Below are positions 1 to 64,000 of a stretch of DNA of 64,000 nucleotides, piece after piece (positions within the stretch are counted from its first letter, which is position 1; each line of letters starts with the position of its first letter). The position numbers were made by a program, and so were the translations under genes. The DNA comes from a virus (taxonomy: Duplodnaviria; Caudoviricetes). Location: the IMG/VR virus record IMGVR_UViG_2521172628_000001, positions 16,261-80,260 of that record. The stretch is one strand, 5' to 3'. The notes below the pieces were generated by a model. The model had not been told where the DNA came from and made no database searches. It worked only from the letters and a program-made list of their open reading frames with translations.

Positions 1-57
1 CGTCGAGTACCGGGCCAACCCCGGGGACGCGTATGCGTGGGCTCAAGGGGTGCTGCG

Positions 58-477
58 GTGAGCATCGTCGAGTTCCTGCGGGCGCGGTACGCGGAGGCGC
101 GGCAGCGCGAGGAAAATCAGCGGCGTGTTCGCGGCGACTTCCCGTATGAGGTCAGCATCTGCAAGGAGTTCGACGAGGAGTTCATAGAGATCGGAGCGGG
201 CGGGTTCCGCATGGCGCCTGCCGAGTTCTGGGAGCGGTACGGGGAACCCGCAGTCGATCCTGCGGTGCTCGCCGATCTGGACGCCAAGCAGCAGTTGATC
301 AGTCAGATCTTCGCATACGAAGCGAAGATCGATGGCGAGTGGGGGTGTTGCCACAGCGCCGGGCAGATCGAGGCCGGGATGTGCGAAGGGACTCGGCCGG
401 ACGACATCCCCGCGCTGCGGCTCCTCGCGGTGTCGTTCGCCGCGCACCCGGACTACGACGAAAGGTGGCGGCCATGA
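58..477 (+). CDS. DUF6221-like phage protein
   Basis: N-term SIVEFLRARY and C-term LRLLAVSFAAHPDYDERWRP typical of DUF6221; GTG at 58 overlaps an upstream TGA. Confidence 0.7.
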   Translation: MSIVEFLRARYAEARQREENQRRVRGDFPYEVSICKEFDEEFIEIGAGGFRMAPAEFWERYGEPAVDPAVLADLDAKQQLISQIFAYEAKIDGEWGCCHSAGQIEAGMCEGTRPDDIPALRLLAVSFAAHPDYDERWRP

Positions 478-695
478 GCGGCCAGTGGCTGGCCCAGGAG
501 GTCAGCGACACCGCAGTCCACACCGTCCCTCTCGACGACGTCATCGTCCACGAGTTCACCCCCGACTGCCCCTGCGGGCCCCGCGCCCGGTGCATCCCGC
601 GCGAGGGGCGTCCGGACGGGTGGACGTACACCCATCACAGCGCGGACGGGCGCGAGTTCAACGAACCCGACTACCAAGGGGAGGGGCGACCATGA
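474..695 (+). CDS. Hypothetical protein, His/Cys-rich (HEFTPDCPCGP...YTHHSADGRE)
   Basis: ATGA overlap with both neighbours; GC3-rich codons. Confidence 0.7.
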   Translation: MSGQWLAQEVSDTAVHTVPLDDVIVHEFTPDCPCGPRARCIPREGRPDGWTYTHHSADGREFNEPDYQGEGRP

Positions 696-1321
696 CCGCC
701 TTCGGAGAGATCACCGTCGCGATCCCAGCGCACGTCGCCCGGGTGGCGAACGGCATGCTCGACCGCGCCGTCGCCTCCGTAAAGAACCAGCTGCTCCCGG
801 CCGCCGACATCAGCATCGCCATCGACGAACACGGCGACGGCGCGGCCATCACCCGACAGCGGGCCCTGGACGCGGTGAAGACAGAGTGGACCGCCTTCCT
901 CGACTCGGATGATTGGTTCTACCCCGAGCATCTGAAGGTGCTGGCCGCCGGGGCGCGCATCTTCAACGCCCAGTACGTCTTCAGCTATTACATGGTCCAC
1001 TTCCCCGACGGGAAGCCCTGGCCCGCCAACGACCCGCTCGGGCACTTCGGGAAGCAGTTCAACCCGCAGGCACCGCACCAGACGACGATCACCACGCTCG
1101 TGCGCACCGAACTCGCACAGAGCATCGGGTTCTTCGACCCGCCCGAAGGAGCTGAGATCGGCGGGCATCGGGGCGGCGAGGACTGGTTCTTCACCGTCGG
1201 CTGCGCACAAGCCGGAGCCAAGATGGTGCACGTCCCGAGGCGAACCTGGGCGTGGTGCCACCATGGCGCGAACAGCTCCGGGATCCCCGGGCGCGGCGAC
1301 GCAGCAGCGAGGCGGCCATGA
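692..1321 (+). CDS. Glycosyltransferase family 2
   Basis: ITVAIPAH start, AFLDSDD (DxD) motif, GGEDW motif; RBS GGAGG before ATG 692. Confidence 0.85.
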   Translation: MTAFGEITVAIPAHVARVANGMLDRAVASVKNQLLPAADISIAIDEHGDGAAITRQRALDAVKTEWTAFLDSDDWFYPEHLKVLAAGARIFNAQYVFSYYMVHFPDGKPWPANDPLGHFGKQFNPQAPHQTTITTLVRTELAQSIGFFDPPEGAEIGGHRGGEDWFFTVGCAQAGAKMVHVPRRTWAWCHHGANSSGIPGRGDAAARRP

Positions 1322-1527
1322 ACGGCCCGCAGTGCTTCAGCGAGGCCGAGCGCCTACTCGCAGCCGCCAACGAGTACGAAGCCGAAGGCGACCTGGAGAT
1401 GGCAGGCCAGCGCCGCTCCGAAGCGCAGACGCGCGCCCTGCTCGCCCTGACAGCCAGCCACGCCGCCAGCACTCACCCGCAGAGCACCAGTTGGGACCAC
1501 GCCATCAACGGACAGGAGCAGCCGTGA
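1318..1527 (+). CDS. Hypothetical phage protein
   Basis: ATGA coupling; MNGPQCFSEAERLL...AQTRALLAL resembles 57995..58237. Confidence 0.7.
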   Translation: MNGPQCFSEAERLLAAANEYEAEGDLEMAGQRRSEAQTRALLALTASHAASTHPQSTSWDHAINGQEQP

Positions 1528-1763
1528 GGAGCCGCGACCAACTGCTCGGCACGCTGGTGCAACTCCACGACTGGCACCCGAACGAGGCCAACGAACTCAT
1601 CGACAACTTCGCCCGCGAACTCGCCGAGCAGCAGCGCAAGGCCATCGAAGGCTTCGACCGCGACGACCACTGGGGCACCCTCTACCGCCCCGAAGACGTC
1701 GAAGGACTCCCCAACCTCATCGACCCCCAGGTCCAGCACGCCAGCAAGGAGACCCAGCCGTGA
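1524..1763 (+). CDS. Hypothetical phage protein
   Basis: GTGA coupling, AGGAG RBS. Confidence 0.65.
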   Translation: MRSRDQLLGTLVQLHDWHPNEANELIDNFARELAEQQRKAIEGFDRDDHWGTLYRPEDVEGLPNLIDPQVQHASKETQP

Positions 1764-1993
1764 CCCAGCGGATCAGCATGGAAGCCGCCTTCCCCACCTT
1801 CCAGAAGAAGACCACCGAACTCTTCGAGGCCAACATGCTCCTCCAAGCCCAAGTCGACGTCCAAGCCCGCGAACTCGCCGCGCTCCGCGAGGAGAACGAA
1901 CGCCTCAAGAACGGCGAGCCCGCGCCTGAGGCGCCGGCGGGCCCAGACCTTGCCGCGCAGCCCCCGTACCCGCCGGCGGAGGACCGCGGTTAG
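1760..1993 (+). CDS. Small coiled-coil protein
   Basis: AAGGAG RBS; heptad-like ARELAALREENERLK. Confidence 0.7.
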   Translation: MTQRISMEAAFPTFQKKTTELFEANMLLQAQVDVQARELAALREENERLKNGEPAPEAPAGPDLAAQPPYPPAEDRG

Positions 1994-2895
1994 GCGACCC
2001 GTTCGCCGGCGAACCCCCGGCACGTGATCGTGTTCGACGACGAGGCTGCGGACCAGGTTGCGCACAGCACCATGTCGTTGGCGACCGTCGTATCCCGGGT
2101 GACGGGGGCTGCGGTGATCGGCCCGACCGGCGTGTAGGTGGTCACCGAGGTCAGGAAGTTGTGGGTGTAGCGCGCCATCGGCGCCCATGTGCCGGATGCG
2201 CCGGTGGTGGCGCAGGCGAGGTAGAACTCGGCCTCCCAGTACCCGTCCGTCGCACCGGAGCGCACGGTGACCGCGGGGAAGGTGACCATCGTTGCGCCGC
2301 CGGTTCCGCCGAGCTTGCACACGAAGGTGATCGTCGGCGTGCCCGTCACCCCGAGCGTGCCCCACGCCTTGATCCGGTACACGGCGCCCGCCACCGCATC
2401 GTTCGCGGGGACGGTGTAGGTGGCGATCGCGGTCTGGGTGACCGTGTTGGCGACGGTGGTTGCGGCGGAGAGGCCGGGCCGGTAGGTGGCGGAGCCGATG
2501 GTGAGGTTGCCGTCGACGATCAGGCTGTCGTTGGTGCGCATGACGTTGGCGGCGTTGCGGAACAGGTTGCAGTCGGCGCCGATGACGAGCTGGGCGCTGG
2601 AGGCGAGTTTCAGGTTGGAGCCGAAGGTGCTGCTGCTGTTGGGGATCTCGACCCAGGAGGCGCTGGCGGGTGCGGTGCCGTTGGAGAAGTAGGTGGAGTA
2701 CTGGGTGTCGGACTGCGCGATCGGCTTGCCCGAGTACGGGCTGCTGGGCCGGGTCGACGAGGTGACGACCTGGAAGCCCGCCGCGGCGTCGACCTTGTCC
2801 CAGTTCTGGCCCAGATCCTGCGTGTAGGAGACGAGTTCGGACCCGTCGCTCTTCGACTTGTAGAGCGCGAGCCGAGTGGTGGACGGGTCAGGCAC
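1990..2895 (-). CDS. Putative tail fibre / receptor-binding protein
   Basis: Last gene of tail operon; starts VPDPSTTRLALYK; T/S/G/A-rich beta-type sequence; GGAGG RBS. Confidence 0.7.
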   Translation of the reverse strand: MPDPSTTRLALYKSKSDGSELVSYTQDLGQNWDKVDAAAGFQVVTSSTRPSSPYSGKPIAQSDTQYSTYFSNGTAPASASWVEIPNSSSTFGSNLKLASSAQLVIGADCNLFRNAANVMRTNDSLIVDGNLTIGSATYRPGLSAATTVANTVTQTAIATYTVPANDAVAGAVYRIKAWGTLGVTGTPTITFVCKLGGTGGATMVTFPAVTVRSGATDGYWEAEFYLACATTGASGTWAPMARYTHNFLTSVTTYTPVGPITAAPVTRDTTVANDMVLCATWSAASSSNTITCRGFAGERVA

Positions 2896-3439
2896 GGGGA
2901 ACCTCCAGCAGAGACGACGGGGACGGAAGACGCACGGGCAGGCCCCCGTACACGAGCTGCCACCGGTGCATGTCAACGGCCTCACGCTTGGCCCGTAGCC
3001 CGGCCGTGGTGATGCCGTGGGCGGCGCGGATCGCGTCGAGCGGGTTCTTGCCCTTCGCGGGCGCCTGGACGACGGCACGCACCTTCTTGGCGTCGGCGAT
3101 CCGCAGCCGGTGCGCGGCGAGCGCGTCAGTGGAGCTCGCCGCGTTGAACAGGGTGATCGGTTCGGCGTCCGGCCGATTCGAAGTGACCAGCCCGGCACGG
3201 GCGGCGGCGTCATCTTTGTCGGGCTCGTCGGGCAGGTGAGGCTCGTGCAGCACGATGTCGAGGATCTCGTCCACATCTGACAGCCCGTATTCGGCAGCCC
3301 GCCACTCCAGGGTTTCCTTCGGGAAAACGTAGCTACCGCCAGCGCCGTCCTGGTCGACGTGGTGGACGACCCAGCGGGGTGCGCCCCGGGTGAGGCGTTC
3401 GCCGACCGCGTCGACGGTGAGGATGCGGGGGTCAGACAC
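2888..3439 (-). CDS. Hypothetical tail-module protein
   Basis: VSDPRILTVDAVG...; overlaps both neighbours. Confidence 0.7.
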   Translation of the reverse strand: MSDPRILTVDAVGERLTRGAPRWVVHHVDQDGAGGSYVFPKETLEWRAAEYGLSDVDEILDIVLHEPHLPDEPDKDDAAARAGLVTSNRPDAEPITLFNAASSTDALAAHRLRIADAKKVRAVVQAPAKGKNPLDAIRAAHGITTAGLRAKREAVDMHRWQLVYGGLPVRLPSPSSLLEVPRA

Positions 3440-6290
3440 GGTAGCTCCAGACGCTGATGGACGGCGAACCGGACGACGTCCCGAACGTGACGGTGAAACC
3501 GGTCGTGCTCGATGCCGTGACCTGCCAGGTCCGCAGGGTGGGGTGCCGGAGGGTGACGAGGGGGACCATGGTGGAGGCCATGGTTGGCCCGTAGCCGAGG
3601 CCGAGGGAGGTGTCGCCTGCGGTGAAGACGGGTTCGTCGGCGGTGAAGATGCCGTCGGTCGCTCCTGCTGCGACGTAGTCGGCCCATTTGCCGACGTGCC
3701 GGGTGCGGCCTGTGGTGAGCTCCAGGTACTGGCCAGTGGCGTCGTCCGGGTTCCAGGCGAATCGGCCGCGGTTGGCGTCGGCGTACATGAGGCCGCCATC
3801 GACGCCGCCGGAAATGAAGCCCGTGTAGTAGGCGGTACCCATGGCCAGTACGTATCCGCCACGCCTGTCCTGGGTGTCTGCTCGGACGACGGCGAACTGA
3901 GCGCCAGCGGTGCTGAGGTAGGCGCGGGAGGTGACCTGTGTGCCGGTGCCGTCGTCATACGGTGAGCTGTTCATGCCGAGGTTGATGTCGGTGCCGGTGC
4001 TGAAGGCGTTGATGTAGCCGTAGTCGGTGCCGGTGTTGGCGTACCAGCGGATCTCGGGCAGGAGGGCGCCGGTGGGGTTGATCTCGATGCGCTTGCCTGC
4101 TGTGCCGGATTTGAGCTGGCCGACGATGCTGACGGAGCCGTCGGCGCCCGCGATCGCGACGGTTTGTGTGCCTGCCGCGTTCCAGGCGCCGATGCCGCCC
4201 GAGTTGAGTTCGACGCGGGCGCCGGTGTCGGCGGTCTTGATGCGGGCGCCGACGATCCAGTCGGCGTTGATCTGCCCGGCGGTGACCTTGGAGACGGTCA
4301 GGTCGGAGATGTGGGCGTCGTCGATCAGGAGGGCGGTCGCGGACGCCGCGTCACTGGGCCCGCTCTTGTTGCCGGTCTTGTCGACCGCCACCACCCGCAC
4401 ATATCGGGCGCTGGTCTCCTCGATCTGTGCGGTGAACACGACGGGGATCTGTGCCTGGATCATCCCCGCGTTGGCGACCGCCTTGCCCTTCAGGGTGGTC
4501 GCATCCGGGGTGAAGCCGGGCTCGTAGGAGACGTGGATCTCCAGGTGATCCAGGTCGGATTCAAGGTTGAACGTCCCACCCGAGCTCTTGCCGAGCTGAT
4601 GCGTCACCTGCACCGCGATCCGCGACCCGGCCACGCTCGGAGCGGCAGGAGTCGACGGGGCGATGTTGTCCGACGACGCCGTGAACGTCGTCACCGACGA
4701 CCAGTCCCCGGTGTTGCCGGTCTTGTCGACCGCCCGGATCTGAATGTCGTAGCCGACCCCGGGTGACAGGTCTTGCAGCTGAGCCGAGGTCTCACCCCAG
4801 GCGACGTACATGACCTGCCACTTGCCGGTCGGTGCAGCGAACGGCTGCGCCCACGTCTGCAAGTCCTGCCAGCGCACCTGACTGACTTGCGACCAGGTCG
4901 CCGGATAGATCATGTCGGTGTCGACGGCGTACCGGATCTCGTAGTGATCCCCGTCCAGGACCGTGCTGCCGTCGACGTTGTTCGGTGCGTTCCAGGAGAC
5001 CACGACCCGGGAGCGGGTCAGGCCGCGGCCGTCGAGGTAGGCGACCCCGGTGAACGGCGTGACGAACACCGGCTGCCCAGGCACGGAGGTGTCGGCGTTC
5101 GGCCGCGATCCGACCGGCTCCATGCTGCTGTTGGTGAGCTGGCGGGAGAAGTCCCCCACCGTCACCGTCGACGTGGCGTCAGTCTCGAACTCGACGAACT
5201 GCGTCAGGTCAATCCACGCCCCGGCCGCGGTGCGGTAGGCGACCGTGTGCTGCTCGGTGATGGCCCACTGGGTTTCCGTGACCTGGAGTTTGATCGGGTT
5301 GATGCGCTGGCCCCGGAACGTGATCTCCGTCGACGTGTCGATCAGCCCACTGTCCGGGTCGTACACCCACACCCGGTCCCCGACCACGAAGCTGCCGTGC
5401 ACGTCGTAGTCCGCGGTGGACAGCTGGAGCGCGTTGCGGGTCGACGTGAACTGGCTGAGCGCCAGCTGGGCACGCACCGCGGCGTTCGCCGTCGCCGTAT
5501 CCGACTCCGACACAAGCCGGGTCAGCTTCAGCAGGTTCCCGTGGATGTCCTTGAAGCCGGTCGCCGGCGAGATGTCCGCCGCCCCGGTCGCGATGCTCGT
5601 GCCGTCGCCCTCCGCGAGGAGCACCACCCGCGTGCTGTAGTCCTCCATATCCCGCGTCACATCCACCGACCCCGGCAAAGCGCGCAGGCTCATGTCCTCG
5701 CCGGCATCCCGGGTCGTGATCACGCAGGTCGGCGTGGTGACGAACAGGCTGGAGTCGGGGCCCGCGTCCAAGGTGCCGTTGCCGTTGACCCGCCACGACA
5801 CGGGCACGCTGGCGGTGGACATGGTGTCGCAGACGTAGCCGATCGCCGCCCGTGGGGACTCGTACTGGTGGTGGCCGGTGTAGGTGCCGGTGACGGAGTA
5901 CAGGGTGCCTGCGGTGACGGCGCCGGAGGCGGGCAGGAGCATGGTGATGGCGGTGGCGAACGAGGCGCTGGCGGGTTCGACGGCGTTTTCGTAGACGGAG
6001 CCTTTGCCGTCTTCGTCGCCAAGCCAGAATGCCATGCCGACGCCGCCGATGGACAGGTCGTCGGCGGGGGTGCTGGTGCGGCCGTCGTCGCCGATGGTGC
6101 GGGTACGCAGGACGCCGACGTAGCGGGCGGTGGTGAGGAGGTTGTCGCCGTACTGCAGCGGGTCCAACCGGCCGGGGATGATCGCGACATGCCCGAAGAA
6201 ATCGAGGGCGTCGAGGACGTCGCGGGGCGTATTCGGGAGGAGTTTGACCTCCCACGAACCGAGACTCTTCAGGACCTCTGAGACGCTCAC
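3432..6290 (-). CDS. Large minor tail protein (Tal/central fibre-like) with fibronectin type III repeats
   Basis: 952 aa after Dit-like gene; FN3-like LQDLSPGVGYDIQIRAVDKTGN and YVRVVAVDKTGNKSGPS. Confidence 0.8.
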   Translation of the reverse strand: MSVSEVLKSLGSWEVKLLPNTPRDVLDALDFFGHVAIIPGRLDPLQYGDNLLTTARYVGVLRTRTIGDDGRTSTPADDLSIGGVGMAFWLGDEDGKGSVYENAVEPASASFATAITMLLPASGAVTAGTLYSVTGTYTGHHQYESPRAAIGYVCDTMSTASVPVSWRVNGNGTLDAGPDSSLFVTTPTCVITTRDAGEDMSLRALPGSVDVTRDMEDYSTRVVLLAEGDGTSIATGAADISPATGFKDIHGNLLKLTRLVSESDTATANAAVRAQLALSQFTSTRNALQLSTADYDVHGSFVVGDRVWVYDPDSGLIDTSTEITFRGQRINPIKLQVTETQWAITEQHTVAYRTAAGAWIDLTQFVEFETDATSTVTVGDFSRQLTNSSMEPVGSRPNADTSVPGQPVFVTPFTGVAYLDGRGLTRSRVVVSWNAPNNVDGSTVLDGDHYEIRYAVDTDMIYPATWSQVSQVRWQDLQTWAQPFAAPTGKWQVMYVAWGETSAQLQDLSPGVGYDIQIRAVDKTGNTGDWSSVTTFTASSDNIAPSTPAAPSVAGSRIAVQVTHQLGKSSGGTFNLESDLDHLEIHVSYEPGFTPDATTLKGKAVANAGMIQAQIPVVFTAQIEETSARYVRVVAVDKTGNKSGPSDAASATALLIDDAHISDLTVSKVTAGQINADWIVGARIKTADTGARVELNSGGIGAWNAAGTQTVAIAGADGSVSIVGQLKSGTAGKRIEINPTGALLPEIRWYANTGTDYGYINAFSTGTDINLGMNSSPYDDGTGTQVTSRAYLSTAGAQFAVVRADTQDRRGGYVLAMGTAYYTGFISGGVDGGLMYADANRGRFAWNPDDATGQYLELTTGRTRHVGKWADYVAAGATDGIFTADEPVFTAGDTSLGLGYGPTMASTMVPLVTLRHPTLRTWQVTASSTTGFTVTFGTSSGSPSISVWSYRV

Positions 6291-6294
6291 CCGG

Positions 6295-7941
6295 TCACCT
6301 CCTCACGCCGTAGACGGCTTCCGGCATCGCAGCCGCGTACTGGTTCCGCAGGTCCAACGCCGTGTCCCCGGATGGTGTGGCGGCGCGCATCCTGATGTCG
6401 TCGCCGTACAGCAGCACGCCGGCGCCCGGGCTGCCGCCGATGACGAAGTGGACCCCGCCGTAGGCGGCGTTGGCAGGTGCGGTGAAGGTTGCGTCCATGA
6501 AGAACCAGGCGCCCGAAGCGGGCGTGACCGAGTTCGTGGACGTGGTCAGATATGCCTGGGACACGTCGTACCAGTTGATGTTGATGCCGGTGCCGGACGG
6601 GATCGGGGCGGGCGCGTACAACCAGCCCGACGCCCGATAGGACAGCCCGGCCACCGCCGCCGCCTTCCCGGCCTCCGCGCGGGGCGACGAGCCCGCCGTC
6701 GAGGTGAGCAGCCCTGACCAGCCGCCGTACTTGGATTGGACGCTGGAGCGGGTCAGGGTGGCGTTGACGGGCGTCCAGTCGGAGGTGTCGGTGTCGAAGG
6801 TGGGGTTGGCGTTGAGGGTGGGCTGGGAGGCGACGGCGCCGATGAAGAAGTCCATCGCCGTGGCCGCGGCCTTGGTGATGCCGCCGTTCGCGTGCGCGGT
6901 GAACGATCTCGCGGAACCGATCACGAAGACGTTGCCGTCGGAGTCGTCGGCGGTCGCCGTGATGTACCCGGACGCCGCAGCCGACGTGTTGGTCTCCAGC
7001 GTGCTGCGGTAGGCGGCCAGGGTTGCTGCCGTGCCGGTCTGGAGGTAGCCCTCGACGAAGCGGGAGCCGCGGCGGAGGGTGAGGTCGAGGGTGGCCCGGC
7101 CCGGCGACAGGCTCTTGGTGAGGCGGAGGATGACCATCTCGGGGTCGTTGCGCAGCAGCGTCGCCCCGTCCCACGAGGAGATGGGCGCACCGGACCCGGC
7201 GACGCTGACGTTCCATAGCTTCGACCGGTAGGCGCCGCCCGCATAGGTCTGCACGTCCAGGGACGCGGACGCCGACGTGGTCACGTTCACGAATCCGTTC
7301 GACAGTGACCAGCCGGTTGCCGCGAGCGGCACGTCCGCCCCGTACACCTCCTGCCCGCCCGTCGTCGTCGCCTTCACCCGGCCCGTCAGATACGACGTGG
7401 GCAGACACCCCCACCGCGGGGAGGTGTTGGCCGGCACGCTGCGGTAGACGGTCATGGCTCCGTCGGCGCCGGTGCGGGTCATGGTGGTGGGGTTCGAGCT
7501 GCCGGTGTAGTAGCCGTAGTGGCCGATCGGCGGGGCGTGCCAGCGTTCCCCGGTGAGGGAGAAGTCGTTCAGCCGGACGGCGCCGGTGAGGCGGGACTGG
7601 AGGTCGGTTTCGGCGTCGGAGCCGATCCGGTCGAGGGAGACCTTCCAGTCGGCGGTGACCATGCTGTTCAGGTACTCGGTGTACGTGCTGCCCGAGGACT
7701 TGACCATGTAGTAGCCGTTGCGTTCCGGCTTGTCGGTGAACGTGACGGGGATGCACTGTCCGACGGTCAGGGCGTTGATGCCGTCGTGCCGGGCGACGAC
7801 CTGCGCGCGGGTCAGGGGCGGGTAGGACTCCTGCCCTTCGAGGTCGAGGGTCCGGCCGTCGCCGCCAGACTCGGTGACGGTGAACGTCTCCCGCAGCGGG
7901 ATGCGTCCGAGCTGGACGTCGCCCCATCCGTACAGCGCCAT
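6295..7941 (-). CDS. Distal tail (Dit-like) protein with inserted carbohydrate-binding module
   Basis: Directly after TMP; C-terminal NANPTFDTDTSDW...YGDDI resembles CBM4/9-type modules. Confidence 0.65.
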   Translation of the reverse strand: MALYGWGDVQLGRIPLRETFTVTESGGDGRTLDLEGQESYPPLTRAQVVARHDGINALTVGQCIPVTFTDKPERNGYYMVKSSGSTYTEYLNSMVTADWKVSLDRIGSDAETDLQSRLTGAVRLNDFSLTGERWHAPPIGHYGYYTGSSNPTTMTRTGADGAMTVYRSVPANTSPRWGCLPTSYLTGRVKATTTGGQEVYGADVPLAATGWSLSNGFVNVTTSASASLDVQTYAGGAYRSKLWNVSVAGSGAPISSWDGATLLRNDPEMVILRLTKSLSPGRATLDLTLRRGSRFVEGYLQTGTAATLAAYRSTLETNTSAAASGYITATADDSDGNVFVIGSARSFTAHANGGITKAAATAMDFFIGAVASQPTLNANPTFDTDTSDWTPVNATLTRSSVQSKYGGWSGLLTSTAGSSPRAEAGKAAAVAGLSYRASGWLYAPAPIPSGTGININWYDVSQAYLTTSTNSVTPASGAWFFMDATFTAPANAAYGGVHFVIGGSPGAGVLLYGDDIRMRAATPSGDTALDLRNQYAAAMPEAVYGVRR

Positions 7942-10900
7942 CAGGCCCGCTCCTTGTCGAACTTACGGATGGCTTCCTTGGTGTAGGCAGCCATGTCGTT
8001 CGCGAACCGCCTCGCCTCGGCCGGGGTCGGCATGGTGAGGCTCTTCACGGTCATGTTCACCGTCACGCTCATGCCGCCGCCTGCCCCATTGGTGACGAGC
8101 TGCTCGAACAGCGCGGTCTGCTGCGGGTCGAGGATTCGTTCCGGGCGCCCGGTCTTGTTGACGGCCATCGTCGCGCCGGGCTGGAGGAGCCCGCCGTTGT
8201 CGTACTTCGCGGCGGGTGCGAAGCCCCAGCGGCTGGTGAACATGGGGTCGTTGTAGCCGCGCGCCGTCTTGCCGTAGTGGACGCCGCGACCGCCGGACGA
8301 CTCGAAGTTCACGCCGGCGAGGGTGCCCGCGGTGTGACCGACGCCCGCATTCGTGATGCCGATCATGAACGGGGAGTTGAGGTTGCGGACCCATCCGGAC
8401 GGGCCGGGCGGGAACGAGCCCGTTGCCCACCGGCGGTGCGGGCGCTCCCCGCGGATGACGGACTCGATGGCGGACATGAACCCCGAGCAGTCCCACGACG
8501 GGTTGCCGTTGCCCGCCCACTGGTAGGGCAGGCCGGACTGCGACTTCGCCCACGACAGGGCTTTCTGGACGGCGGGTCCGCCGACGGCCTTCTTGTCCTC
8601 GCTGGTGAACCAGCTCATCATCCCGTCCACTGCGCGGTTCGACAGGCCCTTCAGGAGGCCGCCGATGCCCGCGTTCCCGCCGGGGATCTGAGCGATGAGC
8701 GGCCGCACCAGCGCGGACAGCGCCTTCTGCGCGGCAGCCTTCAGGCCGCCGACGACGACATCCTTCGCCCAGGAGGCGACCGATCCGACGGCGCCGCCGA
8801 TCGCGCCGGTGACCTTGCCGACGATGCCGCCCTCGGCGTAGTGCTGGGTGGGGCCCTGGTAGCGGGTCTTCTCTTCCTGCCTCGACGGATTCCCGCCGGT
8901 CTTGGTGGGACGATCCTGACCGAGCATGGCGTCGATCGCGCGATGGCCGCCGAGGCGGTCGACCTGCGGGTTGGACAGGATCCGCTCGCCGGGTTCGAGC
9001 ATGGCGGGGACCTTGTCGCCCTTGCCGCTGCCGGGGACGACACCGCCCTTCTGGAAGCCGAGGCTGATGGTGGGCAGCGAGATCTTGCTGTTGATCTTTC
9101 CGGCGATGGAGTTCCACATCTTGCGGAGCCCGTTGTTGTAGACGTGCGAGACGACCCACTTCACCGGGGCGGCGAACTTGGACTGGATCCCAGCCCACAG
9201 GGTGCCGACGCCGTCCCGGAGCGCCTTCACGCTGTTCAGCATCGACGTCTTGAAGTCGCTGATCTTCCCGCGCAGCGTGGTGAAGATGCTCGTGGTCTTC
9301 GACACGGCGGTGTTCCACAGGCTGTTCCACGTGTTCGTGAACGACGTCTTCAGCCCGGTCACCCAGTTCAGGACCGACGTCTTCGCGTTGCCGAGTGCCG
9401 TCCGTAGCCCGTTCCAGAACGAGGACCACCGGTCCGTGACGGCCTTCCATAGGGCGTTCCAGCGGTCGATGACGCCCTGCTTCAGCTGGTTGAAGATTTC
9501 CTTCGTCTTTGTCCACAGGCTCGTGAACCACGAGATGATCGCCTTCACCAGATCCGGGATGATCGAATGCCCGACCAGCACGTCATACAGGTGCTGGAAC
9601 TGGTCGACGATCCACTTGACCACGCCCGTCACGGTGTCCATGAACTTCGTCAGCCACCCGATCACCGTCGTGATCACGGGTACCAGAATCCCGACCGCGC
9701 CCGCCAGCGTGCCCGCCATCATCGACGCCAGCTGGGCGATCAACGGCAGCAGCGGAGCGATCACCTGCAGCGCCAGGTTCAGCAGCGACACCGTCAGCTC
9801 TGCCAAAGCCGGCAGCAGCGGTATCAGGGCGGTGGTGATCGGCACCATCGCCGGCGTCAACTGGGCAATGAACTGGCCCAGCACCTGCACGATCGGTACC
9901 AGCGCGCCCACTACCGGCTTCAGTCCCTGGGCCAGAGCCGCCACCACGGGCACCAGTGCCGCGCCGACGGCCGAGATGACCGGAGCGAGCGCCGTGACGA
10001 TCGCGCCAAGGACGTCACCGATCGGCTTCAAAAGTGGCATCACAGCCCGGACCAGGCCGACGAGGATGTCGCCGATGTCCGACAGTACGGGCAGCAGCGC
10101 ATCCATGATCGGCATCAGTGCTTCGCCGAGAGCTCGCGCCAGATCGGCCAGCACCGGCCCGAACTTCGTTGCCAGTTCGGTGACCACGGGGGCGAGCGCG
10201 GACAGCAGCGGCAGCGCCGCTTGAATCACCGCACCAAGGGTGCCCGCGACGAGCTTGGCGATCGCGTTGACCGCGGTGAAGATGCTCGTCAGGGCTTGCT
10301 GGACATCCGGCATCGCGGTGATGCGGCGCAGCTCCGCGAACACCGAGCCGAGCGCGCCCAGTGCGTCTCCTCCGCCGGCCGCCGCGGCCTTCATGACGTT
10401 GTTGAGCGTGCCGAAGATGTCGCCGAGCAGGTCACCGAACTGTTTGGCGACGTCGATCGCCCCGTTGATCGATTCGGTGAGGCTCCCCGACGCCAGCCCC
10501 TGTGAGAGCTTTTGAGAGATCCGGTCCGCGGCACCTGCGGCGGCCTGCGTGATGCGGTCGAACGCGGGCGCCGCTGCGATGGACAGCTGGGTGAGCCCGG
10601 TGAGGAACTGGGCGGGCACCCGGTTGAGGTTGCCGAACCCGGCGTTGACGCCGTCGAACATCTGCCGGAGCTGACCGGTCTTCGACAGCTCGATGATCGC
10701 GGTGGCCGCGTTCTTGGCCATGCGGTTGAGGGTGTCGGCCATGCCGCCGAGGCCGCCCCGCAGCGGGGGGATGACGGCGGTGGACAGCTGCGTGAACGTC
10801 TGCCCGAGCCCAGCCATGAGCCGGTCCTGCACGTCGAGCTTCAGCCCGCGCCAGGCGGCGCCCTGGGCGATGACCGCGCCCACGAACTCCCGGGCGTTCG

Positions 10901-12539
10901 GGGAGAGGCGGGCCATGGCGTCGCCAAGCTTGTTCGCTGCCGCGGCCCCGGCTGTCTGGGCGTCGGCGAGTGCCCGGGCGGCGTCCGCTACCGCATCCTG
11001 CGCGTCCTTGATCTCCCGGGCCCCGTCGACCGCAGCCTTGCGGGCAGCCTCCCGGGCGTCGGCGACGTCCCGCTCGGCGAGCATGACCCGCTGCAAGCCG
11101 TCCTGGGTGGTGCGGGCCTGGTCGAGCTCCGCATCCTTCAGTGCCTGCGTCTTGTCAACGACGGCCTGGTTGGCGTCGACGATGCCCTGCTTGGCGTCCG
11201 TGACCGTCTTCGAGCCCTCGACGCCGGCCTTGTTGGCGTCGGCGGTCTGCTGCTGGAGGCGGGCGGTCTCGGTCTGCTGCTCCTCCAGAGCCTGAACGGC
11301 CTTGTCGTACTGCAACTGCGCCTTGTCGAACTCTTCCTGCCCCGCCTTGCCGCCCTTGGCCTTGACCGCGGCGAGTTCCTGTTCGGCGTCCTGAAGGTCC
11401 AGCACCTTCTGCCGCTGGTCCAACTGGGCGTCTTCGAGCCGGTTGTTGAGGTCTTCGAGATCCTGGGCGGCTTCCTTGCGGGCGTCGTTCAGGTCGCGCT
11501 GTGCCTGCCGTGCCGCGCGCTGGGCGTCGGCGAGGTCACGTTCCGCGGAGGCGACCTGCTGGGCTGCGCGCCGGTTGGCGTCCGCGGTGTCCTGCACGGT
11601 GTTCTTCAGGTCGCGCTGGGCGTCCTCGATCTGCCGGGCCGCCGCGACCCGGGCCTCAGCCGCGCGCTGCTCGGCGTCCTTCACACCCTGCTGCGCCTTC
11701 GCCAGCGACCGCTGCGCGTTCTCCAGCGCCCGCGTGGACTTGGTGGCCGCGCTGGCGGACGACGTCGCCGGCGCGAACGCGGCCTTGAAGGCGTCCCCGA
11801 TCCCGCTGGTGCCGACCTTGACCGCAGCGAACGCCGTCGCCAGCGACAGCACTGCGGGCGCAGCCACAGCAGCGGCCGGGCCCATCGCGGCGATCGACTG
11901 CACCAAGGAGGCGACCGTCGGGAGCGCGCCCACGGCGAGGGCGGCGAGTTGGGCGATGCGGGAGGACAGGATGCCGATCCCGCCCGCCGCACCACTGGTC
12001 CCTCCGCCGCCCAGTCCGCCCAGTCCGCCGAGGAGGCGGGCGCGAACGTTGACGTTGCGGTCGCGGGTCAGGAAGCGGAGGCTGTTCGCGGCGTCTGTGG
12101 TGTCGGCGCGCGCCTGCACAGTCATCTGTCGGCGCCGCACAAGGTTGGCGATGGAGTCGGCGGCGACGCGGGTGTCGACGTCGATGCCGATGCGGACGGT
12201 GCGCCGCTGAGTGAGGTTGCGGATCTCGTTTGCGGCGACGCGGGTGTCGACGGAGGCGCGGATGTTGACGACGCGGTCCGCGGTGAGCCGGTCGAGTTGC
12301 TGGGTGACGCGCCGCTTGGAGGCCTCGTTGAGGTCGGCGTCGATGACCGCCTTCAACACGGTGCGGGCGTGGTCGTCGGCGAACCGCCTGAGTTTGGCGA
12401 GGGCGACGGTGTCGTCGAGGTCGAGGGTGACGGTGGCCTTGTTTCGCTTCGACTTGAGGCGGTCCATGGCGCGGTCGTATTCGGACTCGTCGGCGGTTAC
12501 CTCGACGTATCCCTCGGCAATGCGGAACGCGCCTGCCAT
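7941..12539 (-). CDS. Tape measure protein with C-terminal NlpC/P60-like peptidase
   Basis: 1532 aa Ala-rich coiled coil, hydrophobic and W/F periodic repeats; PYQWAG..WDCSG..GHT motif. Confidence 0.92.
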   Translation of the reverse strand: MAGAFRIAEGYVEVTADESEYDRAMDRLKSKRNKATVTLDLDDTVALAKLRRFADDHARTVLKAVIDADLNEASKRRVTQQLDRLTADRVVNIRASVDTRVAANEIRNLTQRRTVRIGIDVDTRVAADSIANLVRRRQMTVQARADTTDAANSLRFLTRDRNVNVRARLLGGLGGLGGGGTSGAAGGIGILSSRIAQLAALAVGALPTVASLVQSIAAMGPAAAVAAPAVLSLATAFAAVKVGTSGIGDAFKAAFAPATSSASAATKSTRALENAQRSLAKAQQGVKDAEQRAAEARVAAARQIEDAQRDLKNTVQDTADANRRAAQQVASAERDLADAQRAARQAQRDLNDARKEAAQDLEDLNNRLEDAQLDQRQKVLDLQDAEQELAAVKAKGGKAGQEEFDKAQLQYDKAVQALEEQQTETARLQQQTADANKAGVEGSKTVTDAKQGIVDANQAVVDKTQALKDAELDQARTTQDGLQRVMLAERDVADAREAARKAAVDGAREIKDAQDAVADAARALADAQTAGAAAANKLGDAMARLSPNAREFVGAVIAQGAAWRGLKLDVQDRLMAGLGQTFTQLSTAVIPPLRGGLGGMADTLNRMAKNAATAIIELSKTGQLRQMFDGVNAGFGNLNRVPAQFLTGLTQLSIAAAPAFDRITQAAAGAADRISQKLSQGLASGSLTESINGAIDVAKQFGDLLGDIFGTLNNVMKAAAAGGGDALGALGSVFAELRRITAMPDVQQALTSIFTAVNAIAKLVAGTLGAVIQAALPLLSALAPVVTELATKFGPVLADLARALGEALMPIMDALLPVLSDIGDILVGLVRAVMPLLKPIGDVLGAIVTALAPVISAVGAALVPVVAALAQGLKPVVGALVPIVQVLGQFIAQLTPAMVPITTALIPLLPALAELTVSLLNLALQVIAPLLPLIAQLASMMAGTLAGAVGILVPVITTVIGWLTKFMDTVTGVVKWIVDQFQHLYDVLVGHSIIPDLVKAIISWFTSLWTKTKEIFNQLKQGVIDRWNALWKAVTDRWSSFWNGLRTALGNAKTSVLNWVTGLKTSFTNTWNSLWNTAVSKTTSIFTTLRGKISDFKTSMLNSVKALRDGVGTLWAGIQSKFAAPVKWVVSHVYNNGLRKMWNSIAGKINSKISLPTISLGFQKGGVVPGSGKGDKVPAMLEPGERILSNPQVDRLGGHRAIDAMLGQDRPTKTGGNPSRQEEKTRYQGPTQHYAEGGIVGKVTGAIGGAVGSVASWAKDVVVGGLKAAAQKALSALVRPLIAQIPGGNAGIGGLLKGLSNRAVDGMMSWFTSEDKKAVGGPAVQKALSWAKSQSGLPYQWAGNGNPSWDCSGFMSAIESVIRGERPHRRWATGSFPPGPSGWVRNLNSPFMIGITNAGVGHTAGTLAGVNFESSGGRGVHYGKTARGYNDPMFTSRWGFAPAAKYDNGGLLQPGATMAVNKTGRPERILDPQQTALFEQLVTNGAGGGMSVTVNMTVKSLTMPTPAEARRFANDMAAYTKEAIRKFDKERA

Positions 12540-12950
12540 CTACCCTCCCTGCGCGACGCTCACGAGCCCGGGGAACTGGGCCCGGAACTGGGTCAGTGAG
12601 ACTTCGGTCGTCTCGCTGCTGCCGCCCTGTGCGGGGGCGGCGGTGGTGCTGGTGCGGGTTGGGGTGGTGCGGGGTTCCGTGCGCTCGCGTTCCTCTTCGG
12701 CGAGGGCGGCGAGGACGCCTTGGTAGGCGGTGAGTCGGTGGACGAGGGCGAAGTAGCGGCGGGCAGAGATCTCGTCGCGTTCCAGGTCGATCCGGTACAC
12801 GGCGAGGAAGTCGGCGTCGATGTCGTCCAGGTGGTCGAGAACCGGTAGGAGTTGTTCGACGCGGTCGCCGATGGCTTCGGCGCAGTCGGGTTCCTTGATC
12901 TCGTCGAGCAGTCGCAGCCAGGGGCGGCGGCTGTCTACTTCGCTTTTCCC
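12540..12950 (-). CDS. Tail assembly chaperone, -1 frameshift (GT) extension
   Basis: Open -1 frame (GGKSEVDSRRPW...) entered at slippery GGGAAAA. Confidence 0.8.
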   Translation of the reverse strand, partial: GKSEVDSRRPWLRLLDEIKEPDCAEAIGDRVEQLLPVLDHLDDIDADFLAVYRIDLERDEISARRYFALVHRLTAYQGVLAALAEEERERTEPRTTPTRTSTTAAPAQGGSSETTEVSLTQFRAQFPGLVSVAQGG

Positions 12951-13327
12951 TCCTTCGTCTTCCGTCCGAGGGCGAGGTCGAGAACCTTGTTGATGATCCA
13001 TTCCATCTGGTCCTCGGTGAGGGCCTTGGACTGCTCCAGCGCCATGTAGGCGTCCTCGCCGAGGACGGCAGTCAGGAGGGGGGCGGTGGCGAGGTCGCGG
13101 CCGTGCTCGCGGGCCTCGCGCAGGTACTGGAGGGCGACGCCGGGCGGGATGGACTTCGGGATCGTGTACGGGTCGTCGCCGACGTAGAAGAGGGGGACGC
13201 GCTCCTCGACGACGTCGTCGTTGGCGGCGATCCGCAGGGGCTCGAAGTCGAGGGCGTCTTCGGTGCTGGTGGGCTTGGCGGCGGCCCTCTTGCGGGCCGC
13301 TGTCGTCTGACGTGTGGTGGATGCCAT
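12935..13327 (-). CDS. Tail assembly chaperone (G)
   Basis: Between major tail and TMP; GAGGAG RBS; ends EGKAK. Confidence 0.85.
   Translation of the reverse strand: MASTTRQTTAARKRAAAKPTSTEDALDFEPLRIAANDDVVEERVPLFYVGDDPYTIPKSIPPGVALQYLREAREHGRDLATAPLLTAVLGEDAYMALEQSKALTEDQMEWIINKVLDLALGRKTKEGKAK
12944..12950 (-). other. Programmed -1 frameshift site G GGA AAA
   Basis: X XXY YYZ heptamer in frame just before the TAC stop codon. Confidence 0.85.
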
Positions 13328-13365
13328 GGTCGTGCTCCTCGGTGCGGGCAGAGGTGGACAGTCGA

Positions 13366-13926
13366 CTAGCTGGTCTGGTCGACGATGTGGATGGGCGCGA
13401 TGCTCCCGGACACGAAGTGCACTGCGAACTTCGCCGGAATCAAGGTCTGCTTGTCCTTGGTGTAGGCCAGGTCGACGCTGTCGACGTTCAGGACCTTCCG
13501 GCCGATGATCCGGCGCCGGAACTGCTGCGGCGCATAGCCGTCGAGGATCACCGCGAAGTAGTTCGGCTGCGTCGCGCTGGACGTGACGTTCGGCTCGTAG
13601 GACTTCCAGCCGGCACCCGACGCGGATGTACCTCCGTTGAGGGTGAGCGACAGGTTCTCCAGCGTCGCCTCGGCCAGCGACGTCTCGATGGTGTAGTCGG
13701 CCTTCGTCAGGCGGGAGCCGACGCGCAGCGTGATCTGGTCGACCTCCAGCTCCGAGTAGGTCTGGTCGGCGCCGAACTTGACGCCGTCCTGGGTGCCGCC
13801 GAGGTCCGTCCAGGCCGAGGTGGCCGGGGTGGAGTTGACCGCGGCGTCGGTCGGCTCCGTCGCGCCGAAAGCGCCCGAGTAGAGGGTTGCCGGCCCCTGA
13901 ATGAGGTTTCCGGTGTTCACCGACAT
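13366..13926 (-). CDS. Major tail (tube) protein
   Basis: NLIQGPATLY...WTDLGGTQDGV...SLAEATLENL pattern; position before TAC. Confidence 0.85.
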   Translation of the reverse strand: MSVNTGNLIQGPATLYSGAFGATEPTDAAVNSTPATSAWTDLGGTQDGVKFGADQTYSELEVDQITLRVGSRLTKADYTIETSLAEATLENLSLTLNGGTSASGAGWKSYEPNVTSSATQPNYFAVILDGYAPQQFRRRIIGRKVLNVDSVDLAYTKDKQTLIPAKFAVHFVSGSIAPIHIVDQTS

Positions 13927-13928
13927 GA

Positions 13929-14147
13929 TCAGTTCTCCTTGCTTGCGGCCGAGGACGGCTTCTTCGGCGCGACCATCGCGGGCTGCGGCGGTGCTTCAGG
14001 GGCCGCCGGGGCCGCGGTTGCGGGGGGCACTTCCTCCTCGGCGGTCTCCTGGACGAGAAGGCCCTGCCGCTGCAGGTCGAGGTACTCGGCGTCGTCGACC
14101 TCGATTTCCTGGTCAGGGCGCATGGTGGTGCGGACCGTGTGGGTCAT
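13929..14147 (-). CDS. Small hypothetical virion-module protein
   Basis: MTHTVRTTMRPDQEIEVDDAEYLDLQRQGLL; AGGAG RBS. Confidence 0.7.
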   Translation of the reverse strand: MTHTVRTTMRPDQEIEVDDAEYLDLQRQGLLVQETAEEEVPPATAAPAAPEAPPQPAMVAPKKPSSAASKEN

Positions 14148-14374
14148 CGGTACTGGCTCCTGTCGAGCGGGAACTGGTGGTGGGAGTAGTGCGGGTGGAA
14201 GCGGAGCTCGATGGTCTGCTCGGGCGGGATGCTCGGCGGGCAGGGGATGATGCGGATGTTTCCGACGAGGAGGAACTCCAGCTCGGCGCGGTCGCCGTGC
14301 ACGAGGACTTTGCCGCCATAGGAGAGGAGTTGCCCGTGCAGCCGGTCTTCCTGGATCGCCCACATGCGGCTCAC
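14144..14374 (-). CDS. Hypothetical protein
   Basis: VSRMWAIQEDR...; overlaps both neighbours. Confidence 0.65.
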   Translation of the reverse strand: MSRMWAIQEDRLHGQLLSYGGKVLVHGDRAELEFLLVGNIRIIPCPPSIPPEQTIELRFHPHYSHHQFPLDRSQYR

Positions 14375-14838
14375 GGCGGCACCTCCGTCCATGCGATGAC
14401 GAGGCCGGGGATGTCGTAGCGGGCGTAGGGGGATGCGTCGTCGGGGATGCGGCGCGGATCCCCGACCGTGTATGCCGATTTGATCTGCACGCCCGGGTAG
14501 CTGCCCGGGAGTTCGAGGAGGGTCTTCGAGATGTTCGGGTGGTCCAGACAGGCGGCGACGATCGCCTCCGCCAGGTTCGACGCCTGCCCCCACGGGGGCT
14601 TCTGCGAGCCGGGGTTGACCGCCCAGCAGGACACGCCCATCACCGGTGTCCGCAGGGGGACGTAGATGTTGGAGGAGCCGCCGGTCACGACGTGGGTGAC
14701 AAACCCGCCGTCGGCCCACGAGAGGGTGCCGTCCGTCCCGGGCTTCGGCAGGGTGGTCGACACCCGGTCGCCGACAACGGTCTTCAGCCAAGCTGTCGTG
14801 ACGAGTTCCGGGGTGGCGTGCAGCGTGGGCGTCGTCAT
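14371..14838 (-). CDS. Putative tail terminator
   Basis: Synteny (neck module), 155 aa. Confidence 0.6.
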   Translation of the reverse strand: MTTPTLHATPELVTTAWLKTVVGDRVSTTLPKPGTDGTLSWADGGFVTHVVTGGSSNIYVPLRTPVMGVSCWAVNPGSQKPPWGQASNLAEAIVAACLDHPNISKTLLELPGSYPGVQIKSAYTVGDPRRIPDDASPYARYDIPGLVIAWTEVPP

Positions 14839-15206
14839 GCCGTCCTCCGCTGGAAGAGGGCCGGACGCAGGTACGGCATCGGCGGTGTGCCGGGGTGGTT
14901 GACGCGGGCCACGGGGTGGTCGGCGTCGGGCCAGTGCAACGCCTTCTTGTTCCGCGGCAGGATGACGTGCGGGGCGGTGCCCATCTCGACGTCGGTGGCG
15001 TAGTTGCAGTCGAGGGAGCCGACGCGCAGCACCTTGTCATGGCATTCGGAGCGCAGGGAGTCGTGCAGGCGGCCGGAGCGCTTGTGTACGTAGCCGCGGG
15101 CGTCGCCGAGGATGGCGGGGCCGATGGTGTCGCCCAGCCAGTCGTTGATCGCCGCGTCGACGTGTGCGCGCGCTGAGGGGTCGATCCGCACACCGGATCG
15201 CGCCAT
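14835..15206 (-). CDS. HK97 gp10-like tail completion protein
   Basis: SGRLHDSL...YATDVEMGTAPH...HPGTPPMPYLRPAL signature. Confidence 0.8.
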   Translation of the reverse strand: MARSGVRIDPSARAHVDAAINDWLGDTIGPAILGDARGYVHKRSGRLHDSLRSECHDKVLRVGSLDCNYATDVEMGTAPHVILPRNKKALHWPDADHPVARVNHPGTPPMPYLRPALFQRRTA

Positions 15207-15308
15207 GGCCGCCTCCTCTCCGAAGGTGGTCGTTCTGGTGGCCGCCCGGTCTCCCCGGGCATGTGGCCTGTTCAGTTCTTGATCACGTTGCGGGCATCCG
15301 CAAAGCGA

Positions 15309-15638
15309 TCAGGTGGTGCGCCGCAGGTCGACGCGTCGGTCGACTGCGAGTGCGGGGTTGGTCATCGACGAGACGGCCTCGACGATGTAGACCGCGCCGG
15401 TGCGCTCGTCACGCACCCGGTCCTGGTCGGTGATGTCGGTGTTCGCCGGCACCCGGGCGACGGCGTAGCGGACGATCCGCGGGGTCGGGTTCTCGCGGGT
15501 GGTCACCCGCCGCGTCTGCTCGATCAGCGACGCGGGGATGCCAGTGGCGTGCGGGGTGTTCGTGTCCCGCTCATCGCCAAACGCGTCTTCCTCGGTGCCA
15601 CGGAGGACGGCGATCGTGGTGGTGGCGACGGCCTGCAT
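15309..15638 (-). CDS. Putative head-tail stopper
   Basis: TIAVLRG..DAFGDE..DITDQDRVRDERTGAVYIVEAV; synteny. Confidence 0.65.
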   Translation of the reverse strand: MQAVATTTIAVLRGTEEDAFGDERDTNTPHATGIPASLIEQTRRVTTRENPTPRIVRYAVARVPANTDITDQDRVRDERTGAVYIVEAVSSMTNPALAVDRRVDLRRTT

Positions 15639-16081
15639 CACGCACCCCCCGCATACGGGGTCCACGCCTGCTGGTCGTCCGCGGCCTCCAGCAGCGGATT
15701 GCCGACCACGCCCGCCCCCTCCAGGGCCGAGCGGATGTGGACGGTCCGCGACCGCATCCACGACACCCGGCGCAGTGCGCGGGCGGCCATGGGTGCGAGG
15801 ACCAGGCCGTCGCCCTGCAGCGTGGTGGACACCTGGTCCTGCTGGATCTGCGTGGCATCCAGCCGCGTCTCCAGCCCGAACTGGCCCGCCAGCCAAGCTG
15901 CCTGTCGGGCGACGGCCCGGCCCAGCCAGTAGAGATCCCTCGACCGCATTCGATCCCTGTCGGCGTAGATACGGTTCGAGAAGATCTCGATGTCTGACTG
16001 CGCCTGGGCAAGCTGCTGATCCGTCACTGAGACGCCGGTGGCGTCGATGACGTCCTGCGCGGTCGCCCAGGCGTTGACCAT
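15638..16081 (-). CDS. Putative head-to-tail adaptor
   Basis: WATAQDV start, RAVARQAAW; synteny. Confidence 0.65.
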   Translation of the reverse strand: MVNAWATAQDVIDATGVSVTDQQLAQAQSDIEIFSNRIYADRDRMRSRDLYWLGRAVARQAAWLAGQFGLETRLDATQIQQDQVSTTLQGDGLVLAPMAARALRRVSWMRSRTVHIRSALEGAGVVGNPLLEAADDQQAWTPYAGGA

Positions 16082-16082
16082 G

Positions 16083-16502
16083 TCAGCCCCTGCCCGCGGT
16101 GCCGGTGTCGCCGCCCACGCTCTCGATAACGTCGCGCGGCGTGGTGGTGTCCTGCGGCTGGTCGTCGACCGATGACGGCACCGTGTTCACGCTGTACGTG
16201 AGGATCAGCGACAGGCCGTCGGGGTGGTCTTCGGAGCCGTCGAACGTGGCCTTGCCGCGCGGGTGCAGGCCGCGCTGGATGGCCTCGTTGGCGACGGCCG
16301 CAGCGTTCGCATCGTGGGCCGCCTCCTCGTCGCGGGCAGGCCACGACGACTTCAGGACCACGAACTCCTTGACGTAGCGGGTGCCTTCGGCGCCGTCCGC
16401 CGAGCGTTCGTCGACCTCGACGGCCGCCTCGCCGTCCTTGGCGGGGAACTGCTTGGTGCGCGCTTCGGCCGTGCTGCTGGTGGTCTTCTTCGCTGCTGCC
16501 AT
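16083..16502 (-). CDS. Hypothetical head-module protein
   Basis: GGAGGTGA RBS; directly after capsid. Confidence 0.75.
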   Translation of the reverse strand: MAAAKKTTSSTAEARTKQFPAKDGEAAVEVDERSADGAEGTRYVKEFVVLKSSWPARDEEAAHDANAAAVANEAIQRGLHPRGKATFDGSEDHPDGLSLILTYSVNTVPSSVDDQPQDTTTPRDVIESVGGDTGTAGRG

Positions 16503-16522
16503 GGCTCACCTCCCATCTGCCG

Positions 16523-16553
16523 CCGCACCGCCCGGAGCCGTCGGGCGGTGCGG
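16523..16553 (-). terminator. Stem-loop after major capsid gene
   Basis: 12-bp perfect inverted repeat CCGCACCGCCCG/CGGGCGGTGCGG. Confidence 0.6.
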
Positions 16554-16567
16554 GGTTCAGGAGTGGG

Positions 16568-17473
16568 TCAGCCGACGAGGATGGCGGCACCGGCGGGGTG
16601 GCCGTAGGCCCATCCGCGGCGGGCGCGCATCTTCAGCAGGGACTCGTCGGTCAGGGAACTCGTTCCGTCGCGTCCGTCGATGAACACGGACTCGGGGCCG
16701 GAGCGGACGCCGAGGAGCATGAGGTCGGTGGAGACGAACGCCATGATGGGCCGGCCAGCCGGGGACGCGGTGGCCGTCGGCGAGGTGCGGGCGCCGAGCG
16801 ACCAGCGGATCGGGACGCCGAAGATGGTGTCGGGGGTCCCAGCCAGGCCCTCGATGAAAATGGGGCGACTCTGGCCATCGAGGATCCCTCGAAGGCTCTT
16901 CTTGAAACCGGGGTGGGCGATGGCGAGCATCGTGCCCGGGTCGTAGTAGTCGCCAGCCTCGACGAATCCGATGGTGCTGGAGAAGTCGGCGTAGGTAGCG
17001 CCAGCGGATCCCGAGACGGTGATGTTGCTGCTGCCGGTGTAGCCGATGTTGTTGTCGGTGGTGGCCAGCAGGTTGTACAGGGACTGGAAGGGGACGCCGG
17101 TGCCGGGGGCCGCGGTGACGGCGAGGCACGCGTTGTCGAGGATCTTCGCGTAGGAGATGCCCCAGTCCTTCATCTTCACCGCGAGGGTGTTGGGGAGGGC
17201 ATCGTTGATGTCCTCCTCCGCGATGCGGACGACCTTGCCGAACTTCTTCGCGGTCAGGGTGACGTCGTCGTTGAGGCTGGTGTCCTCGCCGTAGGCGCTG
17301 CCCTTGTCGATGACCTCGACGCCCATTCCGGCGGAGCGGGGGGCGTGGCGGGTGTCGCTCGTCATGGGGAGCCGGTTGGCGACGGCTTCGACGACGGAGG
17401 TTGCGGTGATGCGCTGAATGACGGCCGAGTCGTATTCCTCGGGGATCCAGGCTTCCATGGTGTTGCGCGCCAT
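16568..17473 (-). CDS. Major capsid protein (HK97 fold)
   Basis: WIPEEY..VTLTAKKFGKVVRIAEE..DGQSRPIF..TIFGVPI motifs; AGGAGG RBS. Confidence 0.92.
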   Translation of the reverse strand: MARNTMEAWIPEEYDSAVIQRITATSVVEAVANRLPMTSDTRHAPRSAGMGVEVIDKGSAYGEDTSLNDDVTLTAKKFGKVVRIAEEDINDALPNTLAVKMKDWGISYAKILDNACLAVTAAPGTGVPFQSLYNLLATTDNNIGYTGSSNITVSGSAGATYADFSSTIGFVEAGDYYDPGTMLAIAHPGFKKSLRGILDGQSRPIFIEGLAGTPDTIFGVPIRWSLGARTSPTATASPAGRPIMAFVSTDLMLLGVRSGPESVFIDGRDGTSSLTDESLLKMRARRGWAYGHPAGAAILVG

Positions 17474-17608
17474 TGGGCCCTCCTGCGGGCGGCGTGATGG
17501 GGACGGCTGGTGGGCTCTGGCCCCATCACGGGCGCCTTCGCAAGCAAGGGTGGCGGCCTGATTCGATCACCGAATCAATTCACCTAGCGATGAATATACC
17601 TTGGTTTG

Positions 17609-18379
17609 TCAAGCACGACCCAGGGCACGCAGCGCGTGCTGCTCCGCAGCCGACTTCGGCTTGTCCGGGGCGGCCGGACGCGGCGCCGCCGTGGGCCGCA
17701 CCTTTGGCTTCGCCTTCGCCGCCGGCTCGAACAGCTCCGGGTAGTCGGCGCGCAGCCCGTCGATCTGCTCGTCGACGCCGAGGACTTCGCCGTCGTCGTC
17801 GATGCTCAGGTCACCGACGTCGACCAGCTTCATCAGCCGGGCGATGCGGGCCTCGGTCTTCTCCTTGTCGCCCTCGACCGCAGTCGTTGCTCCGGCTTCG
17901 ATGAGGGCGGCGCGCACGGCCTTGCGGACGGCGATCGGCTTGTACCGTGCCTCAGCCTTCTCCTCGGCTTCCCGGACGGCCCGCTCCGTCTCGGTCTCCT
18001 GCTCCTTGTACTTGTCGCGCAACTCGTTGAGGGTGCGCTGGACTTCCAGCTTCTCTTCCTTGCGCTTGCGGAGCGTTCGCCGGACCCGCTCCCACTCCTC
18101 GCGGGACGGCGGCACGTACTCGCCTGCGGGCTCCGGGTCCGGGTCGTCGTCCCCCGCGGGCGGCTTGGGCTTCGGCGCGGTGTCCGGCTCCGGGTCGTCG
18201 TCGCCTTCGGGCTCCGGCTCAGGGTCCGGGTCGGCGCCGACCTCGACGTCGATGTCGTCGTCCTCGGCGCCGCCGGCGATGACGTGGATCGGCCGTCCGT
18301 CGGCGCGGTAGCCGAGGATGCTGCTGGGCGGCAGACTGATGGCCCGGCGGCGGCTGCGGGTGGTGGTGTGGATGCCCAT
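17609..18379 (-). CDS. Scaffolding protein
   Basis: ILGYRADGRPIHVIAGG, acidic/Pro linker, coiled coil, YPELF; upstream of capsid. Confidence 0.85.
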   Translation of the reverse strand: MGIHTTTRSRRRAISLPPSSILGYRADGRPIHVIAGGAEDDDIDVEVGADPDPEPEPEGDDDPEPDTAPKPKPPAGDDDPDPEPAGEYVPPSREEWERVRRTLRKRKEEKLEVQRTLNELRDKYKEQETETERAVREAEEKAEARYKPIAVRKAVRAALIEAGATTAVEGDKEKTEARIARLMKLVDVGDLSIDDDGEVLGVDEQIDGLRADYPELFEPAAKAKPKVRPTAAPRPAAPDKPKSAAEQHALRALGRA

Positions 18380-18434
18380 CTGTGTTCTCCCATCACGGGG
18401 TTGGTGGCAGCCCATCGGCGGGCGCCGGGGCGAG

Positions 18435-18983
18435 TTACTGCCCCTTCGTGGCGAGGCTGTCCATGTACTGCGCGCGGACCCGGTTGTGTCGCGCATCTGC
18501 GAGCGCGTTGTGCACGCCGTCCGGCTGCTGGGGCAGTGTCGGATTGCCGAGCCGCTCGCACTCCTGCCGCAGGTCGTTGGTCCACATGGGGATGCCGTCC
18601 GGAAGGTCGATCATCGGACCGAAGAGCTGTGCAAGGGCGACATGGTCATAGGCGCCGTACCAGGCCCACAGTTGCGGGTCGGGCGTGGCCTGGATGAACT
18701 TGGCGACCTGGGTGGCGATGGTCGTCCGGTGCTTCACCACGGGGTCGGCGTAATGGAACAGCCAGCGCTTCGGCATGTGGATGCGGGCATCTCCGTGGCC
18801 CTTCGGGAGGGACGGGACGACGTTCTCCATCAGCCACTTGTGCTTCCGGATCTTGCGAACGGGCATGTCACGGTTCACCGCGTAGTACTCGCGGCCGTCC
18901 TCAGCAACCATGCCGATCGAGATGAGGTCGATGTGACGACCGTCCTCGATGAACTCGGTGTCGTAGAAGATGCGCATGGTCAC
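18435..18983 (-). CDS. DEDD 3'-5' exoribonuclease (Rv2179c/RNase AS-like, DUF5051)
   Basis: RIFYDTEF..LISIGMVAEDGREYYAV, AYDHV, HNALADAR. Confidence 0.85.
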   Translation of the reverse strand: MTMRIFYDTEFIEDGRHIDLISIGMVAEDGREYYAVNRDMPVRKIRKHKWLMENVVPSLPKGHGDARIHMPKRWLFHYADPVVKHRTTIATQVAKFIQATPDPQLWAWYGAYDHVALAQLFGPMIDLPDGIPMWTNDLRQECERLGNPTLPQQPDGVHNALADARHNRVRAQYMDSLATKGQ

Positions 18984-18994
18984 GGCTCCTTGAG

Positions 18995-20008
18995 TTACAC
19001 GGCGGCTGGGAAGCGGCCAGTGCGGAGGGCCCTGCGGGCTCGGGCCTCGACTGCGGGCAGCAGGTCGGGTTCGATGCGCAGGAGTTCACGGGCGGCACGC
19101 AGGCGTGCGGCCCTGGGTTCGGAGGGGCGGGCGCGCCCGTAGGCGATGTTGCGGTGCGCCTCACGCTGCAGCGCCAGAGGGAACGGGATGCCGCGGGCAG
19201 TCCACGTCTCGGACCAGGGGACGGTGCGGCAGCGGCAGTTGCCATGCAGGGGCGGCCCGTCGACCGCGGGCATTCCGATGCGGCGCTGGCGGGGATCCCA
19301 CGACAGGCCGCCCGGAAACGGTTCGCCGACGGCGGCAGTGCGGCCGGTGTAGGCGAGGCAGCGCACGCAGGCGTCCGCTTCCGACACCCACAGCCGCATC
19401 GCCTTCACGGCCCTCGTCACCGTGTCCAGGCCCTCGTTGACGGCGGCGCCTGTCGTCCAGGCGACGTGCGTGCGCACGGCCGAAACAGCACCCTGCGCGG
19501 CGCTGAGGGCGGCCGACAGGTCCACCCACTGCGTGATGCGGGGTGCCCGGAGTAGCAGCAGGGCCCGGTCGCGGCGCTCGGCCAGGATGGAGGTGAGGCG
19601 GCGGGCCTCGTCGCGCAGCTCGCGGCCCGGCACCAGGCGCGGCACCGGACGGCGCCGCCCGGATGCCGCACGCGCGAACTCGATGCCCTGCCGGGCCCCC
19701 AGCGTCAGAGCCTCCCCCAGGGCGCTCTCCAGGATGAACGCCGCGCGCGGGGCGAGCGCGTCGAGGATGCGCAGGACAGCCTCGCGGGCGGCGGCCAGGA
19801 TGCGTCGCAGGACGTCGCCGGGCGTGGCGGCCTGTCCGGGGCCGCCGAAGGCGCGGGTCCAGGCGGCCAGGGTGCGCCGGGCGAGTTCTGCGAGCTGGCT
19901 GTCGCTGTCGCCGACGATGTCGTCGGTGATGCGCTTCTCCAGGTCGACGACCTGGGCGAGATGGTCTTCCTGGGTCAGGCGGAAGAGGTCGCTGCTGCGG
20001 TAGGCCAC
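18995..20008 (-). CDS. MuF-like minor head protein
   Basis: DACVRCLAY...PPLHGNCRC motif; follows portal. Confidence 0.75.
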   Translation of the reverse strand: MAYRSSDLFRLTQEDHLAQVVDLEKRITDDIVGDSDSQLAELARRTLAAWTRAFGGPGQAATPGDVLRRILAAAREAVLRILDALAPRAAFILESALGEALTLGARQGIEFARAASGRRRPVPRLVPGRELRDEARRLTSILAERRDRALLLLRAPRITQWVDLSAALSAAQGAVSAVRTHVAWTTGAAVNEGLDTVTRAVKAMRLWVSEADACVRCLAYTGRTAAVGEPFPGGLSWDPRQRRIGMPAVDGPPLHGNCRCRTVPWSETWTARGIPFPLALQREAHRNIAYGRARPSEPRAARLRAARELLRIEPDLLPAVEARARRALRTGRFPAAV

Positions 20009-21573
20009 TATTCCTCCTCCTGCGCCCCGGCGAGGACTTCGAGGTCGGAGAGGGCACCGGACAGGAGTGCTTTGGCCTGGTCTTCGGTGATGGCGCCGAG
20101 AGCGGAGGCGGCGGCAATCTTCTGTGCGGAGTCGGCGAGGGAGGCGAGGATGTCGACGCGGCGCTGCAGTTCCGCGTCGTCGACGCCGGCGAGCCACTTG
20201 TCAACCTGCTCGGCCCGGTAGCCGGCTTCCATGAGGGCCTGCTTGCGCGGCACCCCGGCCTCGATCTTCGCTTTGACGGTCTGCCAGCCCTGGGTGTCGG
20301 TGACGGACTTGGCGGGCACCCAGCCGACGGTGATGACGGGGTTGTCGATGCCGAGGCGGCGCAGCGCGAACGTGAACGCGGCATGGAGGCTCGCGCCGTA
20401 GGAGGTCTGCCGGTTTTCGACCTTGGCGATGAACGGTCCGTCTTCTTCGCGGTAGGACTCGCCGGAGCGCTGGTTGGACTGGGGGTCGAACATGCGCAGC
20501 GGGGTGTCGGTGATCTGCGCCATGGCCCGCACGTTGAACAGGATCGGGTCGAGGAACACGTCGGGTTTGGCGGCGTCGAACTGGCCGACGGCCTTGTAGC
20601 CGCGCAGGAGCCACAGTTCGCCGGGGCCGGCTTTCAGGCTGCTGTCGTCGCCGGTGTCGGTGGGGCCGAGACCGTTGGTGTCTTCGGGCCAGTCGTCGTC
20701 GTCCCAGTCGCCGGGTTCCAGGTCGGAGGTGTCGGTGGTGGCGGCGTCGGTGAGCGCGTACCGCTGCGGGGCACCCTGGTAGTCGACGGTTCCCATGTGG
20801 GTGGCCTGCAGTTTGGTGATGGCGTTCTGCGGGCCGTAGGCGCCGTAGTGCTCGGGTATGCCGTAGGGCCGGTCGGTACGGAAGTGGAAGACGGGCTGCT
20901 CGTTCCAGTCGTGCTCAATGATCCACGACTCGGCATCTACCTCCGGCTCGGCACCCTCCTCACCGTCCGGTGGTGGCGCAACGGTGACAGTCCACGGCTT
21001 CCAGTCGTTGGGCTCAGTCCCAGTGGAGTTCTCGCCGGTGGTCCAGCGTTCGATGTGATCGTCGTACAGCAACTCGGCCCGCAGATAGGCACCTTCGCAC
21101 CAGCGCTTTATGGTGAACGCCTTACGGCGCGGGTTCTCCTCGTCGTAGATGACGCGGACGGTCTGCGGAGAGTTGTAGAACATCTCGACCCGCTGCACGT
21201 GGCCGTTGTCGTCCTCGACGGGCAGCACCATCAGGTAGGCGTCGCCGAACTCGCCGGCCCGGCGGAACAGGTCGGGCATCTCCAGGTTGAGCTGATTGTC
21301 CTGCCAGATCTTGGAGATCAGTTCGCTGGTGGCCGGGTCGGGGCTGGTGACGGAGGCGACCTTCAGCCGGTTGGTGACCGCGTTGACGGGGGTCTTGGCG
21401 AAGTTGAGGTCGAACTCGATGTCGTGGGCGCGGAGGGCGGCGCGGATGCGGCTGGAGGAGAAGACCTCGGGGGCGTCGCCCTTGTAGTAGGTGGCGGCTT
21501 TGTCGTATCCGGGGCGCGCCGCGGCGAGCTCCTCGATGCCGTGCATCAGGTCCTCAAGGCTCACACCCACCAC
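20008..21573 (-). CDS. Portal protein (SPP1 gp6-like)
   Basis: YYKGD, NFAKTPVNAVTNRL, FGDAYLMV, PQRY; follows TerL. Confidence 0.9.
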   Translation of the reverse strand: MVGVSLEDLMHGIEELAAARPGYDKAATYYKGDAPEVFSSSRIRAALRAHDIEFDLNFAKTPVNAVTNRLKVASVTSPDPATSELISKIWQDNQLNLEMPDLFRRAGEFGDAYLMVLPVEDDNGHVQRVEMFYNSPQTVRVIYDEENPRRKAFTIKRWCEGAYLRAELLYDDHIERWTTGENSTGTEPNDWKPWTVTVAPPPDGEEGAEPEVDAESWIIEHDWNEQPVFHFRTDRPYGIPEHYGAYGPQNAITKLQATHMGTVDYQGAPQRYALTDAATTDTSDLEPGDWDDDDWPEDTNGLGPTDTGDDSSLKAGPGELWLLRGYKAVGQFDAAKPDVFLDPILFNVRAMAQITDTPLRMFDPQSNQRSGESYREEDGPFIAKVENRQTSYGASLHAAFTFALRRLGIDNPVITVGWVPAKSVTDTQGWQTVKAKIEAGVPRKQALMEAGYRAEQVDKWLAGVDDAELQRRVDILASLADSAQKIAAASALGAITEDQAKALLSGALSDLEVLAGAQEEE

Positions 21574-21609
21574 CCTTCATCAAGGTGATGATAACTGATC
21601 ACCTTTGAA

Positions 21610-24183
21610 TCAAAGGTAACTGCCGCTCGATGCCTGCGGAATCCTCCTCGGCTGGTTCGGGATGAAGCGGCGCACCGCCGACCCCACACAGTCGACCAGG
21701 TCGTCATTCGGGGCCTTCGGGAAGGCGCACATCTGCTCCTCCAGCTCCCGCAGTCGCCGGGCGTGAATCACCCGGCCGCGCTGGTAATGGTTCAAGACCC
21801 CTTCGGCCCGGGTGAACTTCGGTTCCGTCTGCGACACCGTCTTCACCTTCACCGGCATGTCGTGCAGGATCGCCTTCCACGTGTCGTGACCTTGGTTCAC
21901 CTCGATCAGGATCAGGCCGATCTGCGGGAACTCGTCCAGAAGCGCCAGCACCTTCTCCCGCAGCAACGGTCCCGGCTGGATCTTCACCGCGGTCGCCGCG
22001 TGCACCGTGCACCGCTGATGCCGCGCCGACCACGACACCACACCCAGGCCCGTGAAGTCGGAGGACTTCTTCGCCGTCACCGCCGGGTCGATCGACAGCA
22101 TCATGTGCGTCACCGGGTCCGGCCCGGCCTCGTCCGGGTAGCGGAAGTCGTCCGGCGTCCACAGATCCCCGTCGGCACCCATCGGATCGTTGGCCATGTT
22201 TTTGGCAAAACTGCGCGTCGCCTCTATGGCCTTCATGTACGAAATGGGCCATTTTGCGGGCCATACGCTGCGCTCAGAACCGTCGTCTCGCTTCACTATC
22301 GGCGGCGTGTAGTGGGCACTGAATCCTTCCTCGCGGATCCAGTCGGCCGTCTCGACACCGCGAGCATGCTTGACCAGCTGGTGCACCACACTCCCCGGCA
22401 TCGTTACGGTTCCGGAAATGACGACGCGGGCGTACACGTTGAGCGGCAGGATCGAGTCCACCAGCGTGGTGCGCCGCTTGCGCGCCAGGTCGAGTGAGTA
22501 GGACGACTCGTCCGGTTCGATGTCATCGCACAGGATCAGATCCGGGCGCCGCTCCTCGACCTTCATGCCGAGGTTGGAGGAGTCGATGCCGCGGGCCGCG
22601 AACACGAAGCCGCTGCGGGCGATGAACATCGACTGGGTGTCGGCCACATTCCCGCCGGACGGCCGCTTGGCCGGCGAGCACAGGTCGGGGTAGTCGTGGC
22701 GCAGGAGTGCGTTGCCATCCAACTCCCGCTTAAAGGTGCTGAGATGCGTTTCCGCCTGCGTTGCCGACGAGGCAAAGGCGGCAGCAAAACGGACGTGACC
22801 GTGCGCGGCAGCCCACATCGGCAGGATCAGAAACCACCAGGTGGAGTTATGGGTGGGGACGAGTCCAGGTCCCGCCAAGTAGAGGTGGTCCTCGGAGTCG
22901 ATGGAGATGCAGTTCGTGGCCTGGCTCTCCACCTGTTCGACGCCAATGATGGAACGGCGGGTGGTGCGTGCCTTCGCGCGAAGGCGTTCCCGCTTCCGCT
23001 GCAAGTGGAAGACAGGCAAGTCGGTGGCGAAGCAGATGCGCCACCTACGGCCTACCGCGCGGCCGTCGAGAACCGCCTCGGACTCCTTGCTCTGCGCAGT
23101 GATGCCAAGGGAGCGGACGAGACGCAGCACTCCCTCCGCCAGGACTGGTGTCGTGGTGCAGAACTCCGCCCAGCCGTTCGTGTCGATGGTGCCGTCCGTG
23201 TCCATGAGCCCCTGGAGGAGGGCGAGGCGCTGCTCAACCGATGCGGTGAGGTACTCCTCAGGTATCAGCTTTTCGAACGTCGGCGCGTGGTTACTGGCCA
23301 CCGATTTGATCGGCATGACCTTGCGGAGCTGGGCGACCAACCCTGGCGTTCCGTACAGGTACCGAGCCGTCCGCTTGCGACACTCCTGCCCCTCGGCCTC
23401 CATCCTCTCGATGACGCCAGAGTCCGCAGAGGTGAAGGCCACACCGGTCGAGTGGCCGTCTCCGAGCCACGCACCAAGAACGTAAGGGGAGATTGGTAGA
23501 CGAGCTTCGGGATACTCCACCGCCTCGTACCGAGGGACCGAGTAGCGCGTCTCGATTCGAGATCGGCTGGAAGGGAGGCGCCAGTTCTTGGCGATCTGGC
23601 CCGTCTCTCGGACGTGGCGGGGCTTGTCGCTCCACCGATCGCGGACTTCCCACTCGTGGGCTTCGTCCGCGATCACGCTCTCTCCGCCAGAGAAGGTCAC
23701 CCTGTATGCCGGCCGGTTTTCCCAGTGCGGGGATACGGCGACAACACGGACAGGCTTACCGGAGGGTGAGAAGACCTCGTCGCCGGGCTTGATGTCTCCG
23801 TGAGCCACCCAGCCTCGATTAGCGGTGAGGACGGGCGTGTCGATGGCGAGGGCTTTCCCCATGTTCCGCGGGGCGATGTAGGCGTCCCGGTTCTTGCCCG
23901 GTTCGGTCGGCCGGCGCACCCAGGAACGGGCGGCCCGGCACCAGTCGAGGTGTGCGTCCCCGAACGTGATCTGGCCCTGCGCGTCACGGAGGTGGTGTCG
24001 TAGGTAGGTGGCAGCGAAGCACATGGGGTCGAGGCGGGAGAAGATGCGGCGGGCCTCCGATCGCACGGAGGCGTCCTCGTTGGTCAGGAGGGTGGCGTCG
24101 AAGCCGGCCAGCCAGCGTTGGAAGTCGAAGGTCTCGGCGTCGAGGCCTTCGAGGTAGCCGGGCGCGCGGACCGCGGTCGCCAT
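21610..24183 (-). CDS. terL: Terminase large subunit, intein-containing
   Basis: Walker A APRNMGK|S split by intein, Walker B LILCDD, nuclease SIDPA and NDDLVD. Confidence 0.93.
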   Translation of the reverse strand: MATAVRAPGYLEGLDAETFDFQRWLAGFDATLLTNEDASVRSEARRIFSRLDPMCFAATYLRHHLRDAQGQITFGDAHLDWCRAARSWVRRPTEPGKNRDAYIAPRNMGKALAIDTPVLTANRGWVAHGDIKPGDEVFSPSGKPVRVVAVSPHWENRPAYRVTFSGGESVIADEAHEWEVRDRWSDKPRHVRETGQIAKNWRLPSSRSRIETRYSVPRYEAVEYPEARLPISPYVLGAWLGDGHSTGVAFTSADSGVIERMEAEGQECRKRTARYLYGTPGLVAQLRKVMPIKSVASNHAPTFEKLIPEEYLTASVEQRLALLQGLMDTDGTIDTNGWAEFCTTTPVLAEGVLRLVRSLGITAQSKESEAVLDGRAVGRRWRICFATDLPVFHLQRKRERLRAKARTTRRSIIGVEQVESQATNCISIDSEDHLYLAGPGLVPTHNSTWWFLILPMWAAAHGHVRFAAAFASSATQAETHLSTFKRELDGNALLRHDYPDLCSPAKRPSGGNVADTQSMFIARSGFVFAARGIDSSNLGMKVEERRPDLILCDDIEPDESSYSLDLARKRRTTLVDSILPLNVYARVVISGTVTMPGSVVHQLVKHARGVETADWIREEGFSAHYTPPIVKRDDGSERSVWPAKWPISYMKAIEATRSFAKNMANDPMGADGDLWTPDDFRYPDEAGPDPVTHMMLSIDPAVTAKKSSDFTGLGVVSWSARHQRCTVHAATAVKIQPGPLLREKVLALLDEFPQIGLILIEVNQGHDTWKAILHDMPVKVKTVSQTEPKFTRAEGVLNHYQRGRVIHARRLRELEEQMCAFPKAPNDDLVDCVGSAVRRFIPNQPRRIPQASSGSYL
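22846..23853 (-). mobile_element. Class 3 intein (336 aa) with LAGLIDADG homing endonuclease
   Basis: Starts ALAIDTP, ends VPTHN followed by Ser; W (HEW), C (TNCISI) and T (THN) triplet; LGAWLGDG and LQGLMDTDG motifs. Confidence 0.9.
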
Positions 24184-24184
24184 G

Positions 24185-24424
24185 TCAGGCCTCGTCGACC
24201 TCGACGTCGAACTCTTCGACTTCGGTTTCGACGCGCAGCATCACCATGCCGACCGGCGGCGGGACTTGGCCGTCGGCGGGGCGGATGCGAATGGCGGCGA
24301 CGATCTCGTAGCCCTGCGCCTTGATCCGGTCGCGGAGGTGCTGGGTGAGGGCGCTGCGGTATCCGCCGTCGTGCACCAGCCAGGACGGCACGAGGGATTC
24401 GATGTAGTGGATGCTGCGGGTCAC
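24185..24424 (-). CDS. Hypothetical protein
   Basis: Coupled between TerS and TerL. Confidence 0.6.
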   Translation of the reverse strand: MTRSIHYIESLVPSWLVHDGGYRSALTQHLRDRIKAQGYEIVAAIRIRPADGQVPPPVGMVMLRVETEVEEFDVEVDEA

Positions 24425-25038
24425 GCGTCACCGCCGTCGATGATCTGCTGTTCCTCCAGCTGCATCTTCGCCTTGGCGTCGCGGACCATCTCTTGCAGTT
24501 CGACGTCCTGCTGGGTGACTTCGGTGACGGTGGCGTCGACCTTGACGGGCATGTCGAGGCCGAGGAGCCGACAGATGGAGTCGCTGACCTTGCGCCGCTG
24601 TTCTTCGATGCGGCCGAGGCGGTCGACGGCTTGGAGGATGAACGTGTCGTCCTCGACGGGCTCTTCGTCGCCGGTGTCGGAGTTGAGGGCTTTGATGACG
24701 CGCCCGTTGTTGACGGTGATGTGCTTGCGGCCCATCACCCTCCGCACAGAGTCCTCCATGTTGATGAGACGTTCGAGGGAGGCTTCAAGGCGGGCGAGCT
24801 GGATGGTGCGGTACTCCTTGACGCGGGGGTCGACGCGGCGGCCGACTTCGGCTTCGAGGAGGTCGTGGACGGTGCTGAAGGGGAGGCGTTCGCCGCCGGT
24901 GGGGCCGTCGGGTTGGGAGGTGAGGCGTTCGATGCCGCGGAGGCTGTTCCCTTGGGCGATGAGGTCGAAGACGAGGGTGGCGAGTTCGGCGCGGCGTGCT
25001 TGGTTGACGCGCCTGTAGGGTGCGGGTCCTCCTGGCAT
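24421..25038 (-). CDS. Terminase small subunit (putative)
   Basis: N-terminal HTH (GNSLRGIE), LLGLDMPVKVD; AAGGAG RBS; upstream of TerL. Confidence 0.75.
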   Translation of the reverse strand: MPGGPAPYRRVNQARRAELATLVFDLIAQGNSLRGIERLTSQPDGPTGGERLPFSTVHDLLEAEVGRRVDPRVKEYRTIQLARLEASLERLINMEDSVRRVMGRKHITVNNGRVIKALNSDTGDEEPVEDDTFILQAVDRLGRIEEQRRKVSDSICRLLGLDMPVKVDATVTEVTQQDVELQEMVRDAKAKMQLEEQQIIDGGDA

Positions 25039-25186
25039 GTCGGCCTCTCCTTCACCGTGGGCTGGCTCGAATCACATCGCCTTCGCCTTCGAATCGTAGG
25101 ACATTGTGGAGTAATCGATGTAGAGACCCTGCCGGAACGTCCACATCGGGCGCATCATTGAAGGCGGCCGAGACGAGGAGGCAGGC

Positions 25187-25384
25187 ATGGTCAGCGCTCG
25201 CGGAGGACGGTACGGATTCGTGTACCGGACGCGGCAGGACGTGTATCGCGCGCTGCGCCGCCAGGGCATGACGAAGTCGAAGGCTGCGCGCATCAGTAAC
25301 GCGGGCCGCACCTTCCCGCAGCGCAGCGCCATGGCCCGCAAGGCGGCGAAGACTCGCCAGATGCGGGGCAGGAAACGCCGCTGA
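25187..25384 (+). CDS. Small basic protein, DUF7218-like
   Basis: VYRALRRQGMTKSKAARISN motif; GGAGG RBS. Confidence 0.7.
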   Translation: MVSARGGRYGFVYRTRQDVYRALRRQGMTKSKAARISNAGRTFPQRSAMARKAAKTRQMRGRKRR

Positions 25385-25398
25385 GGAAGCGGATGACA

Positions 25399-25438
25399 GA
25401 GGCCCCGGGGCGGCTGCGGCGGCACGCTCCGGGGCCTC
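25399..25438. terminator. Bidirectional stem-loop between convergent genes
   Basis: GAGGCCCCGGGGCG / CGCTCCGGGGCCTC. Confidence 0.65.
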
Positions 25439-25444
25439 GCCGCA

Positions 25445-26062
25445 TCAGGGGCAGGTCTCTTCGTACTTGACCGCGGTGAATGTCACCGGCTGCCCGTTCA
25501 GCTTCGCTCCGGCCTTCGGGTCCTGCGTGCACACCTTCCAGTTCGACGCGACGACGATGATCCGGCCCTCGCCGCTGGCGTCCTTGACGGTGATCGAGGT
25601 GCTGGAGTCGAGGGAGGACCGGGCGGCCTTCACGGACTTGCCGGCAAAGTTGGGCATCGTGGCGCCAGCTTCGGCGGGCGCGGACTGATCCTTGGCGGGG
25701 CAGGTCTCGTCCAACTTGACGGTGCCGAAGTCGAGCTTCGCGCTGGCGTCCGCCTTGACCCCTGCTGTGGGCGTCTGTGTGCAGACTTTCCAGTCGCGGT
25801 CGAGGATCTGGTTGCGGTCGCGGCCGGAGGCGTCGTGGCTGTCGAGGTTGTAGAACCCGGCGGCTTGGGCTTCGTCTTGGGCGGATTGGAGGCCCTTGCC
25901 GACGAAGTTGGGGACGGTCTTGGTCTCGCCGGCGGTTTTGCCGCTGCTGGCCGTTGCCGTGGTTGCGTTGGTGGGGCTGCTGCTGGTCTTCTCGGTTGGG
26001 CCACAGGCGGTGAGTGCGGCGATCCCGAGGACGGCGGCGGCGGCGAGTGTGTGGTGGCGCAT
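25445..26062 (-). CDS. Lipoprotein with two PASTA domains
   Basis: Lipobox LTAC; VPNFVGKGLQSAQ and MPNFAGKSVKAAR repeats, each with WKVCTQ.P.AG. Confidence 0.85.
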   Translation of the reverse strand: MRHHTLAAAAVLGIAALTACGPTEKTSSSPTNATTATASSGKTAGETKTVPNFVGKGLQSAQDEAQAAGFYNLDSHDASGRDRNQILDRDWKVCTQTPTAGVKADASAKLDFGTVKLDETCPAKDQSAPAEAGATMPNFAGKSVKAARSSLDSSTSITVKDASGEGRIIVVASNWKVCTQDPKAGAKLNGQPVTFTAVKYEETCP

Positions 26063-26198
26063 GGGTCCCCCTGGTTGGTGCGGGTTGAGGGGGCGATCGT
26101 AGGTGCGGCGTGGGCGGGTTGGTGGCCCTGTGACGGGCCTGTGACCGGATCGGGTGGTGCACGTTGACGGCCCCACTCGGCGGGAGTGGGGCTCTGGG

Positions 26199-26435
26199 TC
26201 ACGCGGTTTCGCCGACGGCGGTCTCGCATCCGCGGCAGGCCGGGATCTTCCCGGCCCGGATCTGGCCGAGCGTGTAGGCGTCGGTCTTGTATCCGCTGTT
26301 CCCGCAGGCGGCTTGCAGCAGGTCCCACCACCGGTTGTCGACGGGGCGTTGGACGCGGTGTGTGGTGCGGCCGTTGACGAATCGCACGCCGCGGATCGGG
26401 TACTGCTCGGCGGCCGTCGGGGTGGGCGCGGTCAC
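26199..26435 (-). CDS. Hypothetical protein with Cys motifs (AACG...CRGC)
   Basis: GTGA coupling. Confidence 0.6.
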   Translation of the reverse strand: MTAPTPTAAEQYPIRGVRFVNGRTTHRVQRPVDNRWWDLLQAACGNSGYKTDAYTLGQIRAGKIPACRGCETAVGETA

Positions 26436-26665
26436 TCGCCGCCGTCCTTCTGCCACACATTCTCGTACCGCTGCCAGCGCTGGGTCTCGACGTCCCACTG
26501 CTCGACGGCGATCCGGACGACGCGGCTCATCCCGGCCTCGACGCGTTCCTTCTCGTCCTCGACTGCGCGGTAGGCGGCGGGCTTCGACCGGTGCTTGGTG
26601 TAGACGGGGGCGCCCGGCGTCGTCAGGACGAGCCGCCAGGGCTGGGAGGGCTTCTTCGCGGTCAT
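26432..26665 (-). CDS. Hypothetical protein
   Basis: GAGGAG RBS, coupled. Confidence 0.7.
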   Translation of the reverse strand: MTAKKPSQPWRLVLTTPGAPVYTKHRSKPAAYRAVEDEKERVEAGMSRVVRIAVEQWDVETQRWQRYENVWQKDGGE

Positions 26666-26668
26666 GGC

Positions 26669-26800
26669 TCACTCCTCGTCTCGGTCGTACAGGTCGTCCC
26701 AGTGCCGCCGGTCGGCCCGCCCGGCTTCAGCGGCGTCTTCCTCCCACCAGTCGGCCGGGCGGGGCTCCAGCGGGACGGCGGGGACGGTGTCGGCGGTCAT
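26669..26800 (-). CDS. 43-aa acidic peptide (MTADTVPAVP...WDDLYDRDEE)
   Basis: TGATG coupling; fills the gap exactly; absent from ORF track. Confidence 0.55.
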   Translation of the reverse strand: MTADTVPAVPLEPRPADWWEEDAAEAGRADRRHWDDLYDRDEE

Positions 26801-27141
26801 CAGCAGAACTCGCGGCGGTCGAAGCAGTGGCCGCCTGACGTGGTGTAGCGGTGCTCGTTGTCGAACCTCCAGCGGCGCCGCAGGGGAAGTCCCCGCTCGT
26901 CGGTGGTCTCGGTCATCGTCTCCCGCATCTCTTCCAGCGGGACCTCCCTGCCGTGTTCGGCGCGGATGGTCACACCGTCACGGTCGAGGAAGGCGGTCCA
27001 GTCGCCCAGAGTGGTCAGGCCCTGATCTGGGTGGGCTCGGAAGAGGAAGCGCACCCCTCCCGCCGACTGGCCGATGTGAAGGCCCTCGCCGTCGGGGCTA
27101 CCGCCCGGGAACGGGCCGAACGCGTAGTAGTTGACGGCCAT
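26800..27141 (-). CDS. Hypothetical phage protein
   Basis: MAVNYY...LHIGQSAGG..FLFRAHP. Confidence 0.7.
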   Translation of the reverse strand: MAVNYYAFGPFPGGSPDGEGLHIGQSAGGVRFLFRAHPDQGLTTLGDWTAFLDRDGVTIRAEHGREVPLEEMRETMTETTDERGLPLRRRWRFDNEHRYTTSGGHCFDRREFC

Positions 27142-27410
27142 CAGGCTTCCTTCCGTTGGAGGCCGGGCAGGTCTTCCCAGCCGTACATGCGGTGCGGGTT
27201 GTGGGCGGCCAGCTGCTTGTTGGCGCGCGCGATCGAGGCGAGCGCCCGCTGTCGCCCTTCCTCGTACCGGGGCAGCCGGCACAGGCTGAGGCTGCGGCCC
27301 GCGTCGGCCGCATCCTTCACGGCCTGGCGGATGTGGGGCGGGAGTTGCCGGGCGGACAGGTCGGCGACCGCATCCGGGACCGGGACGGGGGTGCGCGGGA
27401 AGGCGATCAC
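27141..27410 (-). CDS. Hypothetical protein
   Basis: Coupled at both ends. Confidence 0.6.
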   Translation of the reverse strand: MIAFPRTPVPVPDAVADLSARQLPPHIRQAVKDAADAGRSLSLCRLPRYEEGRQRALASIARANKQLAAHNPHRMYGWEDLPGLQRKEA

Positions 27411-27688
27411 GGCTGGGCCTCGATCTGGGTCTGCGAGATGAGTTGGTGCGGCTCCAGGGAGACCCAGTCGCATCCTCCGTGCGCGTGAACGGCACCGCTC
27501 TCCTCGTCCTGCCACGTCCGGTCGAGGTCGAACGGGATGCGCTTGGCAGCCTCAACGAACGGGCCCTTCGCGGCTTCCTTGCTGGCGTAGACGCCGAGGA
27601 CCTCGCCGCCTTCGTGGTCCTCGCCGGTGGAGAGGACCCAGACGATCGGTCCGGCCGACTGCGGCTCACGGTTAGCGATCTCCTGCAT
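27407..27688 (-). CDS. Hypothetical protein (DUF7336-like)
   Basis: VWVLSTGEDHEGGEVLGVYASKEAA; AAGGAG RBS. Confidence 0.65.
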   Translation of the reverse strand: MQEIANREPQSAGPIVWVLSTGEDHEGGEVLGVYASKEAAKGPFVEAAKRIPFDLDRTWQDEESGAVHAHGGCDWVSLEPHQLISQTQIEAQP

Positions 27689-27698
27689 GGCGAACTCC

Positions 27699-28094
27699 TT
27701 ACGCGGCGGCGGTGTAGGCGGCCTGGAAGTGGGCGGGGCTGGCGAGGAACGCGGTCCGCTTGTACGTGACGAGCCCGACATAGAGGGCAAGATCGAACGG
27801 CGAGTAGACGAACGCGCGGATCCATCGCCCGGTGGTGCGGTGCTGGACCCAGCAGCGGGTGGGTTCCTGCTCGTTGGCGGCGCGGTAGGCCTTGGCGACG
27901 TGCTTGCCGTAGTGCGACTGGTAGCCGTCGCGGAGGTCTCCGGCGCCGAGCCGGTCGAGGATGTCGCCGGTGCGGACGAGGGTCCCGGCTTCGAGCTGCC
28001 GGATGACGTCGCCGCTGATGGCCCGGTACTGGAGGGGCTTGGAGACGGCCTGTGCGGCGGCGTGGACTCGGCGGAGCTGGGCGGCGGCATTCAT
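27699..28094 (-). CDS. Hypothetical protein
   Basis: GAGGGG RBS; first gene of a minus-strand block. Confidence 0.65.
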   Translation of the reverse strand: MNAAAQLRRVHAAAQAVSKPLQYRAISGDVIRQLEAGTLVRTGDILDRLGAGDLRDGYQSHYGKHVAKAYRAANEQEPTRCWVQHRTTGRWIRAFVYSPFDLALYVGLVTYKRTAFLASPAHFQAAYTAAA

Positions 28095-28220
28095 GCGGGT
28101 CCCCCTCGGTGCTGCGTGATCACATAGCAAGTGACTAGCGATCACTAGTTGCGCTGTTGCTGACTCAGACACTACGCCTGAGGCATCGCCACCGCAACCC
28201 GCTTGCGATACATTGATGCC

Positions 28221-28508
28221 ATGACGTCGACCCCGCCCACCGAGCCGCCCTCCCTGGAGGACATCGCGGCAGCCGGCAACCGCCGCCTCCGCGACGCCGA
28301 CCGCCTCAAGAAGTCCAGCGACGACCTGAGGGACCTCGTCCTAGCCGCCCTCCGCGAAGGCCACCTGAAGCCGACCGAGGTCGCGAAAGCCTCCGGCTGG
28401 ACGGGAGCCCACGTGCGCAAGATGGCCCGCGACGCAGGCATCGAGCCTGATGAGCGGTACCGCGAACGGGCCGAGCGACTCAAGAAGGCCCAAGCCGCCA
28501 CCGAGTAG
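28221..28508 (+). CDS. Small HTH regulator (probably leaderless)
   Basis: LKPTEVAKASGWTGAHVRKMAR; TACATT 6 nt before ATG. Confidence 0.75.
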   Translation: MTSTPPTEPPSLEDIAAAGNRRLRDADRLKKSSDDLRDLVLAALREGHLKPTEVAKASGWTGAHVRKMARDAGIEPDERYRERAERLKKAQAATE

Positions 28509-28561
28509 CCGCTTCCCTGATTCCCGCCCGCCTCCCCCACCTGCCGCGCGACACTGCCCGC

Positions 28562-28753
28562 ATGACCCTTCGATACACGGTGCAGGGCGACACCGAGCAG
28601 GAGACGGCGGCCGGACTTCGGCTGCTGCTGACGCTGGGATTACAGCCGGCGATGCCGCCCCGGCAGCTGACCGACCAGCGGTGGATGGCGCGGGCCGTAC
28701 CGACTGAAGCCCCGGCCGGAGACGATCCCGGCCGGGGCTTCGACGTGCCTTAG
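28562..28753 (+). CDS. Small hypothetical protein with in-frame TTA
   Basis: 63 aa; TTA at 28640-28642. Confidence 0.55.
   Translation: MTLRYTVQGDTEQETAAGLRLLLTLGLQPAMPPRQLTDQRWMARAVPTEAPAGDDPGRGFDVP
28706..28741. terminator. Stem-loop
   Basis: 14-bp perfect inverted repeat GAAGCCCCGGCCGG. Confidence 0.6.
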
Positions 28754-28762
28754 ACGGGTTCG

Positions 28763-28879
28763 TCAGTCCTCCTCCGCCTGGTCGGTGGGGCCCTGCGTCC
28801 TGCGCGCGGTTCGATTCAGCAGGGACACGATCAACCCGAGGCAGGTCAGGACTCGTTCGGCGATTTCCAGAGCTTGCAT
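28763..28879 (-). CDS. 38-aa hydrophobic peptide
   Basis: AAGGAGG RBS; MQALEIAERVLTCLGLIVSLLNRTARRTQGPTDQAEED; absent from ORF track. Confidence 0.55.
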   Translation of the reverse strand: MQALEIAERVLTCLGLIVSLLNRTARRTQGPTDQAEED

Positions 28880-28980
28880 GAGTGAGTTCCTCCTTGACAG
28901 CAGAAAGACCCCACCGCTTTCGATGAGGTCTTGATGGGGCGCGACGGGAAGCGCCAGGCGGCACCGCGGCCAGCAAAGAC

Positions 28981-29003
28981 GCCCCCGCCGTATTGGCGGG
29001 GGC
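28981..29003 (-). terminator. Terminator ending the transfer-like operon
   Basis: GCCCCCGCC / GGCGGGGGC stem just after stop at 29020. Confidence 0.65.
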
Positions 29004-29019
29004 TTCTGGTTCTCCTCCC

Positions 29020-29466
29020 CTAGTGCCGGTTGGTGGTCTTGGACCAGACGGCCCGGGTCTGGGTGATGCGGGTGTCGTGGTGGACGGGCCCGGTGTACGT
29101 CTGGTGGATCTCAGTGGGTGCCGCTTCGCCGGCGCGGCGGATGAGCCGGGCGATCGCGAGGGTGAGGGCGGCGAGGCCGCCGAGGGATACGCCGATGACG
29201 GTGGGGTCGGCGAAGTCGGAGGCGATCATGACGATGCCGCCGCCTGTGCACACCATGAGCGACATCCCCCCGAAGGCGATCATGCGGACGCTGTCGTCGG
29301 TGGCCTTCTGGCTCATCGCCGGGCGTTCCGGGCGCGGCGCAGGGGGTGCGGTGCCGGTGCGCCTGGCTTCGTGGATGGCGTTGTCGATGGCGGCCTGGAT
29401 GACGGCGTCGGCGAGGGGGTTGGGGGCCTGCCCGGTCGTGGCGGGCGGCTCGGGCAGGTCATACAT
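29020..29466 (-). CDS. SpdD-like membrane protein
   Basis: Pro-rich N-term, two hydrophobic helices, EIHQTYTGPVHHD...W C-term as in Streptomyces spread-region proteins. Confidence 0.6.
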   Translation of the reverse strand: MYDLPEPPATTGQAPNPLADAVIQAAIDNAIHEARRTGTAPPAPRPERPAMSQKATDDSVRMIAFGGMSLMVCTGGGIVMIASDFADPTVIGVSLGGLAALTLAIARLIRRAGEAAPTEIHQTYTGPVHHDTRITQTRAVWSKTTNRH

Positions 29467-29489
29467 GGCGGGTGGGTTCCTTTCGGGGG

Positions 29490-30260
29490 TCAGGCGGCTT
29501 TGGGGGCTCTGCCGTTGCCGCGGCATTCGGGGCAGACGACGAGGATCTGTTCGCCGCCGAAAGCGCCGTGGAGTTTGCCGTTGCCGGAGCATTTCCAGCA
29601 CTTGCCGGCGGCGATGGCTTTGGCGGGCGCCATGCCCTTGTTCTTCTTGATCCACTGCTCGTCGGTGAGTCCGGAGTCGGTGACGACCTTCGACGGCATC
29701 GCCTCCTTCTCCTTCGGGCCGGCGGCGGGTGTGGCGGTGGCGGTCTGGGCGTACCAGGCGCCGCCGACGGTCTTGCCGCCGTGCTTGTTCCGTTCGTGGG
29801 TGCGCAGGGCTTTCGTGGCTTCGCGGGCGTCGCGGTAGCGGGGCTTTTCCTTCTTGCCGCAGGGGCAGGCCCAGCCGACGAGGCCGGTGCGCTTGTCGTT
29901 GAGCCGGGCCGCCTTGTTGATCTCCCAGCGGGAGACTGTCTCCTTCGTGGCGGGTGCGGGGCAGGGCTTGGAGCCGGTGAAGGATCCGTCCTTGCCCTTG
30001 GTGAAGATCTGCCCGTTGCCGTGGCATTTGGGGCAGCCTTCGTGGGTGGCGCGGAGGATGGCGGCGTCCTTGCGGGAGCGCAGGACGTCTTGGTGGTCGG
30101 CGAACCGGGTGACGACCCTGAGGGCCATCCAGGCGCCGAGGCGGGCGTGTAGCGGGCCGCGGCGGGGGATCTTGACGCGGGATACGGGGCGGCGGCTTCG
30201 GGTGGCGGTCGTGCGGCGCGCCGGGGCCTTCCGGCGGGTCGCGGTGCGCGTTGCGGCCAT
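29490..30260 (-). CDS. Basic protein with CxxCxGxG zinc-finger motifs
   Basis: CPKCHGNG, CWKCSGNG, CPECRGNG. Confidence 0.7.
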   Translation of the reverse strand: MAATRTATRRKAPARRTTATRSRRPVSRVKIPRRGPLHARLGAWMALRVVTRFADHQDVLRSRKDAAILRATHEGCPKCHGNGQIFTKGKDGSFTGSKPCPAPATKETVSRWEINKAARLNDKRTGLVGWACPCGKKEKPRYRDAREATKALRTHERNKHGGKTVGGAWYAQTATATPAAGPKEKEAMPSKVVTDSGLTDEQWIKKNKGMAPAKAIAAGKCWKCSGNGKLHGAFGGEQILVVCPECRGNGRAPKAA

Positions 30261-30305
30261 GAACGGGACTCCTCAGGCGAGTGATCGATTTGTTGCGGTT
30301 TGCGA

Positions 30306-30460
30306 GGTGCTCAATGGGTGCTCACGGCTGCTCCGTTGCAGGTCAGGGCTGCTCAGTGACCTGCTCAATGGGTGCTCAAGATCTTGTTGAGCAGTTAGCT
30401 GAGCAGCGGGTTGAGCGGCTCTGACCTGCGGTTGAGCAGCGCTGAGCACCTCTTGAGCAG
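30306..30460. repeat. Mirror-symmetric array of 12 TGCTCA/TGAGCA-type boxes (candidate clt)
   Basis: 6 boxes at 30308/19/29/50/62/73 and 6 inverted at 30388/400/412/433/443/454; GCAGGTCAG and CTGACCTGC at symmetric positions. Confidence 0.85.
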
Positions 30461-30468
30461 GGAATTTT

Positions 30469-32481
30469 CTAGGTCAAAGCGGTCAGGGCTTCGAGCTTGA
30501 AGCCGCGCGGATTGTTCTCGCCGTTCAGGTAGCCGAGCGTCACGGGAGACCCAGCCCCGGCGTCCTTCAGCAGCTTGCGAAGCTCGGCCGCACCAAGGTC
30601 GCCGTACAGCTCCGGGTTGAGATCACCCAGTGCCTCGGTGAGCGTCTCGGTCTTCATCCGGTCCACGCCCGCATCGGCCATGACCTCGATCGCATCGAGC
30701 ACGATCTGCCGATCGCCGGAGATCCGCTTCGACTCCGCTCCCCCGTCGGCGAGATGCAGCAGTCCAGCCGCCTGAAGCGTGTCGCGGTCGAACCACGGCC
30801 GGCCTGCGGCGACCCGGTCGGCGACGGCCCGCTTGATGCCGTCCCGGGAGTGCTCGTTCCACCCGTACAGCAGCGGGCGGTCGAGCCCCGGGCCCTTGAT
30901 GTAGGACTGGCCGGCGTCGTTCTTGATGTCCTTGTTCTGGGCGGGCACCAGGCGGTCGGGGCGGTAGCCCTTCGCTGCGGACCCCTGGCCGAAGACGATG
31001 CGGATGTCGTCCCAGCGGGCGGCCAGCATGACCCTGAGAGTGAAGGAGTCGGCGATCGCGTCCCCCATGGCCTCGCTCGTAGCGTCCTGACCTGCTGCAA
31101 TCGGATAGATCCCGGACTGCTTGGCCAGGCGCAGCAGTTCGATGAACAGCTCCTTCGCCTTGGGGCTGAGGTAGATGAACTCGTCTACGAACGGGAAGAT
31201 CGCCGGATGCTCGCGGGTGGGGATCCACGTGTCGCCCATGTCGAGCCGGTTCCGCACGGTGTTGCGGGCCGTGGCCATCTTGACCAGGTAGCCGAGCCAC
31301 TCCTCGCACGCCTTGTTGCCGCGGATCGGAGGCGTGGCCATGACGCCCTCAAACTCGCGCAGCCCGTCCTTGACGGGATCCAGGTCGAGGCCGATCGCGT
31401 TGTGGCAGGCGGTGATGACCTCGGCAAGGTCGCGGAGCACGCCGGTGGTCTTGGCCGCGCCAGACACTCCGATGACGAGAATCCGCAGGCCCTCCAGGAC
31501 CAGATCGAGCGGGGATCCGTCCATGCAGCGACCGAAGTTGTGCGCCTCGGTGATGTCGAGACTGTTCGGGGCGTGAATCGCCGGCTTCGTCATGGCCTCG
31601 AACGGGTTGCCGGTGACGAGACGCAGCACGATGTGCGCGGACTCGGCCGGGTCGGGGTCGATGAGCGTGCCGCCCTGCTTGATGTTGAAGTGGGAGTCCA
31701 GCTGCTCGGCGACCGCGTTGACCTTGCCGGGGGTGGAGCCCTTGAGGACGACGTCGATCTCCCAGAACTTGCCGCGGAAGCCAAGCGCGCGCACCGCACG
31801 GGTGCCGATGCCTTCGTAGGCGAGCGCCCGTGACACGCACTCCTCGACCTGGTCGGGCGACTGGGCGAGGGCGAGCGGGAACGGCTCGTCGCTGTTGGGG
31901 TCGTCCTGCTCGGCGATGATCTGCTGGGGGGCGAGGCCCGGGTTGTTGATCCGGTAGCGGCCGTAGATGGCGACTGCGGCGGCGGCGACTGCGGCGGTGA
32001 GGCTGGGCGGGATCTTCCACGACCAGTCGGCGGCGGTCATGCCGGCGAACTTCACGAGCGCCCACCAGCCGGCCAGGTTGAGCCCGGCGACGGCGGCGGC
32101 GGACCAGCCGAGGAACCGCCACCGCTTCTTGCGGATGATGTCGACCTTGTTCCAGTCGGCGCCGCGGGACATGCCGCCCAGCACCTCTTGGAGGTCGTGG
32201 GCGCGCACGTACCGCCAGCCGAGGACTCCGACCGCCTTCAGGCCGGCGCCGAAGTAGCGGACGGACAGGCCGGAGAAGCGGGCGGTCTTCGCGACGGCGA
32301 CCATCGCGGCCCCGCCCGTCTTCGTCAGCACGGGCAGGCGCGGCTCGTAGGGGACGACGATGCCGGGAGCGATGTCGTCGACGTCCTCGCCGGACAGGTC
32401 GTCGGGCACGAGCAGCTCGCCGGGGATCACCTTGCTGGTATCCCAGTCGGCGGGGAACTCGGGGTGCTGGTCGAGGCTCAT
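30469..32481 (-). CDS. TraB/TraSA-like FtsK-SpoIIIE DNA translocase
   Basis: N-terminal TM pair, Walker A-like GVSGAAKT, Walker B FVDE, C-terminal RMKTETL..LYG..NPRGF wHTH-like domain. Confidence 0.8.
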   Translation of the reverse strand: MSLDQHPEFPADWDTSKVIPGELLVPDDLSGEDVDDIAPGIVVPYEPRLPVLTKTGGAAMVAVAKTARFSGLSVRYFGAGLKAVGVLGWRYVRAHDLQEVLGGMSRGADWNKVDIIRKKRWRFLGWSAAAVAGLNLAGWWALVKFAGMTAADWSWKIPPSLTAAVAAAAVAIYGRYRINNPGLAPQQIIAEQDDPNSDEPFPLALAQSPDQVEECVSRALAYEGIGTRAVRALGFRGKFWEIDVVLKGSTPGKVNAVAEQLDSHFNIKQGGTLIDPDPAESAHIVLRLVTGNPFEAMTKPAIHAPNSLDITEAHNFGRCMDGSPLDLVLEGLRILVIGVSGAAKTTGVLRDLAEVITACHNAIGLDLDPVKDGLREFEGVMATPPIRGNKACEEWLGYLVKMATARNTVRNRLDMGDTWIPTREHPAIFPFVDEFIYLSPKAKELFIELLRLAKQSGIYPIAAGQDATSEAMGDAIADSFTLRVMLAARWDDIRIVFGQGSAAKGYRPDRLVPAQNKDIKNDAGQSYIKGPGLDRPLLYGWNEHSRDGIKRAVADRVAAGRPWFDRDTLQAAGLLHLADGGAESKRISGDRQIVLDAIEVMADAGVDRMKTETLTEALGDLNPELYGDLGAAELRKLLKDAGAGSPVTLGYLNGENNPRGFKLEALTALT

Positions 32482-33827
32482 GACTCGTCCTTCTGGCGGG
32501 TGTTCGCGGCGCGCTTGGCGTCGGCTGCGAGGGTTCGAGCGACGGGGTGGAACTTGGGTGTGTCGTTGCGCTTACGGCGGGGCGGAACGGGCCGGTAGGA
32601 GGAGGCACTTCGGGCCGCCTTCACTTGGATCGCACGCTGCGCGTTTGTGGTCTTGCTGAGAGTGTTCACAGGGGTGCCGGAGAGGGCTGCTTCAACGCGC
32701 GCCTCGGCCTTGCGGCGGGAGCTGATGGACTCGATGGACTCACCCGGGTCGCAGCCCTGGATGTTGCGGTAGGCGCGCGCCCAGACGGCCTCGGTGACGG
32801 TCACCTCGCCGACGGCCGCAGCGATCTTCTCGGCCTCGTCCCACACCTCCGGGAACTCCTCAGCGCGGGCGGCGGCCAGCATCTCGGCGGCTTCCTTCGC
32901 GGCCTGATCGGCGGCTTCCTTCTCGGAGCCCTTCCGGTCCTCCTCGGCCGCTTTCGCCGCGGCCTCCGCCTTGGCCGCCTTCTTGGCCGCCGCACGCTCG
33001 CGCCGGGTGAGCACGCCCTCCCGCTTGCGGAGTCGCCCGTTCTCGTGGAGGTCCCACACGCCGGGGCCAGCGATGGAGGCGAACGCGGTCGCAACAGCGG
33101 TGCCGGGGTCGAAGGAGTGGAGGCCGTGGTAGAGGTTCACGCCGGCCGCGAGGAAGGCGAGCAGCCACACGATGGTCCGGTAGTGCCACACCGGGCGCCT
33201 GGAGACGGCTGCCGCGCGGGCTCCGCGGTGAACAACCCAGGCCGCACCTTCGAGCATGATCGGGGCAGCTGCCATCCATGGAGCCTTCGGGTTCCAGAAG
33301 AACGACATCTGGACGGGCAGGGAGACGATGCCGCAGACGATCGCGAACTTGATCGCATAGGACCGCCACTTGTCGTCGGCCGCCTGAATCTCAGCCGCTG
33401 CGGCGGCCTCGGCGGCCTGCTGCTCCTCGACCTCGCGAGCCTCTTCCCACTGGGCACGCTCGGCGGCGGCCCTACGCCGGTTGTTCTCGGCGATCCGGGC
33501 GTCGGATGCCGATGCGGCTTCGCGGTCCTTGCGCTCCTGCCGGTCGTTGGCGAGCCGGGCCTTGCGGGCATTCTCCTCGGCCTCTGCGCGGATGGCGTCG
33601 GCCTCCGCCCGAGCCTTGATCAGGCGCTCTTCCTTGGCAGCCTCCGCGGCAACGCGCCGCTCTTCGGCTTCGGCCCACGCCTTGGCGCGCGCGACCTCGG
33701 CGTCAACGGCCGGCTCGGGCTGGGGGGTGCGCTGTTCCTCGGCGGGTTCGGGTGTGGCGGGCCGCCAGTCCCCGAGTACGGGCATGGTCGGCCTCTTGTG
33801 GCCGTTCAGGGGCGGGCTGGCGGTCAT
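32478..33827 (-). CDS. DUF2637/Spd-like coiled-coil membrane protein
   Basis: Coiled coil, 4 TM segments, coiled coil; ATGA-coupled to TraB-like gene. Confidence 0.7.
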   Translation of the reverse strand: MTASPPLNGHKRPTMPVLGDWRPATPEPAEEQRTPQPEPAVDAEVARAKAWAEAEERRVAAEAAKEERLIKARAEADAIRAEAEENARKARLANDRQERKDREAASASDARIAENNRRRAAAERAQWEEAREVEEQQAAEAAAAAEIQAADDKWRSYAIKFAIVCGIVSLPVQMSFFWNPKAPWMAAAPIMLEGAAWVVHRGARAAAVSRRPVWHYRTIVWLLAFLAAGVNLYHGLHSFDPGTAVATAFASIAGPGVWDLHENGRLRKREGVLTRRERAAAKKAAKAEAAAKAAEEDRKGSEKEAADQAAKEAAEMLAAARAEEFPEVWDEAEKIAAAVGEVTVTEAVWARAYRNIQGCDPGESIESISSRRKAEARVEAALSGTPVNTLSKTTNAQRAIQVKAARSASSYRPVPPRRKRNDTPKFHPVARTLAADAKRAANTRQKDES

Positions 33828-33851
33828 GGTGGTTCGGTGTCCTTTCGTTGA

Positions 33852-34046
33852 TCAGCGGGAGCGGCGGCGGGTGGACCTGTATCCGAAGGGGCCGGGAAGG
33901 TCGACCGAGGTGGTGGTGCGGCCAGTGCTGGACCAGGTGCGCTTCGGCCCGTTGCGCGGGCCGACGGTGATCGACCACGACTTGGCGTTGACGTTGATGC
34001 GGACGCCGGGCAGGACCCGGAAGCTCTTGCGGAACGTGATCGGCAT
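33852..34046 (-). CDS. DUF4236 family protein
   Basis: MPITFRKSFRVLPGVRINVN..S.TVG signature. Confidence 0.8.
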   Translation of the reverse strand: MPITFRKSFRVLPGVRINVNAKSWSITVGPRNGPKRTWSSTGRTTTSVDLPGPFGYRSTRRRSR

Positions 34047-34051
34047 TGCGG

Positions 34052-34318
34052 TCACCGCTTCCCGAAGCGGCCGTTGCCGAGGACGCTGAAGGACCGCATT
34101 GCACTGCCGCCGTTGTCGTCGGTGCGCTCGACGAGAACGTGGCCAGAGCGGCGCTCCACGCTCCAGCCGCGGCGCTCGTACTCGCGCAGCTCGGCCTCAC
34201 CGATCGTGCTGTGGTCGACCGGCTGCTGCCGGGCCGCGCGACGCTCACGCCGGGTCGGCGGGGTGCCAGTGGCGTCAGGTGTGTCGGACTGCGGGTACTT
34301 CGGTGTGAACCAGCCCAT
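34052..34318 (-). CDS. Hypothetical protein
   Basis: GAGGAG RBS. Confidence 0.65.
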   Translation of the reverse strand: MGWFTPKYPQSDTPDATGTPPTRRERRAARQQPVDHSTIGEAELREYERRGWSVERRSGHVLVERTDDNGGSAMRSFSVLGNGRFGKR

Positions 34319-34335
34319 GACGGGCTCCTCTCAGG

Positions 34336-34632
34336 TCAGGCGGGCGCGCCGGTGCGCGCACGGTGGAATTCACGGATGAACTCGTCTGTCAGGCCGGAGC
34401 CGACCGCCGCCCCGACCGGCCCGATGCCGGTCACGGAGGCGGCCCACAACTCCAGCCACGCGGCCCTGGTCGCCACGTAGTTGACGATCGGCCGGGCGCA
34501 GCGCACGGTCAGGACGACGGCGCCGAGCCCGGCCATCACCGCCAGGGCGAGGGCCTTCAGCGCCCACCGGCCGGCCTGAACGGCGGCACGATGGAGCCGA
34601 CCGGGCTTCGCGGTGATCAGATACGGGCGCAT
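34336..34632 (-). CDS. Hypothetical membrane protein
   Basis: MRPYLITAKP; one hydrophobic helix. Confidence 0.65.
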   Translation of the reverse strand: MRPYLITAKPGRLHRAAVQAGRWALKALALAVMAGLGAVVLTVRCARPIVNYVATRAAWLELWAASVTGIGPVGAAVGSGLTDEFIREFHRARTGAPA

Positions 34633-34770
34633 GAAGGCCTCTCTCGGGGCTGGTGCGGAGTGGCAATGCTGCTGGTCGTGCAGGGCGCCGCACCAGCGAT
34701 GCGGTCCCCGGCAAGGCCAGGAGGTGCCGGGCGGGGCAGGGGGATGGACCCCGCCCGGCGGATCAGGGGG

Positions 34771-34965
34771 TCAGGACGCGGTGACGCGGAGATGGCGGCG
34801 GAGACGAACGTCCTGGCCCTGCCGGGAGCCGTCCGGGGTGGGATGCCGCCCATTCCAGTCGTCGTCACCCGGGCCGGCGCCCTGCCAGGCGCGGGACGGC
34901 TTCGGGCCGCGCGAGTCATCGGTACGGGCCACACCGCCCTGCTGCGTGTTCCGCCAGGCGGCCAT
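34771..34965 (-). CDS. Hypothetical protein
   Basis: TGATG coupling. Confidence 0.55.
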   Translation of the reverse strand: MAAWRNTQQGGVARTDDSRGPKPSRAWQGAGPGDDDWNGRHPTPDGSRQGQDVRLRRHLRVTAS

Positions 34966-35174
34966 CAGGCGGCGGCCGGGTAGTCGAAGCCGTCGAGCTG
35001 CGCCTGCAGCTCCGGGTCGGCGGCGAGGCGGATCTCCGCCCGGCGGGCCCGGCTGGCAGCCGCGTACTCGGCGAACAGGTCGGAGATCGACAGCGCCGTC
35101 GGGACGAAGACGCGCGCACGCTCGGCACCGCCCGTCAGCGTGGCGTGGTCGGCGGAGAACAGGTACGGGGACAT
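34965..35174 (-). CDS. Hypothetical protein
   Basis: AAAGGA RBS. Confidence 0.65.
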   Translation of the reverse strand: MSPYLFSADHATLTGGAERARVFVPTALSISDLFAEYAAASRARRAEIRLAADPELQAQLDGFDYPAAA

Positions 35175-35219
35175 GACGGGGTCCTTTCAGGACGTGGGGG
35201 TGCAATGGGGTAGGGCGGG

Positions 35220-35396
35220 TCAGTTGATCTGGACGTAGGTGACGGTGCGGCTGACGTCGAAGTTGACGATCGAGTCGCAGTTGCCGCACTGGAAGCCGCA
35301 GCGGTACTTGTCCATCGCGGCGTCGCAACAGCGCGGGGTCTCGGCGAGGCCGAGCTCGTCACCCTCGTCCAGGGCGCTGATGTCGATCTGAGACAC
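35220..35396 (-). CDS. Small zinc-ribbon protein
   Basis: PRCCD..CGFQCGNC; GAGGAG RBS. Confidence 0.6.
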   Translation of the reverse strand: MSQIDISALDEGDELGLAETPRCCDAAMDKYRCGFQCGNCDSIVNFDVSRTVTYVQIN

Positions 35397-35514
35397 GGCT
35401 GATCTCCTCGGTTGGTCATGCCGGGATGGGTGGACTGACGCTGGTCTGGCTAGGAGGCCGCCCCGTCGGGGGTGGTCGGAGCGGCCTTCGAGCCGGGCCA
35501 GGGCCCGGGGCGGG

Positions 35515-35721
35515 TCAGTAGCCGGTGCGGTTGAGGGCGGCGCTGGACTCGCGGGCCGCGTCGGCCACCTCGCGGAGACTGGCGGCGGTGCCGCGCTGGA
35601 TGTCGGCGGCGATGTCGTGGCCCTGGGAGTCGAGGTCGGCGGCGACTCGCTCCAGGCCGTTCGCGTAGCCGTCGTACTCGGCGGCGATCGCTGCACGCTG
35701 CTCAGCGGTGTAACGGGGCAT
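35515..35721 (-). CDS. Hypothetical protein
   Basis: GAGGAG RBS. Confidence 0.65.
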   Translation of the reverse strand: MPRYTAEQRAAIAAEYDGYANGLERVAADLDSQGHDIAADIQRGTAASLREVADAARESSAALNRTGY

Positions 35722-35893
35722 GGCGGGACTCCTCGGGAAGGTAGGGGTGGGGCGGGGGTGGGATGCCTCGGTGGCGGGACTGGGGGATTGTCGGACCGCC
35801 ACCGAGGCGGTCTATGGGGTCAGCGGGTGGGGTGCTCGCTGCGGTCGTTGACCTCGCGCAGGCGGCGCATCATCCGCTCGTAGTCGGCGGCAC

Positions 35894-36067
35894 TCACTGC
35901 TGCTCGCCGTCCTGGTCCGGCACGACGACCAGGAACCGGTCGGAGCGGATCTCGGCAACCACCGTCGCGGGAACACCTGCGTCACGGAACTGCTGCGCCT
36001 GCTCCTCCGCCGGACGACTGCCGCGAGGATGACCCATCGGGGAGGTGGCGAGGATGCGGCGGCTCAT
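35894..36067 (-). CDS. Hypothetical protein
   Basis: ATGA coupling. Confidence 0.6.
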   Translation of the reverse strand: MSRRILATSPMGHPRGSRPAEEQAQQFRDAGVPATVVAEIRSDRFLVVVPDQDGEQQ

Positions 36068-36519
36068 CGCGCAACCTCGACGAGGTCGAGCCGTCCGGCG
36101 GCCTTCAGCCGGCACAGGCAGTCCCGCATCTCGTCCTGCGCGGACAAGCAGCGCTCGATGTTCCCGGCCTGGGAGGCGGCCGAGCAGCGGGCCGAGGCGT
36201 CCCGGTAGCGGGTCGCGGCCTCGAAGGGGGCGATCAAGTCCAGGCGGCCCGCGGCACCCAGCGTCAAGACCGACTCGACGACCGTGTCGTGCGCCGCCTT
36301 GAACGAGTCGAACTCCGCCGGCGACCACTGCGAAGCGGGCTTCCCGGCCAGCTCGTCGCGCCGGGCCGACGCCGCTTCGAAACGGCGCACCGCACGGACG
36401 ATCGGGAGCGGGAGCGGGGCGGTACAGACGTAGGACGCCGCGTCGTGGGCCTTGCGGTCGGCCAAGGACATGCCCTGGTCGTCGGCGCTCTGGGGCGCCG
36501 GTACGATCTGCGTAGCCAT
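36064..36519 (-). CDS. Hypothetical protein with duplicated AAGRLDL motif
   Basis: First gene of the transfer-like operon. Confidence 0.65.
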   Translation of the reverse strand: MATQIVPAPQSADDQGMSLADRKAHDAASYVCTAPLPLPIVRAVRRFEAASARRDELAGKPASQWSPAEFDSFKAAHDTVVESVLTLGAAGRLDLIAPFEAATRYRDASARCSAASQAGNIERCLSAQDEMRDCLCRLKAAGRLDLVEVAR

Positions 36520-36654
36520 GAGGGGACCCTTCAGAGATTCCTCGTGGTTAGGCCCTGGCCTGGGAGTGGAGTCCCGGTGCTGGGGCCGTCTTCGTTTGTG
36601 GGGTGCGGCCTGTGGAGCGGTCGCTGAAGCTTCGGGCGGTGGAGCGCCGTTCGC

Positions 36655-36734
36655 TTCAACACCATCCTGAAGCCAGTCTGAGGCTCTGTCAACACCCTCT
36701 TGAGAACTGGCGTGTTGACTTCTACTCTGAGCTC
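36655..36734. promoter_or_regulatory. Divergent promoter/operator region
   Basis: TTGAGA-17-TACTCT (36700-36728) 6 nt before ATG 36735; GTCAACAC/GTGTTGAC inverted repeat and TCAACACC direct repeat. Confidence 0.6.
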
Positions 36735-37070
36735 ATGACAGATGCGTTCGCGGAGTCCCTGGAGGCGAAAGTCGCCCAAGTTGAAGCCATAGACGACCTG
36801 CTCGCGCGAGGCCGCGCCGCGATCGAGGCCCGCCAGTTGCTGGCGGTCAGCGACCGCGATCTCTACGCGATTCAGCAGGCCGCCTTGCAAGGACTGCGTG
36901 AGGGACGCACGTGGGCGCAGGTGGGCGAACTGTTCGGGCGCACACATGCCTGGGCAGAAGCCATCGCCAAGGGGCGCAGCGCGAAGCGGGGAAAGACTGA
37001 CCATGCCGCCGAGTCAACGCCTCGCGCGGGCGCGGCAGAAGGACGTGACCCCGACATCGATCAGTCGTAA
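36735..37070 (+). CDS. HTH regulator (leaderless)
   Basis: GRTWAQVGELFGRTHAWAEAIA. Confidence 0.75.
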   Translation: MTDAFAESLEAKVAQVEAIDDLLARGRAAIEARQLLAVSDRDLYAIQQAALQGLREGRTWAQVGELFGRTHAWAEAIAKGRSAKRGKTDHAAESTPRAGAAEGRDPDIDQS

Positions 37071-37151
37071 CAGCAGCACCTAGACACGGCGGCGCCACCG
37101 AGTGGACACCGCCACGCCAGACCCGAGCGCAGCGAGCACGGGAGCAGCAGA

Positions 37152-37790
37152 GTGGATGTCGTCGGCACCTGGACAGGCCGATCAGCATGCCTCCTCCAAG
37201 AGGCGATGCGGATGACGAACGAGGCGTTCGGCGAACGCCTCGGGATCTCTCCCCGCACTATCACCCGGTGGCATCAGGCGCCGGAGATGACCCATCGAAT
37301 CGAGGTCCAGCAGATCCTCGACACGGCATACGAGCAGGCAGGTGAGGCGGTGCAGCGACGGTTCGCGCTTCTCATGAGGCCCGCCGAGCCGCGCGTGACC
37401 GCGCAGGCCCTGCGGGTAGCGATAGCCGTCGTGCTGCGCGGAAATGATGTGCTGCTGGTTTGCCGGCGCGGGGACGGCGAGCTGCGCTGGCAGTTCCCGG
37501 CCGGCATGGTCAAGCCGGGCGCCACACCGGAAACGGTCGCCGTCCAGGAGACACACGGCGAGACGGGCGTGCACTGCATCATCCGCGAGCAGCTGGGTGA
37601 ACGCGTCCACCCGGTTACCGGTGTCGTCGCGGCGTACTTCCTCGCCGATCACCTGGCGGGCGAGGCGCGAAACCTCGACCCGCTGGAGAACGTCGACGTG
37701 ACGTGGGTGCCGCGTTCGGCGCTGACCCGGTTCATTCCGCAAGACCAGATCTTCCCGCCGATCCTGAGCGCCTTGGAGGCCATCGCATGA
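37152..37790 (+). CDS. XRE-type HTH - Nudix hydrolase fusion
   Basis: TNEAFGERLGISPRTITRW plus WQFPAGMVKPG..AVQETHGETG. Confidence 0.85.
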   Translation: MDVVGTWTGRSACLLQEAMRMTNEAFGERLGISPRTITRWHQAPEMTHRIEVQQILDTAYEQAGEAVQRRFALLMRPAEPRVTAQALRVAIAVVLRGNDVLLVCRRGDGELRWQFPAGMVKPGATPETVAVQETHGETGVHCIIREQLGERVHPVTGVVAAYFLADHLAGEARNLDPLENVDVTWVPRSALTRFIPQDQIFPPILSALEAIA

Positions 37791-38200
37791 CGACCGAGAC
37801 GACCACCGAGAAGCCGGGCATCTCCGCCGCGATCATCGTCAGCTCTGGGCGCGTCCTGATGGTGCGGCGCCGCGTCTCCGAGGGCGAGCTGATGTGGCAG
37901 TTCCCGGCCGGCGCTATCGAGGCCGGCGAGTCCGCGGAAGAAGCTGCCACCCGGGAGACGGAGGAGGAGACCGGCCTGACCGTGAAGGCGATCCGCCTCC
38001 TCGGGGAGCGGGTCCACCCGAAGACACAGCGGCTGATGTCGTACACGGCCTGCGAGCCCGTCTCCGGCGAAGCGCACGTGGCCGACGATGACGAGCTCGA
38101 CGCGGTCGCCTGGGTGAGCCTCGACGAGATCCCCGAATACGTGCCCTACGGCCTGTTCGGCCCGGTGCAGGAGTACCTGGATGAGGTGCTGGCGGGCTGA
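37787..38200 (+). CDS. Nudix hydrolase
   Basis: Canonical box GAIEAGESAEEAATRETEEETG. Confidence 0.9.
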   Translation: MTTETTTEKPGISAAIIVSSGRVLMVRRRVSEGELMWQFPAGAIEAGESAEEAATRETEEETGLTVKAIRLLGERVHPKTQRLMSYTACEPVSGEAHVADDDELDAVAWVSLDEIPEYVPYGLFGPVQEYLDEVLAG

Positions 38201-38477
38201 GTTCCGGCCACTCTCAACGCGCGGTCGATATGTCCGCGGCGAGGGGAGGGAGGCGCGACAGATCCTATCGGATCAGGCAAACCCGCAATCAGCCCAGCTA
38301 GACGCCCAGATCGGCAACGGTCTGGATCTGAAGCCGGCCGTGTAGGCGGAGGCCGAAAGTGGCCTAGCGTCAGCGGCGGAAAAGCGAGCGGCCCGGTGCG
38401 CGAACACCGGGCCGTTTCGACCAGCGAGCGTCAACTCGCTGATCATCAACCACTCCCCGCAAGAGAAGAGGTTCCCT

Positions 38478-38789
38478 GTGAGCTTACTGGCTGACACCCC
38501 CACCGCGCCTGCGGCTTGCGTCACGCCCGACCTGACCGCCGAATGGCTGATGGCCGCTCCGCTTGAGGTGCTGCTCGTCGACCTGGGCGTCGAGCTGTTC
38601 GACTCGAAGATCACGGACCGGACGTTCTTCGGCGCGGTCGTGCAGTACGCGGACGGCCGGCTCTCCCTGTCGATGCCTGTCGGGCGCAGCGAGTTCGAGC
38701 ACGACACGGTGGCCCGCTACCTGCTCGCGCAGGCTTTCGGCGTTGGCCTGCCGCCCCTGCCGGAGCCGTTCGAGACGACGGAGTTCTAG
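38478..38789 (+). CDS. Hypothetical protein with TTA at codon 3
   Basis: GAAGAGG RBS; GTG AGC TTA. Confidence 0.7.
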   Translation: MSLLADTPTAPAACVTPDLTAEWLMAAPLEVLLVDLGVELFDSKITDRTFFGAVVQYADGRLSLSMPVGRSEFEHDTVARYLLAQAFGVGLPPLPEPFETTEF

Positions 38790-38856
38790 CCGCCAACACC
38801 TGGGCGGAATAGGCCATTCGGCCACAGAATTCACATAGAATTGCAGGAAAACGGCG

Positions 38857-38890
38857 ACGGCCGGACGGGGCTCAATCCGTCCGGCCGTTT
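38857..38890 (+). terminator. Rho-independent terminator
   Basis: 12-bp stem ACGGCCGGACGG followed by short T tract. Confidence 0.65.
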
Positions 38891-39008
38891 CGCGTAGAGC
38901 GGGTCATCACCCCGCTGCCATCACCTGCCGTCCGACCCTCGCCAGAAAGTCGAGCAACACCATGACGATACCGATGACGCCGCAATGTCGCCACCAGGCG
39001 GTGGCGAG

Positions 39009-39362
39009 TTGAGGATCTTCCGATCCAAGCCGAAGAGCGGCTGGACGCCCACCAGCAACGAGCACGTCGCCCGGAACTACGTCCTGAGCCTGAAGGCGAA
39101 GGGCCTGCTGGTCACCTTCCTGTCGCAGCCGGACGGCGGCGGAATGACGGTCGAACGGCTCGCCTATCTCCACAAGGCTGCTGGCGGCAAGGGTGAGGGC
39201 GAGCACGCGATCCGCGAGGCCCTGAAGGAGCTGCGATCCGCCGGCTTGGTGACGCACGTGAAGGAGAAGGGCAAGGGCGGTCGGTGGCAGACGACGACCC
39301 TCGTGAGCGACACACCGGAGGGCCTGTTGCGCCTCCTCAAAGAGGTCTCACCGGACCCCTGA
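39009..39362 (+). CDS. wHTH replication-initiator-like N-terminal domain (possibly truncated)
   Basis: WTPTSNEHVARNYVLSLKAKGLL..AIREALKELRSAGLV..GRW..VSD. Confidence 0.65.
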   Translation: MRIFRSKPKSGWTPTSNEHVARNYVLSLKAKGLLVTFLSQPDGGGMTVERLAYLHKAAGGKGEGEHAIREALKELRSAGLVTHVKEKGKGGRWQTTTLVSDTPEGLLRLLKEVSPDP

Positions 39363-39560
39363 TTTTCCGGGGTCCGGAGGCTCCGGATGCCGGACTGTCC
39401 GGAGTCCCGTGGCTGGGGGGTCAACTACCTAAGACGTCTACAGGAAGAAGGCTGGACTGGAATATCCGCTCCTCGAAGAGGAGAAGCCTGCCTCTCTTCC
39501 CGCCGCTGTTCGCGCAGGCGCGCGCGACCTGGCCTGGGGTCGCCGTGTACGGTGCCCGCC

Positions 39561-39725
39561 ATGAGCACTCCGCCCACCCCGGCCCCGACCGCCCCGCGTA
39601 CCCCGTTGCCCCGTCTGGCGGCTCGCTCGTCGGCGGGTTCGCCGCTGCTGGCCCGGGTCGTGCGCCGGGGGCCGGAGGAGGGTCCGAGGCCGGTGGCGGT
39701 GGCCGCGTTCCAGTCGGCCGTGTGA
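39561..39725 (+). CDS. FxSxx-COOH type RiPP precursor-like peptide (54 aa)
   Basis: Ends VAVAAFQSAV-stop; RTPLPRLA..LLARVV leader; TACGGT 7 nt before ATG. Confidence 0.75.
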   Translation: MSTPPTPAPTAPRTPLPRLAARSSAGSPLLARVVRRGPEEGPRPVAVAAFQSAV

Positions 39726-39733
39726 ACGCAGCA

Positions 39734-39768
39734 GAAGGCCCCGCGCCCGGGATGGGTGCGGGGCCTTC
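39734..39768. terminator. Bidirectional terminator
   Basis: GAAGGCCCCGCGCCC / GGGTGCGGGGCCTTC. Confidence 0.7.
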
Positions 39769-39783
39769 GTCGTGCGCCGGTGC

Positions 39784-40143
39784 TCACTTCTCGCCCGCCC
39801 GGTCGATGTCCCAGTTGCGGTCGTTGGCGGCCAGTTCGGCGACACTGGGGTGGTCGGCGTGTGCCGCGTTGATCTGGTCGCGGATGGCTTCGTATCCGGT
39901 GAGCCGGTCGCGCCAGTTGGTGGGCTCGGGTCCGGATTTGCCGAAGTGGGCGCGGAGTTCGGCAACCAGGACGTCGTCGCCGGGGTTGTCGTGGTCGTGG
40001 CCGAGGGCTTCGCAGAGGATGTCGCGGAAGCGGTCGGCGGCTCCGGCTGCGGTGCGTCGGGCGGCATGCTGGTCTTCGAGCTCGGCGTGCAACTGGTCGA
40101 GGTCGTCGCTGGTCATCTGGTCGAGGGTTTTGCGGTCGGTCAC
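39784..40143 (-). CDS. Hypothetical protein
   Basis: RKTLDQMTSDDLDQLHAELE; GAGGA RBS. Confidence 0.7.
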   Translation of the reverse strand: MTDRKTLDQMTSDDLDQLHAELEDQHAARRTAAGAADRFRDILCEALGHDHDNPGDDVLVAELRAHFGKSGPEPTNWRDRLTGYEAIRDQINAAHADHPSVAELAANDRNWDIDRAGEK

Positions 40144-40289
40144 AGGTAGTCCTCGCTCGGCTTGATCGTTGTCACGTCGCGCACGACCAGCGTTTCCCCG
40201 CACATTTCCTGCCGGCCTTGCTCGCAGAGTCGGTCGAGGGCGGCCGGGTTGGTGCGCCAGTTCGGCTCGGCGTCGGGTGGGGCAGTCAC
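40140..40289 (-). CDS. Small hypothetical protein
   Basis: GTGA coupling at both ends. Confidence 0.55.
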   Translation of the reverse strand: MTAPPDAEPNWRTNPAALDRLCEQGRQEMCGETLVVRDVTTIKPSEDYL

Positions 40290-40606
40290 GGCTGGCTCCG
40301 GTTGATTTCGCGGGCGATCGCGAGGGCCGCAGCAGCGTCTTCGGGCATGGGGGCGTCTTCGCGGAGTTCGATGGGCGTCCAGCTGCGGAGCCATTTCGCG
40401 AGGTGGCGGGCGGTGGTGGGGTTGAGGAGTCCGGCGAGTTGTCCGGCCGGGGTGCCGACGGCGTTTTCGATTCCGTGGCCGAACCAGTGGTGCTTCGGAG
40501 CGATTCGGGAGTGCCAGTACGGGTTGGTGTTGATGTCGCGGTCGGCGTCGTCGGCGAGGTCGAGGAGGGTTTGCGCGGCGGTGGCAAGTTCCTGGGCGGG
40601 GGTCAT
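40286..40606 (-). CDS. Hypothetical protein
   Basis: MTPAQELATAA...ALAIAREI; AAGGAG RBS. Confidence 0.7.
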   Translation of the reverse strand: MTPAQELATAAQTLLDLADDADRDINTNPYWHSRIAPKHHWFGHGIENAVGTPAGQLAGLLNPTTARHLAKWLRSWTPIELREDAPMPEDAAAALAIAREINRSQP

Positions 40607-40661
40607 GGTGCTCCTTCGGGTCGGCGGTGGGCCGGGCCGGTGAAGGCCCGGCAGGCGGGGG

Positions 40662-41222
40662 TCAGGTGCGGGGGAAGTCGCGGGCTTTGAGCTTGGCCAT
40701 GCGTCCGTCGAGGTGGTGCCAGACGAGGCCCTCGTAGGGGCGGCTCGCGAACCAGGCGCGGAGGCCGTCGTAGTCGCGCGGTGCGGCTTCGCAGTCGATG
40801 CGTTCGGACAGTGGCGCCCAGCCGTGGGGCATGAGGAGGTGCTCGTCGAACTGGTCCGGGTTGCCGTTGATCTTCGGGCCGAGGAGTTCGTAGGTTCCGG
40901 GCACCCGCGCGGCGCTGTTGGCGAGTGCCTCGGCGTGGATCTTCGCGAACGACGACTGCGCCATCGGCTCCCAGCCGAAGAGCTTCCCCGTCGTCTCGTC
41001 GTGGGCAACGACCTTGTAGCCGGGCGGGAGCTCCTTGCGGGGCTTGACCTCGCGGCGAGCCCACCAATGGCCGTTGTCGTCGAGCATCGTGCAGGTGCCG
41101 TCCCACTTGCGGGTGGGTCGGCCTTCTCCGGCGAGGACCCATTCGCAGCCGGGGGTGACGTCGGGGAGGACGTGGGCTCGGTCTTCGGGGTTGCGGATGA
41201 AGAGGGTTGGGATCTTGTTCAT
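40662..41222 (-). CDS. ATP-dependent RNA ligase, DUF5565/RLIG1-like
   Basis: MNKIPTLF, TRKWDGT (motif I), TYELLGPKINGNP, YEGLVW, MAKLKARDF. Confidence 0.75.
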   Translation of the reverse strand: MNKIPTLFIRNPEDRAHVLPDVTPGCEWVLAGEGRPTRKWDGTCTMLDDNGHWWARREVKPRKELPPGYKVVAHDETTGKLFGWEPMAQSSFAKIHAEALANSAARVPGTYELLGPKINGNPDQFDEHLLMPHGWAPLSERIDCEAAPRDYDGLRAWFASRPYEGLVWHHLDGRMAKLKARDFPRT

Positions 41223-41620
41223 GCGGCTTCCTTGGTGTCGGTTCGGGCCCACGACGGGGCTGTGCGGGCGCTGTGCGGCTTGGGGGTGGTGTGGTGGCTG
41301 TCGGGGCCGTCTGGCGGCTGCGGGGCGCTGTGGCGCGGACTGTGAGGGCGGGACGGGCCTGTTGTGCCGGAGCCGGGACGCGGCACCCGAACCGACCGAG
41401 GGCGCAGGAGCCCCTGTGGGGGCCGTTCCGGGCTTCGAGCCTCCCGGTCTGCCTTCCGGCCTCCCGGGAGCCTCCAGCGGCCGTACAGCCACGCGCACGG
41501 CCGTCCCGCGCCCCTCGCGGACCGCCACCATGCGAACGGCGGGAACGGCTCGCCTTGATGCCCGCAGCACAAGGCGGCAACCGCAACCACCAACGCGAGG
41601 TAGGCCAGCAGGGCGGTCAC
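41219..41620 (-). CDS. Hypothetical membrane-anchored protein
   Basis: N-terminal hydrophobic helix; coupled. Confidence 0.5.
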   Translation of the reverse strand: MTALLAYLALVVAVAALCCGHQGEPFPPFAWWRSARGAGRPCAWLYGRWRLPGGRKADREARSPERPPQGLLRPRSVRVPRPGSGTTGPSRPHSPRHSAPQPPDGPDSHHTTPKPHSARTAPSWARTDTKEAA

Positions 41621-41856
41621 GAGTCGTCCTCGCCGAGCAGAGACGCGATCTCCCGCATCCCGGCCAGCCGCCGCTCCGTGAGGGCAAGCGCCGCAGCGTC
41701 CTGCGCGATCCGGTGGGCGCTGCCGTGGCGGCCGACCGCAAGGTCGTCGGCGTACTGCCGGGCGGCAGAGGCAAGTCGCTCGGCGTCGCGCTTGAGTTCG
41801 TCAATGGTGAGCTGGAGTTGGCGGGCGACGAAGCGGCGGGTGAGGTCGTCGGCCAC
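41617..41856 (-). CDS. Hypothetical protein
   Basis: AAGGAGG RBS. Confidence 0.65.
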   Translation of the reverse strand: MADDLTRRFVARQLQLTIDELKRDAERLASAARQYADDLAVGRHGSAHRIAQDAAALALTERRLAGMREIASLLGEDDS

Positions 41857-41858
41857 GG

Positions 41859-42917
41859 TCAGGCCTCCTTCGGGTGCGGCACCCCACCAGCAGGCGGGGC
41901 GGCGGGTACGCCAGGGCACCTCCCGTGCACGGCGACCCCCTTGCGGAGGCCGGAGTGGAGGTGCGCTGGGTGGGGGTCGTGGCGGACGCACGGAACCGTC
42001 TCGGTGGTGTTGGGGATGTCGGCGGCCACACGACGCAGCTCGGGCCAGCGGAGCGCCACGGCAGCGATGCGGCGAGGGTCATCGGCCAGGAGGCCGCTGC
42101 GCTCATCCTCGGCGCAGTTGTCCCACAGCCACTGGGACAGCCGGGCAACCTCGTCCTCGGCGGTTTCGTCTGCTCGGTCGACGCTCGCGGGCAGCACAGC
42201 GGCGATCGCGGCCGCCTGGATCTGGTAGTCGTGCGGCTCCAGGCTGTCGAAGTCGAAGCCGTCGATCTGGGCCAGAACGCGCCGGATGCGGTCGCGCAGC
42301 GCGATCTCCTCCTGCGCGTCGGCCAGCAGTTGCCGTCCGCAGCGTGCGCCCTTCAGCCACTCCCGTACATCGGCCGTCGTCGGCTGACGGCCTTCCCGGT
42401 CGGCGATCACGCAGCATTCCTCGACGAACGCGAGCGCGTCCTGGGCGCGGTACAGCTCAGTGCCGAGTTCGTCGGCGAGGTCGCGGGCCTCCTGCGCGGT
42501 CAACTCGGCGGCAGTCGGGTCTCCCTCGGCGGCCCGGTCGGCCGGCGCGGGCAGCACCGCAAGCACCGCGTCGGCGGTCGCCGCGTAGGCGGGCACGAGG
42601 CCGGTCTCGTGCAGTGGCACGAGGTGACCCGGGTGGTCGGAGGCGTACAGAGCCTCGGCGATGCGGTCGCGGAGGGCGGCCCGGTCCGCAGGCGGCGCCA
42701 CAGCCGGGACGGTGCGCGCCCAGTGATCCGGCGAGATCAGTTCGGCGGCGAAGTCCATCACCTTCGTTGCCTGCGTCGCACCACGCGTGTGGTCGCGGTG
42801 AGCGCGGATCTTCCCAGCGAGTTCCTGGGCGAACAGGGCGAGAGCGCCGTCGATGACGTCCTCGGGAACGTTGTGCCGCCACAGCAAGTCGCGGGCGGTG
42901 TCGGGCTGGTCGGTCAT
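41859..42917 (-). CDS. Hypothetical mosaic phage protein
   Basis: Repeated ALRDRI..A.AVLPA..DRA modules; AAAGGA RBS. Confidence 0.7.
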   Translation of the reverse strand: MTDQPDTARDLLWRHNVPEDVIDGALALFAQELAGKIRAHRDHTRGATQATKVMDFAAELISPDHWARTVPAVAPPADRAALRDRIAEALYASDHPGHLVPLHETGLVPAYAATADAVLAVLPAPADRAAEGDPTAAELTAQEARDLADELGTELYRAQDALAFVEECCVIADREGRQPTTADVREWLKGARCGRQLLADAQEEIALRDRIRRVLAQIDGFDFDSLEPHDYQIQAAAIAAVLPASVDRADETAEDEVARLSQWLWDNCAEDERSGLLADDPRRIAAVALRWPELRRVAADIPNTTETVPCVRHDPHPAHLHSGLRKGVAVHGRCPGVPAAPPAGGVPHPKEA

Positions 42918-42937
42918 CGGGGTGTCCTTTCGGCGCG

Positions 42938-43165
42938 TCAGGCGGGGGTGTTGTCGCGGGGCGGTTCGAGTCCGAGCTGGACGGCGGCTAGGGCGACGGC
43001 TTCTCGGATGGATAGCCCGTCTTCGGAGGCGGCCCGGAGGGCGAGCGCGCGGGTGTGGAGGTCGTCGGCGAGGGCGAGTTGCTCGGGGGTGAGGGCGCCG
43101 CGTCCGGTGCGCCGGTGGGGCCTCTCGGGGCGGGTTGGCGGCCAGGGGTCTTCGGTGTTGGGCAT
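42938..43165 (-). CDS. Hypothetical protein
   Basis: 75 aa, GAGG RBS. Confidence 0.55.
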   Translation of the reverse strand: MPNTEDPWPPTRPERPHRRTGRGALTPEQLALADDLHTRALALRAASEDGLSIREAVALAAVQLGLEPPRDNTPA

Positions 43166-43278
43166 TTAGGCCTCAATTCGGTGAGCGGTGGGGCCGTAGG
43201 CGGCCGTTCGGGGGTAGTTGAGGGTGACGGCCCGGAGAGGGGGGTTAAACGCCTCAGGGAGTTAACTGGCGGGTAACT

Positions 43279-43569
43279 TCAAGCGGCGGCTCCCTCGGTG
43301 CCTGCCGCCAGCTCCGCCTCCAGCCGCCGGATCTCCCCGTCGGCCGCCTCCCGATGCCGCTCCAAAGCCCGCGTCGTATCCGTCAACCGCTGCCGGGTCT
43401 TCGCATCCAGCCGGCGCTCCTCCCGCCAGCACTCCGCCAGCAGCAGGCCCTCCGGGATCGACAGCGTCCCGGCCGCCGCCTTCAGCAGCAGGGCCTCCAC
43501 CGCGGCCTCACGCTGCTGGCGTGCCCGCTGGTTCGGCTTCAACGCGTGGCCGTTCGGGCGCCGCCTCAC
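43279..43569 (-). CDS. Hypothetical protein
   Basis: GTGA coupling. Confidence 0.6.
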   Translation of the reverse strand: MRRRPNGHALKPNQRARQQREAAVEALLLKAAAGTLSIPEGLLLAECWREERRLDAKTRQRLTDTTRALERHREAADGEIRRLEAELAAGTEGAAA

Positions 43570-43757
43570 GACGGCCTCCGGTGATACCCCGGCTCGGTCA
43601 CGATCCGGCCGCGCGCATCCAGCACCCCATCCGCGCGGGCCAGCAGGCGCAGCGCTCGGCGTAGCACGTCGGCCCGGTCCTCACGACGCCGGGCATACGC
43701 GGCCAGGATCGCGGCACTGCCGTCATCCGGCTGCCAGCGCAATGGCGGGCGCGTCAC
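43566..43757 (-). CDS. Hypothetical protein
   Basis: GTGA coupling. Confidence 0.55.
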   Translation of the reverse strand: MTRPPLRWQPDDGSAAILAAYARRREDRADVLRRALRLLARADGVLDARGRIVTEPGYHRRPS

Positions 43758-44065
43758 GACGCGGCCTCCGACGTGGCGTGCTGCTCGCACTCCCAGTTGG
43801 CGCCGATGTTCTCCCGGTAGTACTTCATCGTGATCAGCTCGACAGTGAGCCCCGCCTTCTCGGCCTGCTCCCGGTCGCGCTTCTTCGGGGCGAAGTGCTG
43901 GCGCGCCTGGTCGGCGGTGGCCAGCACCCAGCCGGTGCCGCCCTTGGCTTCGACGACCGCGACGACGACGGAGACGATGCAGCCGCAGGGCTCGCGCTCC
44001 AGCCAGCCGCATTCGTCGAGGGGTACGGGCTTGCCGTCGATCGTGACGGTCGGGTTGATGCTCAT
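43754..44065 (-). CDS. Hypothetical protein (PCGC motif)
   Basis: GGAG RBS. Confidence 0.65.
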   Translation of the reverse strand: MSINPTVTIDGKPVPLDECGWLEREPCGCIVSVVVAVVEAKGGTGWVLATADQARQHFAPKKRDREQAEKAGLTVELITMKYYRENIGANWECEQHATSEAAS

Positions 44066-44174
44066 CGGGTGTTCTCCAGACGGATCGGGATTCAACGTGC
44101 ATTTCGGCGACACCGGTCCCCCGGTACGGTTCCGGCAGCCCCGGGGCGTTAGCGGCGCCCCGGGGTGCGGGCGG

Positions 44175-44732
44175 TCACGGGGCGGGCAGGTAGTGGACCT
44201 GGAGCGCCTGGTCGTCGCCCTCGGCGGCGTGGTTCATGAGCCAGGCGCACTCGGCACCCTCGGGCTCCCACTCGAAGACCACCCACTGCGACTTCAGCTC
44301 TGCCAGCTCGTCACGGATGTCGGCCTCGTCTTCGACGCCCGCCTGCTCCCGCAGGTAGGTGGCCACCGCCGCTTCAGCCTTGTCTCGATCGCCGGTGATC
44401 GCGGCCATGTCGCCTTCGTCGAACTCCAGGACCAGCACGCCGTCGTAGGCGTAGTCCATGGCCGGGTGCTGAAGTCCGGGCTGGAAGCGGCCCATCGGCA
44501 GCTCGGGCACGGGGCCGACCTCGTCGAGGTAGTGCAGGCCCTCGTGGTCGGCGGGGATGTGGATGCTGGAGCGGGTGCCGTCGAGCCGCACCAGGGCGAC
44601 GAGGGTGCCGCTCGGTGCGATCTTGGTTCCGGTGATCACGCCGGGGTGCTCGGCGGGGCGGGCGTTGTAGTACGCGTAGGTGACGCGGCGGCCGACTTCA
44701 GCCTTGGCGATCAGCTCGGTCGTGGTGTTCAT
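44175..44732 (-). CDS. Hypothetical protein
   Basis: AAGGAG RBS, GC3-rich. Confidence 0.7.
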   Translation of the reverse strand: MNTTTELIAKAEVGRRVTYAYYNARPAEHPGVITGTKIAPSGTLVALVRLDGTRSSIHIPADHEGLHYLDEVGPVPELPMGRFQPGLQHPAMDYAYDGVLVLEFDEGDMAAITGDRDKAEAAVATYLREQAGVEDEADIRDELAELKSQWVVFEWEPEGAECAWLMNHAAEGDDQALQVHYLPAP

Positions 44733-44762
44733 CGGGTGCTCCTTGGGTTGGGGTTGGGCGGA

Positions 44763-46169
44763 TCAGGCGGCGGTGGCTTCGTCGCCGGCTGCGCGCTGGT
44801 GGAGTTCGCGGAGGGCGGCGGCGGCCTGTTGGCGGACGACGCCGTTGCCGAGGGCGCGCAGCATGGCGGCCCGCGTGAGGCCGGGGGTGTCGGTGACCCA
44901 GCCGTCGGGCAGGCCCATGAGCCATTCGGTGAAGACGGGGCTCAGTCGTCCCAGAAGGTCAGTGGGCCAGGGGGCGGGGCGTCCGAGGACTCGCTCCCAC
45001 CGTCGGATGGCGGGTTCGTAGTCACCCCAGTCGAGGTCGGGGTCTCCGTCGCGGAGGTCGAGAACTGTTCGACGATCCGCCTGCTGGCGGGCGGCAGTTT
45101 GTCGTCCGCCGGTAGGTTCGCCGGCCGCTCCCCCGTCACCAGCTTCGCGATCTCCGTCAGTCCGAGGCTGCTGGACTGTCCGCCGCCGCTGCGCCTGCCG
45201 TTGGCCGTGGATGAGGTGAGCGCCCTGGCGCTCTTCTCCTGAGCGCTCGTCGTTGGCGTCGGTAGCAGTCGAACCGCATCGAGGAGCGTCATCCCGTACC
45301 CCTCGCTGTACGGCGTCCCGTCCGGCCGGTAGTTCGCGGTCGTCCCCGGGAATGAGGCTGCTGGTGTCGGCAAGAGCTTCACTTCGCCCTGCGGCCGGCT
45401 CTCGTCCGTCCGCTCCGCACCCAACTCGTACATCGTTTCGGTCGCCGACCCACCCCTTGTGGCCCGCGGTGTCGGCAGCAGCGAGATCGCGGTCCGCAGG
45501 TCCATTCCCCCGTCCCCGTGCGATCCCGAACCGTTCGTGTCCGAGGTTCGCGGTGTCGGCATGAGCCGGCCAGGCGCGGATGATGATGCGGCGACGGCGG
45601 TGGGGGGCGCCGACTTCATCCGCTCCGAAGCGACCCCATTCCGCATCGAGCCCGAGGCTGGCCAAGTCGCCAAGTACGGCTCCGCATGCCCGCAGTAGAG
45701 GCTCAGAACGTCCGTCTCCCACGCAGTACGCGCAGGGTTCCATGTCACTGGCAGCCGGTGCCGAGAGGAGCCCTTCGACATTTTCGATGATCACCAATCG
45801 TGGTTGGAGGATGGCGACGGCGCGGGCCATGTGGGTCCACAGCCCGGACCGGGAATCGGGTGCGAGGCCGACGCGGCGGCCCGCCGAGGAAACGTCCTGG
45901 CAGGGGAAGCCGCCGGTGAGGATGTCGATGGGGCCGTGCTCGTCGAGGACGGCCTGCCAGTCGACCTTCGTGATGTCGCCCAGGTTCGGGACGGTCGGCC
46001 AGTGGCGGGCGAGGATCTTCGCCGCGTACTGGTTCTTGTCCTCGCGGCCCTTCTTGTCCGGCGGCTCGTACTGCGAATGCCAGATCACCTCGGCGTCGTA
46101 GACGTCCATGACGGCCAGGTCCAGGGCGCCCGTGCCGGTGAACAGGGATCCGATACGCAAGGCGCTCAC
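44763..46169 (-). CDS. DNA (cytosine-5)-methyltransferase
   Basis: SLFTGTG, GDI, GGFPCQD, ENV, PHRRRR, RLSP..EWLMGLP, LGNGV. Confidence 0.9.
   Translation of the reverse strand: MSALRIGSLFTGTGALDLAVMDVYDAEVIWHSQYEPPDKKGREDKNQYAAKILARHWPTVPNLGDITKVDWQAVLDEHGPIDILTGGFPCQDVSSAGRRVGLAPDSRSGLWTHMARAVAILQPRLVIIENVEGLLSAPAASDMEPCAYCVGDGRSEPLLRACGAVLGDLASLGLDAEWGRFGADEVGAPHRRRRIIIRAWPAHADTANLGHERFGIARGRGNGPADRDLAAADTAGHKGWVGDRNDVRVGCGADGREPAAGRSEALADTSSLIPGDDRELPAGRDAVQRGVRDDAPRCGSTATDANDERSGEERQGAHLIHGQRQAQRRRTVQQPRTDGDREAGDGGAAGEPTGGRQTAARQQADRRTVLDLRDGDPDLDWGDYEPAIRRWERVLGRPAPWPTDLLGRLSPVFTEWLMGLPDGWVTDTPGLTRAAMLRALGNGVVRQQAAAALRELHQRAAGDEATAA
44942..45781 (-). CDS. Nested alternative-frame ORF in the MTase with four L(L/M)PTP repeats
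   Basis: 279-aa open frame; TWPASGSMRNG; codons in this frame look more GC3-rich than the main frame across the variable region. Confidence 0.6.
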   Translation of the reverse strand: MSKGSSRHRLPVTWNPARTAWETDVLSLYCGHAEPYLATWPASGSMRNGVASERMKSAPPTAVAASSSAPGRLMPTPRTSDTNGSGSHGDGGMDLRTAISLLPTPRATRGGSATETMYELGAERTDESRPQGEVKLLPTPAASFPGTTANYRPDGTPYSEGYGMTLLDAVRLLPTPTTSAQEKSARALTSSTANGRRSGGGQSSSLGLTEIAKLVTGERPANLPADDKLPPASRRIVEQFSTSATETPTSTGVTTNPPSDGGSESSDAPPPGPLTFWDD

Positions 46170-46453
46170 GCGGCTTCTCCTTGCTGGGGTCGGTGGCTGG
46201 TGCGGCTGGCGGGGTTGCCGCCGCAGCGGGCGCAGGTGCAGGCGTCCGGGGGCGGGGTCGGGCCGGTGGCGGCGGTGCCGAGCGGCCAGCCGCCCGTGTG
46301 GGCAATCCGGTAGGCGGGGGCCGGGACCGCGGCCAGGGCGGGCTTCGGCTTGGCCGTTTCGGGGCGCGGGGCCGCGTTCACGAGGGCGAGCAGGTAGTCC
46401 TTCAGGTCGCCCTGCTGGCGCATGACGGCGATGTCTTCGATCTCGGGCTTCAT
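46166..46453 (-). CDS. Hypothetical protein
   Basis: Coupled to DnaB and MTase. Confidence 0.65.
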   Translation of the reverse strand: MKPEIEDIAVMRQQGDLKDYLLALVNAAPRPETAKPKPALAAVPAPAYRIAHTGGWPLGTAATGPTPPPDACTCARCGGNPASRTSHRPQQGEAA

Positions 46454-47826
46454 CAGGTGGCCGCCATGTCGACGAAGGATGCGTAGTGGAGTTGGGCGGC
46501 GACGGTCACGGTGCCGATCTGGCCGCCCCGGTGCTTGTCGACGATCAGATCGGCTTCGCCGGCGCGGGGGCTTTCGCGCTCGTAGGCGTCGTCGCGGTGG
46601 AGGAGAATGACGATGTCGGCGTCCTGCTCGATGGAGCCGGACTCGCGCAGGTCGGACTTCATGGGCCGCTTGTCCTGGCGCTGTTCTGGCCCGCGGTTGA
46701 GCTGCGCAAGGATGATCACCGTGATGCCGAATTCGCGGGCGAGGAGCTTGATGCCACGGCTGAGCTTCGACACCTCGTTCTGCCGGTTCTCCGCCTTGGG
46801 GGCGGTCATCAGCTGGAGGTAGTCGACGATGACGAGGCGGAGCCCGTCGGTGCGGACGTGCTGGCGGACCTTGGCCCGGAGCCCGGGCAGGGTCAGGTTG
46901 GACACGTCGTCGATGAACAGGGGAGCCGCGGCGATGCGCTGGCCGGCTTCGGCGGCGCGGGCCACACCGGCGTCGTCGACGATGCCCTGCTTGAGGTGGT
47001 GCAGGGCAACGCGGGCCTCAGCGCACAGCACACCGTTGGCGATCTCGTCTTCGCTCATTTCCAGGGTGTGGAGCAGGCAGGCGATGCCGTTCTTGACTGC
47101 GGCGGCGCGGGCAAACCCGGTGGCGATCGTCGACTTGCCCATGGCGGGCCGCGCTCCGATGACGACCATCTGGCCGGGCGCCCAGCCGCCGCAGAGCAGG
47201 GCGTCCAGGTCGATGAAGCCGGTCGGGATGCGGTCCTCCTTGGAGGGCGGGGTGATGCAGCGCTCCAGGGCCGCGCCGATCAACTCGCGGACGTGCTTGG
47301 CCTGCCGGGCGGCGTCGGGCTTGGCGACGCCGTCGAGGGCGTCCTGGAGGGCGGCGACGTCGGTGTCGGGGTCGAAGGCGGCGCTGTTGCCGCGGCTGGC
47401 GGCGTCATGGCCGAGGGCGACGATGCGGGCAGCGACGGCCTTCTTGGCGACGCGCTCGGCGTGCCAGGCGGCGGCGCCGGGCTGCGACCAGCGGTAGAGC
47501 TCGGCGAGTTCGTGCTCGGTCATGGGACGGACGGGCATATGGCCGTCGGCGTACCAGGCTTCGAGCTGGCGGGCGATGGGCAGCCAGCGGATGTCGCCGT
47601 GCTTGAAGCGGGTGCGGAGTTCTTCGACGGCGAACCACACCCACCGGTACTGCTCGGTGGTGATGTCGGCGGGGTCGAAGCCTTCGGCGGCGAGTTCGTC
47701 GACGATCTCGGGGCGTTCCATGGCGGAGGCGGCGATGACGCGTTCGGCTTCGACGTCGCGCGGCATGCGCGGGCCGAGGTCGTCGGGGTCTGCCGTGTCG
47801 AGCCACGGGTCGATCTCGGTGGTCAC
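46453..47826 (-). CDS. dnaB: Replicative DNA helicase
   Basis: GARPAMGKS, VDYLQLM, AQLNR, DLRESGSIEQDAD, KHRGG. Confidence 0.95.
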   Translation of the reverse strand: MTTEIDPWLDTADPDDLGPRMPRDVEAERVIAASAMERPEIVDELAAEGFDPADITTEQYRWVWFAVEELRTRFKHGDIRWLPIARQLEAWYADGHMPVRPMTEHELAELYRWSQPGAAAWHAERVAKKAVAARIVALGHDAASRGNSAAFDPDTDVAALQDALDGVAKPDAARQAKHVRELIGAALERCITPPSKEDRIPTGFIDLDALLCGGWAPGQMVVIGARPAMGKSTIATGFARAAAVKNGIACLLHTLEMSEDEIANGVLCAEARVALHHLKQGIVDDAGVARAAEAGQRIAAAPLFIDDVSNLTLPGLRAKVRQHVRTDGLRLVIVDYLQLMTAPKAENRQNEVSKLSRGIKLLAREFGITVIILAQLNRGPEQRQDKRPMKSDLRESGSIEQDADIVILLHRDDAYERESPRAGEADLIVDKHRGGQIGTVTVAAQLHYASFVDMAAT

Positions 47827-48536
47827 GCGGCCTCACCCCGGCGGCGGTCCGTGCCCTTGAAGACGACGCGCTGGCACATTTCGACGAGCCGGCTGGTGAC
47901 GCGGTCGCCGAGGCGCTCGGAGATCTCCTTCGGCAGCAGGTTGGAGGTGATGAGGGTCGGCATGTGCCGCTCGTACCGGTGGTTGATCAGCCGGAAGTTG
48001 ACCTCTTCGGTGAACTCGGTGGGCTTGCGGTCGGCTCCGAGGTCGTCGATGAGGAGGATGCGGGCGTCGCGGTAGCGGCGGAACTCGGCTTCGGAGTCGA
48101 TGCCGTGGCGGGGGCGCAGGGCGGCGTACAGGTCGGCGGTGGTGGTGATGCCCCAGCGGGCGGCGACGCCGGTGATGGCGAGCTCGCGGATGGCGCCGTA
48201 TGCCTGGTGCGTCTTGCCGGTGCCGGTCGGGCCGAGGAGGAGCAGCGAGCGGCCTTCGAAGACGGACGCGACGGGGGCGCTGCGCTCGGCCTGGTCCTGG
48301 CGGGCGGCGGCGATGAGCTCCTGGAGCCAGGCGTGGATCTCGGGGCTGCCGACGGAGGCGGCCCGGTAGTGCGCGGGGATGATCTTTGCTGCCTCGGTGA
48401 TGGAGTAGCGGGCGACGTTGGCCGGGTGGTACGGGTCGGTGTCGCCCGAGTTGAGCCAGTCGAGGGTGACGCCGCGGGCGGCGAGGAGCTGTTCGAGGTG
48501 GTAGCGCTTCGGGTTGATCGGCGGCGTCCACTGCAT
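47823..48536 (-). CDS. DnaC/IstB-like helicase loader ATPase
   Basis: GPTGTGKT, LLIDDLG, ITSN, DRVTSRL. Confidence 0.9.
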   Translation of the reverse strand: MQWTPPINPKRYHLEQLLAARGVTLDWLNSGDTDPYHPANVARYSITEAAKIIPAHYRAASVGSPEIHAWLQELIAAARQDQAERSAPVASVFEGRSLLLLGPTGTGKTHQAYGAIRELAITGVAARWGITTTADLYAALRPRHGIDSEAEFRRYRDARILLIDDLGADRKPTEFTEEVNFRLINHRYERHMPTLITSNLLPKEISERLGDRVTSRLVEMCQRVVFKGTDRRRGEAA

Positions 48537-48538
48537 GG

Positions 48539-49327
48539 CTATTTCCATCCCTGGTCGTATTCGGATTGGTCGTCGGGGTTGCGGTGCGGGCCATCTGCCT
48601 GCGAGGAGGCGGCTGGCATCGGGTCGTCGTAGCCGCCGTTGTTCAGCCAGGTGGCCGAGTACGGCGTGTACTTGGCGTCCTCGTTGCGGCGGGCGTAGGC
48701 GTAGGCCTTGGCGGCTTTGACGATCAGGTCCGGGTCGGCGCCGCGGTCGAGGGCGTCGCGCCATGCGCGCTTCGTCTTCTCGATCTGCATCGGGTTCGGG
48801 TAGCAAACCCAGAACTCGCCGAAGGTGGGCCAGCGATAGTCGCGCTGATCGTCAGCCGCCGGGCCTCGGTCGCGATCTTCTTTATGGGTTCTCTCTGGTG
48901 GCTTGCGTTTGTTGTTGTTCTGGGGTCCGGAATCCGGACCGGTGGGGGTCTCGTTTTCGGACCCCTGGGGTCCGGAATCCGGACCGGTGGGGGTCTCGTT
49001 TTCGGACCGGTCCGGATTCCGGACCGGTCCGGAATCCGGACCCCCTTTGCGGCGGTGTCCGACAGCCTTCGGCAGGCAGTACCAGGTCTCGCCGCGCGGC
49101 CCGAGCTTCCCCTCGATGACCTTCAGCTCGCCGGATTCGACGAGCTTGTCGACGGCAACCACGACGGAGGACCGGGCCGCGTTGGACCGCTTCACGAGCA
49201 GCGTCGTGCCGGCATACGCCGAGCAGTCCCGCCCGGTCGCCTTGTCGGCGATGGCGAGCAGTACGAGACGTGCTGTGCCCTTGGAAGCGGAGTGCTCCCA
49301 AACCCAGTCCTGCGCGTCGAGGCTCAC
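48539..49327 (-). CDS. Replication initiator (N-terminal wHTH)
   Basis: ARLVLLAIAD, FGEFWVCYP, ATWLN; upstream of loader and helicase. Confidence 0.85.
   Translation of the reverse strand: MSLDAQDWVWEHSASKGTARLVLLAIADKATGRDCSAYAGTTLLVKRSNAARSSVVVAVDKLVESGELKVIEGKLGPRGETWYCLPKAVGHRRKGGPDSGPVRNPDRSENETPTGPDSGPQGSENETPTGPDSGPQNNNKRKPPERTHKEDRDRGPAADDQRDYRWPTFGEFWVCYPNPMQIEKTKRAWRDALDRGADPDLIVKAAKAYAYARRNEDAKYTPYSATWLNNGGYDDPMPAASSQADGPHRNPDDQSEYDQGWK
48920..49044. repeat. Iterons / probable origin within initiator gene
   Basis: 44-bp direct repeat (48920, 48965) and four 17-bp palindromes GGTCCGGAWTCCGGACC (48924, 48969, 49009, 49026). Confidence 0.8.
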
Positions 49328-49483
49328 GGATCTCTTCTCTCGGAGGGGTGTCTCTGCTGGTGATTCGCTGTTTTGAGGCAGCCCTCATGGGGGCGGCGTT
49401 GCCCGTGGTGCTGGGGTTCCGCTCACCACTGAATTGTACAACGCGACGGACATTACAACAGGACTTGTGTGTATCCTGGTCGC

Positions 49484-49768
49484 ATGAGTGAGAGGAAGAT
49501 TCGCGAGATGGGCGTCTCCGACGCCCGCGCCAACATGACCGACGTCATCGCCGAAGCGCGGCTCCTCGACGTCGACTTCGTGCTCACTCGCCGCGACAAG
49601 CCGCAAGCCGTGCTCATGTCCATCAAGCGGCACAACCAGGCGCTCGCCCACGCGGACGTCATCGCGCAGCTGCGTTCCGTGTTCGATGAGGACACGTCGG
49701 TGGCGAACACCTTCCGTGCGCACTACTCGACGCTCTACAACGACGTCATGGCCACCAACTGGGACTGA
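49484..49768 (+). CDS. Phd/YefM-family antitoxin-like protein (no adjacent toxin)
   Basis: MGVSDARANMTDVI..VLTRRDKPQAVLM; TATCCT 6 nt before ATG. Confidence 0.8.
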   Translation: MSERKIREMGVSDARANMTDVIAEARLLDVDFVLTRRDKPQAVLMSIKRHNQALAHADVIAQLRSVFDEDTSVANTFRAHYSTLYNDVMATNWD

Positions 49769-49906
49769 TCGCATCTCCCCTCCTCCCTCTCCTCCGGCCT
49801 CGCCTGTGCGGGGCCGTTGCTGTGTCTGCTGCCGCCCGGCATGGGGTGCCGACGTGGTCGTCTGCGGCGATGGGTCAGGGCGTGCCGGGCGGCTGCTGGC
49901 CGGCGG

Positions 49907-50860
49907 TCACGCCGCCTCCCCGAACTCGGCGGCCGTCTCCGGGTGGCGGAGCAGCTCCTGGTAGAGGTGGGCCTTCGTCACGCCGAGGCGTTCGGCGATC
50001 TGCTCGATGTCGTGGCCGGTGACGCGCAGGAGTTCGCGGGCGTCGGCGGCGAGGGCGGCCCCGCGCTGGGAGGCGGCGCCCTTGGCGAGGGCGAGCTGCC
50101 GGAACCGTTCAGGGCTGGACAGGTGGCGTCGTTCGGCAAGCCACGCCTGGTGGGCGGTTTCGCAGCGGGGGCAGACCGGGATTGCGTTGATCGTGTGCAT
50201 CCACCAGCCGCGGTCGGTGCCGCACTCCCCAGTCCAGTCGGGGTGTGCGTCGGGGTCGTCGATGGTGTCGGAGTCCCAGGCTTCGGGCCCGGCCCACTGG
50301 TGCTTTGCTGCATAGGTGCGGCAGCGGGCGGCGCACCAGGGTTCGACGCCGTAGTCCTCCGCGGTCTTCGCGGACACCTCGTCGTAGAAGTCGCGGACGG
50401 CTCGGGCGAGTCGGGCTGTGACCTTGGTGCGGTAGCGCAGCCGTTCGAAGGTTTGTGCGCCGCCGACGTTCACGCGCCGGTGGACTGACTTGGACGGCCA
50501 GCCGGCGACCGCGAGGGCCTGCATGCGGCGGCGTGTTCCGGTTCCGTCGACGATGGCCCCGTCTTCGTAGTCGTCGAGGCTCGGCCAGTAGGCGAGGAGT
50601 GCTTGCGCGCTCTCGGTGCGGATCTTCACGGCGGGCGGGTAGCCGTCGTTGCCGTACAGCAGGTGCTCAAGGGATCCGATGCTGACGTCGGTGTGTTTGA
50701 CGATGCCGGCGAGCCCCATGCCGGAGGCTTTGATGGCGAGGACGTGTTCGCGGACGGGCTGGGCGTCGCTCCAGGGCTGCCATTGCCCGTATCCGATGAG
50801 CCGGCGGCGGCGTCGCGCCCACCGGTTCTTGGCCTCGCGGACTGCCTGGTCGGTGGTCAC
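49907..50860 (-). CDS. Putative DNA-binding protein (HTH and Cys motifs)
   Basis: GTRRRMQALAVAGW, CGT..CPRC, C-terminal IEQIAERLGVT. Confidence 0.7.
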   Translation of the reverse strand: MTTDQAVREAKNRWARRRRRLIGYGQWQPWSDAQPVREHVLAIKASGMGLAGIVKHTDVSIGSLEHLLYGNDGYPPAVKIRTESAQALLAYWPSLDDYEDGAIVDGTGTRRRMQALAVAGWPSKSVHRRVNVGGAQTFERLRYRTKVTARLARAVRDFYDEVSAKTAEDYGVEPWCAARCRTYAAKHQWAGPEAWDSDTIDDPDAHPDWTGECGTDRGWWMHTINAIPVCPRCETAHQAWLAERRHLSSPERFRQLALAKGAASQRGAALAADARELLRVTGHDIEQIAERLGVTKAHLYQELLRHPETAAEFGEAA

Positions 50861-51141
50861 GACTCGTTCTCCTTCCTGGCGAGTTCGGGGCAGATCTGCT
50901 GGCAGGCGGCGAGCAGCTGCTCGTCACTGCCGGGCTGGTCGGGTTCGGGCCGGGCTTCGAGGGCGGTGATGAGGCGGGCCGCGGTCTGGTCGTTGCGGCT
51001 GCGGTAGTCGTCGCGCGGCCAGAGCACCCAGGCGATGACGGTGAGGCCGGCGATCGCGATGCCCCAGGCGGCGAGCCCGGTCCAACGTTCGGCCAGCCAC
51101 GCCCCCGCGGTGTGCATCGCGGCGTACAGGTCGTGGTTCAC
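50857..51141 (-). CDS. Small membrane protein
   Basis: One TM helix; coupled. Confidence 0.6.
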   Translation of the reverse strand: MNHDLYAAMHTAGAWLAERWTGLAAWGIAIAGLTVIAWVLWPRDDYRSRNDQTAARLITALEARPEPDQPGSDEQLLAACQQICPELARKENES

Positions 51142-51251
51142 GTCCGCCTCCCGCGGAGCTTGCCGAGGATCCAGGCGGCGGCGAGGCAGGCGAGTCCGAG
51201 GAGGACTCCGCCGGCGAACGGCCACAGCGCGTTGTCGAGGAAGCGGTCCAT
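51138..51251 (-). CDS. 37-aa membrane peptide (MDRFLDNALWPFAGGVLLGLACLAAAWILGK...)
   Basis: Coupled at both ends; absent from ORF track. Confidence 0.55.
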   Translation of the reverse strand: MDRFLDNALWPFAGGVLLGLACLAAAWILGKLRGRRT

Positions 51252-51589
51252 CACGCGGCCCTCCCGCTGATCGCCTCGGCGGTGCCGCGCCACCGGCGGC
51301 AGGCGCTCTTATCCCGCGCCAACCCGAAGCCGTCGACGCGGACGATGCGGTCGCGGTGGAGGCCGGACATGAGCCGGGCCCAGTCGAACTTCTGGTTGGG
51401 CGGCTCGGGCAGGTCGTATTCGCGGGCGATCTTCCAGCAGAGGAAGGGGCGGCCGGTCTTGGCGACCTCGACGAACTTGGGGCGCACCTCGGACTCCCAC
51501 GCCTCGTAGTCGTCCACGGTGCGGCGGGTCGCGGACGGGGCTGGGGCGGCGAGCTCGGTGCCGTCGAAGGCGGGCTGGATGTGGGTCAT
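51251..51589 (-). CDS. Hypothetical protein
   Basis: GAGGAGG RBS. Confidence 0.7.
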   Translation of the reverse strand: MTHIQPAFDGTELAAPAPSATRRTVDDYEAWESEVRPKFVEVAKTGRPFLCWKIAREYDLPEPPNQKFDWARLMSGLHRDRIVRVDGFGLARDKSACRRWRGTAEAISGRAA

Positions 51590-51984
51590 GACGCGGCCTC
51601 CTCGCCGGGGAGGGCCAGGCCGAGGTGGGCGCGGGCTTCTTTGTCGAGGCCCTGACTGATGGCGAGTTCGCGGGTGTCGTTGATGCGCCAGTCGACGCCC
51701 TGTCGGCATCCGAATTCGGTCGTGTCGGACCAGGCGACGACCGTGAACCAGCAGCCGTCGACGAGCCGTCCGAGGACGTTGATGTCGGTGGAGCCGTACC
51801 CCTCGGGCGAGGTGGCCCACAGGTTCGCGACCTCGACGATGTGGCCCGGCTCGGGGATCTGGCTTCCCTCGTCGGCGTACTCGTAGAGCGCGTCCCACAG
51901 GTACTCGTCGAAGTCGATGCCGTCGGTGTCGAACGGCATGGACAGATCTGCGAGGCGGCCGTACAACGCCTTGTAGTTGGTCAT
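51586..51984 (-). CDS. Hypothetical acidic protein
   Basis: AAGGAG RBS. Confidence 0.7.
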   Translation of the reverse strand: MTNYKALYGRLADLSMPFDTDGIDFDEYLWDALYEYADEGSQIPEPGHIVEVANLWATSPEGYGSTDINVLGRLVDGCWFTVVAWSDTTEFGCRQGVDWRINDTRELAISQGLDKEARAHLGLALPGEEAAS

Positions 51985-52049
51985 GTGCTACTCCTTGGGG
52001 TGAGAGGCCGCCCGCGATTCGCCCGCGGGCGGCCGTTCGCGTGTGCGGG

Positions 52050-52865
52050 CTACTGCGGGGGCTGCGCGGTCTCGGGCCAGCCGCCGGCGGGTTCGAGCTC
52101 TCCGTCGACAGGGCCCTCGTCCTCGTCCGGGTCGGCCGCGTCCAGAGCCGGGGCCGCCGACCCGACCGGCAAGACCGTGTCGGTGCGCTCGGCTGGCATG
52201 GTGAGCCGTTCGGCAGATGTGGGCACCCACTTGCCGAGGCGGCGGGCCGCGGTCTTCAGCCACATGGCCTCTTCGTCGGTGCGCCATGGCGAGTAGTCGC
52301 TGTCAGCGCCGTCGGACTTGGCCTTGGCCCGGTTGATGTGGGTGCGGGAGAGGACGACGACCTTGGAGGTGGCGCCTCCGGCCATGACCGCGTAGGCGTA
52401 CACGCCGACGAGGTCGCCGCGGTCGCCGAACCAGTCGACGTTGTGGACGGGCCTCTCGTGCAGGCCGGGCACGTAGTTGAACTGGTCGTTGGCGCGGACG
52501 ACTTCGACGACGACGGAGGATGCGGCACCCGCGTTGTAGATGAGTTCGACGATGCCCTGGTAGCCGACGATGCCCTGCACCTCGGCGACGCCCTTGCGCT
52601 TGATGGGGCGCAGGTAGAACTGTTCGGTGCCGGGCTCCAGGCCGAGGCGGGCCGCGGTCATCAGGGCGGACATGAGGCTGCCCGGGTTGGACTGTGCGGC
52701 GGCGGCGAGCTTGGGGTTCTGGCGCAGCGCGCCGACGGCGAGGCGGGCGAAGGTGTCGACCTTGACGTGGCTGGCGGCGACGAGGGCGAGCTCCTGCTTG
52801 TACTGCTCGATGACAGCGCCGGGGCCCTGGTCGCGCTTCTCGATGGCGTTGCTGATCTGGCTCAT
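52050..52865 (-). CDS. recT: RecT-family single-strand annealing protein
   Basis: SLMSALMTAARLGLEPG, GYQGIVEL, SPW..DEEAMWLKTAARRL. Confidence 0.92.
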   Translation of the reverse strand: MSQISNAIEKRDQGPGAVIEQYKQELALVAASHVKVDTFARLAVGALRQNPKLAAAAQSNPGSLMSALMTAARLGLEPGTEQFYLRPIKRKGVAEVQGIVGYQGIVELIYNAGAASSVVVEVVRANDQFNYVPGLHERPVHNVDWFGDRGDLVGVYAYAVMAGGATSKVVVLSRTHINRAKAKSDGADSDYSPWRTDEEAMWLKTAARRLGKWVPTSAERLTMPAERTDTVLPVGSAAPALDAADPDEDEGPVDGELEPAGGWPETAQPPQ

Positions 52866-53233
52866 GCGGTGTGGTCCTTTTCGATCTCGATGTAGCAGGC
52901 GACGGGGTGGTGGAAGCGGGAGCGGTGGTCGGGGCCGTAGCCGAGCGACACGACGTCTTCGTGGCCGTCGCCGTCGGTGAAGCTCTGGTCGAAGAGGGCG
53001 GCGAAGCGGGCCCTGTAGTCGTCGCCCTCGTTTGAGGCGGCGCGGCCTTCCTTGCTGCCGTCGGGCAGGAAGGCGTAGGAGACGTAGCCGTTGAGTGCGG
53101 CCGGGATGGGGCCGACGACGAGCTGGCGGAAGTCCTCCGGCAGGGAGGCTCGGAAGGAGTCGATGTCGGGCAGGCCACCGGGCCTGAAGTCGACAGTGGT
53201 GACGACGATGACGTCGTGAACGATGGAGCCCAT
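52862..53233 (-). CDS. Hypothetical protein
   Basis: PDGSKEG motif; between exonuclease and RecT. Confidence 0.7.
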   Translation of the reverse strand: MGSIVHDVIVVTTVDFRPGGLPDIDSFRASLPEDFRQLVVGPIPAALNGYVSYAFLPDGSKEGRAASNEGDDYRARFAALFDQSFTDGDGHEDVVSLGYGPDHRSRFHHPVACYIEIEKDHTA

Positions 53234-54186
53234 CAGGCGGCTGCTTTCTGCTGATACGGGTTGAGGGATTTGGTGGTGCCGTCGGGCTTGGCGATGCGGT
53301 AGGCGATGCGGCGTTCGCCGACGACGGCCCGCCGGCCGGTGCCGATGTGGTCGAGGACGACGCTCTTCGCGGCGGTCAGTTCGGCAGCAGCGGCCTTGGA
53401 GGCGGCCTGCGCGTTCTCGTAGCGGGCGGCGTCTTCGGCGGGGATCTCGACGTCGACGTCGTCGAAGTGGTCGGGCTGGACGCGGATCGTCTGGTAGGTG
53501 TCGTCCGCCGTGTCGATGGGCGGGCGCACTCCGTCGCGGACCTCTTCGAGGAACTTCACGGCCGCCTCGCGGAGGATCTTCGCCTCGGCCTCGTCGTAGT
53601 CGACGACGTATTCGCGGTAGTCCCAGCCGCCGATCAGCAGGGCGAAGCGGGTACGGCGCAGGCCCAGCGTGTCCATCTGCCAGATGACTTGGCAGCGGTA
53701 CCAGACCGGCACCCCGTCCTCGGCGCCGTCCGGCCCCCAGTCGTCGCCGAACGGGCTGGTCTTCACCTCCAGCAGTTCCTCAGCGCGCTCCGGGATCTCG
53801 AACTCGCCTGCGGGCTGCGGGTAGATGAGCCGGTCCGGGGTGGCCCGCTGCCAGGCACGCTCACGGTGCCGCCACGTGCCCGCGGGGGCGGCGAGCCGGC
53901 CGGGGTGCTCGTCCTGCCACTTGCCGGCGACCGCATCCTCCAGACGGCTCCCCCACTCGATCGCCGGGGTCATCTCGAACGGTGCGACCCGCAGCCCGGC
54001 CTTCTTGTGCCACAGCGTGAAGCGGGACATCCACGGGGAGAGGTTGACGGCGGCGGCGATCTCGGTGGCGGTGATGCACAGTCCGGCGCGGGCCTCGTCC
54101 CAGGCTTCCGAGCCGGGGGTGAGGTGGCCGAGCAAGACTCCCTCCGGCGCTGGATAGGGGTGACTGATGGTGCTTTCGGTGCTCAT
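53233..54186 (-). CDS. YqaJ/lambda-type exonuclease (RecE partner)
   Basis: ITATE, WGSRLE, ATPDR, LEVKT, YRCQVIWQM. Confidence 0.9.
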   Translation of the reverse strand: MSTESTISHPYPAPEGVLLGHLTPGSEAWDEARAGLCITATEIAAAVNLSPWMSRFTLWHKKAGLRVAPFEMTPAIEWGSRLEDAVAGKWQDEHPGRLAAPAGTWRHRERAWQRATPDRLIYPQPAGEFEIPERAEELLEVKTSPFGDDWGPDGAEDGVPVWYRCQVIWQMDTLGLRRTRFALLIGGWDYREYVVDYDEAEAKILREAAVKFLEEVRDGVRPPIDTADDTYQTIRVQPDHFDDVDVEIPAEDAARYENAQAASKAAAAELTAAKSVVLDHIGTGRRAVVGERRIAYRIAKPDGTTKSLNPYQQKAAA

Positions 54187-54388
54187 GTGACCTTCCAGAA
54201 GGTGTGCTGATGGGTGGCGGGCCGGCCCCGACCGGGGGGGGGGTGCGGGGCCGGCCGCCTCGGATGCCGCGGCGTGGGGGTCGCTGCGGCGGGCTGTGAA
54301 GTTGGGGTGGGCCCCGCCGCCGCAGGGGGGGCGTTGGCGGCGGGACCCGGCCGCGGCACGCTGGGGGGAAGTGCGCGCCAGCGGCGGT

Positions 54389-55498
54389 CTAGGTGAGCCG
54401 GACGGGCATGCACACGGCCCGGTAGGTGTCGTCGTCGACCGGCTCGATCAGCACCGGCTTGCGGGGCGTGAACAGCCAGATCCGCACCGGGCCCTCAACG
54501 GGGGCGAGCAGTGAGGCGAGGTAGTGCGGGTTGAAGGCGATGGCGAAGTCGTCGACGTCGGCGTCCGCGGCGAGTTCGCTGCTGCCGCGCTGGCCCGCAC
54601 CGCCGCCCCGGACCGTGGCCTTGCCTTCGGCGAAGGTGATGTTGATCGGGTTCTTGTCCTCGATGACCAGGGCGGCACGGTTCACTGCGGCCAGCAGCTC
54701 GGCGGTGTCGACGAGCGCTGAGCCTGCGGCGGCCTCCGGCTTGGGGAAGAAGCCTGCGATGTCGGGGAACTTGCCGGCGATGGTGCGGCTGGTCACCGTT
54801 AGGGTGTCGGTGGCCAGCGAGGCGACGGCCCCGTAGGAGTCGGCGAAGCCGAGCTGCACGGGGCGGCCGGCGGTCTGTTTGACGGTGGCCGCGAACTCTC
54901 CGGCGGGGATCAGCAGTTCGCCGGCCCGGTCGTTGTCGGGCTGCCACGGCAGGGTGCGGCGCACGATGCGGTACCGGTCCGAAGCCGACACGGTCAGCTG
55001 GTCGCCGTCGACGAGGACGTGCACGCCAGCGAAGCCGACGAGGCTGCCCACCGCCTCCTTCATCGGCAGGGTGCACTGGGAGGCATGCCCAACCGCGGCG
55101 GCCAGGAGATCCCCGTCGACGCTGCCCGCGGCCCCGGGGGCGTCGGGCAGGGCCGGGTAGTCGCTCACGGGCATCGCTGGCAGTGCGAACGTGGTGCCCG
55201 GCGCCGAGACGGTCACCTCGTGCTCGTCGGCGACCACGTCTACGAGGCCGGCCGGGAAGGTGGCGGACACGTCGGCGAGCAGCCGCCCGGACACCAGCGC
55301 GGTTCCCGGCTCCAGGATTTCCGCGTCCAGGACGGCCCGGGTGCTGGTCTCGTAGTCGAAGCCGGACAGGGTGACCGCGTCCTCGGTGGCTTCGATGAGG
55401 AGCCCGGCGAGGATCGGTGCGATCGGGTTGTTGGGGAGGCGGCGGTGTGCGCGGCGTGCCGCGTCCGCCAGCTCCTTCTGGTCGATGCGGAGTTTCAT
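54389..55498 (-). CDS. dnaN: DNA polymerase III beta sliding clamp (phage copy)
   Basis: PILAGLLI, LSGFDYETS, DYPALP, ASDRYR, IAFNPHYL, CMPVRL. Confidence 0.9.
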   Translation of the reverse strand: MKLRIDQKELADAARRAHRRLPNNPIAPILAGLLIEATEDAVTLSGFDYETSTRAVLDAEILEPGTALVSGRLLADVSATFPAGLVDVVADEHEVTVSAPGTTFALPAMPVSDYPALPDAPGAAGSVDGDLLAAAVGHASQCTLPMKEAVGSLVGFAGVHVLVDGDQLTVSASDRYRIVRRTLPWQPDNDRAGELLIPAGEFAATVKQTAGRPVQLGFADSYGAVASLATDTLTVTSRTIAGKFPDIAGFFPKPEAAAGSALVDTAELLAAVNRAALVIEDKNPINITFAEGKATVRGGGAGQRGSSELAADADVDDFAIAFNPHYLASLLAPVEGPVRIWLFTPRKPVLIEPVDDDTYRAVCMPVRLT

Positions 55499-55656
55499 GC
55501 CGCCGCCTCCCCGTCCTCGTCGTCGAAGGCGAACTGGTTGGGGTCGACGGCCGGCGTCTTCGGCTCGGGCATCGTCTCGACGGCGGGCCACGGCTTGGGC
55601 TGGCCGCTGCCGGTGACCGCGGTGTCGGGGAACAAGGCGAGCTGGTTGGCGTCCAT
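55495..55656 (-). CDS. 53-aa peptide with two clamp-binding-like motifs
   Basis: AGGAG RBS; MDANQLALFP...DPNQFAFDDE; ATGA overlap with dnaN; absent from ORF track. Confidence 0.7.
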   Translation of the reverse strand: MDANQLALFPDTAVTGSGQPKPWPAVETMPEPKTPAVDPNQFAFDDEDGEAAA

Positions 55657-55674
55657 GACGATCTCCTGGCGGGG

Positions 55675-56328
55675 TCAGGCGGCCGCGGCCGCGGAAGGGG
55701 TGGGGTCTGCCTGCTCGGCCGGCACGTCGTCCATGGCGCGGATCAGCTCGCAGCCGGTGCACTCACAGCGCGACCCGACCTGGCGGTGACCGTGGCCGGC
55801 GTGCAGCCGCCGCCCCTCGGCCAGAACCACCTCACGCAGTCGCCGGATCTCACCGTTCAGCTTCTCCACGAGCTGCACGCCCGGGTTCTTCGCGGCGTCT
55901 TCGAGGCTCTGGCGGTCGCCGACCATTCCGGACAGCAGCCACTTCGCGTTGTCCGCTGCCGCCTTCAGGTCACGCACCTGCTGGATCGGCGCCCTGCCGT
56001 CAACCGGGAGTTCCGAGGCGCGGTGTACGACCTCGTTGATAGGCCGGGCGGAGTTGCGCAGGATCACCTGCAGGTACAGGCCGGCGCGGGCGGTGATGTC
56101 ACCCTGCGCGGAGGCACGGGCCGCCGCGTACACGGAACGGTCATGCTTGACCTGGTCCTGCAGCAGGCTGCTGTGGTTGTTCTCGTGGCGGCGGGACTCG
56201 GCCCAGGCCCGGTCGACCTGGCGCAGCAACAGCTCCGTGTCAGACAGGCTGGTGACGTCCTCGCCGAAGCGGGCGTACTCGTCGCGGATCGCGGCAATAC
56301 GCTCAACGGCGGATGGTGTGGCGGTCAC
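55675..56328 (-). CDS. Hypothetical protein
   Basis: GGAGG RBS; C-terminal CECTGC. Confidence 0.7.
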   Translation of the reverse strand: MTATPSAVERIAAIRDEYARFGEDVTSLSDTELLLRQVDRAWAESRRHENNHSSLLQDQVKHDRSVYAAARASAQGDITARAGLYLQVILRNSARPINEVVHRASELPVDGRAPIQQVRDLKAAADNAKWLLSGMVGDRQSLEDAAKNPGVQLVEKLNGEIRRLREVVLAEGRRLHAGHGHRQVGSRCECTGCELIRAMDDVPAEQADPTPSAAAAA

Positions 56329-56396
56329 AGGATCCCTCCATGGGAAACTCGGTGGTGGACCCCTGCCGGCTGGACCCCGGCGGGGTTTCTTCTTGA

Positions 56397-56615
56397 TCAG
56401 ACGGCGCTGAGCACCGCGTCGCGGGCGCTGTCGTGCGCCGCATCGGAGGCCGTGCAGGCGAGACGCCCACCCCCGAGGTCGGTCCACTCCGAACTGACGG
56501 CCCAGTCGGCCGCCAGTTCCGGGGTGTCGAGGCGAAGCTCCCCGTCGTCGACGATGAGTCGCTGCTCGCACACGTCGCATTCGGCGACATGGCAGGTGAT
56601 CTGTCGGACAGGCAT
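56397..56615 (-). CDS. Small zinc-binding protein
   Basis: CDVC...C...H; AAGGAG RBS. Confidence 0.65.
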   Translation of the reverse strand: MPVRQITCHVAECDVCEQRLIVDDGELRLDTPELAADWAVSSEWTDLGGGRLACTASDAAHDSARDAVLSAV

Positions 56616-56678
56616 GTGAAGGCTCCTTGTCGGGTTGTCCGCCTGCCGGCCAGGAACGGCACCGGCCGGCAGGCGCGT

Positions 56679-57122
56679 TCAGGGGGTGGTGACCCGGCCG
56701 GGGTCAGTGACGGCCTTTGTCGGCCCGACGCCGAGTGCGGCCCACAGCGGCCGGACGTCGATCGGGGCGGTCGCCTGGTCGGCCGGGTGGCTGGTGTCCC
56801 GTTCCATCGCCGGCACGTCGATCCGGTTGGCGTTGGCTTCGGCGGCGAGGTACGGGGCGAGCCGCTCCCGCAGGTAGGCGATCTCGTCCTCGGCGGCCTG
56901 GAGGTCTTCGCGGCTGCCGGACAGGTCGATGGCGGCCTGGTCGAAGTCGGCTTCCAGTTGGTTGCGTTCGGCCTTCAGCTCGTCGACTTCGGTGGTCAGC
57001 TCGATGACCTTGCAGGTGGTTTCGTCGAGGTCGGCTTCGAGGCGGCGGATCTTCTGCACGAGCTGCCACGGGGTGAGGCCGCGATGCTTGGCCTTCGCCT
57101 TCACGTCCTGGAGGAGGCTCAC
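56679..57122 (-). CDS. Coiled-coil protein
   Basis: Long heptad region; GTGA coupling. Confidence 0.7.
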   Translation of the reverse strand: MSLLQDVKAKAKHRGLTPWQLVQKIRRLEADLDETTCKVIELTTEVDELKAERNQLEADFDQAAIDLSGSREDLQAAEDEIAYLRERLAPYLAAEANANRIDVPAMERDTSHPADQATAPIDVRPLWAALGVGPTKAVTDPGRVTTP

Positions 57123-57391
57123 TTCGCCGCCACCCCCCGCACGCTGGCCGCGGTGTCTCGGAGCAGCTTGGCCGCCTCCCGCTTGCCGTGGCCGCGGGCG
57201 TCGTTCCAGGTGACGATCGCGGCCTGCTCGATGCGGGCCAGGAGGGCTTCCTCGGCCCGCCACACGAGCAGCGACCGCCCGGTGTAGACGGGGGCGCCGT
57301 GGGCGGCGATGTTGAGGGCGGCGGCCCGCTGCACGTGCCGGGGCAGCCAGACCGGGCCGAGCCCGTGCGTCCCCAAGTCCTGGCCGGACAT
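57119..57391 (-). CDS. Hypothetical protein (TWNDARG motif)
   Basis: TGATG coupling. Confidence 0.6.
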   Translation of the reverse strand: MSGQDLGTHGLGPVWLPRHVQRAAALNIAAHGAPVYTGRSLLVWRAEEALLARIEQAAIVTWNDARGHGKREAAKLLRDTAASVRGVAAK

Positions 57392-57573
57392 CAGGCACCG
57401 CCTGTGAACTCGTCGGGCAGCTCCAGGAGCCCGGCTTCGATGGAGGCGATGACGTCCGGGTCCGTGATCCATGCGGGCACGATCCGGCGGGTGACGCCGA
57501 GGGCGGACAGCAGGCCCGGCAGGATCACCGGCTTCGCGTCGTCGGGCATCGCCGGCAGGTCGAGGACGGCCAT
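57391..57573 (-). CDS. Hypothetical protein
   Basis: TGATG coupling. Confidence 0.6.
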   Translation of the reverse strand: MAVLDLPAMPDDAKPVILPGLLSALGVTRRIVPAWITDPDVIASIEAGLLELPDEFTGGA

Positions 57574-57746
57574 CACGCGGCCACCCATCCGGCGTCGATG
57601 CGTGCGGCGTCGAGACGCAGCTCGTACTCGCGGATCTGGCCCGACGTCCAATCCCGCTCGTCCGGGCCGAACTCGCGGTGGGCCTCGGCCCACACCTTGA
57701 TGAGCGCGTCCTCGACGACGTCGGCGAGGCGGATCGGGGAGGCCAT
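57573..57746 (-). CDS. Hypothetical protein (MASPIRLADVVEDAL...)
   Basis: Fills the gap exactly; absent from ORF track. Confidence 0.6.
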   Translation of the reverse strand: MASPIRLADVVEDALIKVWAEAHREFGPDERDWTSGQIREYELRLDAARIDAGWVAA

Positions 57747-57998
57747 TCAGACCACCGCCTTGAGCGGCTGCGGCTGCTGCTGGCGCAGCGTCCACGCCTT
57801 CAGCTCGGCAACCGCTTCGGCGAGCTCGTCCAGCACGTCGGGGCTGGTGCGGGTGACGGAGATGGCCACGGACTGCCCGGCCTCACCGATGATCAGCTGG
57901 GCGCACGGCTTGCCGTCGTGGTCCCGGAAGTGCTTGGTCCGGATCGGCCCGTCGTTCAGGTCGAGGTTGATCCCGCCGTAGATCTCGGCACGGTTCAT
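57747..57998 (-). CDS. Hypothetical protein
   Basis: GAGGAG RBS. Confidence 0.65.
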   Translation of the reverse strand: MNRAEIYGGINLDLNDGPIRTKHFRDHDGKPCAQLIIGEAGQSVAISVTRTSPDVLDELAEAVAELKAWTLRQQQPQPLKAVV

Positions 57999-58237
57999 GA
58001 GGTGCTCCTCTGAAGGTTGGTGCCGACGGCCTCGCGCCACTCGTTGAAGTCGTCGAGCGGCATCCCGCCGCCGTCCGCCTCGGTCCCGTGGTCGTTAAGG
58101 GCTGTCGCCGCGGCGAGAGCGAGGGTGGCGTGAACCTGGGCGGCGTCCACGAGGTTGCGGCTGAGGTCGGCGTAGTCGCGGCTCGCAGCGCGCCGCAGCA
58201 AACCCTCGGCGGTGCGGTAGTGCTCGGGTCCGGTCAC
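57995..58237 (-). CDS. Hypothetical phage protein
   Basis: TGPEHYRTAEGLL...AQVHATLALAAATAL. Confidence 0.7.
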   Translation of the reverse strand: MTGPEHYRTAEGLLRRAASRDYADLSRNLVDAAQVHATLALAAATALNDHGTEADGGGMPLDDFNEWREAVGTNLQRSTS

Positions 58238-58482
58238 GACTGGCCCTCCTCGGGCGTGGTGGTGGGTGCGAGGAACGCCCGCAGGCGGGCGGCGGAGGCT
58301 TCGGCGAGCTGCTCGCGCTGCCGGGCAACCAGGTCGTTCATCTGCTGCTTCAGGCGGGTGCTGGGCACATCCGCGGCCTCGATGCGCGGGGCCGGGGTGA
58401 TCGGGCTGGCGTGACCGAACGGCACCGGCAGGGCGCCCGCGAACTCGACGGGGATGTCCAGGGGTGTGGCCGGGCGGGTCAT
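58234..58482 (-). CDS. Hypothetical protein
   Basis: Coupled. Confidence 0.6.
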   Translation of the reverse strand: MTRPATPLDIPVEFAGALPVPFGHASPITPAPRIEAADVPSTRLKQQMNDLVARQREQLAEASAARLRAFLAPTTTPEEGQS

Positions 58483-58784
58483 CGGGCCACCGCCTTGGGT
58501 AGGCCGGCCAGGGCGTCAGCCCACGCCAGGTCGTTGCCGGTCCCCACGAAGCGGGCCTCAACCCGGGCGCCGAACTCGGTCAGTTCGTAGCGGGCCTCGA
58601 ACGAGCCGGCCGGGGTGTACGCCGACCGCTGCGTCGACGTCTTCACGTAGGCGCTGCTGATGTAGTCGACCGCGCCCTCGGCGCTCTGCGACGAGTTGTA
58701 CTCGCCGACCGGCTGCCACACGCCCGGGTTCGCGCGGCATGCGGCGGCCACGGTGAAGTGGTTGATGTGATTGCGGCGGGTCAT
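58479..58784 (-). CDS. Hypothetical protein
   Basis: RANPGVW..AYTPAGSFEAR; coupled. Confidence 0.65.
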   Translation of the reverse strand: MTRRNHINHFTVAAACRANPGVWQPVGEYNSSQSAEGAVDYISSAYVKTSTQRSAYTPAGSFEARYELTEFGARVEARFVGTGNDLAWADALAGLPKAVAR

Positions 58785-59512
58785 GCGGCCACCGCCTTAC
58801 GGGCGGCGTCGTACTGGCCGATCGCCCACACGGCGGCGTGGCACTGGTAGACGAAGTGGTAGTTCAGCTTGTCGACGTCCCACTCGGTGAAGTCGTCGAA
58901 GTCGAAGCCGCTCACACGCTGGAGCCGGACAGTGTGCTTCTTGCCGTCCGCCTTGTGGTCGTAGTACTTCCAGAGCGCCACCGAGTCGTAGGAGCCCTCG
59001 TCGCTGGTGGTGCCGCACGAGCACTCAGCCCGGTACTTCACCTCGTGCTCGAACCCGTTGACGAGCTCGAATGCCGTGTCCTTGGTGTCCAGCAGGTGGC
59101 TGTCGAGGATCTCCTCGCGGACCGCCGCCTCCAGGCCCTCCGGCGCCCAGTCGTCCCGGATCGCCTCCGCGACCCGCTCGTTGATCTGGGCCTCCATCCG
59201 GCTGCGGTCGTACTCGCGGACCGAGTCGGTACCGTTGACCAGCTTCGACGACCAGGAGCCCGCATCGGCCCGCAGGCCTCGCAGCCAGTCGAACATGTCC
59301 TTGGTGTCGTTGCCGTACCGCTCGAAGTGGTACGAGCCGTGCGAGCCGGCGACGAGCAGGTTGTACGGCCACGTCACGACGATCAGACGGTTCATGGTCT
59401 TCGGGGCGGCGAACTCGATGTGACGGAACAGGCCGTCCTCGCGCTGCTCCTTGAGCTTGGCCTCGGCGAAGTCGGAGGCGAAGTGGCGGGCGATCTCTGC
59501 GTAGTCGCTCAT
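58781..59512 (-). CDS. Hypothetical phage protein
   Basis: DGLFRHIEF..VTWPYNL..CHAAVWAIGQYD. Confidence 0.75.
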   Translation of the reverse strand: MSDYAEIARHFASDFAEAKLKEQREDGLFRHIEFAAPKTMNRLIVVTWPYNLLVAGSHGSYHFERYGNDTKDMFDWLRGLRADAGSWSSKLVNGTDSVREYDRSRMEAQINERVAEAIRDDWAPEGLEAAVREEILDSHLLDTKDTAFELVNGFEHEVKYRAECSCGTTSDEGSYDSVALWKYYDHKADGKKHTVRLQRVSGFDFDDFTEWDVDKLNYHFVYQCHAAVWAIGQYDAARKAVAA

Positions 59513-60078
59513 GCCGTCACCTCGTCCTGGGTTCCGGCCGCGATCCGCAGGCCCATCTCGACCTCGAACAGCGAGGCAGCCTTCACGTGGTCCGGCTCCG
59601 TGGACTGCATGAACTGCAGGCGCTGGACAGCCACAGCCATCGCGGCCTGCAACGCGGCGAGCTCGGCCTGCTGCTTGGCGTGGGCCGTCTCGGCTGCGTG
59701 CTCCGGGGAGAAGACCTGCGTGCCGTACTTCTGGGCGGTGGCGCACGGCCAGCCGGTGACCTCGCCTTCCTCCCAGCAGACCGCGCACAGCCACGAGTTC
59801 GGCACACCGCAGCCGTCGAAGACGGGGACGTGGAAGCGGGCCGGAAGCTTCTCGTTGTCCTCCAGCGAGAAGCCCGCGAGGAGCTCGTAGTGCGGGTGGT
59901 CCGGGGCTTGCAGCAGGGTGGCCCGCCGCGCGCAGCCATCGTGCTCGACCGGCTCACCGGCGGCGACATTGCCGCGGCACGTGCCGCACGCGGACGGGTC
60001 GGCGTGGCTGCTCTTCGCGGCCAGGTGCTTGGCGCGGGCCTCGACCCAGAACGGGTCCATGTCCGGGTAGTCAGTCAT
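59509..60078 (-). CDS. Hypothetical Cys-containing protein
   Basis: Coupled; CAVC..WPCAT. Confidence 0.65.
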   Translation of the reverse strand: MTDYPDMDPFWVEARAKHLAAKSSHADPSACGTCRGNVAAGEPVEHDGCARRATLLQAPDHPHYELLAGFSLEDNEKLPARFHVPVFDGCGVPNSWLCAVCWEEGEVTGWPCATAQKYGTQVFSPEHAAETAHAKQQAELAALQAAMAVAVQRLQFMQSTEPDHVKAASLFEVEMGLRIAAGTQDEVTA

Positions 60079-60881
60079 GCCGCACCGTCCAGGGTGAGCG
60101 TGGTGGGGTACTTGGCGGCGTACTTGCGGGCCCAGGTCAGCTCGAACACGGGCCGGTGGCGCTCCGTCCACGCCTTCGTCCTGCGCACCGAACCGTTCGG
60201 CAGCTCCGACTGACGCTCCTGCGGAGCCTCAACACCCAGCTCCGTGCAGATCTCGATCGCGTACCGGCCGAACCACGACTGCACCGACTCGATGTCCTTG
60301 CGCTTCAACCCCAGCGCCTTCAGGAAGTCCGGCACGTACAGGGGGACATCGAGCGGGTCGACCTCCGGCTCCTCGCCCAAGGCACGGGCAGCGACGAGGC
60401 GGCCCTTCGTCTCCAGCCACTCCGGCGAGACGATCCCGGAGAGGATCGACAGCACCTCGGCCTGCTGCTTGGCGCGGGAAATCAGGGAGTCAAGCTGGTT
60501 CTCGGTGGCGCGGGGGTTGATCGCGCCGCCCTCGGTCCAGTAGGCGTTGACCGCGGAGGTCGTCTCCTTCTGGTAGGCGACGAGCGTCTCGCGGACGTCC
60601 TCGGCGACCTTGTTCTCGTTCACCGTGGCGAGCCACATGAGGAAGGTGCGGACGTCCACCACGGCCATGCGATAGGTCTTGCCATCGGCGCCAGTTGTGG
60701 GGATATCCCTACGACTGGCCCACGAGCGGTCGCGAAGCTTGCGGAGCTGGGTGGAGTAGTCGAGGCCGATCGCCTCGACCGCGGGGCGGAACACCACGTG
60801 CGGCTCGCCGTCGACCAGAACGGTCTGAACGGAGCCGGCAGTGAGATCGAGTTTCACGACCTCGTGCGACGATGTGGACAA
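60075..60881 (-). CDS. Antirepressor (P22 Ant N-terminal-like domain)
   Basis: VVFRPAVEAIGLDYSTQLRKL..GADGKTYRM..MWLATVNENKV..YQKE..YWTEG. Confidence 0.85.
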   Translation of the reverse strand: MSTSSHEVVKLDLTAGSVQTVLVDGEPHVVFRPAVEAIGLDYSTQLRKLRDRSWASRRDIPTTGADGKTYRMAVVDVRTFLMWLATVNENKVAEDVRETLVAYQKETTSAVNAYWTEGGAINPRATENQLDSLISRAKQQAEVLSILSGIVSPEWLETKGRLVAARALGEEPEVDPLDVPLYVPDFLKALGLKRKDIESVQSWFGRYAIEICTELGVEAPQERQSELPNGSVRRTKAWTERHRPVFELTWARKYAAKYPTTLTLDGAA

Positions 60882-60984
60882 GGTCCACTCCTGTTCTCTA
60901 CGGGATGTGTGGGTGGATCGGCGGCTCTAGGGCCGCGGCGCCCCTGCTGCCGGTGTGCACCCGGCGGTCGGGGCGTTTGCCGTC

Positions 60985-61302
60985 TCAGGCAGCCTTGTTG
61001 AACGGCTGGACCGTGAACTGCTCGGAGATGGCCCGGATGTTCATGCCGGAGAACCAGATGCGGTTGCCGTTGTTCACATGCTCGACCTGGCGGGCGAACG
61101 CCATCTTCTTGAGCTTGTGCTTCTCGAACGGAAGCCACTGGGCGGCCTCGGCCGGCGTGTAGTGGAAGTAGGCGCCTTCCGGCGTGCCCGGCGCGGGGAT
61201 GCCCTCGCGGATCTGGTCCCAGGTGGGGGGCTTCCTGCGGACGGGGGCGTGGGGGGCGCTGTCGCGGATGGGTGCGTCAGTCGTGGCCTGGGGGGTGGTC
61301 AC
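60985..61302 (-). CDS. Excisionase-like HTH protein
   Basis: YTPAEAAQWL..RIWFS; AAGGAG RBS; follows Cro-like gene. Confidence 0.6.
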   Translation of the reverse strand: MTTPQATTDAPIRDSAPHAPVRRKPPTWDQIREGIPAPGTPEGAYFHYTPAEAAQWLPFEKHKLKKMAFARQVEHVNNGNRIWFSGMNIRAISEQFTVQPFNKAA

Positions 61303-61505
61303 GGGGTCTCCTTGTGGGTGATGTCGTTGGGGGTGACACCCAGCGCGTCCGCCACGATTTCGATGTTGGTGTCGCTCAGGCCGGCGAGTCCGCGTTCGAC
61401 GCGGGACAGATGCGACCTGTGGATCCCCGTCTTGGCGGAGAGCGTGCGCAGGCTCATATTGAGAGCCCTCCTTCTGTAGCGGATAGCGCTGGAGTGCGGT
61501 CTCAC
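61299..61505 (-). CDS. Cro-like XRE HTH regulator
   Basis: MSLRTLSAKTGIHRSHLSRVERG. Confidence 0.85.
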   Translation of the reverse strand: MRPHSSAIRYRRRALNMSLRTLSAKTGIHRSHLSRVERGLAGLSDTNIEIVADALGVTPNDITHKETP

Positions 61506-61721
61506 GCCTCAAAACCTAGCCACATGGAGAGCCTTCGGCAAGCCTCAGGAGAGCTTTGGTGGCACTTTTTTAGAGCTGTCGATGCTTCAGATGTCACCGA
61601 CGTGCCGGTACGTACTGCACGCCCCATGCAACCCAAACGCTCTGTTTGTGCGCTCATCCGCAGGTCAAAAGGCCGGAACACGGCTAGGTGGTTGCATGGC
61701 GGTAGTGCATGATGTGGAGAC
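61506..61721. promoter_or_regulatory. Divergent CI/Cro control region
   Basis: Intergenic between divergent XRE genes; repeated AGAGC boxes; operators not resolved. Confidence 0.55.
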
Positions 61722-62246
61722 ATGGAGTCAGAGCGAGACTGGGAACGGCTGGGCAACGCCTTCGCCGACGCGCGCAAAGCAGCCGGCCTCACGCAGGTCG
61801 AGGTCGCACAGCGCCTGTCCGTGACCCGGACGCCGATCCAGGCCGTCGAGCGCGGCAGGCAGCCGAACGGCAACCCGTTCAACAAGATCACCGCAACGAT
61901 GCGCGCCTACGCGCGTCTTGTCGGCTGGACTGAGGACTCCCCCGCACGCATCCTCCGCGGGGAGGAGCCAGAACAGGCCACGCGCCCCGATTCGGGTGCG
62001 GAGTCCGAGTCGGCTTCCGATCTCCCGATGGCCGTGCAGCGCGAACTGCGCTCCGGGCGCACCCTCGACCACGCCGTCGTCAACCTCGGCAGCGAGGCCG
62101 ATGACGACACCAGGCTCATCGTCGTCCTCCAGGGCGGAGAGGACATGACGGAGGAAGAGATCGACGCAGCCTGGGAGAAATGGCGCAAGACTCGACGTCA
62201 CCTTCAGGCAATCCCCGGCGAAACAGACACCCCCCAGGAAACCTGA
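61722..62246 (+). CDS. CI-like XRE repressor
   Basis: ARKAAGLTQVEVAQRLSVTRTPIQAVERG; divergent from Cro-like gene. Confidence 0.85.
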   Translation: MESERDWERLGNAFADARKAAGLTQVEVAQRLSVTRTPIQAVERGRQPNGNPFNKITATMRAYARLVGWTEDSPARILRGEEPEQATRPDSGAESESASDLPMAVQRELRSGRTLDHAVVNLGSEADDDTRLIVVLQGGEDMTEEEIDAAWEKWRKTRRHLQAIPGETDTPQET

Positions 62247-62343
62247 GGCAATTCCGGCCTCAGACGGTCGACGGTGACTCAAAACTGTGCTTCGATGCAC
62301 GGACCGTCACCGAGGGGGGGCACTGCTCGGATCGGGGAAGAGC

Positions 62344-62742
62344 ATGTGGGTCATGCAAGTTGAGCGCGTCCAGGGGGAGTACCGAGACCCCGAAATCATC
62401 GATCTGGAAGACGGCACCGGCTGCCTGTTCAAAATTCACGAGTCGGACATCAGCGAGGACGGCACGAAGATGCTTGCCGACCTCCTCACTGAACAAGCCC
62501 AGCGCTGGGCCCCCCGGCCGGCCGACGAGGTCGGACCCGTCATCCCCGTGCACTGGGACTGCGTGCCGGACCTTCCCGAGCCCTTCGCCATAGGAGTCGA
62601 CGACGGGCCGGACGCCATCATCTACACCGTGGACTCGTCCATCCTCAGCCAGCGCGCCGGCGACTATCTCGGCAGACTCGACACCGAACGGTCGCCCCAC
62701 TGGCAGCGTGTACCCAAGGGCTACCACGACGACGTCAAGTAG
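62344..62742 (+). CDS. Hypothetical protein between repressor and integrase
   Basis: GC3-rich ORF; exact start uncertain. Confidence 0.65.
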   Translation: MWVMQVERVQGEYRDPEIIDLEDGTGCLFKIHESDISEDGTKMLADLLTEQAQRWAPRPADEVGPVIPVHWDCVPDLPEPFAIGVDDGPDAIIYTVDSSILSQRAGDYLGRLDTERSPHWQRVPKGYHDDVK

Positions 62743-62761
62743 CCGAGCGCGAGGGGGCACC

Positions 62762-64000
62762 GTGGCCTACGCCGAGAAGGTCTACAAGGTCAAAGACGGA
62801 AAGAAGACCACCAAATACACCTGGCGCGCCAGGTACAAGAGGCCCGACGGCACATGGGGCAGCGAGCCCGGATTCCCCACCAAGGGAACCGCGGAGAAGT
62901 GGGGCGAAGAGCAGGAAGCCGCCATCCGAGCCGGCCGCTGGGTCGACCCCGTGCTTTCACGCAAGACATTCGGCGAGTTCACCGAGGAGTGGATGGCGGC
63001 ACAGAGGCCGCGCGGCCAGACCGTCATGAATCGGCGAGAGCGGCTGACGCAGACCATCCTGCCGCACTGGCGGCATGTTCCGCTGATCTCCATCACCTGG
63101 TTCGAAGTGGAGGCGTGGGCCCGCACTCTGACGTGCGCTCACGTCACTACGAAGATCTGCGTGCGGCTCATGTCGCAGATCCTCAAGGGCGCGGTCGACG
63201 CGCGCTACCTGGCCGTCAACCCCCTTCAGGGGCGCCGCCTCAGCGGCCTGCCCGCGGAGACGGCCAAGAAGAGGAAGACCGAGCACGAGGAGATGTGGGC
63301 CCGGCCCGAGGAAGTCCTCCAGATGGCGCGGCGGATGGGGCCGGTCGATGGGCTGCTGGTCGTAGCCGTCGCCTTCCTCGGCCTGCGGGTGGAGGAAGCG
63401 CTGGGGCTGCGGCGCCACAACACCCTGCTTGAGCGCAGGCAGCGGCACGATGACGGCGTGTTCACCTGCCCCACCGTGCGGATCGACGGGGACACGGGGG
63501 CGCTCGTCGAGTACTACAAGTACGGCGAGGACGGCCGCCGCATCAAGTTCCGGGGGCTGGAGCCGCTCAAGAACGAGCAGAGCGCACGGGCCATTGACGT
63601 GCCTCCGTTTCTGGCCGGCCTGCTGGATGCGCGGCTGAAGGACTGGCCGCACGACTTCGTCTTCGCCCGCGCGGACGGCAGCTGGTGGCCGCGCGGGACG
63701 TTGCAGGAACTGATTCGCAAGGTCGCGGACGGGCGCCCGGGCGAAGGCGCCAGGGCGTGGTCCCCCATCAAGCCGGGCTTGTCGCTGCGGGATCTGCGGC
63801 ACTCGCACGACACCTATCAGGCCCAGATCGGGGTGAAGCCCGTATTGGCCTTCGAGCAGGCGGGGCATAAGTACCCTGGCATCAAAGGCACGTATCAGCA
63901 TGCGACGCCGTTGATGCGGCAGGAGCGGCTGGACGGCCTGCAGGAGCTGTTCGAGAGGGCGTTGAGGAGTCTGGGGTGGCGGGAGATCTGGGAGAGTTGA
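62762..64000 (+). CDS. int: Tyrosine integrase
   Basis: GLRVEEALGL (R), PLKN (K), DLRHSH, AGH, TYQH (Y); N-terminal WRARY..GFPTK arm-binding domain. Confidence 0.92.
   Translation: MAYAEKVYKVKDGKKTTKYTWRARYKRPDGTWGSEPGFPTKGTAEKWGEEQEAAIRAGRWVDPVLSRKTFGEFTEEWMAAQRPRGQTVMNRRERLTQTILPHWRHVPLISITWFEVEAWARTLTCAHVTTKICVRLMSQILKGAVDARYLAVNPLQGRRLSGLPAETAKKRKTEHEEMWARPEEVLQMARRMGPVDGLLVVAVAFLGLRVEEALGLRRHNTLLERRQRHDDGVFTCPTVRIDGDTGALVEYYKYGEDGRRIKFRGLEPLKNEQSARAIDVPPFLAGLLDARLKDWPHDFVFARADGSWWPRGTLQELIRKVADGRPGEGARAWSPIKPGLSLRDLRHSHDTYQAQIGVKPVLAFEQAGHKYPGIKGTYQHATPLMRQERLDGLQELFERALRSLGWREIWES

What the first reader, a model, noticed from the sequence alone, without database searches (positions are those of the whole stretch)
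29020..38200. Candidate conjugative prophage: TraB-type transfer module inside an intact-looking siphovirus
Seen: an operon with a TM-anchored FtsK-like ATPase ending in a wHTH-like domain, coupled to a 4-TM coiled-coil protein, followed by a repeat array, a Zn-finger protein and an SpdD-like protein, with divergent HTH and Nudix genes. It sits between the phage early and late regions. Known: Streptomyces plasmids and AICEs transfer dsDNA with a single TraB plus clt and Spd proteins, and pSAM2 uses the Nudix protein Pif for conjugal immunity. No separate RepSA/RepAM or second integrase flanks the module, so it does not look like an independently inserted AICE. Inference: the excised, theta-replicating phage circle could spread hypha to hypha without virions. 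Plasmid-phage hybrids are known in Streptomyces, so novelty needs a literature check.
Basis: partly seen in the sequence, partly recalled or inferred. Interest (0 to 1): 0.85.

Follow-up and report, generated by a model that had tools for sequence, protein, structure and literature searches.

The report
Plasmid-type DNA pump cassette in prophage
A temperate tailed phage lodged in a Streptomyces genome carries the membrane DNA pump, its membrane partner and the matching docking repeats that Streptomyces plasmids use to push double-stranded DNA between hyphae, so it may also spread without virus particles; this is untested and a plasmid-phage precedent exists.

Summary
The window is an integrated Streptomyces siphovirus-like prophage, with early genes, late genes and one tyrosine integrase at 62708-64000. 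Between early and late genes lies an operon of its own: a 4-TM coiled-coil protein, a coupled 670-aa FtsK/TraB-like translocase, 12 TGCTCA boxes, a Zn-finger protein and a small 2-TM protein. HTH/pseudo-Nudix and Nudix genes run divergently.

The cassette matches the transfer region of conjugative plasmid pFP1: the same gene pair and the same repeat layout, including a GCAGGTCAG element.

Across 45 related loci the array layout is kept but the box sequence changes. It changes together with residues of the translocase's C-terminal winged helix only, independently of the motor-domain tree. This argues for specific pump-to-repeat recognition, as in TraB/clt.

The cassette has no att repeats, Rep gene or integrase of its own. 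It is accessory and mosaic: it sits in unrelated phage backbones, and 3 of 5 close structural relatives lack it.

Virion-free DNA transfer or spread is the best reading but is not shown. The plasmid-phage pZL12 is a precedent. This scan has already noted the same kind of cassette in at least 88 other genomes.

The parts
36064..36519 (-). First gene of the cassette operon (151 aa, no family)
   Evidence: GC3 gene call. No Pfam or PHROG hit. Partial relatives in 2 of 17 loci.
34336..34632 (-). Conserved 98-aa membrane protein of the cassette
   Evidence: Hydrophobic segment at residues 20-55. 43-87% identical in all 16 related loci (77-87% in 15 of them). dN/dS 0.18-0.26 in 4 of 5 pairs and 0.64 in the fifth.
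32478..33827 (-). 4-TM coiled-coil partner, DUF2637/SpdB2-like in build
   Evidence: Four hydrophobic segments at 154-260. DUF2637 match of 18.7 bits, below the 22.8 cut-off. Family profile against the pFP1 DUF2637 protein: hhalign probability 98%, E 1.8e-13. ATGA overlap with the translocase gene.
30469..32481 (-). TraB/FtsK-like dsDNA translocase with C-terminal winged helix
   Evidence: PHROG 12531, E 3.8e-69. AF2 model and FtsK motor fold. K344, D433 and E434 invariant. Walker A reads GVSG[AS]AK[ST] in 113 of 120 close homologues. 33% identity to plasmid translocases, C-terminus included.
30308..30459 (.). clt-like array: 6 direct + 6 inverted TGCTCA boxes and two GCAGGTCAG elements
   Evidence: 10 of the window's 25 words lie here. 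Box positions identical in 16 of 18 close loci, the other two shifted by up to 3 nt with the same spacing. Box sequence covaries with the translocase C-terminus. Same layout in pFP1.
29490..30260 (-). Zn-finger protein with CXXCXGXG motifs
   Evidence: DnaJ_CXXCXGXG E 4.5e-6, below the cut-off. Present in all 16 related loci at 52-71% identity. No plasmid match.
29020..29316 (-). Small two-TM protein, last gene of the operon
   Evidence: phrog_19266, E 2.3e-18, unknown function. Two hydrophobic segments. Found in 7 of 17 loci.
28981..29003 (.). GC-rich stem-loop, terminator-like, at the operon end
   Evidence: 10-pair stem with 9 G-C pairs, reported on both strands.
37152..37790 (+). Divergent HTH fused to a degenerate Nudix domain
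   Evidence: NUDIX E 1.5e-13 and weak HTH hits. The box GMVKPGATPETVAVQETHGETG lacks the E, RE and EE residues.
37787..38200 (+). Canonical Nudix hydrolase, coupled to the gene before it
   Evidence: NUDIX E 3.7e-25. Canonical box. Found with the cassette in 10 of 17 loci. Start at 37787 read from the translation.
62708..64000 (+). Tyrosine integrase of the prophage
   Evidence: phrog_1 E 2.5e-30. The only phrog_1 match in the 80-kb record. Missed by PF00589.

Best explanation
The cassette is a pFP1-type Streptomyces plasmid DNA-transfer system carried by a temperate tailed phage.

Proposed mechanism: the 670-aa protein is a membrane-anchored FtsK/TraB-like motor. Its C-terminal winged helix, mainly the wing at residues 648-661, reads the 12 TGCTCA boxes that lie on the phage DNA directly after its own gene. 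The motor then pumps that double-stranded DNA through the membrane, helped by the translationally coupled 4-TM protein. This would give the phage genome a virion-free route across hyphal cross-walls or into a touching mycelium. The divergent HTH/pseudo-Nudix and Nudix genes probably control the cassette or limit its use.

Shown here: homology, fold, the array, co-variation of box and wing, and purifying selection.

Inferred: DNA binding, pumping, the timing of expression, and which DNA form is moved (excised circle, replicating DNA, or the integrated prophage with flanking chromosome).
For: 1. **Motor.** FtsK motor fold, TM-score 0.61-0.71 on the target, E about 1e-14. Lys344 and Asp433-Glu434 are invariant in 59 relatives.
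2. **Cassette homology with a conjugative plasmid.** 32.5% identity to the pFP1 translocase over residues 194-669. The partner protein matches the pFP1 DUF2637 protein encoded just upstream of that gene. pFP1 has boxes plus the same CGCAGGTCAG element after its tra stop.
3. **Array.** 10 of 25 window words lie in 208 bp. Between the two arms, spacers are complementary at only 84 of 312 positions, while the 15-nt element matches at 233 of 300. This points to protein sites rather than a hairpin.
4. **Co-variation.** All 45 loci have an array after the stop, and I read at least 9 box types from it. Columns that separate TGCTCA (7 loci) from TGCTCG (13 loci): 3 of 669, at residues 609, 648 and 649. 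Columns that separate CGTCTA (9) from CCGGCG (9): 14 of 664, all at 601-665. No separating columns were found in the Zn-finger, 4-TM or 98-aa proteins.
5. **Independence from the motor tree.** The box label needs 5 changes on the motor tree, at least 2 of them forced. The window is sister to a TGCTCG locus at 98% support.
6. **Selection.** dN/dS for the translocase is 0.24-0.35 in 5 pairs.
7. **Published plasmid work.** TraB binds 8-bp clt repeats through its C-terminal wHTH, and SpdB2 is a 4-TM, coiled-coil pore former that interacts with TraB (passages of PMC3583192 and PMC4447253).
Against: - There is no experiment and no expression data.
- The protein fails the curated family models: NCBIfam plasmid_TraB scores 13.8-15 bits against a cut-off of 800, and there is no Pfam FtsK_SpoIIIE hit.
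- Walker A carries Ala where 90% or more of relatives have Gly.
- The wing-coding DNA lies within 200 bp of the array, so part of the co-variation could be plain linkage in one recombination block.
- The cassette is dispensable. 3 of 5 proviruses with a 62-77% identical portal have no such translocase.
- No GntR Kor-type repressor, as found on plasmids, is present.
- The prophage is integrated, so transfer of the whole phage needs excision.
- The C-terminal model matches only generic winged helices, Z 5-6.7.
Confidence: 0.55

Rival explanations
1. The pump serves only the lytic cycle. After infection or induction it spreads replicating phage DNA through septal cross-walls of the same mycelium, so more compartments yield virions. 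Nothing passes between separate mycelia and no lysogens arise by mating.
For: Thoma et al. [quoted passage not shown] The cassette is co-oriented with, and lies just upstream of, the late genes, here and in pZL12. Isolated 130-kb Streptomyces phages (cluster BE, which I recall as lytic) carry related translocases at 32-37% identity.
Against: The BE phage Jay2Jay has neither the partner gene nor an array, so it is a weak model. The cassette has a divergent regulator block and a terminator-like stem of its own, which looks like separate control. The plasmid relatives of this exact cassette type sit in plasmid transfer regions.
Confidence: 0.25
2. The cassette acts mainly on host DNA. With the clt fixed in an integrated prophage, the pump mobilises flanking chromosome in an Hfr-like way, or it works as a pump or segregation aid during sporulation. 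The phage genome itself is not the selected cargo.
For: The docking array lies in an integrated element (IMG/VR 'provirus'; source contig of 589 kb). Conjugative elements of this type are reported to drive large chromosomal transfers in Streptomyces (PMC11571958, seen in the search listing only).
Against: The private, fast-changing box-and-wing pairs fit an element that marks its own DNA. The cassette travels with phages, not with host loci.
Confidence: 0.1
3. The cassette is a separate mobile element, or a decaying remnant of a plasmid or AICE, that happens to lie in the prophage and has no function for it.
For: It is absent from 3 of 5 structurally related proviruses and present in unrelated backbones. 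It therefore moves between phages.
Against: There are no att-like repeats, no integrase of its own and no Rep match. It holds the same position relative to the late genes in all loci examined. dN/dS is 0.24-0.35. Catalytic residues are intact. All 12 boxes change in concert with the wing.
Confidence: 0.06

Closest known systems
Transfer region of Streptomyces circular plasmid pFP1 (NC_006912.1) and like plasmids (e.g. NZ_CP108056.1)
   Same: Same gene pair: a DUF2637-type membrane protein followed by an FtsK-like translocase. 32.5% identity over residues 194-669, C-terminal domain included. Same array layout after the stop: direct then inverted boxes around a CGCAGGTCAG element.
   Different: The plasmids have a GntR regulator upstream, an RRQRL zinc protein and Spd-like genes downstream, and no virion genes. 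The box is CTCTAC in pFP1 and TGCTCA here. That pFP1 traB is functional is recalled from Zhang et al. 2008; the paper is not held.
pSVH1 TraB / clt / SpdB2 system (Vogelmann 2011; Thoma 2015)
   Same: The working model is the same: a membrane FtsK-like hexamer whose C-terminal wHTH reads 8-bp repeats next to its gene, together with a 4-TM coiled-coil pore protein that interacts with it (passages of PMC3583192 and PMC4447253).
   Different: No pSVH1 sequence was compared here. The curated plasmid_TraB model is far from met. The specificity differences found here lie in the wing and in strand 1, not in helix 3 as reported for pSVH1.
Plasmid-phage pZL12 / phage ZL12 (GQ919031)
   Same: A virion-forming Streptomyces phage with a tra operon (membrane protein, large protein, FtsK-like protein) directly upstream of, and co-oriented with, the packaging and late genes. 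[quoted passage not shown] A Nudix-like gene sits in its tra operon.
   Different: It is an extrachromosomal plasmid prophage with ParA/ParB and a GntR regulator; the window is an integrated provirus. The translocases are only remote relatives: BLASTP is not significant, hhalign gives 98.3%, E 1.9e-14, about 16% identity. No box array is visible after pZL12.71c.
FtsK-like DNA translocases of isolated 130-kb Streptomyces phages (Jay2Jay, Mildred21 and others)
   Same: 32-37% identity over the motor region. All 89 phage records that match are Streptomyces phages. Same PHROG 12531.
   Different: The match stops at residue 568, so the winged helix is not shared. In Jay2Jay there is no partner gene and no array, and the gene lies among tRNA genes.
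FtsK gamma domain / KOPS
   Same: A winged helix at the C-terminus of an FtsK-type motor that reads short oriented DNA words. 3 of 59 superfamily members carry a Pfam FtsK_gamma domain.
   Different: The window's C-terminal domain gives only generic winged-helix matches. Its words are clustered in one array rather than spread along a chromosome.
pSAM2 Pif (Nudix conjugal immunity factor)
   Same: A Nudix gene kept next to a TraB-type transfer module, in 10 of 17 loci.
   Different: Resemblance by recall only. No Pif sequence was on hand and no comparison was made.

Membership tests
Streptomyces TraB-type conjugative translocase (FtsK/SpoIIIE-like) | FtsK-like alpha/beta motor fold | tested here: met
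   Foldseek top hits are 2IUT, 2IUS and 6T8B, E about 1e-14, TM 0.61-0.71 on the target.
Streptomyces TraB-type conjugative translocase (FtsK/SpoIIIE-like) | Walker A and Walker B motifs | tested here: met
   K344, D433 and E434 are invariant in 59 sequences. Walker A is the variant GVSGAAKT, kept in 113 of 120 close homologues.
Streptomyces TraB-type conjugative translocase (FtsK/SpoIIIE-like) | N-terminal membrane anchor | tested here: inconclusive
   Long helices at 58-179 in the model. Only moderate hydropathy at 123-148 and 154-178.
Streptomyces TraB-type conjugative translocase (FtsK/SpoIIIE-like) | [quoted passage not shown] | tested here: met
   Models with pLDDT above 90 over residues 590-669. 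All listed matches are winged helices, Z 5-6.7.
Streptomyces TraB-type conjugative translocase (FtsK/SpoIIIE-like) | Cognate short repeats (clt) beside the gene | tested here: met
   12 boxes directly after the stop. Box type covaries with the C-terminal domain only. Binding itself is not testable here.
Streptomyces TraB-type conjugative translocase (FtsK/SpoIIIE-like) | Curated model scores (NCBIfam plasmid_TraB; Pfam FtsK_SpoIIIE) | tested here: not met
   13.8 and 15 bits against a cut-off of 800. No Pfam hit for this protein. 6 of 59 relatives hit FtsK_SpoIIIE.
Streptomyces TraB-type conjugative translocase (FtsK/SpoIIIE-like) | Drives transfer and pock formation | not testable with these tools
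   Needs matings.
SpdB2 / DUF2637 membrane partner | Four TM helices between an N-terminal coiled coil and a C-terminal domain | tested here: met
   Hydropathy and composition, compared with the SpdB2 description in PMC4447253.
SpdB2 / DUF2637 membrane partner | Pfam DUF2637 above the cut-off | tested here: not met
   18.7 bits against 22.8. No hit in hmmscan. The profile does match the pFP1 DUF2637 protein, probability 98%. That DUF2637 covers SpdB2 is recalled, not tested.
AICE (integrase + Rep + Tra between att sites) | Own integrase, Rep and flanking att repeats | tested here: not met
   One integrase, at the phage end. Longest flanking repeat is 16 bp, within the random range. No DUF3631 match, but that search's controls did not ring either.
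Plasmid-phage of the pZL12 type | Extrachromosomal maintenance (ParA/ParB, repA) | not tested
   No ParA/ParB search was run. The record is labelled provirus and its translocase gene lies on a 589-kb contig.
Pif-type Nudix immunity factor | Homology to pSAM2 Pif | not tested
   Only the Nudix fold and box were shown.

The most novel reading that the evidence does not exclude
Many integrated temperate Streptomyces phages have two transmission routes: virions, and TraB-driven transfer of naked double-stranded DNA. Each cassette keeps a private docking code (wing residues paired with box sequence), and this code is swapped by recombination so that co-resident elements do not pump each other's DNA. 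Because the docking array sits in the chromosome of every lysogen, such prophages would also make their hosts Hfr-like donors of neighbouring chromosomal DNA.
Probability: 0.3. Interest if true: 0.8.

Novelty: new variant of a known kind. Interest (0 to 1): 0.55.

Why it matters
If the pump works as on plasmids, a tailed phage could pass between hyphae without receptors, capsids or lysis. That would change how host range, lysogen spread and phage-driven gene flow are understood in the main antibiotic-producing bacteria.

The natural series of box-and-wing pairs found here is a ready-made test set for how FtsK-type winged helices read DNA. It could also yield orthogonal transfer tools for Streptomyces genetics.

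The idea is not new in outline: pZL12, and SpdB2 homologues in phiC31 and VWB, are already described. What may be new is the chromosome-integrated, widely spread cassette with its co-evolving docking site. I found no description of that in my four literature searches.

Tried and rejected
**Searches and checks that gave nothing or were set aside**
- Pfam and NCBIfam on the cassette proteins gave nothing usable for the translocase or its partner.
- PF00589 and PF07508 found no integrase in the record. This was a false negative: PHROG phrog_1 finds one.
- tblastn of the 4-TM protein against phages gave no match.
- tblastn of the Zn-finger protein against plasmids gave no match.
- tblastn of the Nudix protein against phages gave no match. 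Its plasmid hits lie in uninformative contexts.
- Foldseek of the C-terminal domain gave no match at E <= 0.001. FtsK gamma is not among the rows shown by either fold search, which is no evidence against kinship.
- A hairpin reading of the array was rejected because the spacers are not complementary. My first, single-centre pairing was off by one base and is not used for that.
- My first synteny table dropped hits covering under half of a query. This hid TerL, which is 857 aa here and matched in two stretches. 'Different packaging module' therefore rests, not.
- Box classes were assigned by eye from the printed arrays. L054 could not be classed.
- RNA evidence: no RNA holder was listed.
- Prophage ends of the window itself could not be set. 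The record stops at the integrase stop codon, and no convincing repeat was found within the record.
- Papers not held: Zhong 2010, Zhang 2008, Vogelmann 2011. What I say of them comes from passages in PMC3583192, PMC4487206 and PMC4447253, or from recall, as marked.
- Supplementary files were not opened.


Full report
**What the window is.** The window is the right 64 kb of an 80,260-bp IMG/VR record labelled provirus, with a CheckV completeness estimate of 81%. GC content is 65-72%. Nearly all genes run on the - strand.

PHROG searches give the following gene order, reading along the - strand:
- An early block: anti-repressor 60075-60881, clamp-like 54389-55762, RecE-like 53233-54186, RecT-like 52050-52865, DnaC-like 47823-48806 and DnaB-like 46453-47826.
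- A late block: TerL 21610-24183, portal 20008-21573, scaffold 17609-18496, major head protein 16568-17473, a 1532-aa tape measure at 7941-12539 and a minor tail protein at 3432-6290.

An amidase-type lysin and a holin-sized membrane protein lie in the record to the left of the window; I read these from the translations, not from a family search.

The 430-aa protein at 62708-64000 is a tyrosine integrase by phrog_1 (E 2.5e-30). It is the only such match in the record. Pfam's integrase model missed it.

The translocase gene's own database entry lies on a 589-kb contig. This is therefore an integrated temperate siphovirus-like prophage of a Streptomyces. All 89 phage records that match are Streptomyces phages, as are 43 of the 45 plasmid records (2 are Kitasatospora), and the named genome loci are all Streptomyces.

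**The cassette.** Between the two blocks lies a - strand unit. It starts at 36519 and ends at a GC-rich stem-loop at 28981-29003. Its genes are:
- Small genes at 36064-36519, 35515-35802, 34965-35174, 34336-34632 and 34052-34318.
- The 449-aa 4-TM protein at 32478-33827.
- The 670-aa translocase at 30469-32481, overlapping the 4-TM gene by ATGA.
- The 208-bp spacer holding the array.
- The Zn-finger protein at 29490-30260.
- A 98-aa two-TM protein at 29020-29316.

A + strand block runs divergently. It holds an HTH fused to a Nudix domain whose box has lost the E, RE and EE residues, a coupled canonical Nudix, and two further small genes. Only the name 'SpdD-like' could not be checked.

**The translocase.** It has no Pfam hit and only a trace match to NCBIfam plasmid_TraB. 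It matches PHROG 12531, 'FtsK/SpoIIIE-like', at E 3.8e-69.

A search of 1.84 billion cluster representatives finds only 218 relatives at E <= 0.001. Among 59 of them, 6 hit Pfam FtsK_SpoIIIE and 3 carry an FtsK_gamma domain.

The AF2 model (pLDDT 86.7) shows:
- long N-terminal helices at 58-179;
- a small alpha/beta domain;
- a RecA-like core at 313-560;
- after a short loop, a winged helix at 583-669.

Its best PDB matches are FtsK motor domains, followed by the TcpA coupling protein and EccC. Folded alone, the C-terminal domain gives only generic winged-helix matches.

Lys344 and Asp433-Glu434 are invariant. The Walker A motif reads GVSG[AS]AK[ST] in 113 of 120 close homologues, with Ala where other relatives have Gly. 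dN/dS is 0.24-0.35 in five pairs.

**The array.** Read on the - strand, the spacer holds six TGCTCA-type boxes and then six inverted ones. A GCAGGTCAG element sits in the long gap of each arm. Ten of the 25 TGCTCA/TGAGCA words of the whole window lie here.

In 20 close loci, box spacing is nearly fixed. The 15-nt GCAGGTCA element is mirrored at 233 of 300 positions. The short spacers are complementary at only 84 of 312 positions, which is about chance. The array is thus a set of protein sites, not a conserved hairpin.

**Co-variation.** Related translocase genes were found in 39 IMG/VR contigs and 5 GTDB genomes. In all 45 loci, the window included, an array of direct and inverted boxes follows the stop codon, but the box differs (classed by eye):

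| Box type | Loci |
|---|---|
| TGCTCA | 7 |
| TGCTCG | 13 |
| TGCTA | 1 |
| CCCTCG | 1 |
| CGTCTA | 9 |
| CGTCT variants | 2 |
| CCGGCG | 9 |
| CGTCC | 1 |
| GACCCG-type | 1 |
| Unclear | 1 |

A GCAGGT core stays in place throughout.

The alignment columns that perfectly separate TGCTCA from TGCTCG loci number 3 of 669 (412 variable). They lie at residues 609, 648 and 649. For CGTCTA against CCGGCG they number 14 of 664 (504 variable), all at residues 601-665. In the first, smaller set, 8 of 8 such columns lay at 609-661, and none was found in the Zn-finger, 4-TM or 98-aa proteins.

In the model these residues lie in strand 1 and in the wing.

On a tree built from residues 1-575, the TGCTCA/TGCTCG label needs 5 changes, at least 2 of them forced by well-supported branches. 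The label is no more clustered than shuffled labels. The window's nearest relative, at 98% support, is a TGCTCG locus. The winged helix and the twelve boxes therefore switch together, repeatedly, and apart from the motor.

The caveat is that the two lie within 200 bp of each other and may travel as one recombination block. Even so, a concerted change of all boxes needs a common reader.

**Link to plasmids.** tblastn finds 45 plasmid records at 30-37% identity. Several matches cover residues 183-669, that is, including the winged helix.

- In NZ_CP108056.1 the match is the 'DNA translocase FtsK' of a typical transfer region, with GntR regulators and Spd-sized genes.
- In pFP1 the gene directly upstream is a 480-aa DUF2637 protein. 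The profile of the window's 4-TM protein matches it at 98% probability.
- The window's 4-TM protein itself scores 18.7 bits on DUF2637, against a cut-off of 22.8.
- After the pFP1 tra stop come CTCTAC boxes, then GTAGAG boxes, with CGCAGGTCAGCGGC and its complement between them.

The cassette is therefore of the pFP1 type in its proteins and in its cis site.

Published work on pSVH1 and pWTY27 shows the following (passages of PMC3583192 and PMC4447253):
- Such translocases bind the repeats beside their gene through the C-terminal wHTH.
- They form hexameric pores.
- SpdB2 is a 4-TM protein with an N-terminal coiled coil. It forms pores, interacts with TraB and is needed for intramycelial spreading.

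**Part of the phage or a guest?** No att-like repeat flanks the cassette: the longest is 16 bp, against 12-18 bp in 30 random region pairs. It has no integrase and no DUF3631 match, although that search had no positive control.

In two chromosomes (handles G002 and G003) the cassette is 68-83% identical to the window's. Portal, TerL, capsid and replication genes give no match there, and the tape measure is only 37-43% identical. In G003 a 50-bp exact repeat lies next to the integrase homologue and again 83 kb away.

L005 and L008 have a TerL of phrog_9, whereas the window's matches phrog_38/15.

Conversely, I examined 19 contigs with a 61-81% identical portal and at least 8.8 kb of upstream flank:
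- 2 hold the close translocase; these are the same contigs as L010 and L002.
- 3 hold a 31-33% identical translocase at the same place.
- 14 give no hit.

Of 5 whole proviruses of this structural type, 3 have no superfamily match at all and 2 have only distant ones.

The cassette is thus an accessory, exchangeable phage module with a preferred slot just upstream of the late genes. It is neither a nested element nor a fixed core part of the phage.

**Comparison with known phages.** pZL12 (phage ZL12) has, in that same slot, a GntR regulator, a membrane protein, a 766-aa protein and an FtsK-like protein, followed by packaging genes. Elsewhere on the plasmid it has ParA/ParB. Its translocase is only remotely related to the window's, and no array is evident after it.

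The isolated 130-kb phages share the motor region only. Jay2Jay has no partner gene and no array.

Four literature searches gave no paper describing a TraB-clt cassette in chromosome-integrated prophages. Thoma et al. 2015 do mention SpdB2 homologues in phiC31 and VWB and their possible role in spreading phage DNA.

Earlier notes of this scan report the same kind of cassette in at least 88 other genomes, with the same reading. Those notes are not evidence, but they show that the finding is recurrent.

**Verdict.** The cassette is, with good confidence (about 0.8), a sequence-specific TraB/clt-type DNA translocation system of plasmid descent, kept functional in phages. That it gives the phage a virion-free route between compartments or mycelia is the best mechanism (0.55) but is untested. 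A purely intramycelial, lytic-cycle role is the main rival. I class it as a new variant of a known kind.

Noticed in passing
window 30412-30433 and 30334-30355; also L063 6555-6575 and 6655-6675: A GCAGGTCAG-type element sits inside the box array. It stays constant while the boxes change between lineages, and it is also present in plasmid pFP1. A GCAGGT core is seen in all box classes. Its reader is unknown; it may be a conserved part of the pump, or the Zn-finger protein.
   Followed up: partly
window 21610-24183: TerL is 857 aa and is matched in two separate stretches (98-344 and 447-848). Relatives' TerL proteins are 553-572 aa. This fits the intein that another first-reader note proposes. 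I did not test it.
   Followed up: no
window 31447-31470 (translocase residues 338-345): Walker A has Ala in place of the usual Gly before the Lys (GVSGAAKT). This is conserved in 113 of 120 close homologues and seen in 6 of 103 long cluster representatives (the other superfamily relatives).
   Followed up: partly
window 62708-64000: The prophage integrase is missed by Pfam PF00589, both in hmmscan and in the six-frame search, but is clear with PHROG phrog_1. In two relatives, exact repeats of 50 bp and 22 bp lie directly beside the homologous gene. The 50-bp one appears to lie inside a host coding sequence.
   Followed up: partly
L062 15299-15730 (pZL12.76c): The tra operon of plasmid-phage pZL12 holds a weak relative of the window's Nudix protein (30.5% identity, E 9e-10). 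Nudix genes thus recur beside TraB-type modules.
   Followed up: no
window 37152-38200: The pair of an HTH fused to a catalytically degenerate Nudix, followed by an overlapping canonical Nudix, is kept with the cassette in 10 of 17 loci. This suggests a ligand-sensing regulator plus an enzyme.
   Followed up: partly
L069, L082, L098 (about 7-8 kb upstream of the portal): Phages with a 78-79% identical portal carry, in the same slot, a translocase only 31-33% identical to the window's. The slot seems to collect TraB-type modules of different lineages.
   Followed up: no

Follow-up and report, generated by a model that had tools for sequence, protein, structure and literature searches.

The 54-codon open reading frame at positions 39561-39725 of the window (the whole stretch of 64,000 nucleotides analysed here) is, on the sequence evidence, a genuine phage gene whose product is an FxsA-type precursor separated from its maturase; we treat it as a sequence homologue of FxsA and not as a proven equivalog. 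An orphan FxSxx-COOH precursor had been proposed at this place in the initial annotation, and that identity was upheld by full-length homology, by the stand-alone position of the gene and by its location in a variable slot of a tailed prophage. The features concerned, in window coordinates, are as follows.

38985-39362, plus strand: winged-helix/HTH DNA-binding protein of 125 aa (phrog_4707, phrog_37920 and others, E 4e-9)
39363-39530, plus strand: conserved non-coding element of ~170 nt, directly after the HTH gene
39548-39553, plus strand: -10-like hexamer TACGGT, with 7 nt between hexamer and ATG
39561-39725, plus strand: fxsA-like open reading frame, 54 codons and TGA (coding part 39561-39722, stop 39723-39725)
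39708-39722, plus strand: codons of the FxSxx-COOH motif, F50-Q51-S52-A53-V54, with the predicted Phe-to-Ser three-residue cyclophane site
39734-39768, no strand assigned: GC hairpin with a 15-bp stem, between the convergent peptide gene and minus-strand gene
39784-40119 (start approximate), minus strand: convergent neighbour and final gene in the minus-strand early/replication block, with similarity to NuM1 of Streptomyces phage ZL12

Coding signal of the peptide gene

The reading frame is intact and closes with FQSAV directly before the stop, and the 54-residue peptide quoted in the initial annotation is the exact translation of 39561-39722 on the plus strand. Its leader carries the motifs P-L-x-R-L-A-A and S-P-L-L-A-R-V-V, followed by the core V-A-V-A-A-F-Q-S-A-V. 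The same frame is already open from 39387, ahead of the ATG at 39561; GC content at codon positions 1/2/3 is 0.76/0.74/0.89 within 39561-39722 and 0.64/0.72/0.62 within 39387-39560, and because of this difference only the stretch from the ATG looks coding. A longer frame of 112 aa beginning at 39387 was rejected for its third-position GC (GC3) of 0.62 ahead of the ATG, as were the minus-strand frames that overlap the peptide gene (GC3 of 0.74). We infer a Phe-to-Ser cross-link at F50-S52 from the family name together with PMC10114670, the available text of which lists FxsB among the cyclophane-forming enzymes.

Membership of the FxsA family

The peptide matched the FxSxx-COOH precursor profile TIGR04268, against which the initial annotation had suggested scoring it, at 25.6 bits (E 1.1e-5) over profile positions 5-44 and as far as the C-terminus, but it stayed below the curated cut-off of 28 bits. 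Precursors of the same subfamily that lie next to FxsB scored 24.0-46.9 bits on this profile, three of the five falling below the cut-off as well (24.0, 25.1 and 25.3); four of the five other orphans exceeded it (31.0-37.8 bits), the fifth, L048, scoring 13.2 bits. The profile of SjiA-type FXSXX-COOH peptides, NF040585, left the window peptide unmatched at E up to 10 and gave its relatives 11.6-22.9 bits where the cut-off is 75, and Pfam contained no family for it. Searches with the single peptide returned only the peptide itself, recorded on a 589-kb contig, among proteins and 417 pattern stretches with none confirmed among viral contigs, and a three-peptide alignment search of genome contigs gave 90 pattern stretches, likewise with none confirmed. 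The nearest proteins, P0003 and P0004, share the FQSxx end, and P0004 is named 'FXSXX-COOH protein' by one source; a 572-aa tandem-repeat protein (P0002, E 4.6e-7) that matched through five short stretches was set aside, its match being put down to composition or repeats.

A profile built from the window peptide, P0003 and P0004 gave 15 places, of which seven weak ones (L016, L017 and L019-L023, E 1e-4 to 8e-3) were left out. Seven places (E 4.9e-15 to 7e-10), spread over 6 of the 401 Streptomyces genomes, all end in AAFQS[AS][VL]-stop, and six of the seven, together with one weaker match, lie directly upstream of an FxsB gene on the same strand (581-618 bits); since the profile retrieves peptides adjacent to FxsB at these E values, the family resemblance is more than chance. 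Ten columns (R13, L16, R32, G41, V45, V47, A48, F50, Q51 and S52) are invariant across 11 aligned homologues and all are kept in the window peptide, and the C-terminal conservation on which the original proposal had been made to depend was found, FQSxx being invariant in the homologues. In the tree the peptide falls, along with FxsB-linked peptides, within a clade of 21 rows (support 92/80).

A variable slot in a tailed prophage

The 80-kb provirus (80,260 bases) is that of a tailed phage, with genes for a tape measure, portal, terminase, head protein, DnaB and clamp. Neither FxsB (TIGR04269) nor the radical SAM domain PF04055 was matched anywhere in this record, the latter search having found its positive control in 14 of 14 genomes, and FxsBH, FxsC and FxsT gave no tblastn match in it. 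The earlier statement that no radical SAM gene occurs in the window is thereby confirmed and extended to the whole provirus record, and an alternative maturase encoded by the phage was rejected on the same ground.

On its left, the peptide gene is preceded by a conserved plus-strand cluster of two NUDIX genes, one unknown gene and the HTH gene, which ends the cluster and has homologues of 64-93% identity in seven related loci. The non-coding element behind the HTH gene can be aligned in the same number of loci, with 13 of 53 predicted pairs holding despite changes on both sides, and because related phages diverge directly behind it we take the element to be the left edge of a cargo slot. The peptide is absent from all seven related loci reached through the HTH gene, where the slot holds unrelated cargo, including a small Cys-rich membrane-type frame in L003 and L005; the slot is therefore variable among otherwise syntenic relatives, as expected of the position of a moron. 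On its right, the gene is convergent with a minus-strand helicase/clamp block starting at 39784, in agreement with its reported orientation opposite to the early operon. The convergent neighbour at 39784-40119 matched no family; in the phage collection, Streptomyces phage ZL12 was the sole relative of the 2.3-kb neighbourhood (247 nt, 77.7%), and its match falls in this convergent gene, outside the peptide. Rfam searches at E up to 1 gave two meaningless weak matches only, and a tRNA search gave none.

Signals flanking the peptide gene

The TACGGT hexamer described 7 nt ahead of the ATG is present at 39548-39553, and its placement implies, as far as can be predicted from the letters, a leaderless mRNA. 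The window gene has neither a Shine-Dalgarno sequence nor a 5' leader, unlike seven other orphans. A consensus sigma-70 scan of 38800-40300 called no promoter, TACGGT included. TAC[CG]GT occurs within 120 nt upstream in eight of nine orphan copies as against none of seven FxsB-linked copies, and it lies at -36 to -41 in seven orphan copies and at -13 in the window. Chromosomal copies have GAGG 6-8 nt ahead of the ATG, so that the phage copy differs from chromosomal fxsA both in its promoter-like hexamer and in the want of a Shine-Dalgarno sequence.

Downstream, where the initial annotation had placed a strong terminator, a stable 15-bp hairpin follows the stop (-41.7 kcal/mol, z -4.5; equalled by 0 of 200 shuffles), but it has no U-run and was not called by a consensus terminator (T-run) scan. 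Because the hairpin also lies 16 nt past the point where the convergent minus-strand gene stops (39784-39786), the peptide gene shares it with that neighbour, and it is likely to be a two-way terminator, as predicted from its fold and position. In each of the other orphan copies a hairpin stands directly after the stop, with differing sequences. The arrangement resembles that of prophage morons in lying between conserved modules in a variable slot, with a -10-like hexamer and a hairpin, and differs from it in that the hairpin is held in common with a convergent gene.

Orphan copies in related phages and selection on the core

Similar orphans, for which a survey of prophages had been suggested, were found in related phages: stand-alone copies, each with the conserved TAC[CG]GT hexamer and a hairpin of its own, occur in four related phage sequences (L048, contig C557 of G245, L079 and L033/G778), the orphan-bearing relatives sharing 55-63% identity with the window in DnaB and 58% in terminase. 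L048, like L046 a metagenome record, is the tree sister of the window peptide (support 94/83). A scan of IMG/VR for the pattern AAFQS-x-V-TGA returned five stretches, of which L079 and L083 are real, L083 being the L033 contig, and the other three (L080-L082) were rejected as chance matches. A further search gave 46 places, 30 of which became loci and were classified; L057 (G422) was removed from the orphans because FxsC-like genes adjoin it, L066 and L070, with FxsB-like sequence upstream only, fall outside the orphan and linked classes, and L034 and L041 lie too near a contig end for classification.

All 11 listed copies that are orphan or unplaced keep FQS unchanged while the adjoining codons differ synonymously, and the core V-x-V-A-A-F-Q-S-x-V is likewise unchanged despite synonymous codon differences, which we read from these codon comparisons as purifying selection on the C-terminal core. 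Pairwise dN/dS is 0.12-0.9 in most orphan pairs, 0.57-0.89 between the window and the other orphans, and 0.8-1.6 in pairs that include the sister L048, which has no R-V-P-L leader motif; the high ratios and the loss of this motif argue that constraint on the leader is weak in the window/L048 branch. The orphans form two orphan-only groups within one subfamily and do not sit beside the host copies, which argues that the capture is old and that the gene has been kept.

These comparisons bear on whether the window copy does anything at all. It might be a fragment of a host fxs locus that entered a recombination-prone slot by illegitimate recombination and is here no longer expressed or useful, in keeping with the missing 5' leader and Shine-Dalgarno sequence, the fast divergence of the leader, the dN/dS of 0.57-0.89 against other orphans, the sub-threshold TIGR04268 score and the unrelated cargo of the seven related loci. 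We consider such decay distinctly unlikely, because the frame runs unbroken from an ATG that stands 7 nt behind a hexamer conserved among orphans, every family-invariant column is retained with a GC3 of 0.89 in frame, the core has survived synonymous change and the two orphan-only tree groups point to long retention.

Fxs loci of the chromosome and of the likely host

The chromosomal relatives of the peptide in Streptomyces lie ~60 nt upstream of fxsBH-fxsC-fxsT, where fxsBH encodes a radical SAM cyclophane maturase, fxsC a TIR-like protein and fxsT a ParA-like/TPR protein; in the two loci examined, FxsB is followed by FxsC (TIR-like) and then by a KGGVGR-AAA/FxSxx_TPR protein. The phage peptide shares with these FxsA precursors of fxsA-fxsB(H)-fxsC-fxsT loci the leader motifs, the C-terminal V-x-V-A-A-F-Q-S-x-x-COOH and nesting within the same subfamily of the tree. 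It differs from them in length (54 aa, theirs being 58-66 aa) and in setting, the gene being followed by a hairpin and not by a maturase, with no FxsB, FxsC or FxsT in the 80-kb record. A role in conflict or apoptosis has been predicted for Fxs loci, and their peptide has been proposed to be a toxin, an antiviral molecule or an alarm signal (PMC7159879; bioRxiv 10.64898/2026.10.19.760177); in the available text of both sources the immune role is a prediction and not an experimental result, and in that of the preprint the peptide is modelled as an antiviral or alerting molecule and Fxs systems are still termed functionally uncharacterised.

A search for fxs loci in the likely host, as the initial annotation had advised, was positive. 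Sequencing run X1, assumed to derive from a single organism, contains the whole window stretch, for which no RNA run was listed, and it also contains a contig of 22.4 kb that is collinear with fxsBH, fxsC and fxsT of G204 at about 80-84% identity; the part of L028 that holds fxsA (8312-10200) is uncovered by the X1 contig at 80% likeness. A second case is G245, with an orphan on prophage contig C557 and a chromosomal fxsA-fxsB pair on contig C278, the two peptides being identical in their last 11 residues, in an assembly that is fragmented (>550 contigs) and possibly not all from one cell. A host that carries the system, as mimicry would demand, was thus found in two cases, one resting on the single-organism assumption for the run and the other on the fragmented G245 assembly. 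The hosts of the peptide-less relatives (G001-G003) have no peptide of this subfamily and either no FxsB or short FxsB types only.

The host pattern also bears on a reading in which the peptide is a small phage protein that functions in its unmodified form and without FxsB, perhaps by binding another host target, its FxSxx end being kept for a different reason. That the phage encodes no maturase, and that the leaders are far less conserved than in typical enzyme-guided precursors, would suit such a protein. We regard it as very unlikely, because conservation of the peptide is highest in precisely the motif cross-linked by FxsB enzymes, and because both assessable hosts carry the cognate locus and the hosts of peptide-less relatives do not.

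Proposed role of the phage peptide

We give an even chance to the proposal, built on sequence comparison, that the peptide is a phage-made mimic of FxsA which is matured by the host enzyme and steers or blunts the host Fxs system. With an Fxs locus in its likely host, the phage probably supplies that locus with a look-alike peptide; the case for a borrowed host maturase and for a mimic or decoy role, both raised at the outset, is circumstantial. Counting against the proposal are the missing 5' leader and Shine-Dalgarno sequence, the negative promoter scan, the TIGR04268 score below its cut-off, the empty Pfam search, the weak constraint on the leader, the shared hairpin and a host link built on two cases. 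Transcription driven by the TACGGT hexamer would yield a leaderless mRNA, host FxsBH would recognise the peptide through its retained leader motifs and link Phe50 to Ser52 into a cyclophane, and the product, or the precursor while occupying the enzyme or the TPR protein, would mimic the host's own FxsA. The phage or prophage would in this way steer the host Fxs module (TIR-like FxsC and ParA-like/TPR FxsT), itself a predicted suicide-type immune system. Such steering would most likely keep the module from firing, a direction (block versus trigger) that we infer purely. A narrower version, which we put forward tentatively and with some doubt, is that a Streptomyces phage lineage carries a counter-immune RiPP precursor whose FxsBH-matured cyclophane occupies the FxsT sensor, or which saturates FxsBH, silencing FxsC during lysogeny or infection.

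The opposite benefit can be drawn from many of the same observations. By adding an FxsA precursor, the prophage might let the lysogen make more modified peptide and so shield it and related cells against other phages; such lysogenic conversion agrees equally well with the homology, the orphan status, the recurrence and the host link. The gene ends the plus-strand HTH/NUDIX cluster, convergent with the replication block, and its own promoter-like hexamer and hairpin are the layout expected of a prophage-expressed gene; the model of an antiviral or alerting peptide in the available text of the preprint (bioRxiv 10.64898/2026.10.19.760177) also agrees. There is, however, no evident reason to duplicate just the cheapest part of a system that the host already has, and we judge conversion to be a rather unlikely explanation.

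The mimicry proposal has parallels in known systems. Phage antitoxin mimics keep abortive-infection systems silent, and the peptide would resemble phage mimics of host immune components in its proposed working, a small and cheap part being carried with no effector parts. We know of no phage immune mimic that a host enzyme must mature post-translationally. Triceptides are RiPPs whose three-residue cyclophanes are made by radical SAM/SPASM enzymes (XyeB, GrrM, FxsB; MicA/MicB), and the phage peptide has an aromatic-x-x motif, F-Q-S, where such enzymes cross-link. The genes of precursor and enzyme are neighbours in the triceptide clusters described, whereas a virus carries the precursor here and any enzyme would belong to the chromosome of the host. 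For MicA/MicB, a different triceptide cluster, a read-out of -2 Da per motif is described in the available text of PMC12912966.

Implications for Fxs systems

The suggestion that this is an undescribed phage-host peptide system holds for the listings and passages of the literature searched, which gave no account of a phage-borne FxsA. Fxs loci are common in filamentous actinomycetes and are predicted suicide-type immune systems, and a phage in which selection has preserved the peptide alone, while its hosts carry the remaining components, offers natural genetic evidence for the peptide as the control point; the same pattern is evidence that phages meet the Fxs system. A gene of 54 codons, for which both the mass shift to look for and the host locus are defined, makes a simple experimental handle. 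If the proposed role is true, the peptide would be the first viral immune antagonist to require maturation by an enzyme of the very system it disarms, and it would provide a testable function for the uncharacterised Fxs system.

The peptide gene and its assignment to the FxsA family

The 54-aa peptide quoted in the initial annotation is the exact product of an intact open reading frame on the plus strand. The features to which the text refers are as follows.

Features in the window
30469-32481: FtsK/SpoIIIE-like gene (phrog_12531, E 4e-69)
39363-39530: conserved non-coding element directly after the HTH gene, conserved in seven related loci
39548-39553, + strand: TACGGT hexamer, 7 nt between hexamer and ATG
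39561-39725, + strand: fxsA-like ORF, 54 codons and TGA, intact
39734-39768, both genes: GC hairpin 3' of the peptide stop (15-bp stem, -41.7 kcal/mol, z -4.5)

The frame is open from 39387, with coding appearance limited to the part from the ATG, where GC at codon positions 1/2/3 is 0.76/0.74/0.89 versus 0.64/0.72/0.62 upstream (from 39387); a coding part upstream of the ATG was rejected on the third-position values. Minus-strand frames overlapping the ORF have a GC3 of 0.74.

TIGR04268, the NCBIfam model for FxSxx-COOH cyclophane-containing RiPP peptides, aligned residues 13-54 with profile positions 5-44 of 44, so that the proposed family match extends to the C-terminus, but at 25.6 bits it lies just below the curated cut-off of 28 bits; a Pfam search with the peptide returned no family. 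Four proteins emerged at E up to 1e-3 when HMMER was run exhaustively against 1.84 billion representatives: the query peptide, a 572-aa tandem-repeat protein, discarded as a composition or repeat match, and P0003 and P0004, which share the leader motifs P-L-x-R-L-A-A and S-P-x-L-x-R-V-V and an FQSxx end, P0004 being labelled 'FXSXX-COOH protein' by one source. A profile of the window peptide, P0003 and P0004, used in a six-frame search of 401 Streptomyces genomes, found seven places in six genomes (E 4.9e-15 to 7e-10), all ending AAFQS[AS][VL]-stop. Six of these, together with one weaker match in genome G378, lie 45-75 nt upstream of a same-strand FxsB-family radical SAM/SPASM gene (581-618 bits; cut-off 370), and in two annotated loci the maturase carries an HExxH extension (FxsBH) and is followed by FxsC, with a TIR-like N-terminal and an FxsC C-terminal domain, and then by a KGGVGR-AAA/FxSxx_TPR protein of 1,335-1,521 aa. 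In a second sample of 401 Streptomycetaceae genomes, an 11-sequence profile matched 43 genomes, and an FxsB start directly followed the peptide in 27 of the 30 places that became loci. Judged from these matches, the window ORF is a genuine FxsA homologue. Since three of five FxsB-adjacent members of the subfamily also fall below the TIGR04268 cut-off (24.0-25.3 bits), the low score of the window peptide is a trait of the subfamily and no sign of foreignness to it.

Sub-cut-off precursors at L010 (genome G336), L015 (G184) and L018 (G378) each stand directly upstream of a full FxsB; because the cut-off misses such precursors, annotation by TIGR04268 at 28 bits will under-call FxsA. The family also varies at its C-terminus: a large group of FxsB-adjacent peptides (L053, L054, L056, L058-L061, L063, L065, L067, L074 and L077) end A-A-F-Q-S-F-S-S-K or similar, and since these have three or four residues after the Ser, as against two in FxSxx, 'xx-COOH' is evidently not universal among FxsA sequences. 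At L066 (G491) and L070 (G656), an FxsA-type peptide lies downstream of sequence resembling the C-terminal (HExxH) part of FxsBH, with no FxsB start within 1.5 kb after the peptide, which may reflect a different gene order or a second precursor.

A stand-alone gene in a phage cargo slot

An 80,260-base IMG/VR provirus record contains the window as its right-hand 64 kb; it is that of a tailed phage encoding a tape measure, minor tail protein, portal, large terminase, major head protein, DnaB-type helicase and sliding clamp, as well as the FtsK/SpoIIIE-like gene. On the plus strand, two NUDIX genes, an unknown gene and the gene of a 125-aa HTH protein precede the peptide gene, which comes last and is convergent with a minus-strand block running from 39784 through RNA ligase to replication genes. 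No FxsB or any radical SAM domain was detected in the whole record (the control was detected in 14 of 14 genomes), nor any tblastn match to FxsBH, FxsC or FxsT; the description of the gene as an orphan, made for the window, is therefore correct for the entire record. The NUDIX hydrolase genes (37152-38200) are tandem and overlapping, with 58-66% identity in the closest relative, and the first has a weak N-terminal HTH match. In the phage collection, the only DNA relative of the 2.3-kb neighbourhood is the plasmid-prophage ZL12 (247 nt at 77.7%, within the convergent gene and outside the peptide gene), whose gene matching window 39787-40119 adjoins ParA, ParB and a Tra3-like gene.

In all seven loci found via the HTH protein (four IMG/VR records and three Streptomyces genomes, with L003 and L007 probably one and the same element), the HTH gene (64-93% identity) is retained together with some 170 nt of non-coding sequence that follows it, beyond which the loci diverge; none has the peptide gene, and in L004 the RNA-ligase gene reappears after another 1.8 kb. 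By this comparison, the position of the peptide is a cargo slot. The non-coding element (39363-39530), right behind which the related phages diverge, contains repeated CCGGA/TCCGG motifs and has a predicted consensus structure of 53 pairs, 13 of which keep pairing through two-sided changes; it could act as a structured RNA, provide operators for the HTH protein or form a recombination boundary at the slot. At the peptide-gene position, L003 (4560-4900) and L005 carry a small ORF that resembles a zinc-ribbon membrane protein, its hydrophobic middle flanked on either side by a terminal Cys-x-x-Cys pair.

Putative expression signals

The TACGGT hexamer reported 7 nt before the ATG was found there, with no Shine-Dalgarno sequence before the ATG. 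The 120 nt upstream of the start contain TAC[CG]GT in eight of nine orphans versus none of seven FxsB-linked copies; the hexamer lies 36-41 nt before the start in seven orphans, with a GGAG-type ribosome site evident between hexamer and start in most of these (L048, L037, L046, L042, L011). Leaderless transcripts are common in Streptomyces and, given this and the hexamer spacing, the window arrangement fits a leaderless mRNA starting at the A of the ATG. Consensus promoter and terminator scans called neither a promoter nor the hairpin. Of the 'strong terminator' in the initial annotation, a stable hairpin after the stop stands, but it has no U-run and, being also 16 nt past the stop of the convergent gene, would serve both genes.

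Recurrence and selection

Similar orphans do exist elsewhere: a peptide-family search found stand-alone copies in five contexts.

Contexts of stand-alone copies
L048: metagenome contig (93 kb); homologues of HTH, DnaB and a further window gene
G245:C557: 24-kb genome contig with three early-gene homologues; peptide convergent with them, as in the window
L079: 9.9-kb IMG/VR record, DnaB at 60% identity; peptide again convergent
L033/G778: 73-kb IMG/VR record, estimated 84% complete; terminase at 58% identity, FtsK-like gene, no FxsB
Several short metagenome contigs: stand-alone peptide copies

Among 13 metagenome loci with enough downstream sequence, FxsB follows the peptide in four and does not in nine. 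A GC hairpin, its sequence varying from copy to copy, follows the stop within a few tens of bases in orphans L011, L033, L037, L042/L043, L045, L047 and L048; none is evident in L039/L040 or L046 among the inspected orphans with visible flank. On the short contig L040, an opposite-strand NUDIX gene (957-1370; 43% identity to the second NUDIX gene of the window) lies 0.8 kb downstream of the orphan, a hint that NUDIX and orphan peptide genes share a type of carrier element. A maximum-likelihood tree of 50 peptides, in which columns are few and many forks unresolved, places the orphans in two orphan-only groups within one 21-row clade (support 92/80) that also contains two FxsB-linked groups, and the window peptide is sister to L048 (94/83).

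Across 11 orphan or unplaced copies, the C-terminal ten residues (V-x-V-A-A-F-Q-S-x-V) do not vary, and their codons differ synonymously (GCC/GCT/GCG/GCA, GTG/GTC, TCG/TCC, CGG/AGG). Pairwise Nei-Gojobori dN/dS is 0.12-0.56 in the best-sampled orphan group, 0.57-0.89 for the window against others and around 1 or higher in several pairs that include L048. These patterns argue that the C-terminal core is clearly constrained and the leader in the window/L048 branch only weakly so. Weak constraint on the leader would fit a decaying passenger, a reading that appears improbable given the FQS kept in all 11 copies.

The host Fxs locus

The provirus record is without host DNA. Sequencing run X1, a 9.9-Mb contig set containing all sampled words of the window stretch, was aligned at 80% likeness to the 20-kb fxs locus of genome G204. 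One 22,417-base contig is collinear with the G204 radical SAM domain, HExxH part, fxsC and fxsT, its long pieces (350-923 nt, about 80-84% identity) being spaced as in G204, and it also matches the left flank of that locus. Because FxsB from other FxsA subfamilies reaches just 60-67% protein identity to that of G204, this match level points to the same Fxs subfamily. The search for fxsB, fxsC and TPR genes proposed in the initial annotation thus has a positive outcome, and the organism carrying the prophage is very likely to possess the enzyme and effector part of the Fxs system in full. Genome G245 carries the orphan on contig C557 and an fxsA-fxsB pair on C278 (FxsB 606 bits), the last 11 residues of the two peptides being identical. 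Subfamily peptides occur in 6/401 and 2/401 sampled genomes and in none of three genomes hosting peptide-less phage relatives, of which G001 lacks FxsB altogether and G002 and G003 have short FxsB types only. The counts are small, two of two orphan-bearing hosts against none of three hosts of peptide-less relatives, so that the host link has two cases behind it; the G245 assembly is fragmented, and phylogeny shapes both the host range of phages and the distribution of Fxs. Beside this co-occurrence and its caveats, a role of the peptide independent of Fxs is rated slightly more improbable still than decay.

Proposed function

FxsA peptides, their enzyme and their locus are already known and named. 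What differs is the setting as read from these comparisons: a virus carries just the precursor, placed in a cargo slot next to a promoter-like element of its own, and this arrangement recurs in a phage lineage and is matched by a host locus. No published description of a phage-borne stand-alone FxsA was found in the article texts searched. The comparisons establish that a stand-alone FxsA-type gene, its cross-linking motif under constraint and its expression signals putative, is retained by a phage lineage in hosts that very probably have FxsBH, FxsC and FxsT.

FxsB is listed among cyclophane-forming enzymes (PMC10114670), and a -2 Da read-out per aromatic-x-x motif is described for another triceptide (PMC12912966). 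Fxs-type peptide-processing modules are predicted to be coupled to NTPase/TIR conflict systems, with the processed peptide a toxin or amplifying signal (PMC7159879); FxsC is predicted to degrade NAD+ as an active TIR and FxsT to be a ParA-like switch bearing sensor domains, while the peptide might act against viruses or alert neighbouring cells (bioRxiv 10.64898/2026.10.19.760177). An immune role for Fxs loci is likewise predicted. Under such roles, the prophage might boost the peptide for the benefit of the lysogen, which we consider unlikely; decay and an Fxs-independent role rank below both this reading and mimicry. In the mimicry reading, the peptide would be made from a leaderless transcript, host FxsBH would recognise its retained leader motifs and form the Phe50-Ser52 cyclophane, and the product would then act on the host Fxs system. 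We give about even chances to the phage copy of this small component being a mimic that acts through Fxs in this direction, keeping a suicide module quiet.

Follow-up and report, generated by a model that had tools for sequence, protein, structure and literature searches.

The window, the whole 64,000-nucleotide stretch of DNA analysed here, belongs to a provirus record in IMG/VR (80 kb, 69% GC, CheckV completeness of 81%) of a Streptomyces-type prophage. The minus-strand early operon of this provirus points away from cro-like and anti-repressor-like genes. On the same strand, a short gene encoding a 53-residue micro-protein overlaps the start of a phage dnaN gene for a beta sliding clamp. The features of the locus are listed below; the two ribosome-binding sites and the stop/start overlap were read directly from the sequence.

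55675..56328, minus strand: upstream gene, 217 aa, without a Pfam or PHROG family, 18 nt ahead of the micro-gene on the same strand
55663..55667, minus strand: AGGAG, ribosome-binding site of the micro-gene, 6 bases ahead of its ATG
55495..55656, minus strand: micro-protein gene (53 aa, type A) whose GC3 pattern is that of coding DNA
55630..55644, minus strand: motif 1, QLALF, residues 5-9, resembling a clamp-binding motif and invariant in 16/16 close homologues
55585..55629, minus strand: conserved middle module PDTAVTGSGQPKPWP, residues 10-24, invariant or nearly so across subfamily A
55525..55536, minus strand: motif 2, QFAF, residues 41-44, with an acidic flank, recognised by the tail pattern Q-x(1-5)-[FL] plus a polar residue
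55506..55510, minus strand: GGAGG, Shine-Dalgarno site of dnaN, within the final codons (E-A-A) of the micro-gene
55495..55498, minus strand: ATGA overlap of the micro-gene stop (TGA) with the dnaN start (ATG), pointing to translational coupling
54389..55498, minus strand: phage dnaN, beta sliding clamp, 369 aa (Pfam PF00712, PF02767 and PF02768; phrog_947, 5e-55)
54220..54348, no strand assigned: GC-rich inverted repeats in the 200-nt gap 3' of dnaN, with 92-100% complementarity between the arms (11 and 13 nt)

The micro-ORF is a real gene, as judged from its codon-position GC pattern, its AGGAG site and its ATGA overlap. The GC contents at codon positions 1, 2, and 3 were 0.69, 0.50, and 0.96, respectively, compared with 0.72, 0.50, and 0.92 for dnaN, and the ORF was called by a simple GC3-based gene caller among the 88 genes of the window. 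Homologues of its product are annotated as hypothetical proteins in two NCBI Streptomyces genomes. The ORF, its ribosome-binding site and its overlap with dnaN had all been proposed in a preliminary description of this DNA and were confirmed here. A junction of the form GAGGCGGC(A/G)TGA or GCCGCCTGATG recurs between the micro-gene and dnaN in related loci, and the conserved C-terminal EAA or DAA of the micro-protein is explained by the retention of this Shine-Dalgarno junction. The promoter scan of positions 54000-57500 detected no sigma-70-like promoter, and no Rfam match near the gathering score was obtained for the locus (best 18 bits versus a threshold of 49). The inverted repeats 3' of dnaN may serve as a terminator.

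Known clamp-binding motifs (CBMs) follow a pentapeptide consensus, QL[SD]LF, or a hexapeptide consensus, QLxLx[LF] (excerpt of PMC11621423), and have acidic flanks (excerpts of PMC11621423 and PMC11139829). Motif 1 of the micro-protein fits the QL[SD]LF-type consensus, in agreement with the preliminary description, which had likened it to the motifs of clamp partners. It is located at the N terminus of a protein with a net charge of -8, in a region modeled by AF2 without secondary structure. The patterns Q..[LM]F and Q[LIV].L.[LF] occurred only twice among the 88 predicted proteins of the window (15,668 aa), once internally in a 1532-aa protein and once at the N terminus of the micro-protein, which is thus the sole protein of the window with a clamp-motif-like sequence at a terminus. 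The earlier reading of NQLALF and NQFAF joined by a Pro-rich linker of about 30 residues also holds: the two lie at residues 4-9 and 40-44, respectively, with a linker of 30 residues, and the micro-protein contains 8 Pro. Motif 2 (QFAF) lacks one residue relative to the CBM pentapeptide, and some relatives carry QLPLAF or QAEVLF instead. The micro-protein probably binds the pocket between domains II and III of some clamp.

A word-indexed search of the protein database yielded 15 homologues of 36-53 aa, in which M1-D2, Q5 through Q19 (QLALFPDTAVTGSGQ), P22, W23, and P24 are invariant and the second motif, DP(D/N)Q(L/F/I)AF, is nearly conserved. A family profile searched against 1.84 billion representatives gave 55 matches at E<=1e-3. 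Of these, 50 were 39-86 aa long, 3 were 116-228 aa long and carried the module C-terminally, and 2 were very long proteins, regarded as low-complexity matches. Together, the database matches and the loci examined provided 86 distinct family sequences, with micro-proteins ranging from 38 to 86 residues; motif 1 was counted in a set of 84 of them. LF was present in 84/84 and [Q/E/M]xxLF or QxLF in 82/84, the two exceptions being EMTLF, which is clipped by the choice of start codon, and HPTLF.

The family is divided into two types. In type A (41 sequences, including that of the window), motif 1 is followed by FPDTxVxG(T/S)G(R/Q)PxPWP, and in type B (45 sequences) by FPLxxLxTEGYAQPEPR and an acidic tail. 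No gap is needed to align the middle modules of the two types, one Gly is invariant family-wide, and the median net charge is -9, equal for both types. The tail pattern of motif 2 was found in 36/41 type A sequences versus 2/45 type B sequences, in the forms QLAF, QFAF, QLPLAF, QAEVLF, and QADELPF. Counted from the F of motif 1, the final residue of motif 2 was 33-44 residues away (median 35) in the 35 sequences measured. The word "bivalent" therefore fits the type A subfamily and not the whole family. Conservation of motif 1 holds family-wide, whereas that of motif 2 holds for type A only, and because about half of the family lacks motif 2, the blocking of both clamp pockets proposed in the preliminary description does not stand as a general mechanism.

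The AF2 model of the micro-protein, built from a 26-sequence alignment, had a pLDDT of 66 and a pTM of 0.16 and contained no secondary structure, suggesting that the protein is probably intrinsically disordered. The micro-protein had no match in Pfam or PHROG and no usable match in the ESM Atlas. A tblastn search of the peptide against 50,697 records of isolated phages gave no match (the sole match had E=5). In five lysogen genomes, the family profile gave one significant match each, the prophage copy itself, and no resemblance to host proteins beyond this copy was seen (next best E>=0.59). The pN/pS ratio was about 1.0 over the conserved block, a value that is uninformative here given the GC3 of 96% and the saturation of the two subfamilies, and each invariant L, F, P, and G residue is encoded by 2-3 different codons.

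Several family members depart from the common form. P0054 and P0065 (type B, 80 and 86 aa, respectively) contain an insert of about 45 residues, placed after the N-terminal module and ahead of the terminal EAEAA, which AF2 modeled with a pLDDT of about 90 as a small SH3/Tudor-like beta barrel. The insert had no Pfam match, and Foldseek returned only generic SH3/Tudor/KOW-like barrels with E>=0.025. The three long proteins with the module at the C-terminal end (P0068, P0069, and P0071) could be true fusions or gene-calling read-through; in two of them, an internal Met lies immediately ahead of the module.

The micro-gene was always found next to a phage dnaN. A search led by the clamp recovered 13 loci, on 3 viral contigs and 10 genome contigs (nine Streptomyces and one Jiangellaceae MAG), with DnaN identities of 56-90%. 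An ORF of the family, 38-51 aa long and overlapping the dnaN start, was present in 13/13, and a GGAG-type site lay 5-9 nt ahead of its start, again in 13/13. As controls, we used 70 loci with chromosomal-type clamps (35-40% identity), one of which lacked upstream sequence; among the 69 testable loci, none had a short ORF that runs up to dnaN and carries Q..LF close to its own start. When the search was led by the peptide, 13 loci were obtained on viral contigs, and in all 10 that were new a DnaN homologue begins at the peptide stop; the same applied to 4/4 loci on metagenome contigs, where a DnaN homologue begins at the stop codon (one of these loci shares its contig with L096). With the window counted, the pair is present in 27/27 loci, and the genes overlap by 4 nt (ATGA or GTGA) or 1 nt (TGATG) in all of them, so that the expected conservation of the micro-gene upstream of prophage dnaN was borne out. 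Locus L005 (28% identity, partial match) lies outside these counts; the stretch examined there falls inside its clamp gene.

Phage clamps are not generally accompanied by the peptide, since the Arthrobacter phages BenchScraper and Colucci (DnaN 33-37% identical) have no ORF with an N-terminal QxxLF upstream of dnaN; a 133-aa helix-turn-helix protein and a 79-aa hypothetical protein are encoded there. The surroundings of the pair vary. Homologues of the 217-aa upstream gene, whose product has a Cys-rich C-terminal stretch, precede the micro-gene in L096, L097, and L010, and other genes replace it in L002, L014, L104, and L108. In nucleotide sequence, the window resembles L097 only in the micro-gene with the few bases ahead of it (85% over 189 nt) and in a short stretch at the start of the upstream gene, and the window and L006 have the micro-gene and dnaN in common but not the upstream gene. 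Recombination has thus exchanged the sequences on either side of the micro-gene, but the peptide and clamp genes have stayed neighbours throughout. The literature searched, exclusive of supplements, contained no account of a short CBM protein whose gene is coupled to a phage dnaN, and the pairing appears to be undescribed.

The phage DnaN is a sliding clamp, with all three clamp domains above the Pfam cut-off, and its nearest solved relatives are actinobacterial clamps (E 1e-47). It is 34% identical to a Streptomyces host clamp, which bears out the earlier statement that the phage clamp is diverged. The clamps paired with the peptide form at least four groups. Group 1, that of the window, consists of clamps 56-90% identical to the window clamp. 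Group 2, L096 and L104, shows 59% mutual identity and 32-33% identity to the window clamp, and L124 and L125 match it over the clamp part present on their short contigs. Group 3, L097, is 28% identical to the window clamp, and group 4, L108, is 32-33% identical to the window clamp and 38% to L097. All groups are 28-36% identical to the Streptomyces host clamp from a lysogen.

The peptides did not follow these groups: type A occurs with groups 1-3 and type B with groups 1, 2, and 4. Within the first 24 residues, 22 positions agree among the peptides of the window, L096, and L097, although their clamps are only 28-33% identical to one another, and no co-variation of motif positions 2-3 with clamp lineage was seen in a comparison by eye. 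The peptide does not co-evolve with its clamp. This conservation across diverged clamps indicates that the constraint on the peptide stems from something constant, such as the host clamp or a universal feature of the pocket.

Other genes were noted around or beside these clamps. A gene of about 210 aa lies 3' of dnaN in four loci (L096:3790-4431, L108:3731-4375, L014:5181-5810, and L010:5189-5836); its product starts with VITIADHTLSRL and has a below-cut-off match to the central clamp domain PF02767 (20 bits versus 27). It is missing in the window, where the 200-nt gap with GC-rich hairpins is found instead. In L002, a DEDD-type (RNase_T/epsilon-like) exonuclease gene (L002:4092-4892; 24 bits, at the Pfam cut-off) lies 3' of dnaN and replaces the half-clamp or precedes the YqaJ exonuclease. 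In 2/3 lysogen genomes searched (G003 and G002), a third dnaN copy of about 388 aa (L091 and L092, respectively) was found; this chromosomal paralogue, separate from the prophage clamp, shares 44-46% identity with the housekeeping clamp, and its C-terminal strand is altered (M-S-V-K).

The clamps were aligned to E. coli beta (K-12 record), and the residues that we take to form the pocket were read off this alignment. The (T/S)DRYR hairpin is retained in lineages 1 and 2 (DSYR in L014), and Pro242 is retained in lineage 1, with Leu or Ile in L096 and L104. The C-terminal M-P-V/I-R-L, including the gating Met, is retained in lineages 1 and 2 and in host clamps; in the window clamp, M-P-V-R-L aligns with E. 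coli M362-L366. Differences from host clamps were seen in all four phage lineages at positions 153-155 (E. coli numbering), and in many at positions 320 and 344. The gating Met is replaced by Leu in L097 and by Val in L108. The pocket is formed by the domain II hairpin and the C-terminal strand and is split by the gating Met, and a Met-to-Leu change at this position lowers affinity (excerpt of PMC11621423). As far as the alignment can tell, this pattern fits phage clamps that still bind motif-bearing partners. With the core pocket residues retained in lineages 1 and 2, nothing points clearly to a phage clamp that is immune to the peptide.

Among the products of the provirus are proteins resembling DnaB and DnaC, together with RecT and a YqaJ-type exonuclease. 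When the 80-kb record was searched with profiles, no Pol III alpha, Pol A, or clamp-loader subunit was detected, so the phage clamp would have to be loaded and used by host proteins. Elsewhere in the window, amid apparent structural genes, a 182-aa gene at 18435-18983 encodes an Rv2179c-like 3'-5' exoribonuclease domain (Pfam E 5e-11).

Canonical clients of the clamp include Pol III alpha, Pol II and Pol IV, Hda, MutS and MutL, and delta. The micro-protein resembles them in its motif sequence, in the disordered terminal position of the motif, and in its acidic flanks (excerpts of PMC11621423 and PMC11139829). However, their motif tethers an enzyme, whereas the micro-protein consists of little more than the motif, a 15-residue module, and an acidic tail. 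The closest published case is the late activator MuC of phage Mu (Mor/C family), which carries CBMs near both ends: a near-consensus CBM at the N terminus (residues 2-6) and another near the C terminus, both needed for clamp binding (excerpt of PMC12867686). In the same excerpt, overexpressed MuC is lethal through titration of the clamp and is rescued by co-expressed hda and dnaN. In contrast to the micro-protein, MuC is described there as a folded DNA-binding transcription factor that uses the host clamp, and Mu as encoding no clamp of its own; the micro-protein is 38-86 residues long, predicted to be disordered, without a known family, and always coupled to a phage clamp gene. Identity of the micro-protein with a Mor/MuC activator was considered and rejected, as it has no Pfam or PHROG match, only 53 residues, and a model without a folded domain.

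Twort Gp168, also small and phage-encoded, arrests host replication by acting on the clamp; it is portrayed, however, as a folded oligomer that fills the DNA channel and not the pocket (excerpt of PMC8565349). No sequence relation to it was seen, the micro-protein having no PHROG match. For the toxins SocB of Caulobacter and RipA of S. pneumoniae, suppressor mutations map to the hydrophobic pocket of the clamp, where both are thought to act (excerpt of PMC12795458). These differ in being chromosomal toxins of toxin-antitoxin systems, neutralised by an antitoxin or a protease adaptor, and in not being paired with a second clamp. A similar logic applies to griselimycin and the resistant clamp paralogue GriR of Streptomyces, in which a pocket-blocking peptide is encoded beside a spare, diverged dnaN (excerpt of PMC11621423). 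However, griselimycin, a cyclic depsipeptide antibiotic, is the non-ribosomal product of a biosynthetic cluster, whereas the micro-protein is ribosomal and phage-encoded.

The reading that we tentatively favour, with a chance approaching but short of even, is that the peptide acts as a disordered competitor for the clamp pocket and is made alongside a replacement clamp. The N-terminal QLALF would dock in the protein-binding pocket of a beta sliding clamp, and in type A motif 2, the weaker of the two and about 35 residues further along, could extend to the other pocket of that ring. Peptide and phage clamp would be translated from one mRNA, peptide first, and this shared mRNA with adjacent translation would fix the peptide-to-clamp ratio during lytic growth. 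The phage brings its own helicase and helicase loader but neither polymerase nor clamp loader, so its clamp would have to work with host Pol III. The peptide would then compete with the cell's clamp clients for pockets, chiefly on the host clamp, and the diverged phage clamp would meanwhile supply clamp capacity for phage DNA. We put the host clamp forward as the main target at slightly less than even odds. A competitor role is favoured because the peptide is conserved independently of the clamp and was never found without a spare clamp, and because phage and toxin precedents (MuC, SocB, and RipA) exist in which occupation of the pocket or titration of the clamp stops host replication.

A stronger form of this reading would make the micro-gene and dnaN a portable "clamp replacement" cassette. 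The bivalent peptide would plug the pockets of actinobacterial host clamps and stop host replication and repair, a peptide-tolerant phage clamp would take over with the host polymerase, and the halves would be freely shuffled, the same peptide occurring with four clamp lineages. We consider this form somewhat unlikely. Several points also speak against the competitor reading itself. The core pocket is retained in lineages 1 and 2, so the peptide should bind their clamps too, and it is through this pocket that a phage clamp has to engage host Pol III and the clamp loader. About half of the family (type B) carries a single motif. Translationally coupled genes, moreover, more typically encode proteins that assemble with each other, and the pN/pS value, uninformative as it is, lends no support. 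Altogether, the interpretation in the preliminary description, that the peptide either blocks the host clamp or adapts the phage clamp, was partly supported.

Its second half is the main rival of the competitor reading. Here, the peptide would be an adaptor or gatekeeper on the phage's own clamp: motif 1 would dock, and the middle module or motif 2 would recruit another factor, or weak host clients would be kept off. Possible recruits are RNA polymerase for replication-coupled late transcription, as with MuC of Mu and gp33 of T4, or a replisome or recombination protein. The ATGA coupling and obligate adjacency fit such a role, as do the retained pocket of the phage clamps and the conservation of a module beyond the CBM, and the barrel inserted in two family members suggests an extra binding surface. 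MuC, whose N- and C-terminal CBMs couple late transcription to the clamp (excerpt of PMC12867686), provides a precedent. However, the type of peptide does not track the clamp lineage, types A and B each occurring with three lineages, and the micro-protein has no DNA-binding or other folded domain. This reading is unlikely in our view.

Both remaining explanations are less likely than an adaptor role. The peptide could be an acidic mimic, in which the tail and motif 2 imitate the C-terminal tip of SSB, or the tail imitates DNA; with the peptide anchored on the face of the clamp, the tail would then occlude the basic DNA channel and block loading. The net charge of -8 to -9 agrees with this explanation, and filling of the DNA channel is how Twort Gp168 inhibits the clamp (excerpt of PMC8565349). 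Some variants of motif 2, DELPFDEE and ETLPFDED, resemble the host SSB end ...SDEPPF; however, motif 2 is internal, with 9 residues after it, and an SSB tip of the form D-D-(D/E)-(I/L/P)-P-F at a free C terminus is lacking. Partners of the SSB tip generally need the terminal carboxylate. Moreover, a Gln stands ahead of the hydrophobic pair in 36/41 type A tails, as in a CBM, and most type B tails are without a hydrophobic motif, which makes mimicry quite improbable. Finally, the ORF could be a mere leader that delivers ribosomes to dnaN and encodes a functionless peptide, as the stop/start overlap, the dnaN Shine-Dalgarno site in its last codons, and the pN/pS near 1 would allow, but this is highly improbable given the varied codons of the invariant residues, an N terminus of 22 residues that is invariant in 16/16 close homologues, a motif at a fixed position, and a family recognisable as protein across 55 clusters at 50% identity.

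The existence of two subfamilies, the constant motif spacing in type A, and the decoupling of the peptide from clamp lineage emerged from this analysis as features of the family. The competitor reading, if true, would explain why temperate phages without a polymerase carry a clamp gene, and it would add a third phage route to clamp exploitation beside the channel plug of Twort Gp168 and the transcription coupling of Mu MuC. The clamp pocket is a validated actinobacterial antibiotic target, at which griselimycin acts. The 86 distinct short peptides would, on the same premise, be tuned to actinobacterial clamps and be ready material for studies of pocket selectivity, and the partner clamp of each peptide presumably works in its presence. 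If the cassette form holds, the pair would represent a naturally occurring clamp inhibitor, genetically encoded and lineage-selective, with griselimycin and GriR as its parallel.
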